From Chloroflexia bacterium (GTDB lineage: Bacteria > Chloroflexota > Chloroflexia > QHBQ01 > JADMIH01), in NCBI GenBank assembly GCA_035274425.1, contig DATEOC010000031.1, positions 1,995-65,994 on the forward strand: DNA of 64,000 nt. Direction: 5' to 3'. The notes under the pieces are model-generated. The model did no database searches. It had not been told where the DNA came from and was given only the letters and a program-made list of their open reading frames with translations. Below, one piece after another: positions 1 to 64,000 of the stretch (positions are counted from its first letter, which is position 1; every line of letters starts with the position of its first letter). A program made the translations under genes and the position numbers.

Positions 1-1797
1 GACCACGGTACCGCAAGCCAGTACCAAAATAGCGATAACGCGGGCACACCTGAAACCTTCAAGATTTTCGTGGTGGGCGGCGCGCTCGGCGGTGGAGGCA
101 CGAACTATACGGGAAACTATACGAACGCGACATCGGCTACACCCTCCCGTACCTTTACTAATGTCGGCAACATGATAGACACGGCGCAAGGCCCCAACGG
201 CACTTTCGCTTCCGGCTCGAACGTCACCCAGGATTTCACGGGCTTCGTCGGTGAGAAGACCCCCAACCAGCGCATCAGCAAGGTGGAAGTGGTGCTCAAG
301 GGATATGCGCCCGTGCGCCTCCCTACCACCTCCGACCCGAGGTTCACCATCTACGTAGGGAGCCAGGCCGCCAGCAGCGTTACACTGCAAAGCACCGGCT
401 TCGACCCATACACGTCTGCTGCTAACGCGGGCACTATCTACGCAAATATAACCGGCTCGCGCACCTGGCAGTGGTCCGACTTCGACAACAATCTGCGCCT
501 GACTATTGACCAGGGAAGCTTCGACCCTCGATACGCTATTTATTACGATGCCATAGGCCTGCGCATCACCACGGCGAGCGGCACGGATAACACCGGTGGC
601 CTGCCGGCTACTAACGATACTAACGCCCTCATAGACCCCAACAAGCTGAGCAATGCCTTCAACAAGGCCGTGCGCGTGACCGACGTGTGGTCGGGCCTGG
701 CTGCCGGGCGGGCCTTGCAAGGCCAGGGTATCAAAGTAGCCGTCGTGGATAGCGGCGTGGTCAAGACCGAGGACCTCGGTGACCGCTTGACGGGGTCGGT
801 CAACCTTAACGACGACCGCCACGACTCGGTGGATGGCAATGGGCACGGCACCTTCGTAGCCGGTATCGTCGCGGGTGACGGCACGATGTCCGACGGCGAG
901 TACATGGGTATAGCTCCCAGGGCCAGTATCCTCTCGGTGCGCATCTCAGATGACGCCGGGGTATCCACAGAGGCTGACGTGGTGGCAGCTCTACAGTACA
1001 TCTACAATAACAAGTCCAGCCAGAATATCAATGTTGTAAACCTCTCCCTCAATTCGACAGCCATGCAGTCTTACCATACCAGCCCGCTCTGCGCGGCAGT
1101 AGAGGTACTCTGGTTCGGTGGCATCGTGGTGGTAGTCTCGGCAGGCAATAACGGCACGGCCAACCTCTATCCGCCCGCGAACGACCCGTTCGTGATAACG
1201 GTGGGCGCGACCGACGACCGTGGCACCGTAAGCTTGAGCGATGACACAGTTCCTTCCTTCTCGGCTTACGGGACCGATTGGAACGGCGGCGCCAAGCCCG
1301 ACCTGGTAGCGCCCGGCAGGAACATCGTCTCGCTCCTACCGGACAACAGTGACCTGAAGATAGGTGAGGACCACGGCGATCACCGCGTAAACGCAAACTA
1401 CTTCAGGATGTCAGGCACCTCAATAGCCGCACCTATGGTCGCCGGCGCGGTGGCCCTCCTCCTACAGGACGAGCCTAACCTTACCCCCGACCAGGTGAAG
1501 TACCGCCTGAAGGCGACGGCCGCGAAGGGAGACAAGTGGCCCGGTTACACGGCTAACGCGGCCCGTGCTGGGGCAGGCTACCTCGATATATACGCAGCGG
1601 TGCGCGGCACGACTACGCAGAGCGCTAACACCGGAATAGAGGCCAGCCAACTCCTCTGGACCGGCCAGAACCCGGTCACGTGGAGTAGCGTCAACTGGAA
1701 CTCGGTGAACTGGAATTCCGTCAATTGGAACTCCGTCAATTGGAACTCCGTCAATTGGAACTCGGTGAACTGGAACAGCACTTACTGGGGACCATAA
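1..1797 (+). CDS. S8 subtilisin-like serine peptidase, 5'-partial; the frame is open from base 1, so the gene starts upstream of the window
   Basis: Catalytic triad motifs VAVVDSGV (Asp), HGTFVAG (His), GTSIAAPMVAGA (Ser). C-terminus carries 7 tandem NSVNW repeats. Confidence 0.85.
   Translation, partial: DHGTASQYQNSDNAGTPETFKIFVVGGALGGGGTNYTGNYTNATSATPSRTFTNVGNMIDTAQGPNGTFASGSNVTQDFTGFVGEKTPNQRISKVEVVLKGYAPVRLPTTSDPRFTIYVGSQAASSVTLQSTGFDPYTSAANAGTIYANITGSRTWQWSDFDNNLRLTIDQGSFDPRYAIYYDAIGLRITTASGTDNTGGLPATNDTNALIDPNKLSNAFNKAVRVTDVWSGLAAGRALQGQGIKVAVVDSGVVKTEDLGDRLTGSVNLNDDRHDSVDGNGHGTFVAGIVAGDGTMSDGEYMGIAPRASILSVRISDDAGVSTEADVVAALQYIYNNKSSQNINVVNLSLNSTAMQSYHTSPLCAAVEVLWFGGIVVVVSAGNNGTANLYPPANDPFVITVGATDDRGTVSLSDDTVPSFSAYGTDWNGGAKPDLVAPGRNIVSLLPDNSDLKIGEDHGDHRVNANYFRMSGTSIAAPMVAGAVALLLQDEPNLTPDQVKYRLKATAAKGDKWPGYTANAARAGAGYLDIYAAVRGTTTQSANTGIEASQLLWTGQNPVTWSSVNWNSVNWNSVNWNSVNWNSVNWNSVNWNSTYWGP
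1684..1790 (+). repeat. In-CDS tandem 15-bp repeat (about 7 copies) encoding (NSVNW)n at the protease C-terminus
   Basis: aactcsgtsaaytgg repeated head to tail. The antisense ORF 1462..1851 reads PIDGV repeats and is an artefact of this. Confidence 0.8.
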
Positions 1798-1848
1798 AGA
1801 GGGCACTAGAGGTGGTTTGGAAACAACCTCGTGGAGGTACGCTTTGGA

Positions 1849-1891
1849 CATCGCGGTAGGGGTGGCTTTTAGCTACACCCCTACCGCGATG
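1849..1891 (+). terminator. 16-bp perfect stem-loop downstream of the protease gene (no U-tract)
   Basis: catcgcggtaggggtgg ... cacccctaccgcgatg. Confidence 0.4.
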
Positions 1892-2074
1892 TATCCCAAA
1901 CGTAGCAATAGGTGCCTAGCATAAAGGTACTAGTGATAATAGCCATTTATGTTATTGCGTTCCTATCAGAATGGACGTAGGATTGAGGTAGGTGCAGTTA
2001 CAACTGCTACCTTTGAAGCGCTGATTACTGGAGCGTAGAGACGATATAGTCGGGGATCGTGGGAGCCATAGGTT

Positions 2075-5002
2075 ATGTCCCGTACCGCATGGGTATACAT
2101 AGGAGTGGTCTTATTTGGCGCAGCCACCTTGAGTGGCCTCGTGGCGCTTAACCTCGGCTCGGCGACGCTCAATTGGCAGACTTTCATCACCTTCACGGTG
2201 CTCGCTACAATCGCCCAGCTCTTCGAGGCTGAGCACGGGAAGCAGTCCTTTTACCCTCATTTCGTTTTCTTCTCAGTTGGCGTGGTGCTCCTTGACCCCT
2301 TCCTCCTGATACTGCTGGTCTCTATACCTCACTTTGTGGAGTGGGGTAAGGAATGGCTTACGCCGGGCGCACGCCGCCGCAAATGGTATATCCAGCCCTT
2401 CAACATTGCCGCCCATATCATACCGGGTCTATCCGCGTATTGGGTCTATGCTCTCGTGGTGTCCAACACAACGGACCTACAGGCCGCGTCGCCGCTATTG
2501 GCTGCGAGCGCGGCGATAGCAGCGTATATCGGATTGAACCACCTCATGGTCGGACTGGTGCTGGCGCTGGCGAGGGGTATATCGTGGAAGCAATCACGCG
2601 TGCTGACGTTGGACTGCCTGCTGCCGGACGCGATAATGTCCGCGCTCGGCTACGTAGTGGCGGTGCTTTGGGTATTTAACCCCTGGCTGACGATACTGGC
2701 GCTCTCCCCACTCGTGCTGATGTACCAGGCGCTCATGGTCCCACAGTTGAAGCAGGACGCTTACACGGACGCCAAGACCGGCCTGTGGAATGCTCGCCAT
2801 TTCGCCACTCTCTTCAGCGCCGAAATGGAGCGCGCCAGGCGATTCGACAGGCCCATATCACTCATCATGGCCGACCTTGACCTGCTGCGTAATATCAACA
2901 ATACCTACGGGCACCTGGCGGGCGACGCTGTGCTTGAGGGGATAGGGCGCATTATCAAGGAGAAAATACGCGACTTCGACATCGCCGGGCGCTTCGGCGG
3001 CGAAGAGTTCGCCATCGCTCTGACGGAGACCCACCCAGAAGAGGCCCTCGAAATAGCCGAGCGACTGCGTGAGGCTGTCGAAGCGTCCAGTTTTGATGTA
3101 ACGACGAGCGCCGCGCCCATCCAGGTCACGATGAGTATTGGGGTGGCCTCATTCCCAGGGGACGCCATCACGTCTAACGACCTGATACACGAAGCGGATG
3201 TGGCCGTATATCAGGCGAAGCTGATAGGTCGAAACTGCGTCGTCCGTACCTCCAACGTGCCTCACTACGTCAAGCTGGGTATCCCTCCAATAGAGGACCG
3301 GCTGGACTCAGTATCTACGCACACATTCATCCCCAGGCCCACAGCTGTGGGTAGGACCGCCGTCTTACCCTCTCAGGAACCAAGAGCCAACCATACATCG
3401 CCTCTCACCAGTGTGCTCTTAGAACCGGTCCAGCCGGAAGCCGAGACGCAGAGCAGTCAGCAGAAGGCAGCAGGCACTATCTCGCCTGAACGACCTAAAC
3501 AGCCAGAGGGTCCCCAAAATCCAAAATCCAAAATCCAAAATCAAGGTGCTATCTCTTCTGCCACGCTGCTGCATATACTCGTGTGGAGTGTAATCGCGAT
3601 TGGCCTGACCGCTGCCGGTCTGGGCGCGATTATAAGCCCACAATATGACCTGCTTGCGCTCGTGCTATTCACAGCCCTGGCCGCTATCGCTGAGATGCGC
3701 CAGATAAGCTTATATGGGGAGAACACAGTATCGGTGTCGGTGGCGCTGGCGTTCGCTGCTGCCTTGATAGTGGGCATACCGGGCGTGGCCTGTGTGAGCG
3801 CGGTCATAGCGCTGGCCCACTTTATTCAAAAGCGCCCCGCTTTGTATAAGACCGCTTTCAACTGGGCGACTCATCTGCTGGCGGGGCTGGCACCGGCGCT
3901 CACGATGCTCATCTTGAGAGCGAGCGGCATACAGGTAGAAGTGAGCGCGGCCGATCTGCCTGTACTGGCTCTGCCGGTCGCGGCTGCATCTATAGTGTAC
4001 TACCTGATAGACACCGGGCTTATAGCCGGGGCTATAGCGCTATCGACGGGGACGCGGTTGGTGCCTGCATGGCGCGAGACCTTCGGGTGGCTTGCCATGC
4101 ACTATGTCGTGCTGTGCGTGATGGGCCTCTTCCTGGGTATAGCCTATACGGCAATCGGCGTGGTGGGCGTGGTCGTCTTCACCCTGCCTGTGGTGATGAT
4201 GCGCGTGGCGCAGAAGCAGTATGTGGAGAAGACACAGGATAGCATGCAAGAGCTAAAGCGCATGAACGTACAGCTAGCTTTAGCGAATGAGGAAGTAGTG
4301 TCAGCACACGCCGCGATGCAGCACCTCAACGACGAGCTATTCTTCACACTATCCAAGCTGATCGACGCCCGCGACCCGTATGTGGGTAACCATGCGTCGA
4401 AGGTGGCCGACTATGCGGTCGCGATTGCCGTCGAGCTGGGGTTGAGCCAGGACCGGATGGAGCCATTGCGCCAGGCAGGCTTCCTGCACGATATTGGCAA
4501 GATCGCGCTTTCAGAGGAAGTGCTTCACAAGCCGAGTAAGCTGACCGACGAAGAGTACGAGTATGTGAAGACGCATGCCGCCCTGGGAGGGGAGTTCCTG
4601 GAGATGTGCGGGGGCTTGCGCCACCTGGTGCCTTTCGTGCGGCACCACCACGAGCGTTGGGACGGCAGGGGCTATCCCGACTGCCTGAAGGGTGAGGATA
4701 TACCACTGGAAGCACGCATCCTGTCAGTCTGTGACTCCGCCGAGGCGATGGCCTCTGACCGGCCATATCGCAAGGGGATGTCGCTGCAAGAAGTGATAAA
4801 CGAGGTCAGGCGTTGCGCAGGAACGCAGTTCGATCCCGACGTGGCTGAGGCGTTCGCGCAGATAGCCGAGCGAGAGCGAGAGGAGTTCGTGACCAATTCC
4901 GCCGCATCGGTGATGCCGAGGTACTTTGGCAACGGGAACAGGCCGGTTATGATCAACGAAACCCCCAGTCCGAACAGAGTGGAGATGCCTGTAGCGGTCT
5001 AG
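2075..5002 (+). CDS. Membrane c-di-GMP turnover protein: polytopic TM domain, GGDEF cyclase, second TM domain, HD-GYP phosphodiesterase
   Basis: RxxD I-site plus GGEEF (RDFDIAGRFGGEEF); HD-GYP signatures HDIGKIAL and HHERWDGRGYPD; two hydrophobic blocks of about 8 and 7 TM helices. Linker PQNPKSKIQNQ is encoded by a (ccaaaat)3 repeat at 3518-3540. Confidence 0.85.
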   Translation: MSRTAWVYIGVVLFGAATLSGLVALNLGSATLNWQTFITFTVLATIAQLFEAEHGKQSFYPHFVFFSVGVVLLDPFLLILLVSIPHFVEWGKEWLTPGARRRKWYIQPFNIAAHIIPGLSAYWVYALVVSNTTDLQAASPLLAASAAIAAYIGLNHLMVGLVLALARGISWKQSRVLTLDCLLPDAIMSALGYVVAVLWVFNPWLTILALSPLVLMYQALMVPQLKQDAYTDAKTGLWNARHFATLFSAEMERARRFDRPISLIMADLDLLRNINNTYGHLAGDAVLEGIGRIIKEKIRDFDIAGRFGGEEFAIALTETHPEEALEIAERLREAVEASSFDVTTSAAPIQVTMSIGVASFPGDAITSNDLIHEADVAVYQAKLIGRNCVVRTSNVPHYVKLGIPPIEDRLDSVSTHTFIPRPTAVGRTAVLPSQEPRANHTSPLTSVLLEPVQPEAETQSSQQKAAGTISPERPKQPEGPQNPKSKIQNQGAISSATLLHILVWSVIAIGLTAAGLGAIISPQYDLLALVLFTALAAIAEMRQISLYGENTVSVSVALAFAAALIVGIPGVACVSAVIALAHFIQKRPALYKTAFNWATHLLAGLAPALTMLILRASGIQVEVSAADLPVLALPVAAASIVYYLIDTGLIAGAIALSTGTRLVPAWRETFGWLAMHYVVLCVMGLFLGIAYTAIGVVGVVVFTLPVVMMRVAQKQYVEKTQDSMQELKRMNVQLALANEEVVSAHAAMQHLNDELFFTLSKLIDARDPYVGNHASKVADYAVAIAVELGLSQDRMEPLRQAGFLHDIGKIALSEEVLHKPSKLTDEEYEYVKTHAALGGEFLEMCGGLRHLVPFVRHHHERWDGRGYPDCLKGEDIPLEARILSVCDSAEAMASDRPYRKGMSLQEVINEVRRCAGTQFDPDVAEAFAQIAEREREEFVTNSAASVMPRYFGNGNRPVMINETPSPNRVEMPVAV

Positions 5003-5026
5003 TGTTGCAGTAACCCCCACCCCCGA

Positions 5027-5110
5027 CCCCTCCCCATTGGGGAGGGGAGTTTGAAAAGGGATAAAATAAAGGTTCGGCTGCGCCGAACCTTTATTTTATC
5101 CCTTTTTCAA
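5027..5110. terminator. Bidirectional terminator between convergent genes: palindrome cccctcccca/ttggggagggg followed by an inverted repeat with ~29-bp arms
   Basis: tttgaaaagggataaaataaaggttcggc tgc gccgaacctttattttatccctttttcaa. Confidence 0.6.
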
Positions 5111-5162
5111 GAGGCTGAGCACAAGTCGACATTCATAGGGAAAGTCCTTGATAGGAGCAGTT

Positions 5163-6119
5163 TTAGACTTTAAGCTCGCTGTACTGGCCCATGCGGCGGT
5201 ACTTGGCGCGGCGCGCTTCGAGGAGGCTGCGGGTGCCTTCGGGGGTAGTGAGGTCAAATTGTGAGCGGAGGTCAGCGAGGTGGCGGGTAATCGCCTCGCC
5301 GGTGGCGTCTACAGCATCGTTAGTCCTGGTGTGAGCACCCCCTTCCGGCTCAGGTATTATTTCGTCGGCTATCCCTAGCTCATGCAGGTCGGGGGCGGTG
5401 ATGCGCATAGTTTCGGCGGCGGCAGATGCCTGTGCGGCGTCTCTCCAGAGGATGGCGGCTGCGGCTTCGGGGCTGGCGACGGAGTAAATGGAGTTCTCAA
5501 GCATGAGGATGCGGTCGCCCAGGCCGATAGCGAGCGCCCCGCCGCTGCCACCCTCGCCTATAACGGTGGCTATTACCGGCACCTCTATCTCCAGCATCGT
5601 AACGAGGTTGTAGGCGATGGCCTGGCCGATTCCGCGCTCCTCCGATTGCACGCCAGGACTCGCGCCGGGGGTGTCTATGAAAGTGAGGATAGGGAAGGCG
5701 AAGCGGGCGGCATGGAGCATGAGGCGCTGGGCCTTGCGGTAGCCCTCCGGCTGGGGCATCCCGAAGTTGCGGCTGATGTTTTCCTTGGTGGAGCGGCCCT
5801 TCTGCTGGCCTATAACCATAACCGTCTGCCCCTCGAAGCTCGCCAGGCCGCCTACTATGGCTTCGTCGTCTCCGTAGAGGCGGTCGCCGTGCATCTCCAC
5901 GAAGTCTGAGCAGAGGCGCTGGATGTAGTCGAGGGTGTGGGGACGGTCGGGGTGGCGGGCGATTTGGACGCGCTGCCACGGGGTAAGCGCCGGCTTCTGT
6001 GGGTGGAGAGGGATTACCACGTCAGGCTTGCGACTCACGCCGGGGGGCACCATGCTGCGGTAGGAACCGGCAGGGCCGCGACTGTTGGAGTTTGTATCTT
6101 GCTTTGGTTCAGTAGCCAT
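5163..6119 (-). CDS. accA: Acetyl-CoA carboxylase carboxyltransferase alpha subunit
   Basis: [34 protein letters not shown]...FIDTPGA; lies immediately downstream of accD. Confidence 0.9.
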
Positions 6120-6129
6120 AGTTCCAAGT

Positions 6130-6197
6130 AAAAAGGATAAGGGATAAAGGATAAATTATGACAGGCAGTTTTATCCTTTATCCTTTATCCTTTTTCC
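6130..6197. repeat. Hairpin of GGATAAA-type modules in the accD-accA spacer. The right arm encodes accD's last 6 codons (RIKDKG).
   Basis: aaaaaggataagggataaaggataaa ... ttatcctttatcctttatcctttttcc. The 28-mer aaggataagggataaaggataaattatg recurs at 29731. Confidence 0.6.
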
Positions 6198-7073
6198 TTC
6201 CGTAAGGTAGAGTCGTAGGAGCTTGCTGATTGTGGGCTTTAGCTCCCTGCGGGGGGATACCATATCTATCATGCCATGCTTGAGCAGGAACTCGGCGGTC
6301 TGGAAATCGGAGGGGAGCTTCTGCTTTATGGTCTGCTCGATGACGCGAGGCCCCGCGAAGCCTATCAATGCGCCCGGCTCGGCCATTACCACGTCGGCTG
6401 AGGAGGCGTAAGATGCGGTGACGCCACCCATGCAGGGATCGGTTAGCACGGAGATGTGGGGGAGGCGGGCCTCGCTGAGGGCGCTGAGGGCGGCGGTGGT
6501 CTTCGCCATCTGCATGAGGGAAAGTATACCTTCCTGCATACGCGCTCCGCCGGAGGCCGATATGGTGACGAGACCTACGCCTGTGGTTACGGCCATTTCG
6601 GCGGCACGCACCAGTTTCTCGCCATAGACCGAGCCCATGCTGCCGCCAAAGAAGCGGAAATCGCTCACCACGAGCATGGCAGGCGTGTCCTCTATGGTAG
6701 CGGGGCCGTAGACGAGCGCTTCAGGTATGCCCGCTTTTTTGGTGGTATCGTCGAGCTTGTCGGAGTAGCGCTGGCCGAGAGATACAAAGTCTATGGAGTC
6801 GACGGGTAAGATGTCCTCTCCCTCTTCATGGAAGCTTCCCGTGTCAGCGAGGTATTCGATGCGCTCGTCGGAGGAGAGGCGGAAGTGGTAGGTACATTTC
6901 TGGCAGACTTTGAGGTTGTTTTGCAACTCGCGGGTGTAGAGTAGCTCGTTGCACCTGGGGCACTTGGTCCAGATGTCCCCGGCGGCATCGCGCTCGGACT
7001 TGTCCTTTGGGTTAGCACGCGTGTCCTGGCGCTTCTCCTGACCTATTGAAAAGTAGCGCGGGCGGCGCAGCAT
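6171..7073 (-). CDS. accD: Acetyl-CoA carboxylase carboxyltransferase beta subunit with N-terminal Zn ribbon
   Basis: CPRCNELLYTRELQNNLKVCQKCTYHFR zinc finger followed by a carboxyltransferase domain. Confidence 0.9.
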   Translation of the reverse strand: MLRRPRYFSIGQEKRQDTRANPKDKSERDAAGDIWTKCPRCNELLYTRELQNNLKVCQKCTYHFRLSSDERIEYLADTGSFHEEGEDILPVDSIDFVSLGQRYSDKLDDTTKKAGIPEALVYGPATIEDTPAMLVVSDFRFFGGSMGSVYGEKLVRAAEMAVTTGVGLVTISASGGARMQEGILSLMQMAKTTAALSALSEARLPHISVLTDPCMGGVTASYASSADVVMAEPGALIGFAGPRVIEQTIKQKLPSDFQTAEFLLKHGMIDMVSPRRELKPTISKLLRLYLTEGKRIKDKG

Positions 7074-7127
7074 GAGTGTCTCCTGTATTGTTGGCCCTCG
7101 TGGGCGGGTCTATTATACCACACTCTT

Positions 7128-7220
7128 GACGACAGACGACAGACGACAGACGACAGACGACGGACGACGGACGATATTCACCGCAGAGGCGCAGAGGTTT
7201 TGGGGTGATGCGTGAGTGAG
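7128..7220. repeat. Modular repeat block in the accD 5' region: (GACGACR)n + TTCACCGCAGAGGCGCAGAGG + GTGATGCGTGAG
   Basis: gacgacagacgacagacgacagacgacggacgacggacga; the same modules recur at 23388, 27511, 50574, 52393 and 57327. Confidence 0.5.
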
Positions 7221-7590
7221 GGTAAGTTGCGGGGAGGGGCGGGACCTGCGGGCAGGGAGATAGACCTGATACCTGGCGGGTTGATGGCCGCGTGGGTAGC
7301 GCCCCTATCGTCGCAACTGGTTTGGGTTCTATGGCTGAGTGCGTAGTGGCGCTCAGGGTTATTAGCTTGTAAGGCTCTGTGGGTAAGCACAGAGGGGCTT
7401 CCATGTTCATGTGGAAGCTGTGGGATATCGTGATCCCAGGATAGGGGCACCAGCGGGTCCCTTGATAGACACCTCTGCTGCGTCACAGGGGTGGAGTATG
7501 CATCCTCTATATTAATTAATCCCCTTTCTATGCCTTTTTGGGACAGGTTTTGGGACCAATTTACCTATTTCCTAATTTTTCATTTTGTAG

Positions 7591-7619
7591 ATTGACAAAT
7601 CAAATATAGTATGATATAT
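7591..7619 (+). promoter_or_regulatory. Sigma70-like promoter candidate in an AT-rich spacer upstream of the 7757 operon
   Basis: TTGACA, 17 nt, tgaTATATT (TG-extended -10). Confidence 0.35.
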
Positions 7620-7756
7620 TATTTACAGCAGGTTCAATCCTCTTAGGAATGGCCTATCATTATAGCTTACTCGAACTGTCGTATCGTCCTAGCTATTGAG
7701 TATTCTTGCCCCTTTCTCCATATATCGAGAAGGTATTATTTCACCTCTAAACCTAT

Positions 7757-8551
7757 TTGAGAAGGTGGTATACGAGCATGAGCAAATTTAACCCTATTAT
7801 AGCGATGTTGCTGTTGCTACTCGTAGCAATAGCCCTCAGCATAACGCTGGGAATAGGTGCCTCACGCACGAACGTGGGGCAGGCTCCAGCATCGCCTGTC
7901 GTTGTAACGGCATCACCCACAGTTCCAACAGAGACTTCTGTTGTGGCTTCGCCCACCACGTTAGAGAGTACCCCGCCACCTCCGGTAGGTACTGTATCGA
8001 ATCCCCTCCCAACTACTGTGATAGGGACGAGCACGCCCTTGCCTTTACTGACCGCGACTGCTGAAGCTCTAATGACACGTATGGCCGAATATCCTCCAAT
8101 ACCAAATCTCACTCCGAACCCGCAGGAGCAAGAGCGAAGGGCTGAATTGGAGATGTTGCGGTCGTTGTACCATTTGCCTGGCACTATCACTGCGCAGGGA
8201 TCGAATACAACCCCCAGCGGCGCTTTCCAACTGAAGACGTATCGTATTGAGGAAATAGAACTGCCTGAGCCAGTCACTTTCACTGAGCTCACGATTGGCA
8301 ACATTACTGTTGACAGGGTTTGGCGTATCGTCATAACAGGAGGGCCATTTCATGTGGGGCAACAATCTCTAGTCCTATACATCGACGGCAAGCCCGTAGC
8401 GAGCGGTTACGTCAGTTCTGCCAGTGGCGATGGGGTCCAATTCATTCTGTTTGATGATGCGTTGTTGCAGGAAGGCGCTATGATAGGCGTCAGTTTGACG
8501 ATGGGCGTGCCCTTGGTCACCTTACCGGAAACACTCCACTTTCAGCCGTAA
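7757..8551 (+). CDS. Secreted hypothetical protein: N-terminal TM/signal, Pro/Thr-rich linker, C-terminal domain of unknown function
   Basis: Hydrophobic N-terminus (IIAMLLLLLVAIALSITLGIGA) followed by a P/T/S-rich stretch; 23-bp gap with RBS ggag before the next gene. Confidence 0.6.
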   Translation: MRRWYTSMSKFNPIIAMLLLLLVAIALSITLGIGASRTNVGQAPASPVVVTASPTVPTETSVVASPTTLESTPPPPVGTVSNPLPTTVIGTSTPLPLLTATAEALMTRMAEYPPIPNLTPNPQEQERRAELEMLRSLYHLPGTITAQGSNTTPSGAFQLKTYRIEEIELPEPVTFTELTIGNITVDRVWRIVITGGPFHVGQQSLVLYIDGKPVASGYVSSASGDGVQFILFDDALLQEGAMIGVSLTMGVPLVTLPETLHFQP

Positions 8552-8574
8552 TCATTTAATGGAGAAATAGAATA

Positions 8575-11500
8575 ATGAAAAAGATTCTGAGTGCATTTGT
8601 ACTGGGTTGGGTAGTGATATTTTCTCTTACCACAATGCAGACCAACCAGGTCGGAGTTGCAGCGCCATTAGCCGATGAGGAGCAAGAGGCGTCTCTATTC
8701 TCTGTCGCACAAGGCGTAGATGAGCGGACGGATTACGGCTTCACGCCCCCATCTCTGGGCTTCCCCGTCGAAGCGCGTAGCATCTTTTGGTATCCAATTG
8801 GCTCAGGTCCGTTCCCTTTAATTGTGCTTCTGCATGGGAACCATGCACCCTGTGTGAATTTGTCGACCCAGGAGACTAGATCAGACTGGCCCTGTAGTCA
8901 CATAGGCACAGGTTGGACATCCTTACCTAGTCACGAAGGTTATAACTATTTAGCTTCGTACCTTGCAAGTTTTGGCTACATCGTCGTATCTATCAGTTCC
9001 AATGGGATTATCCACCTGAGTGACACTAGTACCGACGACAATGGGGCAAGGGCACGCGCCGAATTGATCGATTATCACATTGGGCTTTGGGACAGTTATA
9101 ATAACAGTTCAACCGCCAAGCCCGTCGATCCGATCATCCAGGCAGGGTACTTCCACAACAAGATAAACATGACCAAGATTGGGCTAATGGGACATTCGAG
9201 AGGAGGTGAAGGTGCTGTTCAACTGGCGGCCCTGACCACCAGGTGGCATATCAAAGCGGTTTTGGCCATAGCACCCACAAATAATACACGCTATTATGGT
9301 ACCGAATTCTATTTGGACCCCCCGGCACTAGGGGTGCTCCTGTCATATTGTGATGGCGATGTCCATGATTTATCCGGTGTCCGTTATTATGATGATAGCC
9401 GTTATACTCCGGATATGAATTTAACTGCGGAGCATTCTTTCCTGGTAATGGGAGCAAACCATAACTACTACAATCTCAACTGGTCTGACAGAGTCACCTT
9501 GCCGGCCGGGAGTCCGACGCCAACACCCGTACCGGGGGGATATGATGATTGGGAGAAATTTCAGAGGGGTTTTAATGATCCTTACGGTTTTAATGATCCT
9601 TACTGTGGACGATCCAACGGGCAACGCTTAAGCCAAGACGCACAACGATATACTGCCAAGGTATATGCCAGAGCTTTCTACCGCGCTTATCTCGAAGGAG
9701 ACAAGTCAGAGTTTCCATTGCTGGTGGGCAACGCGACACCTCCCGCCCCAGCAGGAACGGTACGTGTTTCTTACAATGCATCTGCCTTGATTGACATGCG
9801 CAAAGATCTCAATAGACTGTCGGAGGCAACGGATATACTATACAGTGACCTTGGTGGTGTTGCAACAGGGAGCGGGTTAGCACCGTATACTATGTGCGGT
9901 GGTAACAGCTCTCAACATTGCATGACCCCAGACGCAACGCCAACACCTCCACCAGGTTATCTTGCGAATTACCCCGTATTGTACCAACCACGCCTGCCCC
10001 ACACTTCAGACACCTATACAGAACGTTTTCCTATTACGACACCAACAGGGAATCCAACACCAACGCCTTACCCAACAGCGCGGCACGGTCTAAGTCAACT
10101 TAGCGTGGGTTGGAACAGCACAACAGCCTCATACAAGAATACTATCGCAACGCCCCAGGGCGACGTAAGCCGCTATGAAGCTCTTCAGTTTCGGGTAGGT
10201 GTTAATTTCAAGGACACCCGTAATGCAGCAGGTGTGACACAGGACTTTAGCGTAGTTCTGACCGACGGGCAGCCAACACCTAAAGTTGCTTCGGTGCGAG
10301 TTGGAAGCCTTTATACTTCGCGTCCGAACCCTTTATTTTATCCTCCCGGGTCGATGAGTCTCGGGTGGCCTTATGCCGTCCCACATTCGGTTCTAAATAC
10401 GGTCCGAATACCACTCACTCAGTTCAAGACCGCAGTCCCTAACCTAGACCTAGACAACATCCGGTCTGTTGAGATGAAGTTCAACCAAACATCGTCTGGG
10501 GCGCTACTCTTTAGCGATATAGCTTTCGCTAATAGCTACTGCGTATCGCCAACGCCGGGGCCAGCGCCTGATTGCTCTGATACCGATTATACAGTCAGAC
10601 AGAGTGAAGTAGCGACTCCGATTGTAGCAGCAACCGCACAAGTACTGACAGACTGTGGTTCTTGTGAAGTTACTATCAATCTACCATCGGGATTTACGTA
10701 CAGGATGTACGATCGGAATTTTACCTCAGTAATCGCAGGAAGCAATGGGACGTTAGGCTTTAGGGGTAACACCAATCCAGTTCCAACACCAGGAAGCAGC
10801 GCGCTACCCTCAAGCGCATTCGACTATGCGATATTGCCCCATTGGGCCAACATGTACCTCATCAATAGCACAACTGGGGGTATAGGATGCGTGGGGAACC
10901 AGCTGGATCCCAATCCATGTGGCATCTATACTTCAACGAGTGGCCAAGCACCTAATCGAGTGTTCAACATCAGGTGGCATGCCTGCCAGTTAGATCCGGG
11001 CAATTCAGACGCATGGGAAGAGGCTTTGAAAGGAGACTTCCCCTGCCAAACTGAAGGCTCAGACTTGGTGAATTTTGAGGTGAGATTATACGAGGGCAGG
11101 AGTCAGGCTGAAATAATCTACGGAGACCTCGGAGATCACGGTGGAAAGGGTGCAGTCATAGGAGTCCAGAAGGACACGGGGAGTAAGTACACCTTATACT
11201 GGCAGGGCACCAATAGATTGCCTGACACTGTTAGATGGCTGACTTTCACGCAGCCCCCATGCATGCCTGCATCATGCACTACTGAGTTCCAGGACGTGTC
11301 GAACCTCAATGGCTTTCGCCCGCAGGTAAGCTGTCTAACGTGCCGGGGTGTTCTGAGTGGGTATGGCTGTGGCGGACCAGGAGAGCCATGCGTGTGCCCG
11401 ACCAATAATGCTTACTTCCGACTTTATAATAACGTGACACGCGGGCAAGCAGCCAAGATAATCGCCGTCTCCGCAGGGTTCAATGAAGACCCAGGCAGCC

Positions 11501-12000
11501 GGATATACGAGGATGTACCGTCGAGCAACACTTTCTATCCGTGGATTAACAGGTTGAGCATGCGTGGCATAATGGGCGGATACCCATGCGGGGGGACTGG
11601 GGAGCCATGCGGCTCAGGTAACAGGCCATATTTCCGCCCGTTTAACGAAGCTTCCAGAGGACACATTGCCAAGATAGTTTCGAACGCATGGGGATTTATC
11701 GATCAGGTATCTGGCCAGATATTTGAGGATGTGCCAGCGGACAGCACCTTTTATACATGGGTCCAGCGCCTCTATATGCATGGCGTAATGGGCGGATACC
11801 CATGCGGCAGTCCGGGGGAGCCGTGCGTCCTACCTAATAACAGGCCATATTTCCGCCCATACAACGCCACTACACGAGCTCAATCGTCGAAGATTATCTC
11901 TAACTCCTTCTTCCCGAATTGTAATCCGGTTTTACTGGATATACCTGAACCTGTGCCCACAGCCGAAATGGAAATGCCTATGCCTCTGCCTACGCCGTAA
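8575..12000 (+). CDS. Large secreted alpha/beta-hydrolase (lipase/esterase-like) with three C-terminal SLH cell-surface anchoring repeats
   Basis: Signal peptide; LLHGNHAPC (oxyanion HG) and nucleophile elbow GHSRGG; three repeats YFRxYN..R...AKII......F.D......IYEDVP...FY.W..RL...G.MGGYPCG matching S-layer homology domains. GC visibly lower than neighbours. Confidence 0.8.
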   Translation: MKKILSAFVLGWVVIFSLTTMQTNQVGVAAPLADEEQEASLFSVAQGVDERTDYGFTPPSLGFPVEARSIFWYPIGSGPFPLIVLLHGNHAPCVNLSTQETRSDWPCSHIGTGWTSLPSHEGYNYLASYLASFGYIVVSISSNGIIHLSDTSTDDNGARARAELIDYHIGLWDSYNNSSTAKPVDPIIQAGYFHNKINMTKIGLMGHSRGGEGAVQLAALTTRWHIKAVLAIAPTNNTRYYGTEFYLDPPALGVLLSYCDGDVHDLSGVRYYDDSRYTPDMNLTAEHSFLVMGANHNYYNLNWSDRVTLPAGSPTPTPVPGGYDDWEKFQRGFNDPYGFNDPYCGRSNGQRLSQDAQRYTAKVYARAFYRAYLEGDKSEFPLLVGNATPPAPAGTVRVSYNASALIDMRKDLNRLSEATDILYSDLGGVATGSGLAPYTMCGGNSSQHCMTPDATPTPPPGYLANYPVLYQPRLPHTSDTYTERFPITTPTGNPTPTPYPTARHGLSQLSVGWNSTTASYKNTIATPQGDVSRYEALQFRVGVNFKDTRNAAGVTQDFSVVLTDGQPTPKVASVRVGSLYTSRPNPLFYPPGSMSLGWPYAVPHSVLNTVRIPLTQFKTAVPNLDLDNIRSVEMKFNQTSSGALLFSDIAFANSYCVSPTPGPAPDCSDTDYTVRQSEVATPIVAATAQVLTDCGSCEVTINLPSGFTYRMYDRNFTSVIAGSNGTLGFRGNTNPVPTPGSSALPSSAFDYAILPHWANMYLINSTTGGIGCVGNQLDPNPCGIYTSTSGQAPNRVFNIRWHACQLDPGNSDAWEEALKGDFPCQTEGSDLVNFEVRLYEGRSQAEIIYGDLGDHGGKGAVIGVQKDTGSKYTLYWQGTNRLPDTVRWLTFTQPPCMPASCTTEFQDVSNLNGFRPQVSCLTCRGVLSGYGCGGPGEPCVCPTNNAYFRLYNNVTRGQAAKIIAVSAGFNEDPGSRIYEDVPSSNTFYPWINRLSMRGIMGGYPCGGTGEPCGSGNRPYFRPFNEASRGHIAKIVSNAWGFIDQVSGQIFEDVPADSTFYTWVQRLYMHGVMGGYPCGSPGEPCVLPNNRPYFRPYNATTRAQSSKIISNSFFPNCNPVLLDIPEPVPTAEMEMPMPLPTP

Positions 12001-12020
12001 TGTAACCTAGCTGGGCCAGA

Positions 12021-12065
12021 AACACACGCCATTACCAAATTACAGTGGCGTGTGTTTTCTTTTTG
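12021..12065 (+). terminator. Rho-independent terminator
   Basis: aacacacgcc-loop-ggcgtgtgtt followed by ttctttttg. Confidence 0.75.
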
Positions 12066-12210
12066 TGCGTGTTAATGCTCCGTGAAGTATAGCTCTCAGC
12101 AGTGGTCGCTACGCTTGACGATGAGAGTTAGCACGCCATATACTGGCAGTACAAGTCGAAGAGAACCTAGGATGCTCGCGGCGAGCAGACCAATTGAAAG
12201 AGGATAGATA

Positions 12211-13614
12211 ATGTTTACAAGTCGAGCCCGAATATTGCTCCTTTTGGGGGTGCTAGTGGCATTGCTGGTTGCTTGCGATGCGAGGGGGCTGCCGGATAAT
12301 CCAACCCCGCAGCCTACGGTGGCCGTGCAGGCTACGCCGACCGTGCCGGACGTTGCTCAGGATGCGACCAGGACTCCGCAGCCGACGGTGCCCCGTAGGA
12401 CACCTACTGGGGAGCCTACAGCGGAAGCTCTGACGACGGGCACGGTAACGCCGGGGACATCGAGCGCCGATATCGAAGTGATTGAGATCGAACTGAATGC
12501 TGAGAGAGTGCGCGGGCTATCGCCTAAGCAGGACGTACCGGAGATGTTCATCAATAAGGACCAGATGCGGACGAACATCACCAAGCTGTTCGAGGAAGAG
12601 TACAGCCACGAGGAGGCCCAGCAGGACGCCACAGAGCTATGGCTCATGCGCCTGATTGACAGCCAGACGCTTGACCTCTACCAGTTGCAGGTTGACCTGC
12701 ACAGCGACGTGGTGCTGGGCTATTACGACCCGGAGAAGAACGAGCTGTTTGTGTTGCAGGAGGGGAGAGTGCTCAGCGCCCAGGGCCGGAGCACCGTGGC
12801 ACATGAATTCGTCCACAGCCTGCAAGACCAGTATTTCGACCTCGAGAAGCTCTTGCCGGATGATAGCGTCGAGTATGACCGCGACACGGCTGTGAGGGCA
12901 GTGGTCGAAGGGGACGCGGTTTCGTCGGAAATAGAGTATGTGCGCAGGTACTTCACCCCGGACGAAATCCAGGAGCTCATTCAGCAGGAAAGCTCAGGGC
13001 CTAGCGACGTACTGACCCGCGCGCCACGCTATATACGCGATACCCTCTACTTCCCCTACATACAGGGAAATGCATTCGTCGAGGAGCTGCGAATTGCGGG
13101 CGGTTTCAATAAAGTAGATGAGGCGCTGGACGATCCTCCGCAGTCGACCGAGCAGATAATCCACCCCGAAAAGTACACAGACAGCCCCAGGGACAATCCT
13201 CTCAAGGTGACGATCCCTCCGCTGACCAGCACGCTCACGACATTGGACCCTGGCTGGAAGTATATGGACGGGGGATCGATTGGGGAGCTTGACCTGCAAC
13301 TGATGCTGAAAGTGAACGGGCTGGCAGATGATGATGCTGACGAGGCGGCAGCCGGTTGGGGCGGGGCGTGGTACGTACACTACCAGGGCGGCGACACTAG
13401 CGTGCTGGCCCTCGATACGCAGTGGGACACCTCAAGGGATGCGGGCGAGTTCAACGATGCCTTGGGAACGAGCTTCAGAAGCGCGTCTAAAGATGGCGAC
13501 CTGTGGGTGCAGGGCGGACGCTATTTCTCTGTTACGCAGAGTGGCAAGAGGGTGCTGTATATCGCCGCGACCGACAAGAGAGCGCTTGAGACGGTGCTGG
13601 GGGAATTGAAGTAA
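12211..13614 (+). CDS. Lipoprotein with HExxH motif (putative zinc metallopeptidase-like), Pro/Thr-rich linker
   Basis: Lipobox LLVAC; P/T-rich spacer; TVAHEFVHSLQDQ. Confidence 0.65.
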   Translation: MFTSRARILLLLGVLVALLVACDARGLPDNPTPQPTVAVQATPTVPDVAQDATRTPQPTVPRRTPTGEPTAEALTTGTVTPGTSSADIEVIEIELNAERVRGLSPKQDVPEMFINKDQMRTNITKLFEEEYSHEEAQQDATELWLMRLIDSQTLDLYQLQVDLHSDVVLGYYDPEKNELFVLQEGRVLSAQGRSTVAHEFVHSLQDQYFDLEKLLPDDSVEYDRDTAVRAVVEGDAVSSEIEYVRRYFTPDEIQELIQQESSGPSDVLTRAPRYIRDTLYFPYIQGNAFVEELRIAGGFNKVDEALDDPPQSTEQIIHPEKYTDSPRDNPLKVTIPPLTSTLTTLDPGWKYMDGGSIGELDLQLMLKVNGLADDDADEAAAGWGGAWYVHYQGGDTSVLALDTQWDTSRDAGEFNDALGTSFRSASKDGDLWVQGGRYFSVTQSGKRVLYIAATDKRALETVLGELK

Positions 13615-13617
13615 GGT

Positions 13618-13674
13618 AGATAAAACAAAAGAGCCTTCCTTCGTTGCACGAAGGAAGGCTCTTTTGTTTTATCT
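13618..13674. terminator. Bidirectional terminator, perfect 26-bp palindrome arms
   Basis: agataaaacaaaagagccttccttcg ttgca cgaaggaaggctcttttgttttatct between convergent genes. Confidence 0.75.
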
Positions 13675-13682
13675 ATAACTCC

Positions 13683-15251
13683 TTAGGGCTGAAATGTATC
13701 GTCGTGCACTTCCCACCTGTCTATCTCGGTGAAGCGGACGTGCGGACCCTGGTAGGTGTAGGCATAGCCGGAAGTGTTGTAGAGGACGTATATCTTCCTG
13801 TCCGCGACGTTTGGATAGACCATGAGGCCGCCGTCGAAGTACTGCACGGGGCTGCCGCCTGTGCCATCCTTATTTAGCTGTATGGTCTCGGCGGGCGAGG
13901 TGGCATTGCCGAGGCGGGAGCGTGCGGAGGGGTTGGCCGCCAGCACGCTGGCGAAATTGCGCGGCAAACTGAAGGTGCCTGGAGGAGCTGTAGGTACGGG
14001 CCCAGGGGGAGTATTCGTGTCTACAGGTAGGAACGAAGCGCTCTGGGCTGTGCGGTCGTAGTAGAGGATGAATACGTCCTCATAGAAACGGCCCGAATAG
14101 AAGTCATAGTAAGTCACGCCAAGCATATATTGTTCATGCTCGAAACGCTGGCGGGTCACGGTAAGCCGGGTCTCTGCGGCCATCTGGCAGCCAAGCTGGA
14201 ACTTAACGATATTGTTTTCGTAGACCTTGCCGAAGCCTAGCATGGGATAGCCGAGGCCGCACCTGCCCGTCAGCGTCGGCGGTTTGCCCTGGTCTCTGTA
14301 GCGCCAGTCGTAGTAATGCTGCCCGATATTGCCCATCTGTACCTTGAACCCTGCCGGGGCCGAAGGGACGTAGGTGAGCACGCGGCGCTGGTAAGGCTGG
14401 ATGAGGACGGGAGTGCCAACTTTGCCTTCGATCTTGACGGAGGCCCAGTAGGCGTCAGCGATGGGGTATCCGGTTGCATAGAAGTAGGGATCGTTCAAAC
14501 GGGCGTTGACCTGCTGATTGTTGTCGCTCATGACTTGACCAGTGGCGTTGAGGAATGACCAGAAGACGTCGGGTATGTTGTGCTTCGTGGCGGCCTCATA
14601 GTAAGCGTTCTTGACGTTGTACGTGTCGTAGGTCATATAGGGAGCGCCTCCATGCACGAAGTCGAGCGCGCCTGTCCTGGAGACGAGGTTGATGACGACT
14701 TTACCGACTGCGTTCGCGTCGGTACGGGCAATAGCTCCGCGAAAGCTGGCATAGGTGGGCGCGCTTTGGTCGTCAACGTCGCTGGCGATGGGGATGTCGG
14801 CGGGCCAGCGCGTGATGAAATCATAGTCACCTACCTGCATTTTGCCGGTAATAAGCTCCGTAGTGAGGAGGCCGTTGGTGACAAAGAACTTATCGTTGCG
14901 GTTGCCGTTGGGGTTGTTGATTTCCATTCGGGACTTGTCGAAGTACTGCACCCGGTGGGTTCCACCGATGCCCTCGGCGTATTGCTCGTTAAGAGACGGG
15001 CTAATAGGCCCCGGCCCCCAGAAGTAGCTCCGCTTCACTTTGCTATTGAGGACGAGCCAGTCGGTGCGCCTCCAGACGCGTTCGAAGGCGGGATCGGCGA
15101 ATGGGTAGCCCTGGGCGCTCTGCCCATTGGGCGGTGTAGACATCTGTGCGGCTACTGTATATGGGTTGCCCACGCGCGCAAGGCCGCTAGCGAGCAGGGT
15201 AGTCAAGACGATGGTTGTTGATACTTTACTGACGAAATTGCGCCCGTTCAT
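13683..15251 (-). CDS. Secreted hypothetical protein (522 aa)
   Basis: Signal peptide MNGRNFVSKVSTTIVLTTLLASGLARVG...; long ORF with coding-like composition; no recognised catalytic motif. Confidence 0.65.
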   Translation of the reverse strand: MNGRNFVSKVSTTIVLTTLLASGLARVGNPYTVAAQMSTPPNGQSAQGYPFADPAFERVWRRTDWLVLNSKVKRSYFWGPGPISPSLNEQYAEGIGGTHRVQYFDKSRMEINNPNGNRNDKFFVTNGLLTTELITGKMQVGDYDFITRWPADIPIASDVDDQSAPTYASFRGAIARTDANAVGKVVINLVSRTGALDFVHGGAPYMTYDTYNVKNAYYEAATKHNIPDVFWSFLNATGQVMSDNNQQVNARLNDPYFYATGYPIADAYWASVKIEGKVGTPVLIQPYQRRVLTYVPSAPAGFKVQMGNIGQHYYDWRYRDQGKPPTLTGRCGLGYPMLGFGKVYENNIVKFQLGCQMAAETRLTVTRQRFEHEQYMLGVTYYDFYSGRFYEDVFILYYDRTAQSASFLPVDTNTPPGPVPTAPPGTFSLPRNFASVLAANPSARSRLGNATSPAETIQLNKDGTGGSPVQYFDGGLMVYPNVADRKIYVLYNTSGYAYTYQGPHVRFTEIDRWEVHDDTFQP

Positions 15252-15415
15252 TTCCTTCCTTCTCCTTTAGATGTGGTCGTATGAGACCGTGATATGTGTT
15301 TGCCAATATAACAACGGGGGAGTTGGTTGGAGGTTTCGCGGCGATTGGAAAGTGGTGGAAAAAGAGAATATGCTGAACCGTTAGACTGTAGAAAATGTAG
15401 GTGTAAATGTAACAA

Positions 15416-17305
15416 ATGGGCCGGAAAGGATATATGAAGATGAGAAAGTGGCTACCGATCTTATTGGCTATCTGCCTGGTACTATCATTGGCGCAAGCTG
15501 GGGGAGAAGCTGGCGCTTCACCTTCTTTGCAGGATGATAGCAGGCACTTCCCGGAGACGGGGCAAACGGTAAAGGGTGCGTTTTTGCAGTACTGGGAGGA
15601 GCATGGAGGGTTGGCACAGCAAGGCTTACCCATTTCGGCGGAGATGCAGGAGCGGAGTGAGACAGACGGCAAGATGTACACGGTGCAGTACTTCGAGCGT
15701 GCGGTGTTTGAGCTGCACCCAGAGAACGAAGCTCCTCACGATGTGCTTCTCTCCCTGCTGGGGGTCTTCGAGTATAAGCGCAAGTACGGCGCGGGTGGAG
15801 CGCCCGATCAGCATGCAAGCGCCGACAGCCCGTTCTTATTCAAAGAGACGGGCAAGACGCTGGGAGGCAAGTTCAGGCGATATTGGGAGACGCACGGGGG
15901 ATTGCCCCAGCAAGGTTTCCCGATCTCCGATGAGTTTCAGGAGAGGAATGAGCTAGACGGCAAGATTTACACGGTGCAGTACTTCGAGCGGGCGGTGTTT
16001 GAGCTACACCCGGAGAATGCCGGTACAGAGTACGAGGTGTTACTGTCGCACCTGGGCAGGTTCCGGTACGATAGGCGGGGCGTACCTGCCGAAGCTACCA
16101 GGTGGTTGCGGGAGCACATGGTCCCTTTGAAGACGGCGGAACCTACCGACGACTTCAGCGATCTGATGCACCTGAAGCAATTCATCGGTGACGCACGGAT
16201 CGTCGGATTGGGGGAGGCAGCGCACGGCGGGCGGGAGTTCTTCACGATGAAGCACCGCCTCCTGAGGTTCCTGGTGAAGGAGATGGGTTTTACGCTCCTT
16301 GGGTTTGAGGACGGATGGGCGGAGTCGTTGAGCGCCAGCGATTACGTAGAGAGTGGCAAGGGTAGCGCCAAGAGCGCAGTGAATCGACTCCTCGCCTGGC
16401 CCTGGAAGGCGCAGGAAGTGGTTGACATGGTCGAATGGATGCGGGGTTATAACGAGGGCAGGGGAAGTGCTCCCGCGATCAGCTTCCAGGGGTTCGACAT
16501 GCAAGAGGCTAGCGGGGCGATGAACTTCGTGATTGCTTATCTGCAAACGGTAGACGCGCCGGCAGCAGAGCGAGCAATCGAGCGATACAAGTGCCTGGGC
16601 GCGGGGTTCGATTATCGCTCACTACCGCAGGATGTCAAAGCGCAGTGTCGTGCCGCATTGCAGCAAGTCCACGACGAGATGGCCGCGAACCGGGGGGCTT
16701 ACGAGGCAGCATCCTCCTCTCAGGCTTTTACCCAGGCCCAGTTCGGGGCGCGCGTGGTCTTGCAGACGGAAGAGCTATTCAGCACGCCAGACAATTTCGA
16801 CGTGCGGGACCACTATATGGCTGAGAACGTATCGTGGCTGCTGGAGCAACGCGGACCTAACGCTAAGGCTGTGGTGTGGGCGCACAATGGACACGTCGGC
16901 AATCTCCAGTATGCAGGGCACGATTATCCCAGTATGGGAATGCATTTGAGGCAGAAATACGGTGATGATTACAAGGTAATCGGCTTTGAGTTCAACGGAG
17001 GCTCCTTTAACGCCACATCGGGGCGGCTCCAGGTAAACACAGTTAAGGGAGCAACTGAAGGGAGCTACGGGCAATACTTCCACAGCGCTGGTATACCTTT
17101 GTTCTTCCTCGACCTGCGTGGTGTCAGGGCTGCTGGAGGGTCTGGCGAAACAGATTGGCTGGTAGGCCCCAGGAGGATATGGGATATAGGGCACCGTTTC
17201 CACCCAGGCGATCCCCTGGCCACTACAGCGGAGGTGAGCCTTCCCCAGGTATTTGATGGAGTTATCTTTGTAGACACGATAAGTGCGACGACTTTGCTGC
17301 CGTGA
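15416..17305 (+). CDS. Secreted erythromycin-esterase (Ere/ChaN) family protein with two N-terminal LGFP-like repeats
   Basis: Two ~70-aa repeats FPETG.T..G.F..YWE.HGGL.QQG.PIS.E.QER.E.DGK.YTVQYFERAVFELHPEN; then ARIVGLGEAAHGGREFFTMKHRLLRFLVKEMGFTLLGFEDGWAE, typical of erythromycin esterase. Confidence 0.75.
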   Translation: MGRKGYMKMRKWLPILLAICLVLSLAQAGGEAGASPSLQDDSRHFPETGQTVKGAFLQYWEEHGGLAQQGLPISAEMQERSETDGKMYTVQYFERAVFELHPENEAPHDVLLSLLGVFEYKRKYGAGGAPDQHASADSPFLFKETGKTLGGKFRRYWETHGGLPQQGFPISDEFQERNELDGKIYTVQYFERAVFELHPENAGTEYEVLLSHLGRFRYDRRGVPAEATRWLREHMVPLKTAEPTDDFSDLMHLKQFIGDARIVGLGEAAHGGREFFTMKHRLLRFLVKEMGFTLLGFEDGWAESLSASDYVESGKGSAKSAVNRLLAWPWKAQEVVDMVEWMRGYNEGRGSAPAISFQGFDMQEASGAMNFVIAYLQTVDAPAAERAIERYKCLGAGFDYRSLPQDVKAQCRAALQQVHDEMAANRGAYEAASSSQAFTQAQFGARVVLQTEELFSTPDNFDVRDHYMAENVSWLLEQRGPNAKAVVWAHNGHVGNLQYAGHDYPSMGMHLRQKYGDDYKVIGFEFNGGSFNATSGRLQVNTVKGATEGSYGQYFHSAGIPLFFLDLRGVRAAGGSGETDWLVGPRRIWDIGHRFHPGDPLATTAEVSLPQVFDGVIFVDTISATTLLP

Positions 17306-17336
17306 CGATAGACGATAGACGATAGACGATAGACGA
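17304..17336. repeat. (GATAGAC)n tandem heptamer run starting at the stop codon of the esterase gene
   Basis: gacgatagacgatagacgatagacgatagacga; inverted copies at 52505-52527. Confidence 0.5.
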
Positions 17337-17381
17337 AATGTCAGGTTCCGTCCTTCGTCCAACCAGCGCCTTCGCATCCGC

Positions 17382-17410
17382 TTGACTATGCCCCCATGCG
17401 GTGGTATACT
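17382..17410 (+). promoter_or_regulatory. Sigma70-like promoter for the riboswitch-controlled operon
   Basis: TTGACT, 17 nt, TATACT, about 28 nt upstream of riboswitch P1. Confidence 0.45.
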
Positions 17411-17438
17411 CGCGGCATAGACAACTGAATATGTGTAC

Positions 17439-17639
17439 CACAGAGGTCGCCCGAAGCACGGAAGCGAGGGCGTCAATGGGGGAAGCCGGTGTAGTCCGGC
17501 GCTGTCCCGCAACTGTAGTCCGAAAACGAGTTGAAAGTTCAAGGTTCCAGGTTCAAGGAAGACCGTACTGCCGGTAACTTTGAACGTTGAACTTTGAACC
17601 TGAAACTAATCCCGGAGAGCCAGGATACCCACCTCTGTG
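17439..17639 (+). promoter_or_regulatory. Cobalamin (AdoCbl) riboswitch aptamer
   Basis: Core GGGAAGCCGGTGTAGTCCGGCGCTGTCCCGCAACTGTA; B12 box GAGCCAGGATACCCACC; P1 cacagaggt/acctctgtg. The variable peripheral stem holds a GTTCAAGG-repeat hairpin (17529-17607). Confidence 0.8.
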
Positions 17640-17792
17640 AGACTCCAACACCTTCGCGAGAAAGGGGGATAGGAGCGATGACGCAGGCATGCACCTTGCC
17701 GCGCATACCGCCTTAGGCCAGAAGGCAGTAAGCAGAGGGCAGTAGGCAGTAACGGGTCGTCGGGACGGGGAGCGAGGCTCCCAATTATGTCA

Positions 17793-17824
17793 CCCTTGTC
17801 GCAATGACAAGGGATTTTTGTTTT
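17793..17824 (+). terminator. Intrinsic terminator serving as the riboswitch expression platform
   Basis: cccttgtc gcaat gacaaggg then atttttgtttt; RBS aggagga then ATG 17891. Confidence 0.7.
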
Positions 17825-17890
17825 AGTGGGATGGTATGCCGTAGGAGCGTGCCGACGGCACGCCCCTACAAGACATGACAGGAGGAGAAG

Positions 17891-19009
17891 ATGAACACGA
17901 TAGGATGGAAGATTAGAAAAGCGGGTGCCGCATGGCTGGCGGCGTTGATGGTGTTTATTATGGCTGCGGGGGCGGTATCGGCTACGCCGGAGTTCCCGGA
18001 CGTTGCTAATGCCGCGCTCACGTGGATGAAGGGGCAGCAGCAGCCTGATGGGTCGTTCCCGGGCTTCGGGGCGGGGTCGTCGGTTGATGCGCTGCTCGCT
18101 TTCGTGTCGGCGCAGGATGATAAAGAGGCGGGGCACGAGGACCTGCATATGTATACCGGGGAGGGGAGCAAGCTCATCACCTTCCTTGAGAGCAAGGTCG
18201 GCGACCTGACAAAGACGCCGGGCGGCGCGGGCAAACTGCTCGTCGCAGTGGCGGGGAACAGGATGGATGGGAAGGCGTTCGGCGGGGTAGACCTGATAGG
18301 CGTGATAAATGCCTCTTACGACGCGAAGACTGGGCAGTACGGCCAGGATGTAATCGGCCATGCCTTCGCCATCCTGGGTCTTGCGGCAGCGGGTGAGGAA
18401 GTGCCCCTTCTTGCGGCCAACTTTCTCGCCGATGCGCAGGGGCCGGAGGGTGGCTGGGCCTTCTCAGGAGACACCGCTCCTGGAGCGGCTGACACCAACA
18501 CTACGGCAGTCGCGTTGCAGGCGCTCCTCGCCATGCACGTTGGCACGAGCGACCCTACGATAGATAGAGCGGGGAAATGGTTGGCGGAGCAGCAGAATGA
18601 AGATGGGGGCTTCCCTTACCAGAAGGGAGGGGAGTTCGGCAGCGACAGCGATGTGAACTCGACAGCGTATGTGGCGCAGGCGTTTACTGCCCTGGGGATG
18701 TACGACGAAGCGGGGATGGCGAAGAGCTTCATCCGCTCTATGCAACTGGAGAGCGGCGCGTTCCAGTGGATGAAGTCGGAGCCGGGCGAGAACGCGGGTG
18801 CGACCTACCAGGCGATACCCGCGCTGCTGGACGCTACGCTGGTGGCTCCGGCTGGTGTGAGCAGAGAGGGGGGTGGAGTCGTGCCGGGTGGTATGCCGAC
18901 GACGGGGCAAGGTGCTATAGGAGTGGCTATAGCGCTATCCTTGCTCGCAACGCTGGCGCTGGGCGCAGGCATCTCCATGCGGAGAACAGCTTTCTCTTCG
19001 AGAAAGTAA
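17891..19009 (+). CDS. Secreted alpha/alpha-toroid (prenyltransferase / squalene-cyclase-like repeat) protein with C-terminal TM anchor; putative cobalamin-capturing alpha-domain protein
   Basis: Signal peptide; QW-type repeats QQQPDGSFPG, PEGGWAFSGD, QQNEDGGFPYQKGG, QLESGAFQW; C-terminal hydrophobic helix plus basic tail RRTAFSSRK. Confidence 0.7.
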   Translation: MNTIGWKIRKAGAAWLAALMVFIMAAGAVSATPEFPDVANAALTWMKGQQQPDGSFPGFGAGSSVDALLAFVSAQDDKEAGHEDLHMYTGEGSKLITFLESKVGDLTKTPGGAGKLLVAVAGNRMDGKAFGGVDLIGVINASYDAKTGQYGQDVIGHAFAILGLAAAGEEVPLLAANFLADAQGPEGGWAFSGDTAPGAADTNTTAVALQALLAMHVGTSDPTIDRAGKWLAEQQNEDGGFPYQKGGEFGSDSDVNSTAYVAQAFTALGMYDEAGMAKSFIRSMQLESGAFQWMKSEPGENAGATYQAIPALLDATLVAPAGVSREGGGVVPGGMPTTGQGAIGVAIALSLLATLALGAGISMRRTAFSSRK

Positions 19010-19023
19010 TAGACAATATTAAT

Positions 19024-19071
19024 TTGAGAAATCATCAAAATCACCTTCGGTGATTTTGATGATTTCTCAAA
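19024..19071 (+). other. Perfect 22-bp stem-loop between operon genes 1 and 2 (attenuator or mRNA-stability/processing hairpin)
   Basis: ttgagaaatcatcaaaatcacc ttcg ggtgattttgatgatttctcaa. Confidence 0.6.
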
Positions 19072-19116
19072 GATAGTTTTCAAGGGTTTTATCCCGGTAT
19101 CGTGCCGGGGGCGTTT

Positions 19117-20286
19117 ATGAAACGAATTGATCGAACATTCGCATATATTTTAGGGCTAATGGCGCTGGTCGCCCTGGGGGGCGGTGCACATCTGACCTCA
19201 GCGCAGGGTGCGCAGAGCAGGGCGGGACTTGTGGTGCAGTTCGGGGACGGGAGCGTGCGAAGCTACTGCATCGCGTTCGAGAGGGAGAGCATCACCGGCT
19301 TCGACCTGCTGCTCAAGTCGGGCCTGAATGTGACAGCCGAGGGATTCGGCGGCATGGGCGGGCTGGTGTGCAAAATCGAAGCAGAGGGGTGCGATTACCC
19401 GGGTGAGGCGTGCGTGTGCAAGTCGTATGGGCCGAACGGGGTCTACTGGAGCTACCACCACCTGCGTCAAGGGAAGTGGAAGACATCTTCGATGGGAGCG
19501 GGCGGCTACCGAGTCCGCAACGGCGAGGTAGACGGTTGGGCGTGGAGCGCGGGTAAGCCACCCGTTGTGAGAACATTCGACCAGTTGTGTGGGGCTGCGC
19601 AACCGAGGCCGACTAATACGCCCGTACCTCCCACAGCTACACCTCGCCCGCAGCCGTCCAACACGCCTAAGCCACCTACGGCTACAGCCACTCGGCAACC
19701 AGCCAGGCCGACCGGTACAGCTACGGCGCGGGCAGCTACCTCGACCCCTGTAGCGGCACGACCTACGAATACGAAAGAGCCACAGGTGGTCAGGCCATCC
19801 GCAACCAAGCAAGTAATCCGGCAGGTAACACCTACACGGCAGCCACCCCTTGTCATCGCAACCTCGACGCCGAAGAAGGGCATTACATCTACATCTACAT
19901 CGATGTATACACCTACCTCTGTCCCTACAAGACGTCCGACCCAGGTGGCACCAACACCTGTGCCCACAGAGGCCAGCCCAACACGAGTGGATGCGGTCAC
20001 TCCTACAGCGAGCGCGACACAGACGACAATACCACCCACCGGGACAAATACGCCTATACCGACGCCTACAGAAACCGCCATTCAAACCCAAACCAGCACT
20101 CCGGCTGCACCACTCGCCACGAATAGCCCAACCCAAACCCCGACCCCCGACCCTCAACCCCCATCTACAGATACCGCCCGCACTATCAGTATGGTTATCG
20201 GCGCTGCCGTCATTGGCGGACTGCTGGTGTGGGGAGGGGTGACGCTGGCGACGCGGCGAGTTGGTGGGAAGAGCAGGAGAAGCTAG
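19117..20286 (+). CDS. DUF4430-like (transcobalamin/intrinsic-factor beta-domain-like) surface protein: signal peptide, globular domain, long Pro/Thr linker, C-terminal TM anchor
   Basis: GFDLLLKSGLNV ... GGLVCKIEAEG ... YWSYHHLRQGKW ... GYRVRNGEVDGWAW fits the DUF4430 pattern; about 200 aa of P/T-rich linker; terminal TM plus RRVGGKSRRS. The start may be GTG 19102. Confidence 0.65.
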   Translation: MKRIDRTFAYILGLMALVALGGGAHLTSAQGAQSRAGLVVQFGDGSVRSYCIAFERESITGFDLLLKSGLNVTAEGFGGMGGLVCKIEAEGCDYPGEACVCKSYGPNGVYWSYHHLRQGKWKTSSMGAGGYRVRNGEVDGWAWSAGKPPVVRTFDQLCGAAQPRPTNTPVPPTATPRPQPSNTPKPPTATATRQPARPTGTATARAATSTPVAARPTNTKEPQVVRPSATKQVIRQVTPTRQPPLVIATSTPKKGITSTSTSMYTPTSVPTRRPTQVAPTPVPTEASPTRVDAVTPTASATQTTIPPTGTNTPIPTPTETAIQTQTSTPAAPLATNSPTQTPTPDPQPPSTDTARTISMVIGAAVIGGLLVWGGVTLATRRVGGKSRRS

Positions 20287-20287
20287 C

Positions 20288-21358
20288 GTGTGGGATGATG
20301 GCGTGGTGAGGTTCCACGTTGGGGCGTGGCTGCTGTGGCTCATGGCGGCTATGCTCGGCGCGCTCCTGACGCGCAATCCCATCTACCTCGCGCTGGTCAT
20401 AGCTGTGGCCTTGCTGGTAAATGCCCGGTTGAGTGGGAGTGCGGGGGATAATCAGGGAGATACGACGCGACGTGCGACCGCGGGCTTCATAAAGGTGGTG
20501 GTCGTGCTGACGGTGCTGGTTACCATCTTCAAGGGGTTGTGGATGAACAACGGCCAGACTGTGCTGTGGCGGCTCCCCGACTGGTGGCCCGACTTCGGGC
20601 GCGTTGCTACGTTGGAGGGCTTATTAGCCGCGGGGTTGGACGCGATGCAGATACTGGCTGTGCTGGCGACCTTCATGGCATTCAGCGCGGGGGTCGACTA
20701 TTACGCCCTTCTCCGTGCGACGCCACAATCTATGAGGCAAGTGGGGCTGGTGACATCTATTGCGCTCACATTTGTGCCTCAAACGGTAACGCGCTTCGGA
20801 GAGGTGCGTGAGGCGCAGGCCCTGCGCGGCCACAGGATCAGGCGGGTGGGGGACCTGGTGCCGCTGGTAGTGCCGCTCCTGGGTGGCGGCATAGAGCGCT
20901 CGATAGACCTCGCAGAGGCGATGGAGGCGAGGGGATTTAGTAGAGACCTGGCAGGGGGGCGGAGGATGCCGCCCATAGTTGTGCAGCTAGGAATAGCGGC
21001 GGGGCTGGCGCTTGTGCTGGCGGGAGGGACGCTGTTCGCATTCTGGCCCCCGGAGATGCATTGGGCCGATTGGGTGCTGATGTTCGCGGGACTGCTCCTT
21101 ATCGCGGGCACGCTGTGGAGCGTGGGGAGAGGAGCGAAGCGCACCCGCTACAGACATACAGTGTGGCGCGAGCGGGATACGGTGCTAGCAGCGATTTCGC
21201 TCGGTATCGTAGCGATATTAGGCACCTACAAGCTGCTGGAGCCTGCCGTGCTGGGGTACAACCCCTTCCCACGCGTAAGTATGCCCACTTTCGATGTTGT
21301 GCTCGGATTGGCACTGGTAGCACTCATCTCTCCTGTGCTCATTTTGGGGAGAGAATAA
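20288..21358 (+). CDS. ecfT: ECF transporter transmembrane (T) component (CbiQ family)
   Basis: Polytopic membrane protein with ALRGHRIRRVGDLV...AMEARGF signature; GTG start with RBS AGGAGA 8 nt upstream (the ORF tracker's TTG 20261 overlaps the upstream gene). Confidence 0.8.
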   Translation: MWDDGVVRFHVGAWLLWLMAAMLGALLTRNPIYLALVIAVALLVNARLSGSAGDNQGDTTRRATAGFIKVVVVLTVLVTIFKGLWMNNGQTVLWRLPDWWPDFGRVATLEGLLAAGLDAMQILAVLATFMAFSAGVDYYALLRATPQSMRQVGLVTSIALTFVPQTVTRFGEVREAQALRGHRIRRVGDLVPLVVPLLGGGIERSIDLAEAMEARGFSRDLAGGRRMPPIVVQLGIAAGLALVLAGGTLFAFWPPEMHWADWVLMFAGLLLIAGTLWSVGRGAKRTRYRHTVWRERDTVLAAISLGIVAILGTYKLLEPAVLGYNPFPRVSMPTFDVVLGLALVALISPVLILGRE

Positions 21359-21359
21359 A

Positions 21360-21712
21360 GACGGAACCGCAAAGACGCCAAGAGCGCCAAGAAACCGCCA
21401 AGATTTTTAGGGTTATGTTCACCGCAGAGACGCTGAGAACGAGTCTAATAAGAATGTTGAAACAAGAGTACCTATGGATAACGAAGCACCCTTTTGCCTG
21501 TCACTCCGAACGAAGTGAGGAATCTCCAAGCTTGGACGTATGGATAAATTTCTAGATTCTTCGCTTCGCTCAGAATGACAGGCAAACTATTACAGTTCTT
21601 GCACATTTCTGAATGGCGCGAAGAATGATAGGCAGAAGCGGGTTGTTCTTACAAAGCTTCTGGGGTTTCATAGAAAGATCAGGCAATACGCACGCACCAC
21701 GAATTAAGCAAG
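21360..21712. repeat. 350-bp non-coding spacer inside the ECF operon carrying CGCCAAGA and TTCACCGCAGAGACGC modules and an imperfect ~95-bp inverted repeat
   Basis: acgccaagagcgccaagaaaccgccaagattttta (near-identical copy at 52443); gcctgtcactccgaacgaagtgaggaatc / gattcttcgcttcgctcagaatgacaggc. Confidence 0.45.
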
Positions 21713-23443
21713 ATGTCTAAGCCGATCATCTCCATCAACAATGTGACTTACCGCTACCCGGGCGGGGATGGGGCCGCGTTGCGTGATTTCTCGCTTGATG
21801 TTGAAGAGGGGGAGTTTCTGTTGGTGGCCGGGGTGTCGGGGGCGGGGAAGTCTACGTTGCTGAGATTGCTCAATGGGCTTGTGCCGCACTTCTATGGAGG
21901 TGAGGTGGCGGGAAGCGTTATGGTAGCGGGAAAGGACCCTGTGAAGTTGGGGCCTGGAGAGATGAGCGAGGTGGTCGGGCTGGTCTTCCAGGACCCGGAA
22001 GCGCAGATGGTGGCCGAGCGGGTAGAGGACGAGGTAGCGTTCGGCATGGAGAACGCGGGACTGCCTCTTGCCCTGATGCGCAAGCGAGTGGAGGAGAGCC
22101 TGCACGCCCTCAGCATCGAGCATCTGCGCGGGAGGAGGGTGAGCACGTTGTCTGGTGGAGAGAGGCAGCGCGTGGCTATCGCGTCGGTGCTGACGATGCA
22201 GCCTCGGGTGCTCGTGTTGGATGAGCCTACGTCACAGCTGGACCCACAATCAGCTGAGGAGGTGCTCGACAGCGTCGTGAGGCTGAACAAAGACCTGGGT
22301 CTGACGGTAATCATGTCGGAGCACCGGCTGGAGCGCGTTGTGCAGCACGTTGATCGCATCCTATACATGGCCCCCGGCGGCGAGACGGTGTTGGGAGAAC
22401 CCCGCGAGGTGCTATCGCAGATACCAATTGCCCCACCTCTAGTGCAGGTAGGTAAATTGCTAGGCTGGAGTCCCCTGCCGCTTAGCATCAAGGAGGCGAG
22501 AAGGTTTCTAGTAGGGGTCGGGGATCGGGGGTCGGTAATTACGAATTACGAATTACGAATTACGAATTGCGGGTTGCCGGAAGGTGAACAGGGCATGATA
22601 AATCATGCCCCTACAGAACGCTCTACCGACCCCCGGCCCCTGGCCCCCGACCCTCAATCCAAAATCGAGAATGTTTGGTTTGGGTATGGCGGGCGGGAGG
22701 TGCTACGCGATTTCAGCATGGAACTGCGGGCCGGGGAGATAACGGCGCTTATGGGGCGGAATGGGGTGGGAAAGACTACAATACTCAGGCTCATATTGGG
22801 ACTGTTGAAGCCCGCAAAGGGGAAGGTGGTTACGGAGGGATTGGATACGAGGCATACACCGTTGGAGGAGATGTCCAGGGTGGTAGGGTACGTGCCGCAG
22901 CAGCCTGACGTGTTGCTTTTTGCCGACACGGTAAGTGGAGAAATAGATTTTACGCGGCGGGCGCATAGATTGCCACCGGACGGCGCGGCCTTGCTGGAGA
23001 ACCTGGGGCTGACTCGATACCGCGAGCACGACCCCCGCGACCTGAGCGTGGGGGAGAGGCAGCGGGTGGCGCTGGCGGCGGTGCTGGCGGGGGAGCCTCG
23101 AATGCTCGTGCTGGACGAGCCTACACGTGGCCTTGATTACTTGCAGAAAGAGGCGCTCGCGGAGATACTGCGCGACTTACGCGACAAGGGGCGGACGATA
23201 GTGCTGGCGACCCACGACGTAGAGCTTGCGGCACAGATAGCTGACCGGGTTGTGCTGCTGGGAGATGGAGAGATAATAGCGGATGGTCCAGCCCGCGAGG
23301 TAATGTCAGGTACGCTCGCCTTCTCCACCCAGGTAAGTAAGCTCTTCCGCGATCCGAGGTTTGTGACGGTTGGGGACGTGGACGCTATTCACCGCAGAGA
23401 CGCAGAGAGCGCAGAGGTTTTTGGAGTGACGCATGATGCGTGA
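21713..23443 (+). CDS. Fused tandem ECF ATPase EcfA-EcfA' (two ABC domains in one 576-aa ORF)
   Basis: Walker A GVSGAGKST and GRNGVGKTT; signatures LSGGERQRV and LSVGERQRV. The ~50-aa inter-domain linker is encoded by an in-frame repeat hairpin element (22514-22670), and the second domain keeps its own RBS and ATG (22595). Confidence 0.85.
   Translation: MSKPIISINNVTYRYPGGDGAALRDFSLDVEEGEFLLVAGVSGAGKSTLLRLLNGLVPHFYGGEVAGSVMVAGKDPVKLGPGEMSEVVGLVFQDPEAQMVAERVEDEVAFGMENAGLPLALMRKRVEESLHALSIEHLRGRRVSTLSGGERQRVAIASVLTMQPRVLVLDEPTSQLDPQSAEEVLDSVVRLNKDLGLTVIMSEHRLERVVQHVDRILYMAPGGETVLGEPREVLSQIPIAPPLVQVGKLLGWSPLPLSIKEARRFLVGVGDRGSVITNYELRITNCGLPEGEQGMINHAPTERSTDPRPLAPDPQSKIENVWFGYGGREVLRDFSMELRAGEITALMGRNGVGKTTILRLILGLLKPAKGKVVTEGLDTRHTPLEEMSRVVGYVPQQPDVLLFADTVSGEIDFTRRAHRLPPDGAALLENLGLTRYREHDPRDLSVGERQRVALAAVLAGEPRMLVLDEPTRGLDYLQKEALAEILRDLRDKGRTIVLATHDVELAAQIADRVVLLGDGEIIADGPAREVMSGTLAFSTQVSKLFRDPRFVTVGDVDAIHRRDAESAEVFGVTHDA
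22514..22670. repeat. Repeat hairpin element lying in frame within the ecfA-ecfA' linker
   Basis: ggggtcggggatcgggggtcgg + (aattacg)4-5 + palindrome gggcatgataaatcatgccc + ccgacccccggcccctggcccccgaccc + ccaaaatc. Confidence 0.6.
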
Positions 23444-23565
23444 TGCGTGAGGCTTGAAACGCAAAGACGCAAAGGTGGCAAAGGGCAGGAAGATATTATG
23501 GTTGGATGCTAACAATGGATGTAGCGGTAGTAAATCCGAAATCCGAAATCCGAAATTCGAAATCG
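23388..23565. repeat. Composite module block spanning the ecfAA' C-terminus, spacer and ecfS N-terminus
   Basis: ttcaccgcagagacgcagagagcgcagagg; gtgacgcatgatgcgtgatgcgtgagg; gaaacgcaaagacgcaaaggtggcaaaggg; (aaatccg)3aaattcgaaatcg. Confidence 0.5.
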
Positions 23566-24405
23566 TCCAGGGCGATAAGCGCGGTGATTCTCGCGCTTAC
23601 AACGCTGCTTGGGATATGGGCGTTCGTTTACCCTTTCTTTATACCGCCTACCGCAGCTGGGGAAGCGCAGGCACATGCGTCGGATGCGCCCCTTATCTTT
23701 CTGCTGGTGATGGCGCTGTCGCTCGCGGCTATCGTTGCCGACCTGGAGACTCGGACGATGGACAGCAAGACCGTCGCGCTGCTGGGGGTGCTGGTGGCGA
23801 CTAATTCGCTGCTGAGGCCGTTGCAGGGGCCTGGGGGGTTCTCGGTATTCCTTGTGCTGCCGATGCTGTGCGGGTATGTCTTCGGGGGGCGATTCGGGTT
23901 CCTGATGGGGTCGCTGTCGGTGCTGGTGTCGGCCCTCTTCACGGGCGGGGTCGGGCCGTGGATGCCGTTCCAGATGCTGGCTATTGGGTGGGTGGGGTTG
24001 CTATCGGCAGCATTACCTCAGAAGATTATGTCAAGCATATGGGGAGGGAGAGCTGAGAAATGGGCACTTGCGGGGTGGGGCGTCGTGATGGGGTTGCTGC
24101 TTGGGGCGGTGCTGAACCTATGGTTCTGGCCCTATATCAGCCAGAACGCGGACCTGCCAGCCAGCCAGCTATGGCAGCCGGGGGCGGGGTTGATAGAGGC
24201 TCTGCAACGCTATGGTGCGTTCTATCTGGCAACCTCCCTCCCCTTCGACATCTGGCGTGCTGCCGGAAACGCTCTCTTCCTGTTGGTGCTGGGGCCGCCA
24301 GTGCTGAGGCTGCTCAGGAGGTATAAGCAGCGCTTTTTCTTCGTTGAGCTTGATAGATTTAATCACAAAGAACACAAAGACACGAAGAACACAAAGGATG
24401 ATTAG
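23506..24405 (+). CDS. ECF transporter substrate-specific (S) component candidate, putatively cobalamin-specific (CbrT-like role)
   Basis: Small ~6-TM membrane protein last in the ECF operon. The first 20 and last 15 codons are repeat-encoded, and the true start may be GTG 23583. Confidence 0.55.
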   Translation: MLTMDVAVVNPKSEIRNSKSSRAISAVILALTTLLGIWAFVYPFFIPPTAAGEAQAHASDAPLIFLLVMALSLAAIVADLETRTMDSKTVALLGVLVATNSLLRPLQGPGGFSVFLVLPMLCGYVFGGRFGFLMGSLSVLVSALFTGGVGPWMPFQMLAIGWVGLLSAALPQKIMSSIWGGRAEKWALAGWGVVMGLLLGAVLNLWFWPYISQNADLPASQLWQPGAGLIEALQRYGAFYLATSLPFDIWRAAGNALFLLVLGPPVLRLLRRYKQRFFFVELDRFNHKEHKDTKNTKDD

Positions 24406-24501
24406 GGTTTAATATCCGAGGAGCAATATCTGTATCCCCTATAATAAACCCATAATAATCTTTGTGGCCTTTGTGTCTTTGTGCTCTTTGTGATTAAATC
24501 T
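24355..24501. repeat. Near-perfect 43-bp inverted arms of CACAAAG heptamers around an AT-rich 60-bp loop; the left arm encodes the ecfS C-terminus
   Basis: agatttaatcacaaagaacacaaagacacgaagaacacaaagg ... ctttgtggcctttgtgtctttgtgctctttgtgattaaatct. Confidence 0.7.
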
Positions 24502-24508
24502 CCGCGTT

Positions 24509-25642
24509 TCACTTCGCCAGCAGCCACTTCTCCATAGTGGTGCTGTCCACGACGCCGATGTGCACGTCGCGGATGATGCCCTCTTTGTCTATGAAGAAGG
24601 AGGTGGGGATGGGGAGGACGTGGTAGAGGCTGGTTGTGCGGCTGTCCACGTCTGGAAGGATAGGGAAAGTCATGCCGAACTCCTGGGCGAATGACTTGAT
24701 AGTCCGGTTGTCGCTCTGGGTGGCGATGCCAAGTATCTCGTAGCTCCCCTCTTTGTGGGTGGTTTTGTAGAGCTTCACGATGTCGGGTATCTCGGAGCGG
24801 CAGGGGGGGCACCACGTCGCCCAGAAGTTGATCATTACCGGGCGGCCTCGAAGCGCGCTCAACTGGACCTCGTTGCCATCTATATCTGTAAGGGTGAAGT
24901 CGGGAGCTTCGGAGCCGACGCGAGGGGCGGGACCGGAGCCGGCAGGCTTGAGGCGGTCTATGCGGGCCGACTGCGAGACCCGCGTTTGCCACTCGTTGGT
25001 GATAGCCCGCTTCTCGTCGGCGGTCTTGCCCGATATAGCGACGTTCTGGCTAATGTGCCTGCTTATGAGAAGCGCGTCGCGGAGGGAAGCACGCATGTCA
25101 GCGAGCGTGCAATTATACCTTGACAGCACGACAGAAAACTGCTCGGTGGAGAGTCTGAACTGGGAAGAAAAGGTAGCCAGCGCGTTCTCAATATCTGCCT
25201 CACTGATAACGACCCCGGCCTTCTCAGCGTCCTGCACCTGTACCAGTCTGCTGATGAGATTTTCCAGGGCGAGGGCAGCGGTAGGGGTAGTTACAGTAGC
25301 AGGTTTTCCCAAATCTTTGACGGCACGTTCGAGGTCCATTTCGCGGGTAATGTCGCGCTCGTAGATGTACTCTCCGTTGACGCGTGTCACCGCGTCCGAT
25401 GGGACCAGAGTATTGGGGTTGGAGAGCCATGCCCACAATATTATCGCCCCGAAGAGGAGAGCGGACGCGACTATGACCAGGGTAGTGCGTCTCCGGGCGC
25501 GAGCTTTCGCGGCGGCACGCGCAGGGGAAAGGGTGAGGGCAACACGCGGGGTTTGCCCCCCGTCATGGGCACGACCCCCGCTCGTTATCTCTACCTCGAA
25601 GCCGGGGTTGGGGGGCGCTTTGGTTATGTCGGTTTTGTTCAT
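24509..25642 (-). CDS. Membrane-anchored thiol-disulfide oxidoreductase: TM, SurA-N-like chaperone domain, TlpA/ResA thioredoxin domain
   Basis: INFWATWCPPCRSEIP (CxxC). Start chosen at ATG 25642 (MNKTDITK); the longer tracker ORF overlaps ccdA. ATGA overlap with the ccdA stop. Confidence 0.7.
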   Translation of the reverse strand: MNKTDITKAPPNPGFEVEITSGGRAHDGGQTPRVALTLSPARAAAKARARRRTTLVIVASALLFGAIILWAWLSNPNTLVPSDAVTRVNGEYIYERDITREMDLERAVKDLGKPATVTTPTAALALENLISRLVQVQDAEKAGVVISEADIENALATFSSQFRLSTEQFSVVLSRYNCTLADMRASLRDALLISRHISQNVAISGKTADEKRAITNEWQTRVSQSARIDRLKPAGSGPAPRVGSEAPDFTLTDIDGNEVQLSALRGRPVMINFWATWCPPCRSEIPDIVKLYKTTHKEGSYEILGIATQSDNRTIKSFAQEFGMTFPILPDVDSRTTSLYHVLPIPTSFFIDKEGIIRDVHIGVVDSTTMEKWLLAK

Positions 25643-26451
25643 ATTGGGAGGATAGAGGGACGGCCAACCTCGATATTTATTGGAGGGGTGATGGTGCTCA
25701 AGAAGCCCAGGGCATCGGTGAGGACGAGTATGCCCATGAGTATCAGCACGAGGCCGCTGATCAGTGAAATGATGTTGACCTCCCTGATGACCTGCCAGTT
25801 GCCAATTTTGAGCGAGTAGCCACGCCTGGTTATTCTCTTGAGACCTGACGATATCTGTCCGAGCGCGAGCGCCGCCAGCAGGAAGGGCAATCCGAAGCCG
25901 AGCGAGTAGATAAGGAAGGGTATGAACGCCCCTCCTGGGTCGTCCCGCGCCAGGGTGAATATCAACCCAAGCTGGATGCTCGTGCAGGGGGTCCAACCGA
26001 CGGCGAACCCTACGCCGATGATGAAAGAGCGTAGATAACCGAGGTTCTGAGAGGGGCGCAGGTCGAGGCGCTTGGTGTAGTCGAGGAAGCCTATCCTGAT
26101 AAGGCCAACGGAGTGCATACCGAAGATGATAAGCATGATGCCCATGACCCGGTTTATGAGGTCTCTGTTTTTGAAGAAGAACTCGGTCAGGAAGCTTGCC
26201 AGGCCACCGAAGACCGCGCCGAATATGAAGGTGAAGCCGAGCATGAACATGAGGGCGTGGCCCAGCACTATCCAGCGGGCAGCGGAGGTAGACATAGTGG
26301 CGGTGCCGCCCTGCGCGGATGCGGCCCTGGCCGCCATGACTGCGGGGCCGCTCAGGTAGCCCAGGTAGACGGGCACGAGGGGGAATACGCAGGGGGAGAG
26401 AAAGGAGAGGAGACCTGCCAGGAATGATAGAAAGAGATCTGGTGAGTTCAT
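25639..26451 (-). CDS. ccdA: Cytochrome c-type biogenesis / thiol-disulfide transfer membrane protein CcdA (DsbD family)
   Basis: FLSPCVFPLVPVYLGYLSG motif; 6 TM. Confidence 0.85.
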   Translation of the reverse strand: MNSPDLFLSFLAGLLSFLSPCVFPLVPVYLGYLSGPAVMAARAASAQGGTATMSTSAARWIVLGHALMFMLGFTFIFGAVFGGLASFLTEFFFKNRDLINRVMGIMLIIFGMHSVGLIRIGFLDYTKRLDLRPSQNLGYLRSFIIGVGFAVGWTPCTSIQLGLIFTLARDDPGGAFIPFLIYSLGFGLPFLLAALALGQISSGLKRITRRGYSLKIGNWQVIREVNIISLISGLVLILMGILVLTDALGFLSTITPPINIEVGRPSILPI

Positions 26452-26498
26452 ATATGAATATCCACTCTTGGTCTATTTGAGCTACTAGAAGTTATCGC

Positions 26499-27413
26499 CT
26501 ACTGGCTGGGAGCTGCGGGCATTCGCCTGCTGGCCGCTACCGACTGCCGGTAGGCTATCTGCACCGCTTCCGACTCGGCGACTACGCGGGCCATGCGCGG
26601 GAAGGCGAACCAGGCCACGCCCAGGGCTGCCAGGCCACCCGTGATTATCCGCAGCCACCAGTTGAGCGAGAAAGCTTGCGAGCCGATGTAGAAGGAGCCG
26701 AAGGAGGTGTCCATATCCATCGAGAGCATGTCGCGCAGGCCGAACATGTGGGTCACGCCGTCGAGAAACATCGGCACGAGAAGGAGGACGAACCAGTACC
26801 AGTGCAGAGGCCTGCGCAGCCAACGCAGCCACGACACGTTGCGATCACGGGCGACGGCAAAGAGGATGCCGAAGATGAGCACGCCTGCATAGATGGCGGT
26901 GTTGCGGTAGCAGAAGGCAACCTGGTAGCCGAATATGAAGCCTGCACGCTCCGGCAGCTGGTGGCAGGTAAGCGCGTAAGCCGTGTATATGGGGTTGGCG
27001 AGGTCCCACCAGCCGAGCGCCGCGAAAACAGGCGCGAGCCAGGGCAGACCTACGAAGATGCCCAACGCTATGCAGATGAAACGCAACCAGTGGTGACTTA
27101 TGTAGTCAAGCACACGGTCCAACTTCGTTTCCTGGTAGACGACGACACGTCTAGGCGGAGCGCCCCCGCGCTCAACCATGCCCAGATAGCCGCGTAATTC
27201 TGCCTCGTCTATTGGCGCGAATAGCCATCCGTACTTGCCGTCCCCGGCCACGATGACAGGTATCCTGTCATGATACGCCTTCTCTAGCTCAGGGTCGTCC
27301 AGGATATTGACCTCACGTACGCTGAGATCATACTCCGGGGCGATCCGGTCGAGGAGGGCCAGTACCTCTTCACAGAGATGGCATTCCGGTTTGCTGTAGA
27401 CGGTAATCTGCAT
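26499..27413 (-). CDS. Glutaredoxin-like domain fused to a DUF2085-type polytopic membrane domain
   Basis: N-terminal MQITVYSKPECHLCEEV...DDPELEKAYHDRIPVI (Grx2-like CxxC); membrane part with conserved LTCHQLPERAGF and AFCYRNTAIY Cys motifs. Confidence 0.65.
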   Translation of the reverse strand: MQITVYSKPECHLCEEVLALLDRIAPEYDLSVREVNILDDPELEKAYHDRIPVIVAGDGKYGWLFAPIDEAELRGYLGMVERGGAPPRRVVVYQETKLDRVLDYISHHWLRFICIALGIFVGLPWLAPVFAALGWWDLANPIYTAYALTCHQLPERAGFIFGYQVAFCYRNTAIYAGVLIFGILFAVARDRNVSWLRWLRRPLHWYWFVLLLVPMFLDGVTHMFGLRDMLSMDMDTSFGSFYIGSQAFSLNWWLRIITGGLAALGVAWFAFPRMARVVAESEAVQIAYRQSVAASRRMPAAPSQ

Positions 27414-27510
27414 AGGTATCGAGCGACAAGTCGAATAAGAGCGTAGTAGCTACGCCCATGGGATGGGACCTGCATAATTATACGTAGGGGGGTGATTGGG
27501 TGTCAATGTA

Positions 27511-27658
27511 GACGGGACGACGGACGACGGACGACGGTATAAAGCGTGATGCGTGATGCGTGAATCCTCAATACATCTCTGCGCCTCTGCGTCTCTGCGG
27601 TGAATTCTATCGCCTATCGTCCATCGTCCATCGTCCATCGTCCATCGTCCGTCGTCGG
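27511..27658. repeat. Nested modular hairpin: (GACGACG)n ... GTGATGCGTGA x2 ... rc(TTCACCGCAGAGACGCAGAG) ... (CCATCGT)n
   Basis: gacgggacgacggacgacggacgacgg / ccatcgtccatcgtccatcgtccatcgtccgtcgtcgg. Confidence 0.7.
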
Positions 27659-27736
27659 ATTGTCGGCTCAAGCGCCTCTATGCTACAATGTGGGGTGCCC
27701 GCTAGACGGTGGGTTACAGTGTCGTAACCGTTTCCA

Positions 27737-29134
27737 ATGGAGGAATCCCTTATGGCTATAGATACGGATGTTGTCGGAAAAGGTCTCCTTGATACACAAG
27801 ACTTGAGCGCCGAGGATCACAAACCCGATATAAGAGGCGCTTTACCCGGACCGTTAGGTGAGGAGATCGTGAAGCGCGACGATGCAGTGGTGTCGCCTTC
27901 CTATACGCGCTCCTATCCCTTCGTCATGGACCACGGCAAAGATTGCATGGTGTGGGACGTGGATGGGAACCGCTTTATAGATTTCACAGCGGGCGTGGCA
28001 GTGCTCGCCACAGGGCACGCTCACCCCCAGATCGTAAAGGCTATACAGGAGCAAGCCGAAAAGTTCATCCACATGGCAGGCACCGATTTCTACCTGCCTA
28101 ACGCGGTCGAGCTTGCCGAGACGCTATGCCGCATCACCCCCGGCGACTTCGACAAGCAGGTGTTCTTCACCAACTCCGGTACGGAGTCTATAGAGGCCGC
28201 GATGAAGCTGTGCCGCCATCACACGGGGCGACCGGCGCTGATTTCATTCCTGGGGGCCTTCCATGGGCGCACTTATGGCTCGATGTCTTTATCATCTAGC
28301 AAGTACCTGCATCGCACAGGCTACCAGCCCCTCGTGGCGGGCATCTACCATGCGCCCTACCCCAACAGTTACCGCCCTCCATTTGACGTGCCCACCGAAA
28401 AGCTAGGCCGCGCTTGCGTAGATTACATCGAGAAGACGATGTTCCGCCATCTTGTGTCGCCGCACGAGGTAGCTGGCATATTCGTGGAGACGATCCAGGG
28501 CGAAGGGGGCTACGTGGTGCCGCCCGACGATTTCTACCCGGCGTTGCGCGACCTGTGCGACCGCCATGAGATACCACTGGTGGTTGACGAGGTGCAGTCT
28601 GGCATGGGGCGCACGGGCAAGATGTTCGCCATCGAGCACTGGGGCGTGGAGCCTGATGTGGTGTGCATCGCCAAGGGGATAGCGTCGGGCATGCCTATGG
28701 GCGCGATTGTGGCTCGCAAGAGCATGATGACCTGGCCGTCCGGCGCGCACGCGAACACGTACGGCGGCAACGCCCTGGCGGTAGCAGCTGCCCTCACGAC
28801 CATACGCCTTCTCGAAGAGGGGTTGATGGAGAATGCTATTCGCGTAGGGAATCACATGAGAGAGAGGCTCAACACCTGGGTCCATCGCTATCCATTCGTC
28901 GGAGAGGTGCGTGGGAAGGGACTAATGCTTGGGGCCGAGATTGTGTCTGACAGGGCCGCCAGAACCGGCGACCCCACCTTACGTGACCGCATCGTGGACG
29001 AGTCGTTCAAGAGCGGCTTGCTTCTGCTGGGCGCAGGGCCGTCAACGATACGCTTCTGCCCGCCGCTTACGCTTGATAAGGATACGGCTGACGCGGGGCT
29101 GGATGTAATGGAAGATGTGATGGATGCACTCTAA
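27737..29134 (+). CDS. Class-III PLP aminotransferase (GabT/ArgD-like)
   Basis: VVDEVQSGMGRTGKMFA, GAFHGRT. Confidence 0.85.
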   Translation: MEESLMAIDTDVVGKGLLDTQDLSAEDHKPDIRGALPGPLGEEIVKRDDAVVSPSYTRSYPFVMDHGKDCMVWDVDGNRFIDFTAGVAVLATGHAHPQIVKAIQEQAEKFIHMAGTDFYLPNAVELAETLCRITPGDFDKQVFFTNSGTESIEAAMKLCRHHTGRPALISFLGAFHGRTYGSMSLSSSKYLHRTGYQPLVAGIYHAPYPNSYRPPFDVPTEKLGRACVDYIEKTMFRHLVSPHEVAGIFVETIQGEGGYVVPPDDFYPALRDLCDRHEIPLVVDEVQSGMGRTGKMFAIEHWGVEPDVVCIAKGIASGMPMGAIVARKSMMTWPSGAHANTYGGNALAVAAALTTIRLLEEGLMENAIRVGNHMRERLNTWVHRYPFVGEVRGKGLMLGAEIVSDRAARTGDPTLRDRIVDESFKSGLLLLGAGPSTIRFCPPLTLDKDTADAGLDVMEDVMDAL

Positions 29135-29157
29135 ACCCATTCCTGGGAGGATAGGAA

Positions 29158-29218
29158 TTTCGTATTACATCAAAAATCGGGACGCTACGCGTCCCGATTT
29201 TTGATGTAATACGAAAAA
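29158..29218. terminator. Bidirectional terminator, ~28-bp palindrome arms
   Basis: tttcgtattacatcaaaaatcgggacgc ta cgcgtcccgatttttgatgtaatacgaaa; same architecture as 37574. Confidence 0.7.
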
Positions 29219-29239
29219 AGGACTTCAATATATCCGCAG

Positions 29240-29482
29240 CTAAAGTCCAGGCGAGCGCTCGTGCAAATACCTGTAGAAGCCATAGGCTGCTATGCATACG
29301 AATGCTACGGCGAGGGCGATGAGTAGCGCTCGCAGTAGAGATTGCATGAGGATGGCAGTGGAAGTCAGGCCGTACTGGGTCGCGAAGAGGAGGAACATCG
29401 CGACGAAGACAAACAGGGGTATGATGCGGAATACGCGCCGCGCTACTCGCAGCCGAGCCTGGCGAATGCTGGGAGAAGACAT
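29240..29482 (-). CDS. Small 2-TM membrane protein (hypothetical)
   Basis: ORF with two hydrophobic helices; start ambiguous (ATG 29482 or 29575). Confidence 0.3.
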   Translation of the reverse strand: MSSPSIRQARLRVARRVFRIIPLFVFVAMFLLFATQYGLTSTAILMQSLLRALLIALAVAFVCIAAYGFYRYLHERSPGL

Positions 29483-29510
29483 AGAGTTGGGGGGTACCTT
29501 GCTTCGCCGT

Positions 29511-29723
29511 CTATTTGAATAGAAGAGAGAAATTGGAGACACCCCAGAACACCATGGTAAGTATAAGGAAGCCAAGGGTTACTGCCATAGACCAGACCAT
29601 ACATGTAGGGGCCAGCTTCGCATCGAAGCCGATGTCCGAACCTCCACGTCTCTGCACAACCGGGGTCTCGGCCTCCATTTCCTGGGCATCCGGCATTGCT
29701 TGACTATCTCCTGCCATGCTCAC
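29511..29723 (-). CDS. Small 1-TM membrane protein (hypothetical)
   Basis: RBS aaAGGAGtgagc before ATG; the 5' leader carries the GGATAAA 28-mer also seen upstream of accA. Confidence 0.4.
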   Translation of the reverse strand: MSMAGDSQAMPDAQEMEAETPVVQRRGGSDIGFDAKLAPTCMVWSMAVTLGFLILTMVFWGVSNFSLLFK

Positions 29724-29805
29724 TCCTTTTTGAAGGATAAGGGATAAAGGATAAATTATGGATTGCGATGGTGTATGTGCAGTATATCATAATGGGATTA
29801 GTGAC

Positions 29806-29893
29806 TAGGGATTTAGGGTCGGGGGTCGGAGATTGAATGATAAGAGTTCATAGTGCCGTCTGACCCCCGACCCCCGACCCCTAATCCCTAATC
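29806..29893. repeat. Hairpin of TAGGGAT and CCGACCCC modules overlapping the lldD-like gene's stop
   Basis: gggattagtgactagggatttagggtcgggggtcgg ... ccgacccccgacccctaatccctaatc. Confidence 0.6.
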
Positions 29894-31002
29894 TTGACAA
29901 GCGAGGCGTCTATGCTCTCAACGGTGGGGCGGCCTGAGAGGGCCATAGCCAGGGTGATCTCCTGCTTGAGGAGGGAGAAGACGCGGCTCACACCCGTTGC
30001 GCCTCCGATAGCGAGGCCGTACAGGTAGGGCCTACCGATCAGCACGGCGCGTGCGCCCAATGCAAGCGCTTTCAGCACGTCGGTGCCCCGCCGCACACCG
30101 CCATCCATCAGCACTTCGATGGAGCTGCCGGCGTCCCTGACCGCCCGAACGACCTCGGGGAGAGCCTCTATGCCTGATGGGAGGGAGTCTAGCTGCCGCC
30201 CGCCGTGGTTGCTGACTACTACGGAGGCGGCCCCGTGCTCGGCAGCAAGTATGGCGTCCTCTCCCGTCATTATCCCTTTTACGATGACCGGAAGCCTGGT
30301 TATCGAAGCGAGCCAATCTACGTCCTTCCACGAAAGCGTAGGGTCCCACTTGGAAGCGATATAGGAGCCGAGGCCGGAGGAGGAGCCTACGACCCCAACA
30401 GGCATCTTCTCTAACTGCATGTCGACGAAGTTCGCCAGGGGGAAGGGGAATGAGAAGGCGTTCCGCAGGTCGCGCTCGCGGTGGCCGATGAAAGGCACAT
30501 CTACAGTGAGGCACAGCCCTTTGTATCCAGTGTCTTCCGCCCGGCGGACGAGGGTGCGCGTCACCTCTCGGTCCTGGTAGACATAGAGTTGGAACCACTT
30601 GGGGCCATCGCTCGCGGCGGCTACTTCCTCCATTGGCGTGGTAGATAGAGTAGAGAGGACCATGAGCGTGCCCGCCTCGGCAGCCCCCTCCGCTGTGGCA
30701 AGCTCGCCGTCGGGACAGCAGAGCTTGTGCCCCGCGGTTGGAGCGAGCATGACGGGCATACTGATGGGGGTGCCCAGCACAGTGGTGGAGGTGTCCACGT
30801 TGCTCACGTCCACGAGCACGCGAGGGCGGAGCACGATACGCTCGAAGTCCTCGCGGTTGCGGCGGAGGCTTACTTCATCATCAGACCCACCGGCGATGTA
30901 ATCGAAAGCCCCAGGCTCGATAAGCCCCCGCGCCAGGGCCTCCAACTCGATCAGGTTAGTAAATTGCATGAGGTCTATACTCCGAAGAAAAGTTACTCTC
31001 AA
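29881..31002 (-). CDS. FMN-dependent alpha-hydroxy-acid dehydrogenase (L-lactate dehydrogenase/glycolate oxidase family)
   Basis: SNHGGRQLD active-site motif; TIM-barrel FMN-enzyme signature. Confidence 0.85.
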   Translation of the reverse strand: MRVTFLRSIDLMQFTNLIELEALARGLIEPGAFDYIAGGSDDEVSLRRNREDFERIVLRPRVLVDVSNVDTSTTVLGTPISMPVMLAPTAGHKLCCPDGELATAEGAAEAGTLMVLSTLSTTPMEEVAAASDGPKWFQLYVYQDREVTRTLVRRAEDTGYKGLCLTVDVPFIGHRERDLRNAFSFPFPLANFVDMQLEKMPVGVVGSSSGLGSYIASKWDPTLSWKDVDWLASITRLPVIVKGIMTGEDAILAAEHGAASVVVSNHGGRQLDSLPSGIEALPEVVRAVRDAGSSIEVLMDGGVRRGTDVLKALALGARAVLIGRPYLYGLAIGGATGVSRVFSLLKQEITLAMALSGRPTVESIDASLVKIRD

Positions 31003-31082
31003 ATATACACTATAACTGCCAAATAGCTATGTAGGTCATATCTATCCGGGACGTATAGGCTATCTTTATCAGCTCTTTTTTG

Positions 31083-31112
31083 TTGACAAGGAGACGTGCC
31101 GCCAAGTATACT
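31083..31112 (+). promoter_or_regulatory. Sigma70-like promoter
   Basis: TTGACA, 18 nt, TATACT, about 130 nt upstream of ATG 31243. Confidence 0.45.
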
Positions 31113-31242
31113 TTCCATACCATGTCAGATGGTTGCTACGTAGGAAAATTCGTATATCATCGCGCATCTTGCCAATAATTATAGCAATTGAGCCGGGCCT
31201 CGACGATGGGCCTGCTATCCTCAATGAGGAGGACCCCACCCC

Positions 31243-32781
31243 ATGACCATGCCTCGCCAGGCGTCTGACGCCGCGAGTACTTTAGGCGTAAACTCGACAG
31301 TGCCCCTCTCCACGACCTCGCCCACGCCCACACAAACGCAGTCTCACTTATTACCCTCAGCCCCAGCGTCAAGTAACGGTAGCCATATGCCCGAAGATGA
31401 GCAGGTAGCGCTGGTACGTAGTCTGCGCCGCGAAACGGTAGGGCGATACAGGCCAATCTTTGCCGCTACCGCATCGCCTATCCGCCTGATGGCCCGCATG
31501 GTCAACGAGGTGCAGACCTCTGCCCGTAAGGATGGGGTCTCAGAGCAGGTGCTGGCGCGGGAGGTAGTCAACCGCACCATTGGTGATGTGAATGTGCGCA
31601 TGATCACCGAGAAGATAGACGGCGTAGACTATAGCACGATAGGCGAGGACTTAGGGTTGATACTGCCGGGAGAGGAGATAGCGGGGCGGGTCAGCACGGG
31701 TGAAATTCATACCCTCCTGAATGATCGGGAGGATGAGGTAGAGCGCCGCCTCCTGTACGATTACGGCTGGGACATTCGCGTGTACGACGTGTTTGGCGTG
31801 GGCAACCCCTACCTGCGCGAGCTTCTTGCCACGCGCTTCACCGACACGTGGGGCATCCCCGTGACCACTGACCAGACATTCATCAGCGTGGGCGCTCTCG
31901 ATGCGCTGTATAAGTGCATTCTGTCGCTCGGCTATCACTTCAAGAAGAAGTATGGCAAGCCGGCCACTTTCGCCTTTCCATCTCCCAGCTTTGCCGTAGT
32001 CAACTGGCAGGTGGAGATGGCGGGACTCAAGCTGCTGAATATACGCACAGATGAGAAGAGGAACTTCACGCTGAGCTATGAGGAGATGAAGCGCGCCCTT
32101 GCTGAAGACCCAGAGCTGCGCATCCTCTACCTTACGGTGAGCAACAATCCTACCGCCTTCTCTTACGAGCCGGAGGATATCCGGGCCGTGTACCGCGCTA
32201 TCGAAGAAGATGGGCGTGAGTTCGCGGTACTGGCCGACCTTGCGTATATGGGCACTGGCATCGAGGAGGAAGACAAGGCACGCATGGCCGCGTTCAACGC
32301 GCCTGAAATCCTCCAGCGCACCCTCTTTATCAACTCGCTGTCAAAGGTCTTTACGTTGACGGGCGATAGGTGCGGGTGGGTGTCGTTTCTGAACTCGGAG
32401 TGGTCCGACCTCCTCCGCGCCACCTGGAACAACACCACCGCCGGGCTTCCCGCGGAGTGGCAGCTTCGCTTTACCGCGTATATCGAGTGGTTCGATGAGC
32501 ACCCGGAGATACAGGAGAAGATAAAGTCGCTCTATAACCTGCGCCGCGAGCACTTCCGCGCCCAACTGCGCGAGCTGAACGAGGAGCACAATCTCTTCGA
32601 CGATATCGGCCTGGACGACCACACGACTATATACAACTGGAGCAAGCTGAAGCCTGGCGAGAATGCGCTGTCGCTCTTCGAGAAGACGGGCGTCGCGGGT
32701 GTGTCGGGGAGCGCCTTCGGATATAGCGACAGCTACATCCGGTTCTCGGTAGGGTTCATACCGATACCAAGTGATGGATAA
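31243..32781 (+). CDS. PLP-dependent aminotransferase class I/II with S/T/P-rich N-terminal extension
   Basis: SKVFTLTGDRCGW (PLP-lysine region); the true start may be the internal MPEDEQ. Confidence 0.75.
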   Translation: MTMPRQASDAASTLGVNSTVPLSTTSPTPTQTQSHLLPSAPASSNGSHMPEDEQVALVRSLRRETVGRYRPIFAATASPIRLMARMVNEVQTSARKDGVSEQVLAREVVNRTIGDVNVRMITEKIDGVDYSTIGEDLGLILPGEEIAGRVSTGEIHTLLNDREDEVERRLLYDYGWDIRVYDVFGVGNPYLRELLATRFTDTWGIPVTTDQTFISVGALDALYKCILSLGYHFKKKYGKPATFAFPSPSFAVVNWQVEMAGLKLLNIRTDEKRNFTLSYEEMKRALAEDPELRILYLTVSNNPTAFSYEPEDIRAVYRAIEEDGREFAVLADLAYMGTGIEEEDKARMAAFNAPEILQRTLFINSLSKVFTLTGDRCGWVSFLNSEWSDLLRATWNNTTAGLPAEWQLRFTAYIEWFDEHPEIQEKIKSLYNLRREHFRAQLRELNEEHNLFDDIGLDDHTTIYNWSKLKPGENALSLFEKTGVAGVSGSAFGYSDSYIRFSVGFIPIPSDG

Positions 32782-33124
32782 TAGACAGGAGTATAGAGAC
32801 CTGCCCGCCTGGCGGAAGGCGATGGACCTGGGCGTACATGTCTACAAAATAGTACGAAAATGGCCTGAAGAAGAGCACGACGTGCTGACAGAAGATACCC
32901 TGCGCTCCACCATGTTTATCGCCACCAATATCAAGATGGGACACGACTCGGACTCCCTAAGCGAATTGTTCGATCACCTGGATGTAGCAAGGGGCAAGCT
33001 GGGGAGACTGCAATCGCTGTTGATTTTGGCGCAGCAATTAGGCTATTATTCATTAGAAGAATATGAAGAGCTTGCTGATGAGATAGACGAAGTCAGAGTG
33101 CTCATAGACAGCATGGTCCGTTAG
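32771..33124 (+). CDS. Four-helix-bundle protein (TIGR02436-like)
   Basis: DLPAWRKAMDLGVHVYKIVRKWPEEEHDVLTEDTLRSTMFIATNIKMGH pattern; overlaps the upstream gene by 11 nt. Confidence 0.65.
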   Translation: MMDNRQEYRDLPAWRKAMDLGVHVYKIVRKWPEEEHDVLTEDTLRSTMFIATNIKMGHDSDSLSELFDHLDVARGKLGRLQSLLILAQQLGYYSLEEYEELADEIDEVRVLIDSMVR

Positions 33125-33170
33125 AGCATGTTGCAAAGGGTGAGGTCGCCGAAGAGAAAGAGGTGAATAC

Positions 33171-33401
33171 GTGAGCACAGTAATCCCCGAAAAGGAGTTG
33201 ATAATCTCGCGTGACCCCGAAGTCATGGGTGGGACGCCTGTGTTTGCGGGCACGCGCGTGCCTGTGCAGGCACTGATCGATGTGCTTGCAGCAGGTCACT
33301 CAATTGCCGAGTTTAAAGAAGGATTCCCACGTGTCACAGATGAGCAAATCGCTGAGGTTTTACGTCGTATCGGCGAGATGCTGCAAACAGCGCGTATATG
33401 A
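33171..33401 (+). CDS. DUF433 antitoxin-like protein (orphan copy)
   Basis: SRDPEVMGGTPVFAGTRVPVQALID...FP.V. Paralog of 34975..35205 (about 65% nt identity). Confidence 0.75.
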   Translation: MSTVIPEKELIISRDPEVMGGTPVFAGTRVPVQALIDVLAAGHSIAEFKEGFPRVTDEQIAEVLRRIGEMLQTARI

Positions 33402-33433
33402 AGGTCTTTGTTGACGAGGGCTTCATATACTAA
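33398..33433 (+). pseudogene. 11-codon remnant of a DUF5615 (PIN-like) toxin gene, truncated at an insertion junction
   Basis: ATGA overlap with the DUF433 stop, then MKVFVDEGFIY*, matching MRIFVDECVNRK of the intact copy at 35202. Confidence 0.5.
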
Positions 33434-33457
33434 AAGCTAAACAGGTAGAATAGAGAA

Positions 33458-34789
33458 TTGGCAAAGGTCATGAAACACCAGATAGCTCGACCCCTGACGA
33501 TAACTTTACTAATTACCCTGGTCATCCCAACCTTCTCAGTCGGTGTCGATGCAAGGCATTCTTCCGCATATCCAGCCTACTCGGCGCAGGGCAATTCACG
33601 CCTCTTCCCGGAGACGGGCAAAACCGTCGGTGGAAGGTTTCTCGAATATTGGGATAGTCATGGGGGTCTCGCGCAACAAGGATTTCCGATTAGTGAGGTG
33701 ATACAGGAACGGTCAGATACCGACGGTAAGATATATGATATGCAATATTTCGAACGAGCTGTCTTCGAGCGTCACCCAGAGAATCCACAGCCGAATGATG
33801 TTTTGCTTTCATTGCTGGGGACGTTTCAGTACAGTAAGACGTATGTCGGCGGCGGACTAGGTCAGAAGACAAGTACAGATAATCCCTATTTCTTCCCTGA
33901 AACGCAGCATACGCTCGGAGGAAAATTCAGGACATATTGGGAGACCCATGGAGGATTAGCCCAACAAGGATACCCGATCAGCGATGAGTTTACAGAGGTA
34001 AGCAGCCTCGATGGTAAACCGTATGTGGTGCAATACTTCCAACGGGCGGTTTTCGAATTGCACCCTGAGAACGCGAATACACCCTACGAAGTTTTGCTTT
34101 CCCATCTTGGCAAGTACCGGTTGGTGGAGAAGCAGACGCCGCCCACCCCTACGGCTACAGTAACAATAGCTCCTCAGGCCACTGCTACACCAGAAGCAAA
34201 AACACCCTTCGCAGGTGAGTATCGAGTCATGTCCGGTAATGCGCCTGTTTATATTGACAATCGTAAAGCACAGGCACTAGATAAAGATCATGCGGTGGGA
34301 ATTGTGCCAGGACCTCAAGATGTACTTGACGCTCTTAAAGCTGCCTGGCCAGCTGCGTTAAAATCGCTAAATATCATACGAATAGTGAGCCCGACAGAAC
34401 TGAACCAATACATCCGGCAGCCGGGTAAGTGTGCCCCCAGCCTTTATTGCAACGATTATGGGGGTGCAAATGGTTTTGAATATAGGATAAATATAGAGGA
34501 ACAGGCTGATGGTGAAGTGCTCACCCTTTATATAGCTGTTGCTAACACTCCAGGCGATGATAGTGGGAATAGGGAAAGAGTAACTTACTTATCCGATCCA
34601 GCTAAAGCTAGATCGACTAGTGGTTTTTTTGTGTCAAACCTGATTTATCATAGGGGCCGATTACTAGGGAAAACGCCAGACGAACTAAGACAGCTTATGG
34701 CTCAAGATGCAGTAAGGAAAGCAATAGGTGTAGATGAAAACGGATACTACACAAAACCTACTGCGCTTGAATTCTACACTAATAAATAA
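33458..34789 (+). CDS. Secreted protein with three LGFP-like repeats and a C-terminal domain of unknown function; lower GC
   Basis: Signal peptide; repeats FPETGKTVGGRFLEYWDSHGGLAQQGFPISE...DGKIYDMQYFERAVFERHPEN. Confidence 0.7.
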   Translation: MAKVMKHQIARPLTITLLITLVIPTFSVGVDARHSSAYPAYSAQGNSRLFPETGKTVGGRFLEYWDSHGGLAQQGFPISEVIQERSDTDGKIYDMQYFERAVFERHPENPQPNDVLLSLLGTFQYSKTYVGGGLGQKTSTDNPYFFPETQHTLGGKFRTYWETHGGLAQQGYPISDEFTEVSSLDGKPYVVQYFQRAVFELHPENANTPYEVLLSHLGKYRLVEKQTPPTPTATVTIAPQATATPEAKTPFAGEYRVMSGNAPVYIDNRKAQALDKDHAVGIVPGPQDVLDALKAAWPAALKSLNIIRIVSPTELNQYIRQPGKCAPSLYCNDYGGANGFEYRINIEEQADGEVLTLYIAVANTPGDDSGNRERVTYLSDPAKARSTSGFFVSNLIYHRGRLLGKTPDELRQLMAQDAVRKAIGVDENGYYTKPTALEFYTNK

Positions 34790-34974
34790 TGCAAACCACC
34801 TCATTTCCGTTATGGAAAGCTGGCGAGGATCCAGTCGCTGCTTCCGGTGCAGCAGCTGGTCAATTGCTCACTTGAGGAGTACTAGGAGATAGATAGAAAT
34901 AGGCTGGTTATAGACAGCGTGGTTCGCTAAGAAGAGGCCCCTGTGGGGTTTACGAACATGAGAGGAGTATACAG

Positions 34975-35205
34975 ATGGCTACAGTAATATCCGAACAAGA
35001 GTTGATTATCTCACGCGACCCAGAGAGGATGAGCGGAGCACCCGTGTTTGCAGGGACACGAGTGCCCATCGCGTATTTGATTGAGCATTTAGCAGGCAAC
35101 TACTCAATTGACGACTTTATTGATAGCTTTCCAACGGTGGAGCGCAAGCAGGTCGTGGAGCTACTACATCGAATCGGTAAACTCTTAGAAGATGCCCAAA
35201 TATGA
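34975..35205 (+). CDS. DUF433 antitoxin-like protein
   Basis: SRDPERMSGAPVFAGTRVPIAYLIEHLAGNYSIDDFIDSFP; ATGA overlap with the downstream DUF5615 gene. Confidence 0.75.
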   Translation: MATVISEQELIISRDPERMSGAPVFAGTRVPIAYLIEHLAGNYSIDDFIDSFPTVERKQVVELLHRIGKLLEDAQI

Positions 35206-35546
35206 GGATATTCGTAGATGAATGCGTCAACAGAAAGCTCCTATCTCAATTCGCCAAATATGACTTCACCTATATCAAGGATACTCCCTGGCGCGGCACT
35301 AAGAATGGGGCATTGCTGAGTTTAGTTCAAGCAGAGTATGACGTATTCCTAACAACTGACCGCCACTTCCCTAAGCAGCAGAACTTAAGTAAATTCAACC
35401 TGACTTTCGTTATCATGCGTGGTATATCTAACAACATTGAGGACTTGCTGCCGCTCGTGCCCGACACGCTCGCGGCGTTAGATAAGATCAGGGACGGCAA
35501 ACCCGACCCAGGCACCGTTTACGAAATCACACTGCGTCAAAGTTGA
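35202..35546 (+). CDS. DUF5615 (PIN-like / Mut7-C-like) putative toxin
   Basis: MRIFVDECVNRKL...VFLTTDRHF. Confidence 0.7.
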   Translation: MRIFVDECVNRKLLSQFAKYDFTYIKDTPWRGTKNGALLSLVQAEYDVFLTTDRHFPKQQNLSKFNLTFVIMRGISNNIEDLLPLVPDTLAALDKIRDGKPDPGTVYEITLRQS

Positions 35547-35651
35547 AGATAAGCGTACAACCTACAACCACCGTCAACCGTTCATATATCAGGCCACTAT
35601 CGCGCCTGAGAGTATAGGTCGAGCCATTTTCTATACGTAAAGGGGGAAAAA

Positions 35652-37565
35652 GTGCACAAGAGGCTGGTAGTTTCCGCATCGTTATTACTCATCGCGTTAT
35701 TGGTGTTATCGTCGGGTCCCGTAGCTACATACGGACAGGAAGGGCCGGGCACACCCACGGCCGGTGCGTCCAGCACCGCCACACGCACGCCCGGTACATC
35801 CACGACACCCACGACACCGGTAGCATCCGCGACACCCGCCGCTTCTCCAACGACAAGCGCGGGCGACCGCCACTTCCCGGAAACCGGCTTTACGGTTCCT
35901 GCGGTCTTCATCAAGTACTGGGATTCTCATGGGGGCTTGCCCGTCTTCGGGTTCCCTATCTCCGCGGCGCGCACTGAAAAGAACCTTACCGACGGTAAGG
36001 ACTACCTGACACAGTATTTCGAGCGCAACCGCTTCGAGTATCACCCTGAGTTCAAGGATACGCCGAATGAAGTGCTTCTGGGCCTGCTCGGAGTGGAGCT
36101 GAACAGGTGGCGCACCTTCGACCCCGTCGAGCCATTTACCGATACCTCGTCGAAGATATACATGGCACCCACCAAGCACTCGCTCGCCGAGCCGTTCTTG
36201 AGCTACTGGAACAAGAATGGCGGCCTGGGGATATTCGGCTATCCGATCTCCGAGCCGTTCGATGAGAAGAGTGCCACGGATGGCAAGACTTACCAGGTGC
36301 AGTACTTCCAGCGCAATCGCTTCGAATACCACCCTGAGAATCAAGCGCCTTATGACGTGCTGCTCGGCTTGCTCGGTATAGACTTCATGGAGATGCAGGC
36401 GCAGATGACGGTATGGGGTCCACCTATAGCAGGGGGCATACCGGTGCAGCAGCCCATCATGCAGCCCGCCAAACCCGCCGATGGCAGCGGCAAGTTCCTC
36501 AAAGGACCTACCGTTGGCGACGGGATGATCATCCACTCCTATTACCTGGACTACAACCGCATAATGAACAACGTCACCGACCTGGAGTTCACCTGGATCA
36601 AGCAGCAAGCTGAGTGGAAGGATACGGAGAATCCCAAGGGCAATTACCACTGGGACGAGCTGGACCGCATCGTAAATGCTGCCCAGTTGCGTAAGATCAA
36701 GGTGCTGATCTCCGTGGTGAAAGCGCCTGAGTGGGCTACCGGCGGCAAGCAAGGCTTCCCGCGAGACCCGAAGGATATGGGCGACTTTATGCGCGCCATG
36801 GCGACCCACTTCAAGGGGCGCGTCGCCGCGTATGAGATATGGAACGAATATAATCTGATGGGGGAGAGCGGAGACCTCAACCCTGGGCGCTACGTAGAGT
36901 TGCTGAAAGCGGCTTACACTGCCGTAAAGTCGGTGGACGCGAGCGCGGTGGTGGTCGCGGGCGCGCTCACCCCTACCGGCGTGAATGACCCTAAGGGGGA
37001 GCGTGCTCCCGGCGCGGAAGGTGCGCTATCCGACACGAGGTTCCTGGAGATGATGTACCAGTACAACGACGGGGAGTTCAGGAGCTACTTTGACGCGATG
37101 GCAAGCCACCCCTATGGCTTCAACAATCCGCCCGACACGAACTGGCCCGACACTCCTAATCTCAACCCGGCCTTCCCATTCAACGCCAAGAAGGGGATAC
37201 CGGACTACTATAACACCCACAACTCATTCTACTTCCGCCGCATCGAGGAGCAGAGGGCCATTATGGAGAAGTACGGCGACACTCAAAAGCAGATGTGGCT
37301 TACCGAGTACGGCTGGTGCAGCGACTTCCGCCCCGACGGGTATGGCGAGTGCAGGTACAACACCGAGCAGCAGCAAGGCGAGTACATCTTAGGAGCGATG
37401 AGCCGAGCGGAGAAGTACTACCCGTGGATGGGCGTGATGTTCCTGTGGAACCTGAACTTCTCGACCTTCCAGCCCTGGTACACAGGCCCCAGCCACTTCA
37501 GCATCCTGAATGAGGACTGGAGCGGAAGGCCCGCGTACTTCGCGTTGAAGAACAGACCAAAATAA
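35652..37565 (+). CDS. Secreted clan GH-A glycoside hydrolase (GH5/GH39-like) with P/T linker and about four LGFP-like repeats
   Basis: Signal peptide; repeats FPETGFTVPAVFIKYWDSHGGLPVFGFPIS..., YQVQYFQRNRFEYHPEN; catalytic-region motifs EIWNEYN (acid/base) and LTEYGW (nucleophile). Confidence 0.75.
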   Translation: MHKRLVVSASLLLIALLVLSSGPVATYGQEGPGTPTAGASSTATRTPGTSTTPTTPVASATPAASPTTSAGDRHFPETGFTVPAVFIKYWDSHGGLPVFGFPISAARTEKNLTDGKDYLTQYFERNRFEYHPEFKDTPNEVLLGLLGVELNRWRTFDPVEPFTDTSSKIYMAPTKHSLAEPFLSYWNKNGGLGIFGYPISEPFDEKSATDGKTYQVQYFQRNRFEYHPENQAPYDVLLGLLGIDFMEMQAQMTVWGPPIAGGIPVQQPIMQPAKPADGSGKFLKGPTVGDGMIIHSYYLDYNRIMNNVTDLEFTWIKQQAEWKDTENPKGNYHWDELDRIVNAAQLRKIKVLISVVKAPEWATGGKQGFPRDPKDMGDFMRAMATHFKGRVAAYEIWNEYNLMGESGDLNPGRYVELLKAAYTAVKSVDASAVVVAGALTPTGVNDPKGERAPGAEGALSDTRFLEMMYQYNDGEFRSYFDAMASHPYGFNNPPDTNWPDTPNLNPAFPFNAKKGIPDYYNTHNSFYFRRIEEQRAIMEKYGDTQKQMWLTEYGWCSDFRPDGYGECRYNTEQQQGEYILGAMSRAEKYYPWMGVMFLWNLNFSTFQPWYTGPSHFSILNEDWSGRPAYFALKNRPK

Positions 37566-37573
37566 TATTGTTT

Positions 37574-37622
37574 GTGAATAGAAAAATGCCGGACGCTTCG
37601 CGTCCGGCATTTTTCTATTCAC
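37574..37622. terminator. Bidirectional terminator, perfect 23-bp stem
   Basis: gtgaatagaaaaatgccggacgc ttc gcgtccggcatttttctattcac. Confidence 0.75.
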
Positions 37623-37643
37623 ATTATTGAGTGGTCCATGCAA

Positions 37644-38909
37644 CTACCCAATAGCCGCCTCTTGCGGCCTGACCTCCTCAACCTCCACCCGTGCATTTCG
37701 CAGGGTAGGGGTAAAGGCGACTATCAGCCCTAAACTTAGTGTGATGGCTGAGAAGACCCACACTGTCGGTATTGAGCCGATGTTCTCCAGCAGTAGCCCG
37801 GCCAGAGCCGACCCTAGCGGCTGGAAGCCGAACGCCAGGAGCCGGACGGCGCTATTCACCCGCCCCTGTAGCGCGTCAGGGATGAGCACCAGCCGGTAAC
37901 TCAGTACGGCCACGCTGTAGACCGGCACAGTGAAGAACGTGATGCCGGAGATTATCCCCAACACCCATACATTAGGCGCGAAGGCATATAAGGGGAAGGC
38001 GAGCACCGTAGTCCAGGTGGTAGCCATGATAATCTTACCTATGGCAAAACGACGGTGGATGCGTCCGCCCAGGGCAGCTCCAACTATCCCGCCAACCGCT
38101 GCCACGCTGAAAATCGCGCCCGTAGACGCCTCGTCCGCGCCCATCTCCTTTGCCAGCAGAATGACTATCAAGAAGCTCCCGGCACCGATGAGGTTCAGAC
38201 CCCCGCTCAAGAAGGAAGTGAGGCGTATTAGAGGCTCGTTCCACATCCAGGCCAGCCCCTCGCCTATCTCCCCACGCAGGTTCCGCGATGAGCGCTTGCG
38301 CTCCTCCTGGAACCGCGCCTTTATGAGTACCAGGGAGATGGCAGAAATGAGGTAGGAGACGGCATCGACGATAAAGGGGACCATGCGCCCCACGCTCTGG
38401 TAGAGGAAGCCACCGAGGCCCGGCCCGACCAGGCCCGCCGCGCCGAAAGTCGCCATGTTCTGAGCGGTGGCGTCGCCCATCTGCGCCTTTGGCACCACGC
38501 GAGGCAAGGCCGCGACCTCCGCGATGTTGAAGAAGACGAAAAGTGTGCCTTCGACCAGGGCTACAGCGTAGATTTGCCAGATGGTGAGCACGTCCAGAAA
38601 GATGGCAACCGGGACGCTGGCGAAAGCTGCCGCACGTCCCAGGTCGCACAGCACCATCACCCTCTTGCGGTCCCAGCGGTCAACCATCGCCCCCGCGGGC
38701 AGGCTGAGGAGCACGTAGGGGATAGTAGCGAACATCCCCGCGACACCGGCAGCAGCAGGGGAGCCTGTCAGGCCGAGTATAAGGAGAGGCATAACGAGGC
38801 CTGCTATGCTGCTTCCAAGCACCGAGACTACCTGCCCGCTCCACAAGAGCATATAGTCGCGGTTGCGATATAGAGGTATGGGTGGGGTAGGTGGGGCTGC
38901 TTCGTTCAT
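37644..38909 (-). CDS. MFS transporter
   Basis: 12-TM pattern; MFS motif region GRAAFASVP...DRWDRKRV. Confidence 0.8.
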   Translation of the reverse strand: MNEAAPPTPPIPLYRNRDYMLLWSGQVVSVLGSSIAGLVMPLLILGLTGSPAAAGVAGMFATIPYVLLSLPAGAMVDRWDRKRVMVLCDLGRAAAFASVPVAIFLDVLTIWQIYAVALVEGTLFVFFNIAEVAALPRVVPKAQMGDATAQNMATFGAAGLVGPGLGGFLYQSVGRMVPFIVDAVSYLISAISLVLIKARFQEERKRSSRNLRGEIGEGLAWMWNEPLIRLTSFLSGGLNLIGAGSFLIVILLAKEMGADEASTGAIFSVAAVGGIVGAALGGRIHRRFAIGKIIMATTWTTVLAFPLYAFAPNVWVLGIISGITFFTVPVYSVAVLSYRLVLIPDALQGRVNSAVRLLAFGFQPLGSALAGLLLENIGSIPTVWVFSAITLSLGLIVAFTPTLRNARVEVEEVRPQEAAIG

Positions 38910-38925
38910 GATGTAATTATACTTT

Positions 38926-38989
38926 AGGAGTCAGGAGTCAGGAATCAGGAATCAGGAGTCAATGTAGCAGATTCATGATTCCTGACACG
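38926..38989. repeat. (AGGAGTC/AGGAATC)n tandem heptamers with a partial inverted partner
   Basis: aggagtcaggagtcaggaatcaggaatcaggagtca ... tcatgattcctgacacg. Confidence 0.5.
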
Positions 38990-38990
38990 T

Positions 38991-40631
38991 TTAGCGCACC
39001 AGCCTACCATCCCGCAGTTCCCATATCATACCTCCGAAACGTTCGATGAAGCGCCTGTCGTGAGAAGCGGCTATTATTGGACCGGGGAAGTTTAGCAGCG
39101 CCTGCTCGAAGTCCTCTAGTATGTCGAGGCTGATGTGGTTGGTCGGCTCGTCGAGTAGGAGGAGGTTGGCACGCTGAGCTAGGAGCCTGGCGAGTTGCAG
39201 CTTTTGGCGCTGGCCGACGCTGAGTTGGCTCACCTGTTTGGCTATGTCGTCATACGAGAAGAAGGCATAGCGGAAGAGGTCTGCCAGCAGTTCCTCTTGA
39301 GTGCCAGTCAGTCCCTCACGGTAGGCTTCAAAGAGGGTCTTGCGGGGGTCGAGGGTTTCTTGTCCCTGGGAGAGGTAGCCTATCCTGGCCGAGCGCGTAA
39401 CCCACACGTCTCCTGCGTCCGGGGTCTCATGCCCGGCGAGGATTTTCAGCAAGGTGCTCTTGCCCGCGCCGTTCGGGCCGATGATGACTATATGGCTATC
39501 TTTCGCGAGCGTGAGGCTCACATCTTCCAGCACGGAGCGGCCTCCGTAGGACTTGTAGATGTCGGACACGACCAGAGGGGTCGTGCCGCCGAGGGTGAGC
39601 AGGTCGAAGTCGGGGCTGATGCGTAGCTCCTGGGGTGGCCTCGGTATGGGGTTGGCCTCGATACGGCGCAGCTTCTCTTCAGCGTTGCTCACGTTGCGGG
39701 ATATTGCTCTCTGCACGCGTCCGCCAAAGAAGCCCGCGGCGAACTTGTCATTGTCCCTGGGTGCGCGATTGTTGTGCCCCACATGCCGCGCCTTCTCTCT
39801 TATCTCCTGCCTGAGAGCCTTTATCTCTTCCTGCTGGACCCTGTACTCCTCTTGCCACCTTTCACGCGCTCGCTGTTTGCTTTCCACGTAGGAGTCGTAG
39901 TTGCCCGTATACTCCTTAATCCCTCTCGTACGCTCATCTATCTCCAGGATGACATTGGCGGTGCAGATCAGGAAATGCCTGTCGTGCGAAGCGGCTACGA
40001 GTATCCCCTTGTAGCCTGCAAGGTATGCCTCGAGCCAGTCCAGCGCGGAGATGTCGAGATGGTTGGTCGGCTCATCGAGCAGGAGTATGTCCGGGGATTT
40101 GAGCAGGAGAGCAGCGAGGCCAACTCGCGCCTTCTCACCACCTGATAGGGTTGCTACGCTGCGGTCACGTGGGATGTGGCCGATGCCGAGGCCCTGTAGC
40201 ACCTGGCCAATCCTGTAGTCGAGGTCGTAGCCGCCGCGCCGCTCGAAGCGCTGGGTGGCGTCGTCATATTGGGCCAGCTTCGATGCCAGGTCACCGCCAC
40301 TCGCTCGGCTGATCTCTTCTTCTAGCTGGCGTAAGCGTATTTCGAGGCAGCGCACGTCACCCTGGCTCTCGTAGACGAGATCGTCTATCGTCTCGCCTGT
40401 AAAAAGAGGGGTGGTCTGCGCCAGGTAGCCGACTTCTGCGCCTTTAGGTAAGCCAACGGTCCCACCGTCCGGCTCGACCTCTCCGGTGATGATTTTGAGG
40501 AGAGTCGATTTCCCGGCACCATTTGCCCCGACCAGACCGGCGCGCTGTCCTATGCCTAGCACGAATGAAATGTTGTTCAGAACCTGCTCGACCCCGTATG
40601 ATTTTGTAAGACTTGAAACGGACAATTGCAT
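38991..40631 (-). CDS. ABC-F family ATPase (tandem ABC domains, no TM; translation-associated)
   Basis: Walker A GANGAGKST and GPNGAGKST; LSGGEKARV; start taken at ATG 40631 (MQLSVSSLTKSYG) with GGGAG RBS. The tracker's longer N-terminus is implausible. Confidence 0.85.
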   Translation of the reverse strand: MQLSVSSLTKSYGVEQVLNNISFVLGIGQRAGLVGANGAGKSTLLKIITGEVEPDGGTVGLPKGAEVGYLAQTTPLFTGETIDDLVYESQGDVRCLEIRLRQLEEEISRASGGDLASKLAQYDDATQRFERRGGYDLDYRIGQVLQGLGIGHIPRDRSVATLSGGEKARVGLAALLLKSPDILLLDEPTNHLDISALDWLEAYLAGYKGILVAASHDRHFLICTANVILEIDERTRGIKEYTGNYDSYVESKQRARERWQEEYRVQQEEIKALRQEIREKARHVGHNNRAPRDNDKFAAGFFGGRVQRAISRNVSNAEEKLRRIEANPIPRPPQELRISPDFDLLTLGGTTPLVVSDIYKSYGGRSVLEDVSLTLAKDSHIVIIGPNGAGKSTLLKILAGHETPDAGDVWVTRSARIGYLSQGQETLDPRKTLFEAYREGLTGTQEELLADLFRYAFFSYDDIAKQVSQLSVGQRQKLQLARLLAQRANLLLLDEPTNHISLDILEDFEQALLNFPGPIIAASHDRRFIERFGGMIWELRDGRLVR

Positions 40632-40975
40632 ATAAAAAGCTCCCTCACCCCCATCGCGGCCAAACACAAAAAACACGAGCATATAGCTCGTGGGTGCAGG
40701 CAGAGTATGGGAAGGGTGCGCCATCAAGGCGGCGAGAGGATTAGCGGATATGGATGCAGGCTCGCGATGAGCCAGGCGCAAAGAGGGGCGGGCAGAGTAA
40801 GCGGCTGCCACGCCAATGTCCCTTACTCTGCCCCAGCTACTTGCGCACGCTCCAGCTCCTACTATCAACAACGCCAGTGTCACAAGCAGTGATTGCCGTA
40901 ACACGTTGCTATTATACAGTGCGCCTGATAGGAGTGCAATGCGATGAGATAAAACAAGAATTTATAGAGGAAATA

Positions 40976-41500
40976 TTAGGGTTGTGTTGCCAGAAAGTCG
41001 GTTAGTAAATCAACAATCACATCTGTCAGGCTATTCATATCATAAGGGTCATAATAAGGAAAGTTATACTTGGCAGTGTTACTCAAATAGAGCTTGGCTA
41101 TATCACGAGTGCGACCAAAAGCTCTAGGCTTCTTCCCTACACCGAAAGCCACCCCGTATTCAAGAACTACGTTTGCATTGGGATAAGAAACGGTATAGTC
41201 CCTATGAGTAAGATCGAATAAGGCGTGGGCACAAGCGTATATTACGGCGCTGATTTGATCCCAATAATCTCCCCCTAACGAGAAGCGATTAGAAGCACGG
41301 ATGCGCGCAAGGAGAGGTCTCATAAAAGGGGCATTTAGCCTGGTATCGCCGTATACGATGTGGAAACGAACATCATACTGCCACTGCATAGCCCAGGCAT
41401 CAGCTGCGCTTACAGCCGCATTGACCGCTGCCCGGTAATCAGCTTTTCGCTGGGTATCACCGAAGAAATCGTGGCCGAGGAAGACGTATATATCTTTCAT
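40976..41500 (-). CDS. Nucleoside 2-deoxyribosyltransferase-like / TIR-like fold protein (small stand-alone), low-GC islet
   Basis: N-terminal KDIYVFLGHDFF resembles the NDT 'kIYlAGPfF' motif; NVVLEYGVAFGVGKKP resembles the catalytic 'FElGyA..GKP' region. Confidence 0.5.
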   Translation of the reverse strand: MKDIYVFLGHDFFGDTQRKADYRAAVNAAVSAADAWAMQWQYDVRFHIVYGDTRLNAPFMRPLLARIRASNRFSLGGDYWDQISAVIYACAHALFDLTHRDYTVSYPNANVVLEYGVAFGVGKKPRAFGRTRDIAKLYLSNTAKYNFPYYDPYDMNSLTDVIVDLLTDFLATQP

Positions 41501-41528
41501 GGCAGGACTCGTAGCAAATAACAAGTAT

Positions 41529-41562
41529 GAGAAAACCGGCATTTAAGGCCGGCTTTTCTAAT
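41529..41562. terminator. Hairpin with flanking T-tract between the wHTH gene and the NDT-like gene
   Basis: gagaaaaccggc atttaa ggccggcttttc. Confidence 0.4.
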
Positions 41563-41608
41563 TCACATTACATTAAAGGGTATGATTAAAGGGCGGTACG
41601 CAAAGGTT

Positions 41609-41929
41609 TTACTTATGCGCTGCTATCCTGTATGAAGGAGCAGGTCCAAATCCCTTATCTATGATTTCAACTTTATCCTGGCTGACGAGAAGATTGGCAG
41701 CAGTGACCACTTCCTGAGTAGGCAGACCCAGGTCTTCTGCGATGATTGTTGCACGTATAGGATAGTTCCCTGTATTGAACTTGCTTTCGTAAGCGCGCTG
41801 AAGGTAGCGACGCACTCGTAGGGCAATCGGACTCTGCAAGGAAGGATTTATTCGGGTACGCGGGCTTCTGCGCTTCCGCGTCCGGCTATTGATACTGTAC
41901 ATCTTCATAACACCCATCTCCTGCCTCAA
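41609..41929 (-). CDS. Small basic protein with predicted C-terminal winged-HTH
   Basis: Arg/Lys-rich N-terminus (RTRKRRSPRTR), then IAEDLGLPTQEVVTAANLLVSQDKVEII; start ambiguous (M1, M5, M8 or M10). Confidence 0.4.
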   Translation of the reverse strand: MRQEMGVMKMYSINSRTRKRRSPRTRINPSLQSPIALRVRRYLQRAYESKFNTGNYPIRATIIAEDLGLPTQEVVTAANLLVSQDKVEIIDKGFGPAPSYRIAAHK

Positions 41930-41977
41930 TTATACACTACTTTATGGGGCTATCAAGAGTTGTTCTCACGCGCGGCG

Positions 41978-42283
41978 CTAATAAAATAGGGATCGTAGGA
42001 GCCATACCAATGCCACGCCTCCCACCACTGCCAGCAGGAAGTTGCGAGTGCGCACGGCAACCAGCGCAGTCGCCAGCACCGACACCGCTTCGGCGGGGCC
42101 ACTCGTCAGGGCAGTAGGGGCTATCAGCGAGACCAGCACCGCACCCGGTATGTGCTTGAGCCACGCTTCAATGCGGGGTGTGGAGGCGATATGGCCCATA
42201 AGCCACAGGCCTCCCGCACGCGTCAGGTAGGTGACGAGCGCCATACCGAGTATAGTCAGGATAGCAGTGGGGTCAGCCTGCAT
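41978..42283 (-). CDS. azlD: Branched-chain amino acid exporter small subunit AzlD
   Basis: ~100-aa 3-TM protein overlapping azlC by 11 nt. Confidence 0.8.
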   Translation of the reverse strand: MQADPTAILTILGMALVTYLTRAGGLWLMGHIASTPRIEAWLKHIPGAVLVSLIAPTALTSGPAEAVSVLATALVAVRTRNFLLAVVGGVALVWLLRSLFY

Positions 42284-42983
42284 CTCTGAGTGCTCCCACC
42301 ACGCTGCCCGCTATGCCGCCTGCCAGTATGTACCACGTGCCCGGCAGCCACCATTTGGCTACTACCGCCACCAGCGCGGCGACTCCCCATGGGAGGAGGT
42401 CGGACTTGCCGCGCCACATCCCCGCGAGGAGAGCTGTGAAGACCGCCGCGAACATGAAATCGAGACCCCACCGCACCAGGTCTTCCTGACGCAAGGCAGA
42501 CCCAGCAACCGTGCCGGCTACAGTGCCGCCTACCCAGCCAGTGAATAGGGTCAGGCCGCTCCCAAGGATGAAGGCAGCGTCACGCTCACCTTCCCTGTAC
42601 TCCTTGATGGAGAGCGCCCAGGTTTCGTCGGTCATGAAGAAGATGGAGCCGTAAACTTTAGACGCGGGGAGCTTGGAGAGCCAGGGGCGTAGCGCCGCGC
42701 CCATCAGGACGTGCCGCAGGTTCACGATGAGAGTGGTGAAGATAATGGTGAATATGGGGAGAGGGCTTATCCATAACTGCAAAGCGATAAACTGCGCCGC
42801 GCCCGCGAAGACCAGCCCACTCATCATCGCAGCCTCTACCAGAGTCAAGCCTGACTGACGAGCCAGCACCCCGAACACCGCCGCGAAGGCCGTGGCACTC
42901 ACTGCCAGTGGCAGGGTACGCCTCACGCCGAGCAATAGCCCGGCGCGAGCGAATGTTGGCTTATCTTCAGGAGTGGGGTTCAA
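42273..42983 (-). CDS. azlC: Branched-chain amino acid exporter AzlC
   Basis: AzlC-family membrane protein (GSIFFMTDETWALSI). The start codon appears to be TTG, embedded in the repeat hairpin's left arm. Confidence 0.8.
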   Translation of the reverse strand: MNPTPEDKPTFARAGLLLGVRRTLPLAVSATAFAAVFGVLARQSGLTLVEAAMMSGLVFAGAAQFIALQLWISPLPIFTIIFTTLIVNLRHVLMGAALRPWLSKLPASKVYGSIFFMTDETWALSIKEYREGERDAAFILGSGLTLFTGWVGGTVAGTVAGSALRQEDLVRWGLDFMFAAVFTALLAGMWRGKSDLLPWGVAALVAVVAKWWLPGTWYILAGGIAGSVVGALRDAG

Positions 42984-43073
42984 AGTTCAAGGTTCAAAGT
43001 TCAAGGTTCAAGGTTCAAGGTCTTAATTGGTCCCCTATTCGTGGTTAGACCTTGAACTTTGAACTTTGAACTC
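42978..43073. repeat. GTTCAAGG/GTTCAAAG module hairpin between the ClbS-like gene and azlC
   Basis: ggttcaaagttcaaggttcaaagttcaaggttcaaggttcaaggtc ... gaccttgaactttgaactttgaactc. Confidence 0.7.
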
Positions 43074-43582
43074 TATTTCAGCCATGCGCGGACAGAGGCG
43101 GAATGCTCGTCGTAGTGCTCGAAGGTGTCGCCTGCTATCCAGTCGTAGAGGGGGTTGTCCTTCGTGAAGGTGAAATGCCCGCACTCGAATATTTGCTGCT
43201 CCGATAGACCGCGCACGCGCTCCAGGAAGCGATCATAGGTCTCACGCGCTTGTGCCAGCACATCCTCTAGCGGAAGGTCGCGGTTGCGCTCGTAAAAGGC
43301 AACGTTGATCTCGTCTACAGTCTGCCCAAGCACCTCAAGCTGCTTGCCGGTAGTGTCGGCGTTCATACGGTCAAGGACACGCTGCTGCCATGAGGAGAGA
43401 TGAGCGACCAGGTCCTTCACCGACCAGTCGCTCTCTACGCCCGGTTCTGTCATGCGGTCCTCGCCTACCTCGGTAAGCACCGACTCCCACTCCGAGTGAG
43501 ACTGTTCAATCTTGTCAATCAGCTCCTCTTTAGTCATCTGGTAGGCCCTCCGAAGCCACGCCAATGGAGGCGCTTCTGCCAC
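43073..43582 (-). CDS. ClbS/DfsB-family (DUF1706) four-helix-bundle protein
   Basis: KEELIDKIEQSHSEWESVL...WSVKDLVAHLSSWQQ...FEHYDEHSASVRAWL architecture matches the colibactin self-resistance ClbS family. Confidence 0.6.
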   Translation of the reverse strand: MAEAPPLAWLRRAYQMTKEELIDKIEQSHSEWESVLTEVGEDRMTEPGVESDWSVKDLVAHLSSWQQRVLDRMNADTTGKQLEVLGQTVDEINVAFYERNRDLPLEDVLAQARETYDRFLERVRGLSEQQIFECGHFTFTKDNPLYDWIAGDTFEHYDEHSASVRAWLK

Positions 43583-44028
43583 TCACGGCTGCTAAAGTTG
43601 TCACGGCTATCTACGCTCCACAACATGGCGGATACGTTCAGTATAACCAATCCCAACAGTCCATATAAGATTTCCATAGTAACCTCCTCAAGCCCTTACC
43701 GCTCAGCGCAAACCTCTAACGAGTTAGATGCGGCGACTGTATGTACTGTGCGCCAATCTCGTCAGCCCCAACGCAGGCCCGGGCCTGCAAACGCTTCCCC
43801 ACACCGACCAGCCAGCGACCCACTATCGTGAAGCTCTTGTCGAGAGGTGTGGGACCTTGCTTCAAGCTTGCATTGATCTGCCGGAGTAAGATGTACCTCT
43901 CCATCTCCTTAACACGCTCCCTGTGCCGCTCTGTCGCTTGCTCTGCATACCAGTCCATTGCCGATACCTCCACTCTTAGCTACGCTTGCTATTCGCTATC
44001 CGTCTGCCAGATCGGTCCAATCAACCCC

Positions 44029-44057
44029 TTGACTTTCTTACCCTAACCACCTATAAT
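44029..44057 (+). promoter_or_regulatory. Consensus sigma70 promoter
   Basis: TTGACT, 17 nt, TATAAT; about 100-nt leader to ATG 44163. Confidence 0.5.
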
Positions 44058-44162
44058 GTTTTTACTAGTTAGATTATACATCCACTTTTCTAACCTGTCA
44101 AGGGGTTTTTACCGGTTATATAGAGCAATTGGCCGAGAAGATATAAGAAAATAATTGGAGAT

Positions 44163-44801
44163 ATGGTAATGAGTGAAACAGAGAGCTATACATTTTCGGA
44201 TGTGGGCGGGGCCCTGTGCCTCGACTTCGTCAACACGGTAAGTTCGCACCTGTCCGAAGCGCCGAACGAGTACATGAATAGCTATGATGCCCTGCTGTTA
44301 TGGGGAAGGCAGAAAGAGGTTATTTCGGAGAGAGAAACTGCCGAGCTGGCCGGGCAGGCGAAGCGCCGTCCCGAAGAGGCGGAAGCCGCCCTCCAAAGCG
44401 CGCTCGACCTTCGGCGTATTATCTACAGGGTATTTTCAGCTGTCGCAACAGAGCAACGTGTCTCCGAAGAAGATATGCAGAGGTTCAATAGCTACCTATC
44501 CAACGCGCTCTCTCACGTACGAGTCGTGGAAGAGGAAGATGGTTTCGCCTGGGGGTGGGCACCTCTAGAGGGGCATTTGAACAGGGTGCTGTGGCCCGTC
44601 GTGCGCTCGGCAGCAGACTTGTTGGTATCCGAGCAGTTGGGGAGGGTGCGAGAGTGTGGGGGCCACGATTGTGGGTGGCTCTTCGTTGATCTTAGCAAGA
44701 ACCACAGCCGCCGCTGGTGCAGCATGAGCGACTGCGGCAACCGTGCGAAGGTGCATAGGCATTACTACCGCAAGCAGAAGGCAGTAATTGCTAACCAATA
44801 A
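44163..44801 (+). CDS. ABATE-domain / CGNR zinc-finger protein
   Basis: C-terminal CGGHDCGWLFVDLSKNHSRRWCSMSDCGNRAKV. Confidence 0.8.
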   Translation: MVMSETESYTFSDVGGALCLDFVNTVSSHLSEAPNEYMNSYDALLLWGRQKEVISERETAELAGQAKRRPEEAEAALQSALDLRRIIYRVFSAVATEQRVSEEDMQRFNSYLSNALSHVRVVEEEDGFAWGWAPLEGHLNRVLWPVVRSAADLLVSEQLGRVRECGGHDCGWLFVDLSKNHSRRWCSMSDCGNRAKVHRHYYRKQKAVIANQ

Positions 44802-44849
44802 GTAGGAGGTAATAGGTGGTAGTTGACAGGTGAGGATGCTTTCTGTCGC

Positions 44850-45161
44850 CTATGATTTATCCGATACTTGTACCTTCCTGCGCTTGAAGAAGCACACAAT
44901 AACATCCTTGACTCCATCGTGGATATGCACAGTTGAAAACATCTCCCACCCCTTTGCACCCGCGTCGGCTATGCTAGTAAAGTCGGTGGTGCCATCTTTA
45001 TATTTGCTATTCCATATCTTAGTAACATCGATATGCCTTGACATACTACCAGCACTGAGATCACTGGTAACTATTATGTTGTATTCCCAAACCTCATTTG
45101 AACCAGACACAGCAATATACCTCCCCAAGTAATAGAGTAGTATACCATACTTCATAAGCAT
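44850..45161 (-). CDS. DUF4177-like small protein; low-GC
   Basis: VWEYNIIVT ... GAKGWEMFS ... FFKRRK pattern. Confidence 0.45.
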   Translation of the reverse strand: MLMKYGILLYYLGRYIAVSGSNEVWEYNIIVTSDLSAGSMSRHIDVTKIWNSKYKDGTTDFTSIADAGAKGWEMFSTVHIHDGVKDVIVCFFKRRKVQVSDKS

Positions 45162-45337
45162 GTAGGCTTGCGTTCAATGGAGAGGCTGTCTGAAGATGTA
45201 CTTATTGGAGCGCTGAGCGTAATACACCACCAAACCTTCCTCCTACCATTTTGTTACTCTCAACAGAGAACTTCAGCAAGGTAACTAAGAGCACAGCGGA
45301 TGGTTGCTACAGGAGCCCCATAACAGACTAATTAAAC

Positions 45338-46549
45338 TTAACCCTTCCCACCAGCTAAGAGTCGTGCTTCCGGCAAGCGCCGTAAAACTCCCATAGCCCA
45401 TACCCCCAGCGCGGGGCCTATAGCGAGGAAGGCGAAGGCCCACTGCCAGCCGACCATACCTTCCAGCCAGGGTATCAGCCATATGGTGAACATCGTCAGC
45501 AGGAAGCCGAGGCTCGTCTGTAGGGTGAGTGCGGTGCCGATGTACTCCCTTAGCGAAAGCTCGCTGATGCAGGCTGAGAACTGGGCGGAGTCGGCTATCA
45601 CCGCGAAGCCCCACAACAAGCATAACGTTGTCAGCAACACAGGGTTGCCGCCGTACAACAGCCCCACGAGTAGAGCACACGCACCACTAACAAGCATAGA
45701 AGCCATCGTGATGGTGGTGCGTCCCAGCTTGTCCGCCATCTTCCCCGCGACTACGCTACTCACACCGCCGATCCCTATCACCGCGAAGGCTGCCAGGCTT
45801 GCCCATATTGACTCGACACCGGCGATACGGAAGCTGGCGAGCAAGAAGACAGGCACCCACGCCCACATCGCGTACAGCTCCCACATGTGCCCCAGGTAGC
45901 CGAGGTTAGCCAGCACTACCTCGCGCTGGTGGAGGATATTGCCGATGTACCTGGGGTTGAAGGGAGGCGATGGGGTCTTGTATGGGCCGTCAGCCACGAA
46001 TAGCACGGCGATGAATCCGCCCAGAGCAGCCAGGACCGCCGCCCCGTATAACACCAGTTGCCACTCGCCCGCGCCGCCAAAGGCATTGAGCAGGTGAGGT
46101 GCGGCTGAGCCGAGGGTGAGCGCGCCTACCAGTAAACCGATACCCAGCCCTCGGTCCTCCTTAGTCCACGTCGCCATGATCTTCATACCGACCGGATAGA
46201 CGCCCGCCAGGAATAGCCCTGTGACGAACCTGAGCGGTAGAGCTAGAAGCAGCCCTGTGGCGAGTAAGGGGATCAGCGCGGTGGCGAAGGCTGCGAGCCA
46301 GGCGGAGATCGCGAAGAGGCGGCGGGTAGGGAGGCGGTCGGCCAGGTTCAGCACCGCCGACAGGAACGCGCCTACCACGAACCCGCCTTGCACCGACATG
46401 GTGAGCCATGCCCGGCCCGACCCATCCAGACTCCAGGACTGGGTCAGAGCGGGCACGACAGCAGAGGCTGAGAACCAGACGGACATCCCCAGTAGCTCCG
46501 CCAGCGACAGGAGCATTAGCGTGCGCCACTTTCCAGGGTGTTGCTGCAT
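45338..46549 (-). CDS. MFS transporter
   Basis: 12-TM MFS topology. Confidence 0.8.
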   Translation of the reverse strand: MQQHPGKWRTLMLLSLAELLGMSVWFSASAVVPALTQSWSLDGSGRAWLTMSVQGGFVVGAFLSAVLNLADRLPTRRLFAISAWLAAFATALIPLLATGLLLALPLRFVTGLFLAGVYPVGMKIMATWTKEDRGLGIGLLVGALTLGSAAPHLLNAFGGAGEWQLVLYGAAVLAALGGFIAVLFVADGPYKTPSPPFNPRYIGNILHQREVVLANLGYLGHMWELYAMWAWVPVFLLASFRIAGVESIWASLAAFAVIGIGGVSSVVAGKMADKLGRTTITMASMLVSGACALLVGLLYGGNPVLLTTLCLLWGFAVIADSAQFSACISELSLREYIGTALTLQTSLGFLLTMFTIWLIPWLEGMVGWQWAFAFLAIGPALGVWAMGVLRRLPEARLLAGGKG

Positions 46550-46622
46550 AATCTCTCTATATCAAAAATGTGTGAAAGTCCGCCACAGGCGGACTTTCAC
46601 ACATTTTTCAGGAAAGCTCTAC

Positions 46623-47915
46623 TTATCGATTCTTGAACTTGGGGAAGAGGAAGGGGGGTATGTCGAGTTCATCGCCACTCTGCGGCTGGGATGGGCGGGC
46701 GGGCATGGCACGGGGGCCAGTGGAAGGTTGCTCAATAGGGCGGACCTGCGGGCCGGTCGAGGGCTGGGGCGATGGGGTATTACCGTCATTTGCAGGATAT
46801 GAGGGTGCGGGCTGCGCCTGGACCTGGGACTGGTGCGAAGAGGAGCCGTAGCCCTGGGTGTAATCGCGCTGGCTGTAGCTGCGGTGTACCTCGTTAGGGC
46901 GCCGTATCGAGTCGAAGCCGGTGGCGATGAGGGTGATTTTCACGTCGCTCCCCATCTCAGGGTCGATCACCGCGCCGAAGATGATGTTGGCGTCGGGGTC
47001 GGCGGCCTGCTGGATGACGGACGCGGCCTCATGTACCTCCAGCATACCGAGGTCTTGCCCACCTGTCACGTTGAAGAGGACGCCCTTCGCGCCTTCGATG
47101 CTGATTTCAAGCAAGGGCGACTCGATGGCCTGGCGGGCGGCGTCTATACAGCGGTTGTCGCCAGTGCCGCGCCCTATCGCCATGAGAGCCGAACCCGCCA
47201 TCTGCATGATGCTTTTAACATCAGCGAAGTCGAGGTTGATGAGGCCGGGGTCGGTGATAAGGTCGGAGATACCCTGGATGCCCTGGCGGAGCACGTCGTC
47301 GGCGATGCGGAAGGCCTCGTTAAGTGTGGTCTTCTTGTCAGCTATCTGGAGGAGGCGGTCATTCGGGATGGTGATGAGGGTGTCTACCTGCTCCTTGAGC
47401 GCGCTGATGCCCTCATCGGCTGCCGTGCGCCTGCGCGAGCCTTCAAAGGTGAAAGGCTTGGTGACGACGCCCACCGTGAGCGCGCCTATCTCGCGGGAGA
47501 TTTGGGCGATCACCGCCGAAGCGCCCGTGCCCGTGCCACCGCCCATGCCCGCCGTGATGAAGACCATATCGGCCCCTTTGAGAACCTCGAACAACTCTTC
47601 GCTCGTCTCGTCGGCGGCGCGGCGGCCTACGTCAGGGTTGCCGCCTGAGCCGAGGCCCTTGGTCAGCTTGTCCCCTATCCTGATGCGCGTGGGCGCTTCC
47701 GAATGCAGAAGAGCTTGGGCGTCGGTATTGACCGCGATGAAGTCAACGCCTTTCACGCCTGCCTGGATCATGCGGTTGACGGCGTTTGAGCCGCCGCCAC
47801 CCACACCTATTACCTTGATTTGAGCGAAATTATCCGCGGGTATGCCGTTGTCACGCCCCGTGCCGTACTGGATGTGCACAGGGCGGTTTGAGTTACCGCC
47901 GCCTGGTGGAAACAT
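46623..47915 (-). CDS. ftsZ: Cell-division GTPase FtsZ
   Basis: [10 protein letters not shown] tubulin signature; NTDAQAL; P/Q-rich C-terminal tail. Confidence 0.95.
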
Positions 47916-48113
47916 CGCCTACCTCCTATCCCCCTTGGTCCGCCTGCCTCTGTAAAAGAAACTAGATAATTGCGGGTTGGTGTTGCGCCCCCACGATATG
48001 CTACTTAGTGTAAACAGTGCCTAACGTTAGATGATACACCATCAGGCAGCATAGTTCAAGGCTAAAACACCTCTAACAGCCATATTTTACGGAATTATGC
48101 GTACTGTTTTACC

Positions 48114-49493
48114 TCATCCATGAGGTAGGAACATTCTTAGCCACTTAGCCAACAGACCTTCACGCTCCTCCGCAACGTTGGAACGGCGCAGCTGAGGACC
48201 CGTTCCAGGTGAGGCAACGCTGCCCGCATTCTCCTTCGCTCCCCACAGGATGAGACCGACGCTGGTGGCGTACATAGGGCTGTCGAAAGCGTCTGTAAGG
48301 CCGCCTATCTGGCGAGGGCGACCTACGCGTGCTGGCATCCGCAACTTGCGAGATGCCACGGAAGCGATGTTCGGCATGGAGGCGACTCCACCCGTCAGCA
48401 CTACACCTGCGGGAAGCATACCATCATAGCCACTCCGGCGTATCTCGTCGCCCACGAGGCCGAAGAGCTGGTCCAGGCGCGCTGCCATAACTGCGTTTAG
48501 CTCGTCACGTGGTATGCGGCTCGGCTTGCCCTCGAAGGTCTGGGTCTCGAGCATCTCGGAGTGCGGAGTGCGGAGTGCGGAGTGCGGAATTTCCGTGCTG
48601 CCTTCTGCGTGACCGTTAGACTCGATGCGCCGTCCGGCACTCTGTGTATGAGCTTTGACTTGGGCGGGTTGGGGCTTGGGGGCTTGCATTTCCGAGGGAG
48701 TCTGAGCTTCGCCGTATTGTAGCTTCAGCGCCTCCGCAGCGTCGAACGGGATGTTGAAGACGAGCACGAGGTCGTTGGTGAGCTGCCAGCCCCCTACCGG
48801 GATTATGCGGCTGTGCCACACCGACCCCTCCACGTAGATGGAGATGTCGGTGGTGCCATGCCCGATGTCTACGAGAGCCACGCCCAAGTTCTTCTCCTGC
48901 TCGGTCAGAGTGGCCTCCGCCGAAGCGAAAGGAGATAGCACCAGGTCGTCCACCTCTACATCGGCCTTCTGCACGCAGCGTATGAGGTTCTCGCGGACGT
49001 TGCTGCCGCCCGTCACAACGTGGGTCTCGACGTCGAGGCGAAAGCCCGAAAGGCCGAGAGGGTTGCGTATCCCCTCCTGCCCATCTACGGTGTAGGTGCG
49101 CGGGATGACGTGGAGCACATCGCGCCCTGCCGGGATCGCCATAGCGCGCGCCGCGTCTACGGCACGAGCAACGTCGTCCTGGCCTATGATGCGCTCAGGG
49201 TGGGACACCGCGACCAGGCCGCGGCTGTTGGTGGAGGAGACGTGGTTCCCGGAGATGGAGACGTAGGCCGACAGGATGCGGCAGCCGGACTGGCGCTCGG
49301 CTGCGTCGAGAGACGAGCCTATAGCGTTGCTGGCCTTCACGATGTCGGTAATCATCCCCTTCGCCACTCCCTCCGAAGCTACGGCTCCAACGCCCAAGAC
49401 GTTGAGCCTGTTGGGACCCGAGTCCGATTCCGCTACGACAGTGCATATTTTGTGCGTGCCGACATCAATGCCGACAATGATCTTGGTGGGCAT
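48114..49493 (-). CDS. ftsA: Cell-division protein FtsA (actin-like ATPase) with low-complexity insertion
   Basis: MPTKIIVGIDVGTHKICTVVAE; insertion ...IPHSALRTPHSEMLE... encoded by (ggagtgcgg)3 at 48555-48585. Confidence 0.9.
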   Translation of the reverse strand: MPTKIIVGIDVGTHKICTVVAESDSGPNRLNVLGVGAVASEGVAKGMITDIVKASNAIGSSLDAAERQSGCRILSAYVSISGNHVSSTNSRGLVAVSHPERIIGQDDVARAVDAARAMAIPAGRDVLHVIPRTYTVDGQEGIRNPLGLSGFRLDVETHVVTGGSNVRENLIRCVQKADVEVDDLVLSPFASAEATLTEQEKNLGVALVDIGHGTTDISIYVEGSVWHSRIIPVGGWQLTNDLVLVFNIPFDAAEALKLQYGEAQTPSEMQAPKPQPAQVKAHTQSAGRRIESNGHAEGSTEIPHSALRTPHSEMLETQTFEGKPSRIPRDELNAVMAARLDQLFGLVGDEIRRSGYDGMLPAGVVLTGGVASMPNIASVASRKLRMPARVGRPRQIGGLTDAFDSPMYATSVGLILWGAKENAGSVASPGTGPQLRRSNVAEEREGLLAKWLRMFLPHG

Positions 49494-49777
49494 GTGCGGT
49501 ATTTCGGGTAGAAGGCCTCCCCTTCTAACCTAGTTCCTCCTATCGTTTAGCTGGGAGGCCATTCTACTATCTCGTTGGTCTATTATAGCGCGCTTTGCAC
49601 ATTTTGTGGATAACAGTTCGAATAGTTATAGTTATATCTCCCCTTTTCCTCAATAACAATTACTTAATAATTGTACGAAAGCGTTATAAGCGGGTTGGCT
49701 AATGCAAAAACCCTTCTCGGCAAAAGATGATTTATTTCGGGAAGGAAACCATCTTATGTCGAGAAGAAGCGGGTGGG

Positions 49778-50563
49778 TTAGCGGAGGATGCTTGGGCGCT
49801 CGACGGAGCGTACGTCTAGCACGCTCCAGGGTTGGTTGCGGGTGTAGTAATCGCGGACAACGGCCTGCACCAGCTTCATCTTCTGGTCGAGTTTCTCGCC
49901 GGTACCGAACTCGATGCGCCCGCCCGTTACGGTGATCGCGGTGATGCCGTTGTTGGGTGCCCACTCCATCTGCCGTAGATCGATGCCTGCGGCGGCGGGG
50001 AGGGTCAGATAAATCTGCTGGGCGGTGTCGGAGGCGTCGGCTTTGTGGACGGGCATCGGCTCGCCTATCTTCAGAGCGTCGGTCATTGGCCCCCTGTCGA
50101 AGATAGTAACGAAGCCATCGAGCGTGGTTGCCTGGCCCACCACTACATGATCGTCGCTCGCCAGCAAGGGTGTGCCGTCTCCGATGACCCACACGGTAGC
50201 GGGGCGGCGCTCCTGGACGTGGATGATGACATGATTGGGCAGGAGCGTCTCTACCGTTACCCCTTTGAGGAGAGCAGCCTTCTCCGCCAGGCGCGCCTGC
50301 ACCTCGGAGGGGACGATGGTGAAGATATTCTGCCCCTGGACGCCCGCTATGGCGTTGGCCTGCTCGACGCTCAGCACTTTGCTCCCCACCACCGACACCG
50401 ATTGCACGATGTACTCAGGTGAGGTGGCAAACGACACGGCAGCCGCAGTCAGGAAAGCCAGCCCGACGAGGGCGAAGAAGCTCCCGCGCCGGATGTCCTC
50501 GTTGAAGAGCCGCCAGCCGGCCTTGCGATTTTGGATTTTGGATTTTGGATTTTGGATTTCCAT
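49778..50563 (-). CDS. ftsQ: FtsQ/DivIB (POTRA domain) cell-division protein
   Basis: Single TM plus POTRA (EYIVQSVSVVGSKVLS); N-terminal MEIQNPKSKIQNRK is encoded by the (ccaaaat)n repeat. Confidence 0.8.
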   Translation of the reverse strand: MEIQNPKSKIQNRKAGWRLFNEDIRRGSFFALVGLAFLTAAAVSFATSPEYIVQSVSVVGSKVLSVEQANAIAGVQGQNIFTIVPSEVQARLAEKAALLKGVTVETLLPNHVIIHVQERRPATVWVIGDGTPLLASDDHVVVGQATTLDGFVTIFDRGPMTDALKIGEPMPVHKADASDTAQQIYLTLPAAAGIDLRQMEWAPNNGITAITVTGGRIEFGTGEKLDQKMKLVQAVVRDYYTRNQPWSVLDVRSVERPSILR

Positions 50564-50666
50564 ACTTTGTTATTCACCGCAGAGGCGCAGAGTTTGCAGA
50601 GATTTTTGGGAATTATGCATTACGCATAATCTCACGCATCACGCATCACGTTTCACGTTTCACTCA
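50527..50666. repeat. Composite element: (ATTTTGG)5 + TTCACCGCAGAGGCGCAGAG + palindrome ttatgcattacgcataa + rc(GTGATGCGTGA)n; spans the ftsQ start to the ddl stop
   Basis: See modules above; both coding termini are overlapped. Confidence 0.7.
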
Positions 50667-51812
50667 CACACTCAGGTCGCTCCCCATCTCTTCCAGGGCG
50701 GCTTTGTTTCTTACCCGATCGTCGTGGCGCTCTATCGCGAGTTGGATGAGGCGGTCTACCAGTTCGGGGTAGGGGACGCCGGAGGCTTCCCATAGCTTGG
50801 GGTACATGGAGATGCGGGTGAAGCCGGGTATGGTGTTTATCTCGTTGAGCCAGACGGTCGAAAAGTCACGCGCTACGAAGAAGTCTACGCGGGCCATACC
50901 TGCCGCGTCTATCGCCTGAAACGCCTCCACCGACAGGCGGCGTACCTCTCCCGAGATGCTCGCAGGGAGATCGGCAGGGATTATCAGGTCGGAGTTGTCG
51001 TCAACGTACTTGGCGCGGTAGTCGTAGAACTCGTTGCCCGGCACGATCTCGCCCACAACGGATGCCTCCGGTGAGTCGTTGCCCAGCACGGCACACTCGC
51101 ACTCACGAGCGTCCATCCCCTGCTCTATAATCAGGCGGCGGTCGAAGCGGGCGGCCTCAGTTAGCGCGGGGGCGAACTCATCGGGGCCGTGTATCTTCGA
51201 GATGCCGACGCTCGACCCCATGTTGGCGGGTTTGGCGAACATCGGGTAGTCAAGTCTCTCTTCAACATCGCGCTGCGTGCGTACGGGGTCGCGCTCCCAA
51301 CTGGACCGGAGGACGCATACGTAAGGCACGACAGGCAAGCCACGCGAGATGAAGATGCGCTTCATCGCGTCCTTGTCCATACCTACCGCCGAGCCTAACA
51401 CACCGGCACCCACGTAAGGTATGCCCGACAGCTCAAGCAGCCCCTGGATGGTGCCGTCTTCGCCGTAAGGCCCATGCAACACAGGAAATATCACGTCGAG
51501 CGGTTTGCCCGCCTTAGCCGACATCCCCTCGCTTTCGGGAGAGAAGTCTACTATCTCGGCACGCCCATCGCCGCTGGGGTCGGGAGTTAGCACCGAGCCA
51601 AGTAAGGGCACGTCGGGGTCTACGCCTGAGCGAAGGGTCTGCATTGGGTCGCCCGAAGTAAGCCACATGCCGCGCTTGGTGATGCCTACCGGCACAACCT
51701 CATATTTGGCAGGGTCCATCGCGGACATGACGCTTCGAGCCGAGGCAAGCGATACCTCGTGCTCGCTCGACTGTCCGCCGAATAATACGCCTATTCTGAG
51801 CTTGCGCGGCAA
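50664..51812 (-). CDS. ddl: D-alanine--D-alanine ligase
   Basis: RIGVLFGGQSSEHEVSLASA; ATP-grasp. Confidence 0.9.
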   Translation of the reverse strand: MPRKLRIGVLFGGQSSEHEVSLASARSVMSAMDPAKYEVVPVGITKRGMWLTSGDPMQTLRSGVDPDVPLLGSVLTPDPSGDGRAEIVDFSPESEGMSAKAGKPLDVIFPVLHGPYGEDGTIQGLLELSGIPYVGAGVLGSAVGMDKDAMKRIFISRGLPVVPYVCVLRSSWERDPVRTQRDVEERLDYPMFAKPANMGSSVGISKIHGPDEFAPALTEAARFDRRLIIEQGMDARECECAVLGNDSPEASVVGEIVPGNEFYDYRAKYVDDNSDLIIPADLPASISGEVRRLSVEAFQAIDAAGMARVDFFVARDFSTVWLNEINTIPGFTRISMYPKLWEASGVPYPELVDRLIQLAIERHDDRVRNKAALEEMGSDLSV

Positions 51813-51824
51813 CGTTTTCTCCCA

Positions 51825-51917
51825 GGGGTCGGGGAATAGGGGTCAGGGGCCTGTAACTGGAAAATGCTGGGCTTTGATTCCTACTCCCTGATCCCCGACC
51901 CCCGACTCCTAATCCCT
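51825..51917. repeat. CCGACCCC/GGGGTCGG module hairpin between cupin and ddl
   Basis: ggggtcggggaataggggtcagggg ... ccctgatccccgacccccgactcctaatccc. Confidence 0.6.
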
Positions 51918-52262
51918 CGCGTAATCATCTTCCAACCTTACAACATCCTCCAGGAATGGCGTGGAGACTTCCAGGAGGACCGCGTCTTCTATCGCCTCGA
52001 AGCGATGCACCGTTCCGGGGGGGATGTGGACGAACTGGCCCGGTCTCCAATCGTGGATAGCATCTCCGTAAGTCAGGCGGACCTTGCCTGAAAGGAGATA
52101 TAGGGTCTCCTCCTTGACGCGGTGCTTCTGGAGGCTGAGGCGATGCCCCGCCTTCACGTGGAGCACTTTTCCGGCGTAGTGCTCGGTGTGAGCATACCAT
52201 ATCTCGCGGCCCCACGGTTTTTCCACAACCTTAGGAGCCTCCAAAGGACTTTCCATTCTCAC
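51909..52262 (-). CDS. Cupin-domain small protein
   Basis: Two-His cupin motifs GHRLSLQKH...and HRFEA. Confidence 0.7.
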   Translation of the reverse strand: MRMESPLEAPKVVEKPWGREIWYAHTEHYAGKVLHVKAGHRLSLQKHRVKEETLYLLSGKVRLTYGDAIHDWRPGQFVHIPPGTVHRFEAIEDAVLLEVSTPFLEDVVRLEDDYARD

Positions 52263-52392
52263 CTCTATCTAACTCGCGTGTGCGGATTGGGCGGGAGATT
52301 TGCCCACAACCAGCCCCAATATTATATCGCACAGGCTCTGGGAAGCTAACCATACCTTACGCTTCACAGCTAGAGGAGGTTTTCCACAACCT

Positions 52393-52623
52393 GACGACGG
52401 ACGACGGAGTGATACGTGATACGTGATGCGTGAACGTTTAACCGCCAAGACGCCAAGAGCGCCAAGATACCGCCAAGATTTTTATGGATTAATAGATTAA
52501 GTTGCCTATCGTCTATCGTCTATCGTCCCTCATCACGTTTCACGTTTCGCGTATCATACCGTTGTCCGTTGTCCGTTGTCCGTTGTCCGTTGTCCGTTGT
52601 CCGTTGTCCGTCGTCTGTCGTCC
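52393..52623. repeat. Large composite hairpin: (GACGACG)n-(GTGATACGTGA)n-(CGCCAAGA)4 ... rc(GATAGAC)3-rc(GTGAAACGTGA)-(CCGTTGT)7-(CGTCGTCTGTCGTCC)
   Basis: Left arm 52393-52436, right arm 52505-52623; divergent-promoter region between the cupin and DUF2382 genes. Confidence 0.7.
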
Positions 52624-52696
52624 TTCGGTGCTATCTGGCACGAAAGCTGCTCTATGGGATTTGCCGAATTGAACACCATAGAGATAGGGGACAGGC

Positions 52697-53218
52697 ATGA
52701 ACAATAACCTGCCGGATGATAAAACGCGGCCCATACCCTTGGTCGAAGAGCAAATAGAGGCTGTTTACGCCGAGGAGAATGGGGCTTCAGCCAAGAGTTT
52801 ACCCGCGGTTGCTGATGCGGCTGTCGTGCAGCTACGAGCTGAAGAGTTAGTCCCTGTAAAGGAATGGGTAGAGACGGGGGCGGTGCTGATAAAAAAGGGA
52901 GTAGAAGCATACCCGCAGACAATCCCCGTAGAAGTCCTGCACGAAGAGGTACACGTCGAGACCGTTCCAGCGAACAGGGTGCTGGCGGAAGGCGAAGTGG
53001 CTACGCCTCGCCAGGAGGGAGACGTGCTAATCATACCGGTCGTGCATGAGGAGCTGGTTGTCGTCAAGCGTTACGTCGTGCGCGAGGAGCTGCGCGTCAC
53101 AAAGGTGCGCGTAGCGGGTGTTCAAGAGGTGAGCGGCAGGGTACGCCGCGAGAACGTTAGCCTGGAGACGACAGGCAATGCGAAGATCCTGGCGGACGAT
53201 AATCTGCCCAGGGCCTGA
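52697..53218 (+). CDS. YsnF/DUF2382-repeat stress-response protein
   Basis: Two L.L.EE.L.V.K..VE.G.V...K-type repeats (EELVPVKEWVETGAVLIKK; EELVVVKRYVVREELRVTK). Confidence 0.7.
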   Translation: MNNNLPDDKTRPIPLVEEQIEAVYAEENGASAKSLPAVADAAVVQLRAEELVPVKEWVETGAVLIKKGVEAYPQTIPVEVLHEEVHVETVPANRVLAEGEVATPRQEGDVLIIPVVHEELVVVKRYVVREELRVTKVRVAGVQEVSGRVRRENVSLETTGNAKILADDNLPRA

Positions 53219-53316
53219 TACTTTTGTAGGTTTGTGCCGGGACCACTTCTGTGGAGGGCGCGGTTGCGGCGCGGATCGAAAATGGTCAAATCTTTATATC
53301 ACAACGATGAAAGGAC

Positions 53317-54117
53317 GTGAAATCAATGGCAAGCAACAATGAGAAGGTAGTAGGCGTTTTCCTCGATGAGTCTTACGCACAGAGGGCTTTGCAGGCACTC
53401 CAGGCCGCCGGGTATAGCGCCCAGGTGGCTGACGAGTCGGCAATCAAGGCGTTCAGGAACTCAGGCTTCCAGGATGAAGTAGTGAGCATGTACCAGAGCC
53501 GATACAACGAGGGGAATAGCATTCTCGTCGTCAACGGCGGAGGTCGCGGCGAGGACGCCCTGGGCATTATGCTGGAGAACGGGGCCGAGTACATCAACCT
53601 GTCGGACAAGAGCGGCGGCAACGGCCAGATGACTGCCCAGCAGTATGCCAGGCTGGATGCGGGGAGCCGCCAGTACGGGCGCTACAACGCCGATACGGGC
53701 CGCGCCAATACGGCTGAGGAGCTTCGAGTCCAGCTGCATCGCGAGGAGCTTTCAGCCACCAAGACCTCACAGCAGGCGGGCGAGGTAGAGGTACGCAAGG
53801 TCGTGCACGAGCGTGAGCAGCAAGTGCCCGTGAGCCTGCGGCACGAGGAAGTGTACGTAGAGCGCCGCGCCGTGGACGAGCCCGCGAACCCCGACGAGAT
53901 ACGCGACATGCGGGACGAGGTAATTCGCGTGCCCGTCTACGAAGAGCAAGCCCAGCTACAGAAGCAGGCCCGCGTCACCGAGGAAGTGGCTATAGGGAAG
54001 CGCGCCGTTGAAGAGCAGCAGACCCTATCGGGCACGGTGCGACACGAGCACGTAGAGATCGTGAATGACGGCAACGTGCAAGTCCATGGCGATGCGCAGG
54101 TAGATAACCCCGCCTAG
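53317..54117 (+). CDS. General-stress-protein-like N-terminal domain + DUF2382 (YsnF) C-terminal domain
   Basis: EELRVQLHREELSATKTSQQAGEVEVRKVVHEREQQVPVSLRHEEVYVERR. Confidence 0.7.
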   Translation: MKSMASNNEKVVGVFLDESYAQRALQALQAAGYSAQVADESAIKAFRNSGFQDEVVSMYQSRYNEGNSILVVNGGGRGEDALGIMLENGAEYINLSDKSGGNGQMTAQQYARLDAGSRQYGRYNADTGRANTAEELRVQLHREELSATKTSQQAGEVEVRKVVHEREQQVPVSLRHEEVYVERRAVDEPANPDEIRDMRDEVIRVPVYEEQAQLQKQARVTEEVAIGKRAVEEQQTLSGTVRHEHVEIVNDGNVQVHGDAQVDNPA

Positions 54118-54139
54118 CCTCTTCACAATCAAGAATTTT

Positions 54140-54178
54140 CTTACCAAAATGAGCGCCGCTGGCGCTCATTTTGGTAAA
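54140..54178. terminator. Bidirectional terminator
   Basis: cttaccaaaatgagcgcc gct ggcgctcattttggtaaag. Confidence 0.7.
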
Positions 54179-54187
54179 GGAAGACTT

Positions 54188-55180
54188 TTAGAAATCCCCA
54201 ATGAACTCGATCTCAGGCTCAAGCTCTATGCCGAACTGCTCTTTGACGCGGGCGCGAGCGAGGTCCATCAGGTGGCGCACGTCTGAGGCGGTGGCCCCGC
54301 CCAGGTTCATCATGAAGTTGGCGTGCTTGGGGGAGAACTGCGCCTGCCCATACCTCTCTCCCTTGAGGCCGGCCTGCTCTATGAGGTAGCCTGCGGATGA
54401 GCCCGGGGGGTTCTTGAAGGTGGAGCCTGCACTCTTGCCCTGGGGCTGCTTGGCCTGCCGCTCCTCAAGGTATGAGCGCATCCTGGCGTCGCACTCGCCT
54501 TGCGTGTCGCGGTGGAGGGTAATGTCGGCGCTTAATATCACTTCAGGAGGTGAGAGAGTACGGTTGCCGTGCGCTTTGAAGATGCTCGTGCGATAGCCGA
54601 GTTGCAACTTCTCGGTGGGCCACTCTTCTTTAACTCCATCGCGGGTGAGAACCTGGATGGAGACCATGTCATCCTTTAGCTCTTTGCCGTGCGCCCCGGC
54701 GTTGCTCACCACGCCGCCGCCGACGCTGCCGGGAACGCTGTTTGACCACTCCAACCCCGTCCACCCTTGCTGGCAGGTGAGGCGAGACAGCTTGCTGAAA
54801 AGCACCCCAGAATCGACACGCCACAGGCTCGTGCCGCCCTGACGCTCCTCGTGGGAGATGCCCTGCGACTTGTTGTGGATCACAAGTCCATTTATGCCGT
54901 AATCAGCGACGAGCATGTTCGTGCCATTGCCTATAACGAGGTAGGGTATATCGCTCTCCCTGGCGAAGAGTACAGACGCTACTAACTCCTCGGTGGTCGT
55001 TGCGGTGACGAATAGGGTAGCAGGGCCACCGATACGTAGCGAGTTGTGCTTACTCATCAACTCGTCTCGCGTCACCTTGAGACCAGTGGCCTCTTCAAGC
55101 TCGGCAGCCACGTCAGGTTGGAAGGTGATGGCGGCGCGCCTGGCGCTTGCTTGATTGTTTTTATTATTTGCCTGGTCCAT
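54188..55180 (-). CDS. murB: UDP-N-acetylenolpyruvoylglucosamine reductase
   Basis: FAD-binding LRIGGPATLFV; C-terminal GSTFKNP. Confidence 0.9.
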   Translation of the reverse strand: MDQANNKNNQASARRAAITFQPDVAAELEEATGLKVTRDELMSKHNSLRIGGPATLFVTATTTEELVASVLFARESDIPYLVIGNGTNMLVADYGINGLVIHNKSQGISHEERQGGTSLWRVDSGVLFSKLSRLTCQQGWTGLEWSNSVPGSVGGGVVSNAGAHGKELKDDMVSIQVLTRDGVKEEWPTEKLQLGYRTSIFKAHGNRTLSPPEVILSADITLHRDTQGECDARMRSYLEERQAKQPQGKSAGSTFKNPPGSSAGYLIEQAGLKGERYGQAQFSPKHANFMMNLGGATASDVRHLMDLARARVKEQFGIELEPEIEFIGDF

Positions 55181-55189
55181 ATCTGTATC

Positions 55190-56623
55190 TTATGGGATAT
55201 GTAAACTCTCTAGTATTGCCTCTCCCACTTTCCACACGTCGCCAGCACCCATCGTCAGCAGCACGTCGCCGGGACGCAGCTCGTCAAGCAAGGTGTTTGT
55301 AGCATCTTCCAGGGTTGGGACGAATGTGGCATTTTCTCCTGGCATTTTCTCGACGATGTGGCGGCCACTCATGCCGAGGGTGTCGCGCTCGCGGGAAGCG
55401 TAGATTTCGGTGACTAATATGTGGTCTGCGGCGCTCAAAGAGGATGCGAAGTCGTCCAGAAAGTCGCGGGTGCGGGTGTATGTGTGAGGTTGGAACAGGA
55501 CGACCAGGCGGTTGGAGGGGTAACGCTGGCGTGCGGCCTGCAATGTGGCGTCTATCTCCGTGGGGTGGTGGGCGTAGTCATCCACGACGGTGATGCCTTT
55601 GACCTCGCCCTTGACCTCGAAGCGACGACCCGCACCTACAAAATCGCCAAGCAATCGCGCCGCATCTTCAGCGGGCACACCCACTTCGACGCAAGCAGCT
55701 AACGCCGCGAGTGAGTTGAGGGCGTTATGCTTTCCAGGTATCTGTAAGGATACCCTGGTCAATTCCTCCCTATCTCGGAACGCTATATAGCTCGTACCAC
55801 CTTGCTCATTCGCCTCTATATTGCGCGCCTGCCAGGCTGAAGCGCCGTTTGTCCCATAAAATGGAGTCCTGTAGGGGAGGTCGCCATCAGCGCTGTGAGC
55901 AAATATAAGCCCTTCCAGGATGGCTCTGACGCCGTAAGCGTCATCGCAGAGTAACAATAGGCCCCCAGGGCGCACACTCAGAGCAAACTGCAAGAATGCC
56001 TGGTGGATAGCTAGATGGCTGCCGTAATACTCAAGATGGTCGCTCTCGACATTGGTGATGACGGCCACGTCGGGGCGCAGGTGGAGGAAAGAGCGGTCAT
56101 ACTCGTCCGCCTCTGCCACAAGCTCTTCGCCGGAACCCCAGTGCCCCCCCGGCCCCAACCCTCGAATGGTCCCACCGATCATGTACGAGGGGTCGCGTCC
56201 GGCTTTCGATAATATCCAGGCGATCATCGATGAGGTGGTGGTCTTGCCGTGCGTGCCTGCCACCGCGATGCCGCGTCGCAGGTCCATAAGCTCCCCAAGG
56301 AGGGCGGCGCGCTTTATGACGGGTATGCCACGCTCGTGGGCCGTAACAAGCTCAGGGTTATCGTCGGAGAGGGCGGCAGTCACTACCACGCGAGTAGCGT
56401 CGCCCAGGTTGTCCGCGCTATGCCCGATGTGGATGCGCGCACCACGCGCCTCAAGCTCCTCGGTAGCATCGGAAGCCGCCATGTCGGACCCCGAAACGGA
56501 CGCGCCCAGGTCAAGCAATGCAGAAGCAAGAGCGCTCATACCCGCTCCACCAATGCCGATGAAATGCCACGATTCCGAATTTTGAATTTTGAATTTTGAA
56601 TTTTGAATTTTGGGTGTGGTCAT
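55190..56623 (-). CDS. murC: UDP-N-acetylmuramate--L-alanine ligase
   Basis: HFIGIGGAGMSALA; GTHGKTTTSSMI. Its N-terminal MTTPKIQNSKFKIQNSE is encoded by the (gaatttt)n repeat. Confidence 0.9.
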   Translation of the reverse strand: MTTPKIQNSKFKIQNSESWHFIGIGGAGMSALASALLDLGASVSGSDMAASDATEELEARGARIHIGHSADNLGDATRVVVTAALSDDNPELVTAHERGIPVIKRAALLGELMDLRRGIAVAGTHGKTTTSSMIAWILSKAGRDPSYMIGGTIRGLGPGGHWGSGEELVAEADEYDRSFLHLRPDVAVITNVESDHLEYYGSHLAIHQAFLQFALSVRPGGLLLLCDDAYGVRAILEGLIFAHSADGDLPYRTPFYGTNGASAWQARNIEANEQGGTSYIAFRDREELTRVSLQIPGKHNALNSLAALAACVEVGVPAEDAARLLGDFVGAGRRFEVKGEVKGITVVDDYAHHPTEIDATLQAARQRYPSNRLVVLFQPHTYTRTRDFLDDFASSLSAADHILVTEIYASRERDTLGMSGRHIVEKMPGENATFVPTLEDATNTLLDELRPGDVLLTMGAGDVWKVGEAILESLHIP

Positions 56624-56692
56624 GAAGCAATCTGGCTCGCCCGCGAAATCTCACTCCCAATTCAAAATTGAGAATTAAGAATTCAAAATTCC
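56575..56692. repeat. (GAATTTT)n / (AATTCAAAATT) inverted hairpin spanning the murC start
   Basis: ccgaattttgaattttgaattttgaattttgaattttggg ... cccaattcaaaattgagaattaagaattcaaaattcc. Confidence 0.7.
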
Positions 56693-57315
56693 TACAGGGC
56701 TGTGCGGAGCACGCGCCAGATAGTGTACACGATTATGATGAGGAGGAAAAGGCCGAGCGCGACGGTCGAGATGCCCATGAGGGGGTTGGTGCTGGGGAGG
56801 CCGCCCACGCCTATGGAGATTTGGGGGACTGTGACCGCCGCCGCGCCGGAGGGGTTGGAGCCACTCCGCTTTACGAAGTCGCTCCAGTAGTCGAACGCGC
56901 CTGAGAGGGCCAGCACGGCAGCAATGCCGCCGAACGCGCCCCCGATGAGGCGGCCCAGGAGTCCGACGTCGTCACGCCCGGCCAGCTTGCGTGCTACCCA
57001 CCACGCCACCACCACCAATACAAAGAAGAGTATAGCTGTAGCGAGCGGCTCCCAGGGCGAGGCGATTTCGACCTGCGGGGTCTGGATGCTGTTTTCGTCC
57101 TTGTCGGCGGCGATAGCGAAGAACTGCCCCAGGACGCTGAAGAACTTGTTTATAAAGAGGTCGAGCTTCGGCCCCAGGCGGCCTGCCACCAACCCTGAGA
57201 AGAAGACCCCAACAGTCCACACCGCCATCACCCTCCAGCCCATGTAGAGGCCCATGACCACGCACGCGAGCATGGCTGGAAGGACCCATTGCCACCATTC
57301 GAGCTGGATAACCAT
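56692..57315 (-). CDS. Polytopic membrane protein, possibly CvpA-family; occupies the usual murG slot
   Basis: 4-5 TM helices; loosely CvpA-like; no glycosyltransferase motifs. Confidence 0.45.
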   Translation of the reverse strand: MVIQLEWWQWVLPAMLACVVMGLYMGWRVMAVWTVGVFFSGLVAGRLGPKLDLFINKFFSVLGQFFAIAADKDENSIQTPQVEIASPWEPLATAILFFVLVVVAWWVARKLAGRDDVGLLGRLIGGAFGGIAAVLALSGAFDYWSDFVKRSGSNPSGAAAVTVPQISIGVGGLPSTNPLMGISTVALGLFLLIIIVYTIWRVLRTAL

Positions 57316-57326
57316 GTGTTACCTCT

Positions 57327-57446
57327 GGACGACAGACGACGGACGACGGACGACGGATGATAGGCAAGGACTGAGGACTGAGGACTCAGGACTGAGGGGT
57401 AAACCACCTGTCGTCCGTCGTCCGTCGTCCGTCGTCTGTCGTCTGG
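57327..57446. repeat. Hairpin (GACGACR)n - (GGACTGA)4 - rc(GACGGAC)n
   Basis: ggacgacagacgacggacgacggacgacgg ... ggactgaggactgaggactcaggactgagg ... cctgtcgtccgtcgtccgtcgtccgtcgtctgtcgtctgg. Confidence 0.7.
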
Positions 57447-57448
57447 CG

Positions 57449-58621
57449 TTACGCATTACGTAGCACTCTCATGCGCTGCCTTGCTGGGCTTGGCCTCGGG
57501 GCTTCGGCTACTGCTGAGTTGGCGTACTTCGATATGTTGAGCAGGAGACCTACTCCCGCCAGGGTGATAATGAGGGAGGAGCCGCCGTAGCTCACGAATG
57601 GGAGGGGCACGCCAGTGAAGGGGATAGCGCCGCTGACCGCGCCGATATTCAGCATCGCCTGGAAGATCAGCCATGTGGTTATGCCGGTGGCGACGAGGGA
57701 GCTGAAACCGTCGGGAGCTTTCTGGGCGACTCGATAGCCGCGCCATGCCAGGAGAAGGAAGAGGCTAATCATCAGCGCCGCGCCTATAAAGCCCATCTCC
57801 TGGCCGTATACCGAGAAGATGGCATCTGTAGATTGCTCAGGCAACCAGCCGAACTTCTGGCGCGATGCCCCCAGGCCCATGCCTGTGACGCCCCCTGAGC
57901 CGAGCGCCAGGAGCGACTGCACCGAGTGGTAGCTCACGCCGAGGGGGTCGTGCCAGGGGTCCATGAAGGAGAGGACGCGCCCCCAACGATAGGGCGCGAC
58001 TACGGCAGCAAGTAAGAAGCCACCAATCGCCAGCAAAAGGCCTACGGCCATGTGCTTGAGAGCCGCTCCTGACACAAAGTACATCGCCACCCCGATTGAG
58101 AATATTACCAGCGTGGTGCCCATGTCCGGCTCCATGAAGACCAGTCCACCGAGCATGCCGAGCATGATACCGAATGGGATGAGGCCATTGTGGAAGTCGC
58201 GCACTTTCTCACCCTTGGTGGAACACCAGTCCGCCAGGTAGAGCACGAACGCCAGCTTCGCGAACTCAGAGGGTTGCAGGCCGATGGGAAGGTTGCCGAG
58301 CGACAGCCACCGCTTCGCACCCTTGATCTCCTCCGAGATGAAGGAGGGACCAACCAGCACGAGCACGAGGAGGATGAGGGCTATCACGACGGCGGGGACC
58401 GAGTAGCGCCGCCAGCGGGTGTAAGGCACGGTCATCGTGAGCACGAGCGCGCCCGCCCCGAACAGGAGCATCATCATATGGCGGTTTATCAGGTAGGTAG
58501 GGTTGTCAGGGTCAATCCCGCTTGAGGAGAAGACCATGAGCATACCGATCAGACACAGCACCCCCACGAGGGCCAGTATCCAATAGTCGGGTCGTTCAAA
58601 TCTGCGGGAGCGTCCGGGCAT
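57449..58621 (-). CDS. ftsW: SEDS-family peptidoglycan glycosyltransferase FtsW (dcw context)
   Basis: FtsW/RodA/SpoVE topology and motifs (PSEFAK; GGSSLIITLAGVGLL). Confidence 0.9.
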   Translation of the reverse strand: MPGRSRRFERPDYWILALVGVLCLIGMLMVFSSSGIDPDNPTYLINRHMMMLLFGAGALVLTMTVPYTRWRRYSVPAVVIALILLVLVLVGPSFISEEIKGAKRWLSLGNLPIGLQPSEFAKLAFVLYLADWCSTKGEKVRDFHNGLIPFGIMLGMLGGLVFMEPDMGTTLVIFSIGVAMYFVSGAALKHMAVGLLLAIGGFLLAAVVAPYRWGRVLSFMDPWHDPLGVSYHSVQSLLALGSGGVTGMGLGASRQKFGWLPEQSTDAIFSVYGQEMGFIGAALMISLFLLLAWRGYRVAQKAPDGFSSLVATGITTWLIFQAMLNIGAVSGAIPFTGVPLPFVSYGGSSLIITLAGVGLLLNISKYANSAVAEAPRPSPARQRMRVLRNA

Positions 58622-58743
58622 AAGAGGTCAGGGGTTACATTTCATTCTTTTTCCACTGCGGGTCCAGAAGAATGAAATGTAAAATTAGGATGGCAATTAT
58701 GGGGCATAGCGGCCCTGGAAGATTAGTCTACCTTATGGGGAGG

Positions 58744-60174
58744 TCAGGAAGGGGGGTTTTCCACAGGGGCAAGCGAGGCCACGATAGCCCGGAAAAGCTC
58801 GCCACGATGGAATTCATTGTTGAACATGCCGAAGGAGGCAGTGCCGGGGGAGAGGAGGACCGAGCCGCCATCAGGCGCTGCCCGCCAGGCGGCACGTATA
58901 GCAGCCTCGAAGTCGTCGTAGCGGCCTATCACGTTCGCGCCTGCTTCGCGTAATTGGCGAGCCATCAATTCCGTAGCGCTACCTTCCAGGAGGGCTACAG
59001 CGTAGGTTCGCTCGGCGGCTACGCTCGACAGGGCTGCGAAGTCGAGGCCCTTGTCAGCCCCGCCTGCTATCAGGACGATTGGCCCCTCGACTGCGTTGAG
59101 CGCGGCGATGGTGGAAGTGGGCGTGGTAGAGGTGGTGTCATTGTAGAAACGCACGCCGTCCAGGGTGGTGAGGTATTCCAGGCGGTCAGCCACGCCCTGA
59201 AAGGACTTTAAGCCCGCTTGTACAGCACTAAGTGGTGCACCGGCCAATATCGCTATCGTGGCGGCGCATGCGGCGTTCGCGAGGTTGTGGGGGCCGGGCA
59301 CCTGCACGTCGCTCGTGGGAGCGATAAGGGTCTGCTCTCCTGATGCATCTATCCATAGAAAGTCATCTTCGGTTACGAAGACGCCAGGCTGGCGTCCAGG
59401 GGAGAAGCCAATGCCGAACCAGGCGACACCCACTGGGGCCTCTGACGCCCATGCGGACACAGTAGGGTCGTAGGCGTTCAGCACGGCCCAGTCGCCAGGG
59501 CGCTGGTGGAGGAAGACCAGCTTCTTGGCCGCGCCGTACTCTTCCATGCTCCCCTTGTACCTGTCCATGTGGTCGGGGGAGAGGTTGGTGACGGCACCGA
59601 TACGGGGGGCAAGGCGAGGCTCCTCAAGCCCCTCAAGCTGGTAGCTGGAAAGCTCCAACACTACGGGCGTACCGGGCGCGATACGGGGCAGCGCTTCAAG
59701 GGCGGATACGCGCAGGTTGCCTGCCAGCAATGCATCGGGCCGCCAATGGCGCACCATCTCCCACGTCCAGGTCGCGGTGGTGGACTTACCCTTCGTACCT
59801 GTCACGGCCAATACTGGGCCGTCATAAAGGCGCAGGAAGATGCTGAACTCCATCTCGACCGGCTTGCCCAATTCGCGGGCGAGGCGCACCCAGGGCGATG
59901 AGAAGGGCACCGCCTGGTTCTTCACGATCAGGTCGGCCCACCGGAAATCCTCCTCGCGGTGCTCACCCAGGGTGTAGGTGATGGGGTGCGGGAAGTGCTC
60001 GCTCTCCAGCGCATCGAGGGAGTCCTGCATTTTGTCAGCAGTGCGCAGGTCAGTGACGCGCACGTAAGCGCCCTGGCGTGCCATGAAACGGGCGACGCCA
60101 AGCCCGCCCCCGTGTACGCCGAGGCCCATGACGAGGACATGCTTGCCTGAGTAAAGTGATAGAGGGTCAGACAT
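58744..60174 (-). CDS. murD: UDP-N-acetylmuramoylalanine--D-glutamate ligase
   Basis: GKHVLVMGLGVHGGGLGVARF; GTKGKSTT. Confidence 0.9.
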   Translation of the reverse strand: MSDPLSLYSGKHVLVMGLGVHGGGLGVARFMARQGAYVRVTDLRTADKMQDSLDALESEHFPHPITYTLGEHREEDFRWADLIVKNQAVPFSSPWVRLARELGKPVEMEFSIFLRLYDGPVLAVTGTKGKSTTATWTWEMVRHWRPDALLAGNLRVSALEALPRIAPGTPVVLELSSYQLEGLEEPRLAPRIGAVTNLSPDHMDRYKGSMEEYGAAKKLVFLHQRPGDWAVLNAYDPTVSAWASEAPVGVAWFGIGFSPGRQPGVFVTEDDFLWIDASGEQTLIAPTSDVQVPGPHNLANAACAATIAILAGAPLSAVQAGLKSFQGVADRLEYLTTLDGVRFYNDTTSTTPTSTIAALNAVEGPIVLIAGGADKGLDFAALSSVAAERTYAVALLEGSATELMARQLREAGANVIGRYDDFEAAIRAAWRAAPDGGSVLLSPGTASFGMFNNEFHRGELFRAIVASLAPVENPPS

Positions 60175-60180
60175 ACTAGG

Positions 60181-61323
60181 TTAGACGAGAGCAAGTGCTA
60201 CGCCCAGCATGCCCGCTACTATGCTAACCAGCCAGAATCGCATAGTTATCTGCGTCTCGGACCAGCCGAGCATCTCGAAATGGTGATGTAGGGGGGCCAT
60301 CCTGAAGAGGCGCTTGCCGCCCGTCAGCTTGAAGTAGAGCACCTGTAGAATGTCCGAGACTATCACGGCCACGAACACGATGCCTATGAGGGGCAGCAGC
60401 AGCCACTGGTTAGTCATCAGCGCACATACCGCCAGCAATGCGCCAAGGGTCAGCGCCCCCGTATCGCCCATGAAGACCATCGCGGGGTGAGCGTTGAACC
60501 AGAGGAAGGCCAGCAGCGACCCCACTACCGCGAAGCACAATGCGACGACGTGCGGCTGCTTCTGCAAATACGCGATTATGCCATAAGAGACGAAGGCGAT
60601 TGCCGAGGTGCCGCCCGCCAGCGTGTCCAAGCCATCGGTCAGGTTGACCGCGTTCGCCATACCCACGATAGCTATTATCGCGATGGGGATATACCATATC
60701 CCGAACTCTATAGGTGTTTGCAGGAAGGGGAAGTAGAGCTTATCTAGCCTCAAGGGTACGTACAGTATGTAGGCGGTCAAGCTGCCGATGGCGAGGAGCC
60801 AGGCCATCTTGAAGCGCGCAGTCAGCCCACCTCTGTTGCGCACTACCGTGCTCAGGAGGTCGTCGAAGCCGCCCAGGATGCCGCACGACACCACTATCCC
60901 CAGGGGGAGGAGCAGGGATGGAAAGCGCGGAATGTCCATAAATATGCCGATAGCTATCACCAGGGGGATGAGGAATATCAGCCCGCCCATCGTCGGCGTG
61001 CCGGTCTTCACCTGGTGGCGCTCCGGCCCTTCGATGCGTATGTGCTTACCTATGCGATGGTCGCGCAACCAGGTGATAATAGGCTTGCCGATAATGAGAC
61101 CTATCACGAAAGCCACCGCGCCGAGCGTCAACCCACGTATCATATCTATTGGGGCCAGTGACGCCAGCGTGCCGGGGATGGGCGTTGGAGTGGCCGCCGG
61201 AATAGGAGTGGCAATTGGCGTGGCCTGCGCTAGCACGGATAGGGCTGAGTTTTGGATACCAAGTATGGGGTCCGCACCTGCGGACAGACATAGCAAAGTA
61301 TCGATTAGGGAGTTATGTAACAT
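60181..61323 (-). CDS. mraY: Phospho-N-acetylmuramoyl-pentapeptide transferase
   Basis: 10-TM protein; NAVNLTDGLDTLAGG. Confidence 0.9.
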   Translation of the reverse strand: MLHNSLIDTLLCLSAGADPILGIQNSALSVLAQATPIATPIPAATPTPIPGTLASLAPIDMIRGLTLGAVAFVIGLIIGKPIITWLRDHRIGKHIRIEGPERHQVKTGTPTMGGLIFLIPLVIAIGIFMDIPRFPSLLLPLGIVVSCGILGGFDDLLSTVVRNRGGLTARFKMAWLLAIGSLTAYILYVPLRLDKLYFPFLQTPIEFGIWYIPIAIIAIVGMANAVNLTDGLDTLAGGTSAIAFVSYGIIAYLQKQPHVVALCFAVVGSLLAFLWFNAHPAMVFMGDTGALTLGALLAVCALMTNQWLLLPLIGIVFVAVIVSDILQVLYFKLTGGKRLFRMAPLHHHFEMLGWSETQITMRFWLVSIVAGMLGVALALV

Positions 61324-61411
61324 AATTTAGTCAAGGGTTTTGGATTTATTCACAGCAGAGACGTAGAGGTCGCAGAGATTTCTATCATCATATAGGACTT
61401 CGAGCCATCGA

Positions 61412-62815
61412 TTATGCCCTCAAGCCATCTACTATTTGCTCCATCTGAAGGCCCCTGGAGCCTTTGACCAGCACGTAATCGCCCGTTTTCAGTACGCGCA
61501 TGAGGTATTCAATAACTTGCTCATTATCCGCCGCGAAGAAGACGCGCTCAGGAGCCATGCCAATGCGTAGCGCCTCCTCACCGATAAGCCGCCCCAGCGT
61601 GCCGACAACCACCAGGCGGTGGGCCACCACGCTCGCACGGCGCGCCACCTTCAGGTGACCCTCTTGCTCGTAGCTGCCAAGCTCCAGCATGTCGCCCAGT
61701 ACCGCGATGCGATTCCCCTTCATGTCATCCAGGAGGTTAAGCGCGGCGATGGTCGAGTCGGGCGACGCATTGTAGCTGTCGTCTATGAGAGTGGAACCGT
61801 TGTAGCCTGGGACGACGATGAGGCGTACCTGAGCATCGAGGCGTTGCAGGGCGTGCACGATTTCGTCCCAATCCATACCCGCGGCGTGAGACGCACCGGC
61901 GGCGGCCAGTGCGGTATGTACGCTGTGGCGACCCAGGAGTGGGAGGCGCACCCGCCAGCTTCCGCCCCCGGTGCGCTCGTGCAGAGTGAAATGCACACCC
62001 GCGAGGCCTTGCCCCTCGATATTAGTGGCGTGGAGGTCGCAGCCCTCCTCTAAGCCGTAAGTGATGACGCGGGCAGAGGTGGTATCGCGCATGGCGAGAA
62101 CGAGGGGATCATCACCATTCAGGACGGCTGTACCATCGGAGGGTAGGGCACGGATGATCTCACTCTTGTTGAGGGCGATGTTTTCAATCGTGCCCATACG
62201 CTCAAGGTGGACAGGCTTGACGTTGGTGACGACCGAAATCTCCGGCTTCGCCAGCTCGCACAGCAGGGTTAGTTCTCCAAGCGCGTAGCCTCCCCCCATC
62301 TCAAGGACCGCTTTCTGATGGCTATCGGTGAGCTGCAAGAGGGTAAGGGGCAATCCAATCTCGTTGTTGAGGTTGCCTGCGTTCTTGAGGGTCTTGAAGC
62401 GGCTCGACAATACGGCAGCCGTAACTTCCTTGGTAGAGGTCTTGCCCACGCTGCCGGTGATGCCGATAACCTGCACGTGGCGGTGCTTATCACGCCACCA
62501 TGCCGCCAGCTTTTGAAGGGCTGCTAGAGGGTTGTCGACCCGAACGAGGACCACATCCGAGGAGAGAGCTTCGGGAGGCTGCCAGGTTGGGCTGACGAGC
62601 GCGCCGCGAGCACCGTGCCCCACAGCATCGAGCACGAAGCTATGCCCATCCACATGCTCCCCTGGGAGCGCCACAAATAGCCCGCCTGCCAGCGACGCAC
62701 GCGAGTCTGTCGCCACGCAGGTGAAGAAGGTCGTTAGTCCATCGAGCGCGTGGGAGGCTTCGCCTCTATCTACGTACCCTTCGGTGGCTACCAGTATGTC
62801 TTTCAGAGTGAGCAT
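61412..62815 (-). CDS. murF: UDP-MurNAc-tripeptide--D-Ala-D-Ala ligase
   Basis: GITGSVGKTSTKE; C-terminal VLGDMLELG...VLVKGSRGLQMEQIV typical of MurF (no DNPR motif of MurE). Confidence 0.85.
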   Translation of the reverse strand: MLTLKDILVATEGYVDRGEASHALDGLTTFFTCVATDSRASLAGGLFVALPGEHVDGHSFVLDAVGHGARGALVSPTWQPPEALSSDVVLVRVDNPLAALQKLAAWWRDKHRHVQVIGITGSVGKTSTKEVTAAVLSSRFKTLKNAGNLNNEIGLPLTLLQLTDSHQKAVLEMGGGYALGELTLLCELAKPEISVVTNVKPVHLERMGTIENIALNKSEIIRALPSDGTAVLNGDDPLVLAMRDTTSARVITYGLEEGCDLHATNIEGQGLAGVHFTLHERTGGGSWRVRLPLLGRHSVHTALAAAGASHAAGMDWDEIVHALQRLDAQVRLIVVPGYNGSTLIDDSYNASPDSTIAALNLLDDMKGNRIAVLGDMLELGSYEQEGHLKVARRASVVAHRLVVVGTLGRLIGEEALRIGMAPERVFFAADNEQVIEYLMRVLKTGDYVLVKGSRGLQMEQIVDGLRA

Positions 62816-62827
62816 GGGGGTTTAAGT

Positions 62828-62986
62828 CCAAAGTTCGAGGTTCGAAGTTCGAGGTTCAAGGTTCAAGGTTAGAACAAGGAAAAGGATAACCTATATTTTC
62901 CAAAGAGGCAATAAGCCTTGTTACCTCTGGGACTTTGAACTTTGAACTTTGAACTTTGAACTTCGAACTTTGAACTTTAGACTTCG
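62828..62986. repeat. GTTCGAGG/GTTCAAGG module hairpin between ftsI and murF
   Basis: ccaaagttcgaggttcgaagttcgaggttcaaggttcaaggtt ... gggactttgaactttgaactttgaactttgaacttcgaactttgaactttagacttcg. Confidence 0.7.
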
Positions 62987-62993
62987 CTCGTGG

Positions 62994-64000
62994 TCACGGC
63001 GTGGGCGTGGGTAGCGGCTCGGAGGGCTGGGCATTCATATAGAGTAGAAGCTCCTTGGCGAGGCGACCCCACGAGACGGAGGCGGTGTTCTCACCCCATT
63101 GGCTTGTCCTGGGGTTGAAGAAGCCGATATAGAGGGTGAACTGGGCATCGTGTGAGGGGGCAAAGCCCATTGCGGATGCGAGCGAGCCATCAGCCAGGTA
63201 GCCCCCCTTTCCGTCAGGTAACTGTGCCGTGCCCGTCTTGACCGAAACGTGGTAGCCAGGCACTTGAGAGAAACGCGCCACCAGCTTGTTCTCCACACCG
63301 TAGGCCAGCATATCGGCTATGTCGCGGGCGGTCTCAGGCTTGAGCACACGGCGTATTTCTGTCGTCTCGAACTGCTCTATTACTTTATCCCCTTGCCTGA
63401 TCTCCTTCATAACGTGCGGCTTGAGGAGACGCCCTCCATTTGCCACCGCCGATACCGCGTTGATAAGCTGTATGGGAGTGGTCGCTACACCCTGCCCGAA
63501 GGAGTTCGTGTATAGGTTGATAGGGCTGTAACCCTCATCTTCGGGGTAAGTGATAAGGCTTGCTACTTCCCCAGAGAGGTCTATTCCTGTGCGCTTCCCT
63601 ATACCGAACGACTTTATGTACTCAAAGAACTTCCGCTCACCCAGCTTCTCTGCGGCGAACATAGAGGCTACGTTGTCCGAGCGTCCCAGGCCCAGCGTCA
63701 TGCTCTGATTGCCCCATTCAGTATGAGTTGCATTCCAAAGTGTCCAACCATAACGCTGAAAGTACGCCATTCCGTAGAAGGTTGTATTCGACATGACCGC
63801 GCCCGCATCTATGGCTGACGCGTAAGTGAGTACCTTCATGGTGGAGCCAGGCTCGACCATGTCGTTTACATTGGTGTTCTTGAAGAGGGAGTAGTCCGTC
63901 ACCTTGCTGAAGTCATTTGGGTTGAAGGTGGGGAAGTTGGACATCGCCAGGATGCCGCCTGTGTTGGGGTCCTGCACGATAATGTAGCCGCTATCCGCCT
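62994..64000 (-). CDS. ftsI: Penicillin-binding protein transpeptidase (FtsI-like), 5'-partial (continues past window end)
   Basis: Transpeptidase motifs STMK (GSTMKV), SSN-equivalent, KTGT (KTGTAQ). Confidence 0.85.
   Translation of the reverse strand, partial: ADSGYIIVQDPNTGGILAMSNFPTFNPNDFSKVTDYSLFKNTNVNDMVEPGSTMKVLTYASAIDAGAVMSNTTFYGMAYFQRYGWTLWNATHTEWGNQSMTLGLGRSDNVASMFAAEKLGERKFFEYIKSFGIGKRTGIDLSGEVASLITYPEDEGYSPINLYTNSFGQGVATTPIQLINAVSAVANGGRLLKPHVMKEIRQGDKVIEQFETTEIRRVLKPETARDIADMLAYGVENKLVARFSQVPGYHVSVKTGTAQLPDGKGGYLADGSLASAMGFAPSHDAQFTLYIGFFNPRTSQWGENTASVSWGRLAKELLLYMNAQPSEPLPTPTP

Follow-up and report, generated by a model that had tools for sequence, protein, structure and literature searches.

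A candidate split transcobalamin-like module encoded upstream of an ECF transporter in a cobalamin riboswitch-associated operon of a Chloroflexia bacterium

In a 64,000-nucleotide stretch of contig DATEOC010000031.1 from a Chloroflexia bacterium (the window), we found a five-gene operon downstream of a cobalamin riboswitch, comprising gene 1, gene 2, and the genes for an EcfT protein, a fused EcfA-EcfA′ ATPase, and an S component. We think it probable that this operon is repressed by B12 and serves the capture and import of corrinoids (cobalamin, possibly cobinamide) in this monoderm bacterium. Taken together, the products of genes 1 and 2 resemble transcobalamin, the animal B12 carrier, divided into its two halves, and their most likely role is extracellular capture of B12 for the adjacent ECF importer. 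Such an extracellular two-component capture system had been proposed in an initial annotation of this DNA, and it is now supported by the recurrence of the riboswitch at related loci, by domain fusions, and by a CbrT-like S component, with binding itself being predicted.

All elements of the operon lie on the forward strand. A promoter-like site (17382..17410; TTGACT and TATACT with a 17-nt spacer containing TG, a consensus match only, at 10 of 12 positions) is located directly 5′ of the cobalamin riboswitch aptamer (17427..17650), which matches the full RF00174 model from 1 to 189 with 62.4 bits (gathering score, 31.5; E value, 4.7e-13). A terminator-like hairpin with a 9-bp stem including 5 GC pairs, followed by ATTTTTGTTT (17793..17823), is situated in the leader between aptamer and start codon and is, judged from its sequence, a candidate expression platform. 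The ATG of gene 1 (17891..19009, 372 aa) is preceded by the Shine-Dalgarno sequence AGGAGG. For gene 2 (19102..20286, 394 aa) an ATG at 19117 may serve as an alternative start; both open reading frames have exactly the boundaries initially annotated. The first 26 nt of the ecfT gene (20261..21358) are shared with the end of gene 2, and the EcfT protein matched the CbiQ family (PF02361) with 30.8 bits (cutoff, 25). The ATPase gene (21713..23443) encodes two ABC domains (ABC_tran, PF00005) and matched TIGR04520 with 373 bits (cutoff, 315) and TIGR04521 with 345 bits (cutoff, 330). With the S-component gene (23506..24405), a T component, two ABC ATPase domains, and an S component are encoded in one operon, as in dedicated (group I) ECF transporters. 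The initial placement of the gene pair under a cobalamin riboswitch and upstream of an ECF transporter (20261-24405) was thus confirmed.

The conservation of this arrangement was surveyed in 80 Chloroflexota loci, 79 of which were scanned for the riboswitch; as the survey was seeded with gene 1, it is biased towards toroid-bearing loci. Of the 79 loci, 72 have a cobalamin riboswitch upstream of the toroid gene and in the same orientation, with a median distance of 265 nt between the end of the aptamer and the toroid match, and four of the seven misses have less than 350 bp of upstream sequence. The co-occurrence of the pair's genes with B12 riboswitches elsewhere, anticipated in the initial annotation, was thereby borne out. 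The riboswitch was also found in L001, L087, and L084, and in L085 the operon was present with no detectable riboswitch. Separate copies of genes 1 and 2 in the same order occurred in 62 of the 80 loci, with ECF genes next in most of them. Direct fusions of beta domain and toroid, in the order beta then alpha, occur in 15 loci (hhalign probability, 99.5; E value, 3.8e-23), a natural fusion being located, for example, at L078:3497-5278, and three loci (L054, L058, and L079) carry an in-frame fusion of gene 2 and ecfT. These two kinds of fusion provide independent support for a physical partnership. A gene for CobS follows the toroid gene in L038 and L040, accompanied by one for CobU in L038; both are corrinoid salvage enzymes. 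The presence of the riboswitch here and in the surveyed loci, the conserved gene order, the fusions, and the adjoining salvage genes all argue for corrinoid capture. Counting against it are 11 loci with a toroid but no beta domain, six pairs that have no ECF genes within at least 2.5 kb downstream, and locus L085.

The gene 1 protein begins with a hydrophobic signal-like segment (signal peptide, ~aa 1-32), which is followed by the toroid (~aa 33-325), the motif MPTTG (aa 335-339; 18893-18907), a hydrophobic segment (aa 338-364), and a basic tail. Pfam matches were obtained to SQHop_cyclase_C, Prenyltrans, and TED_complement, with 36.2 bits for PF13243 (cutoff, 26.1) and 28.5 bits for PF00432 (cutoff, 26.5). 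The AF2 model (pLDDT 92) is all-helical and has the alpha/alpha (6+6) toroid fold, and four Q-x-x-x-G-(G)-W/F repeats characteristic of a QW-type toroid are visible. Downstream of the MPTTG motif there are 25 hydrophobic residues and the sequence RRTAFSSRK. As P-x-T-G is nearly invariant in 46 gene 1 homologues, nine of these (not the window protein itself) match Gram_pos_anchor (PF00746), and some are named 'LPXTG-motif cell wall-anchored' by JGI, the sequence makes a sortase sorting signal more likely than a plain transmembrane anchor. Of the earlier description of gene 1, the secreted QW-repeat toroid was confirmed by Pfam and AF2, whereas the plain C-terminal membrane anchor should probably be replaced by a sortase signal (MPTTG, hydrophobic segment, and basic tail).

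The best matches of gene 1 in both sequence and fold were the class II terpene cyclases squalene-hopene cyclase (SHC) and drimenyl-diphosphate cyclase, and in a profile search of PDB sequences SHC was matched with an E value of 7.9e-22. Transcobalamin was the next family in Foldseek (2bb6; E value, 1e-6; rank 11), in agreement with the previous claim that gene 1 is structurally similar to the transcobalamin alpha-domain. Cobalamin_bind (PF01122) did not match gene 1 at an E value of ≤0.1 and matched one of the 46 homologues with an E value of 0.035. The cyclase matches would suit an explanation in which gene 1 encodes an enzyme of the cell envelope (a terpenoid cyclase, a prenyltransferase, or a glycosidase-like protein), the link to B12 is regulatory only, and genes 1 and 2 are not partners in binding; the toroid genes standing alone behind a riboswitch in L025 and L027 point in the same direction. 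However, the SHC motif DVDDTA aligns with DVNSTA in gene 1, which means that the DXDD general acid is replaced by D-V-N-S, and residues D225, N227, and S228 are invariant across the 46 homologues; the second motif is DTNTTA. An active terpene cyclase was rejected because of this loss, and a thioester (TED) domain was rejected because the protein does not contain a single cysteine. Moreover, gene 1 encodes one toroid of ~290 aa between signal peptide and PxTG sorting signal, whereas class II terpene cyclases have two domains (beta-gamma), a length of ~600 aa, and an orientation towards the cytoplasm or membrane. A secreted and wall-anchored protein would also be far from isoprenoid diphosphate substrates, the identity to glycosidases was only 8-11%, and a beta domain of the B12-carrier type is fused to the toroid in the loci described above. 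We consider an envelope enzyme quite unlikely, and the invariant loss of the DXDD acid is a further reason for favoring corrinoid capture.

Gene 2 encodes a signal-like N-terminus (signal peptide, ~aa 1-34), a folded domain of ~130 aa (aa 35-~170; 19204-19617; AF2 pLDDT 90), a stalk of 183 aa (aa 173-355) in which Thr accounts for 25.7% and Pro for 21.9% of the residues, and, as transmembrane anchor, a hydrophobic stretch near the C-terminus (aa 358-384) with basic residues behind it. By fold the domain is a beta-grasp (SLBB) domain of the transcobalamin-like clade, the comparison including the DUF4430 structure 3u7z. The Pfam family DUF4430 (PF14478) matched neither gene 2 at an E value of ≤0.1 nor any of 28 homologues, and the Pfam search as a whole returned nothing for gene 2 or its homologues. 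The earlier view of gene 2 as a secreted protein with a Pro/Thr stalk and a membrane anchor is therefore upheld, but 'DUF4430-like' applies at the level of fold only and not to Pfam sequence membership. By sequence, neither protein is a member of PF01122 or PF14478, the eukaryotic families, and this counts against B12 capture. In PDB sequence searches the gene 2 domain had no relatives, whether the query was the single sequence or a profile, and a broadened beta-domain profile reached only PF28005-type proteins, linking the domain neither to DUF4430 nor to named Actinobacteria.

Both proteins showed similarity to families named after Streptomyces genes. Gene 1 matched SCO2321_fam (NCBIfam NF053823) with an E value of 1.3e-18 and a score of 67.1 against a cutoff of 300, and gene 2 matched SCO2322_fam (NCBIfam NF040672) with an E value of 6.7e-6 and a score of 26.5 against a cutoff of 85. 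Since both scores fall well short of the curated cutoffs, the two proteins are related to these families but are not members as NCBI defines them. PF28005 ('SCO2322') is a precomputed match in gene 2 homologues of 38-67% identity, only these homologues having been scored. The numbering of SCO2321 and SCO2322 suggests that the name-giving genes are neighbors in Streptomyces, too. No function is attached to the family names, and a literature search for SCO2321, SCO2322, and SCO2323 retrieved only an unrelated paper.

The S component belongs to the general ECF S family (PF12822; 40.9 bits; cutoff, 30.7; E value, 2.8e-10). A PDB search with the single sequence found no relative, but a profile of 17 family members matched 6fnp_A, the S component of ECF-CbrT, over ~115 residues with an E value of 2.3e-6 and 30 bits. 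CbrT was the closest solved relative and the only significant one, the E value for FolT being 1.3. The relationship appears to be one of remote homology and not orthology, and the remoteness of this link (30 bits) counts against B12 capture. As the substrates of ECF-CbrT (Lactobacillus delbrueckii, PDB 6FNP) are cobalamin and cobinamide (PMC5997447), the match speaks for corrinoids as the ligand. The match to CbiM had an E value of 0.039, which is below the cutoff, and a CbiMNQO cobalt transporter was rejected because the S component is not CbiM.

The transporter could nevertheless import cobalt or another metal, in which case the Cys-rich beta domain would be an extracellular metal-binding protein. 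Cobalt uptake is commonly under the control of B12 riboswitches, and CbiQ is the Pfam family matched by the T component. The beta domain has a 'C..GC....CxC' loop with four cysteines that are invariant or nearly so, and 3u7z was deposited as 'putative metal binding protein'. On the other hand, CbiQ is the generic EcfT family, the S component falls into PF12822 and its profile matches CbrT, a large toroid partner that is fused to the beta domain in 15 loci is more in keeping with a bulky ligand than with an ion, and extracellular cysteines are more likely to form disulfide bonds. We therefore regard a metal importer as unlikely.

Capture of another tetrapyrrole such as heme, with the ECF transporter importing that compound and not B12, is suggested by the lsa1836-1840 operon of Lactobacillus sakei, which has an equivalent set of genes (for an S component, a fused A-A′, a T component, and beta-like and alpha-like proteins) and whose deletion impaired heme uptake (10.1101/864751). 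That the only genetically studied split alpha/beta-plus-ECF system was reported for heme counts against B12 capture. The heme assignment, however, derives from deletion of the whole operon and docking, not from binding assays. In the Chloroflexota family, the prevalence of the cobalamin riboswitch in front of gene 1 homologues, the CobS and CobU genes adjoining in L038 and L040, and the position of CbrT as the closest solved S component all argue against heme, which we judge to be a very unlikely ligand here.

Under the favored reading of corrinoid capture, a low level of intracellular coenzyme B12 would cause the riboswitch to allow transcription beyond the leader terminator. Gene 1 would be exported and its PxTG signal processed, placing an enzymatically dead toroid of the terpene-cyclase type on or in the cell wall. 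Gene 2 would be exported and kept in the membrane by its C-terminal helix, with the transcobalamin-beta-type domain held on a flexible Thr/Pro tether of ~180 residues. Toroid and beta domain would then close round one corrinoid, like the two domains of transcobalamin, and the tethered beta domain would deliver this corrinoid to the CbrT-like S component for ATP-driven import by the ECF transporter. We put forward tentatively that this two-part surface receptor, with a wall-bound toroid and the Thr/Pro stalk as a 'fishing line', relays corrinoids past the thick monoderm wall and represents an exception among ECF transporters. If so, the in-frame fusions of gene 2 to EcfT mark the docking site, and the system corresponds to a prokaryotic ancestor-type of the transcobalamin sandwich that acts as a relay instead of a soluble carrier.

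To our knowledge, ECF transporters are regarded as ABC importers that do not need an extracytoplasmic binding protein, and little is understood of how Gram-positive-type bacteria acquire B12 at the picomolar concentrations found in the environment. With its near-universal riboswitch control, its fusions of one protein to the other, and its fusions to EcfT, the Chloroflexota family offers a clearly delimited candidate for a module that captures B12 at the surface and supplies an ECF importer. The family is also relevant to how the animal B12 carriers arose, for which Burroughs et al. proposed a bacterial source (PMC1796856).

Transcobalamin, intrinsic factor, and haptocorrin (PDB 2BB6, 2PMV, and 4KKJ) share with the window proteins the combination of an alpha/alpha toroid and a small beta-grasp (SLBB) domain as well as the extracellular location. 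Transcobalamin is one chain with the order alpha then beta, whereas here two polypeptides are each anchored at the surface and the fused Chloroflexota relatives have the reverse order. Membership in the transcobalamin families was absent at the sequence level, and profile searches of PDB sequences with the window families did not reach the eukaryotic carriers. Further differences are the Cys-rich loop (C..GCDYP..CxC) of the beta domain and the terpene-cyclase-type Q-x-x-x-G-G-W/F repeats kept in the toroid.

CbrT has ~182 aa compared to 299 aa for the S component described here, uses a shared (group II) ECF module instead of a dedicated one with a fused ATPase, and works without an extracellular accessory protein, whereas two candidates are encoded in this operon. 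Such proteins are not mentioned in a C. difficile riboswitch review or in the ECF-CbrT paper, and no relevant paper came up when the literature was searched for ECF, CbrT, riboswitch, and prenyltransferase together. BtuG and BtuH of Bacteroides have an unrelated fold, are anchored in the outer membrane, and deliver to the TonB-dependent transporter BtuB. They are functional analogues, being surface lipoproteins for corrinoid capture encoded in riboswitch-controlled B12 transport loci (PMC6143338).

The initial statement that no characterised system of this kind was known proved to be overstated. Burroughs, Balaji, Iyer, and Aravind described in 2007 bacterial surface proteins with transcobalamin-like SLBB domains and alpha/alpha toroids in operons with CbiO/CbiQ and predicted B12 scavenging (PMC1796856), and this prediction for the same architecture is a further reason for our reading. 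These modules share with the Chloroflexota family signal peptides, Gram-positive-type anchors, a toroid fused to or adjoining the SLBB domain, and ECF-type ATPase and T components alongside; a second, paralogous SLBB protein is often present. They were found mainly in Firmicutes and archaea with DUF4430-type domains, whereas the Chloroflexota family has a divergent SCO2322-type beta domain and additionally gene 2-EcfT fusions; riboswitches were not analyzed in that study, and the word is absent from its text (PMC1796856). The split alpha/beta-plus-ECF operon of L. sakei was analyzed genetically and reported as a heme importer with no mention of a B12 riboswitch; HHpred reveals its accessory proteins as transcobalamin homologues, whereas gene 2 can be recognized only by its fold, and its accessory genes come last in the operon but first here (10.1101/864751). 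The idea of a split transcobalamin-like module is thus not new, and the added value of the present analysis lies in quantitative support and in constructs to test.

A single operon on the + strand occupies the region between 17.4 and 24.4 kb of the window. Its control region comprises a match to the sigma-70-like promoter consensus (17382-17410), a full-length cobalamin riboswitch aptamer (RF00174, 17427-17650; 62.4 bits, with the gathering score at 31.5), a hairpin followed by a T-run (17793-17823) that could act as terminator in a riboswitch OFF switch, and an AGGAGG ribosome-binding site just 5' of the ATG at 17891. Gene 1 (17891-19009) and gene 2 (19102-20286) come first. The EcfT/CbiQ gene (20261-21358) overlaps the last 26 nt of gene 2, and the operon continues with the gene for a fused ATPase of two ABC domains (21713-23443), which passes the NCBIfam cutoffs of both equivalogs for ECF ATPases, and with that for an S component of the ECF type (23506-24405; PF12822). 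The coordinates and description of genes 1 and 2 in the initial annotation were correct, as was their placement directly under a cobalamin riboswitch and upstream of an ECF transporter.

The gene 1 protein lacks cysteines and has a signal-peptide-like N-terminus, four visible Q-x-x-x-G-G-W/F repeats, and Pfam matches to SQHop_cyclase_C, Prenyltrans, and TED_complement. An AF2 model of its ectodomain, calculated from a 46-sequence input, was an all-helical toroid (pLDDT 92), and in a Foldseek search with this model bovine transcobalamin ranked 11th (E 1e-6), being the first family behind the terpene cyclases. This agrees with the earlier description of gene 1 as an alpha/alpha toroid resembling the transcobalamin alpha-domain. 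An active cyclase could be ruled out, because the SHC catalytic motif DVDDTA is replaced by DVNSTA and D-x-N-S is unchanged throughout the gene 1 family. That gene 1 encodes an unrelated envelope enzyme appears quite improbable. Its C-terminus consists of MPTTG, a hydrophobic stretch, and a basic tail, in that order. Since P-x-T-G is nearly invariant among the homologues, 9 of 46 match the Pfam LPXTG anchor model, and some are annotated as LPXTG proteins by JGI, the sequences indicate that the protein is likely attached to the wall in sortase fashion. The C-terminal TM anchor proposed previously is thus borne out as a hydrophobic stretch, but an MPTTG-type sorting signal is more likely than a plain anchor.

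Gene 2 encodes a signal peptide, a domain of ~130 residues, a stalk of 183 residues (26% Thr, 22% Pro), and a hydrophobic helix followed by a basic tail, matching the predicted Pro/Thr stalk of ~200 residues with a C-terminal TM anchor. The AF2 model of the domain had a pLDDT of 90. No Pfam match was obtained with a Pfam set older than the one including PF28005, and no sequence relatives were found in the PDB. Homologues carrying PF28005 suggest that the domain belongs to this 'SCO2322' family of newer Pfam; the NCBIfam models SCO2322 and SCO2321 matched gene 2 and gene 1, respectively, both far under their cutoffs. The designation of gene 2 as DUF4430-like holds for the fold, but not for the sequence. 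A loop of ~20 residues in this beta domain, C..GCDYP..CxC, contains four conserved cysteines, of which two are invariant and two nearly invariant in a broadened alignment. Such a Cys-rich loop would also suit a system for cobalt or another metal, which we consider unlikely. Many gene 2 homologues end in 'WPFG', a TM segment, and RR (alignment columns ~380-410), a motif absent from the gene 2 protein of the window. The family profile weakly matched the Haloferax S-layer glycoprotein at its PGF-CTERM tail (E 0.58) and one homologue (P0188) carries Pfam PEP-CTERM; this tail may be an exosortase/archaeosortase-type sorting signal.

A survey seeded with the gene 1 alignment and limited to one genome per species yielded 80 loci, nearly all titled Chloroflexota (Chloroflexia, Anaerolineae, Herpetosiphonaceae, Caldilineae, Ardenticatenia, Thermoflexia, and Dehalococcoidia). 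Rfam scans of 79 loci placed a cobalamin-type riboswitch upstream on the same strand in 72, at a median distance of 265 nt from the toroid match, confirming the riboswitch link beyond the window; four of the seven loci without a match offer <350 bp of upstream sequence. A separate gene 2 lies directly 3' of gene 1 in 62 of the 80 loci, and ECF genes come next in most loci with enough sequence, in the order T-AA'-S or S-T-AA'. The toroid gene is followed by genes for the corrinoid salvage enzymes CobS and CobU in one locus (L038) and CobS in another (L040). At L084:5698-6552, a divergent solitary SCO2322-type protein of 183 aa is encoded directly 3' of a cobalamin riboswitch; neither a toroid gene nor ECF genes were found within 6 kb of it. 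A seven-gene operon under a cobalamin riboswitch (L087:2064-10206) first encodes a DUF4430 protein and then an SCO2322-type protein, each behind its own toroid protein, the first toroid having Ig-like domains, and the ECF genes come next; this locus may be of actinobacterial origin, because a match to the mycobacterial-type sRNA ASdes lies nearby. In L001, a relative with 61% identity, a Diphthami_syn_2 gene (ATP-binding, PP-loop type; 10293-11036) separates gene 2 from the EcfT gene; this insertion also occurs in L002 and L003 and is missing from the window.

Direct fusions of the beta domain to the toroid, with the beta domain N-terminal, occur in 15 loci; two toroids are present in some of them and a second beta domain in one. 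The N-terminus from one locus (L078) aligned to the gene 2 family in hhalign with a probability of 99.5 (E 3.8e-23). In three independent MAGs, gene 2, from the beta domain through the stalk to the TM helix, continues in frame into EcfT (L054:5053-6969, L058:4839-6674, L079:4921-6906). As the 26-nt overlap of gene 2 and EcfT in the window lies in different frames, one indel would toggle between the fused and unfused state. Judged from the sequences, the fusions link the beta domain physically to both toroid and transporter and are the best available stand-in for a model of the toroid-beta interface.

A single-sequence search with the S component revealed no solved relative, and a 17-sequence profile gave one significant chain, the 182-residue membrane protein of 6FNP (E 2.3e-6); FolT reached an E of 1.3 against the family profile. 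The 6FNP structure is that of ECF-CbrT, a demonstrated transporter of both cobalamin and cobinamide (PMC5997447), and by its size the chain is presumably CbrT. The relation is remote, the S component here having 299 aa. Together with the riboswitch link and the fusions, this match supports the initial proposal of a two-component extracellular B12-capture module feeding an ECF-CbrT-type importer. At low coenzyme B12 the riboswitch would open, and the cell would display the toroid at its wall and, on a long tether, the beta domain. Both would enclose a corrinoid in the manner of transcobalamin, and the tethered beta domain would hand it over to the S component resembling CbrT, which would import it at the expense of ATP. 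We consider this mechanism as a whole probable.

The operon end adjoins three extracytoplasmic thiol-redox genes on the - strand, encoding SurA_N plus AhpC/TSA/Redoxin (24509-25996), DsbD_TM-like (25639-26451), and Glrx-like plus DUF2085 (26499-27413) proteins. The L001 operon is likewise followed by this trio; the arrangement may be connected with the six-Cys secreted beta domain or be a coincidence. Gaps between operon genes hold short interspersed repeats (21364-21441, 21493-21586, 23389-23483, 24355-24501), including a family 'ACCGCAAAGACGC.AAGAGCG' with 4-5 copies and two long inverted repeats, one with 33-nt arms (21493/21554) and one with 61-nt arms (24355/24441); the 354-nt EcfT-ATPase gap is filled with such repeats. 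In the fused ATPase gene, an inverted repeat around a tandem AATTACG repeat lies in the linker of the two ABC domains (22514-22653), and the S-component ORF contains a tandem AAATCCG repeat close to its 5' end (23532-23559). These may be in-frame mobile-repeat insertions, or the S component may truly start further downstream. Immediately upstream of the operon, a secreted erythromycin-esterase-family protein (15416-17305; esterase domain at aa 287-621, preceded by two similar stretches in the N-terminal region) and, on the opposite strand, a secreted 522-aa protein without Pfam match (13683-15251) appear to be encoded outside the operon. The SLH domain of a 1141-aa protein (8575-12000) would suit an organism with a wall-associated surface layer, and the far end of the window (46623-63977) holds a cluster of division and cell-wall genes (FtsZ, FtsA, Mur ligases). 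Among the 20 other window ORFs scanned, none encodes B12 biosynthesis or a B12-dependent enzyme.

The concept of bacterial transcobalamin-like capture is already published, and the present operon is a further instance of the predicted kind. Burroughs, Balaji, Iyer, and Aravind defined in 2007 a bacterial transcobalamin-like SLBB clade with signal peptides, Gram-positive anchors, toroid fusions of both domain orders, second SLBB paralogues, and operons with CbiO/CbiQ, and B12 scavenging was proposed for its proteins (PMC1796856). Verplaetse et al. described an L. sakei operon for separate beta-like and alpha-like proteins and an ECF transporter, deletion of which impairs heme uptake (bioRxiv 10.1101/864751). 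This report would favor a different tetrapyrrole such as heme as ligand, which we regard as very improbable for the Chloroflexota operon. The earlier remark that no experimentally characterised system of this kind is known was overstated in view of this deletion. For corrinoid binding by bacterial members, we found no report in a literature search that was thin on subscription journals. To the proposed corrinoid capture systems our analysis adds model-based proof at the fold level for a beta domain overlooked by sequence methods, a near-universal riboswitch link in Chloroflexota, and the beta-toroid and gene 2-EcfT fusions.
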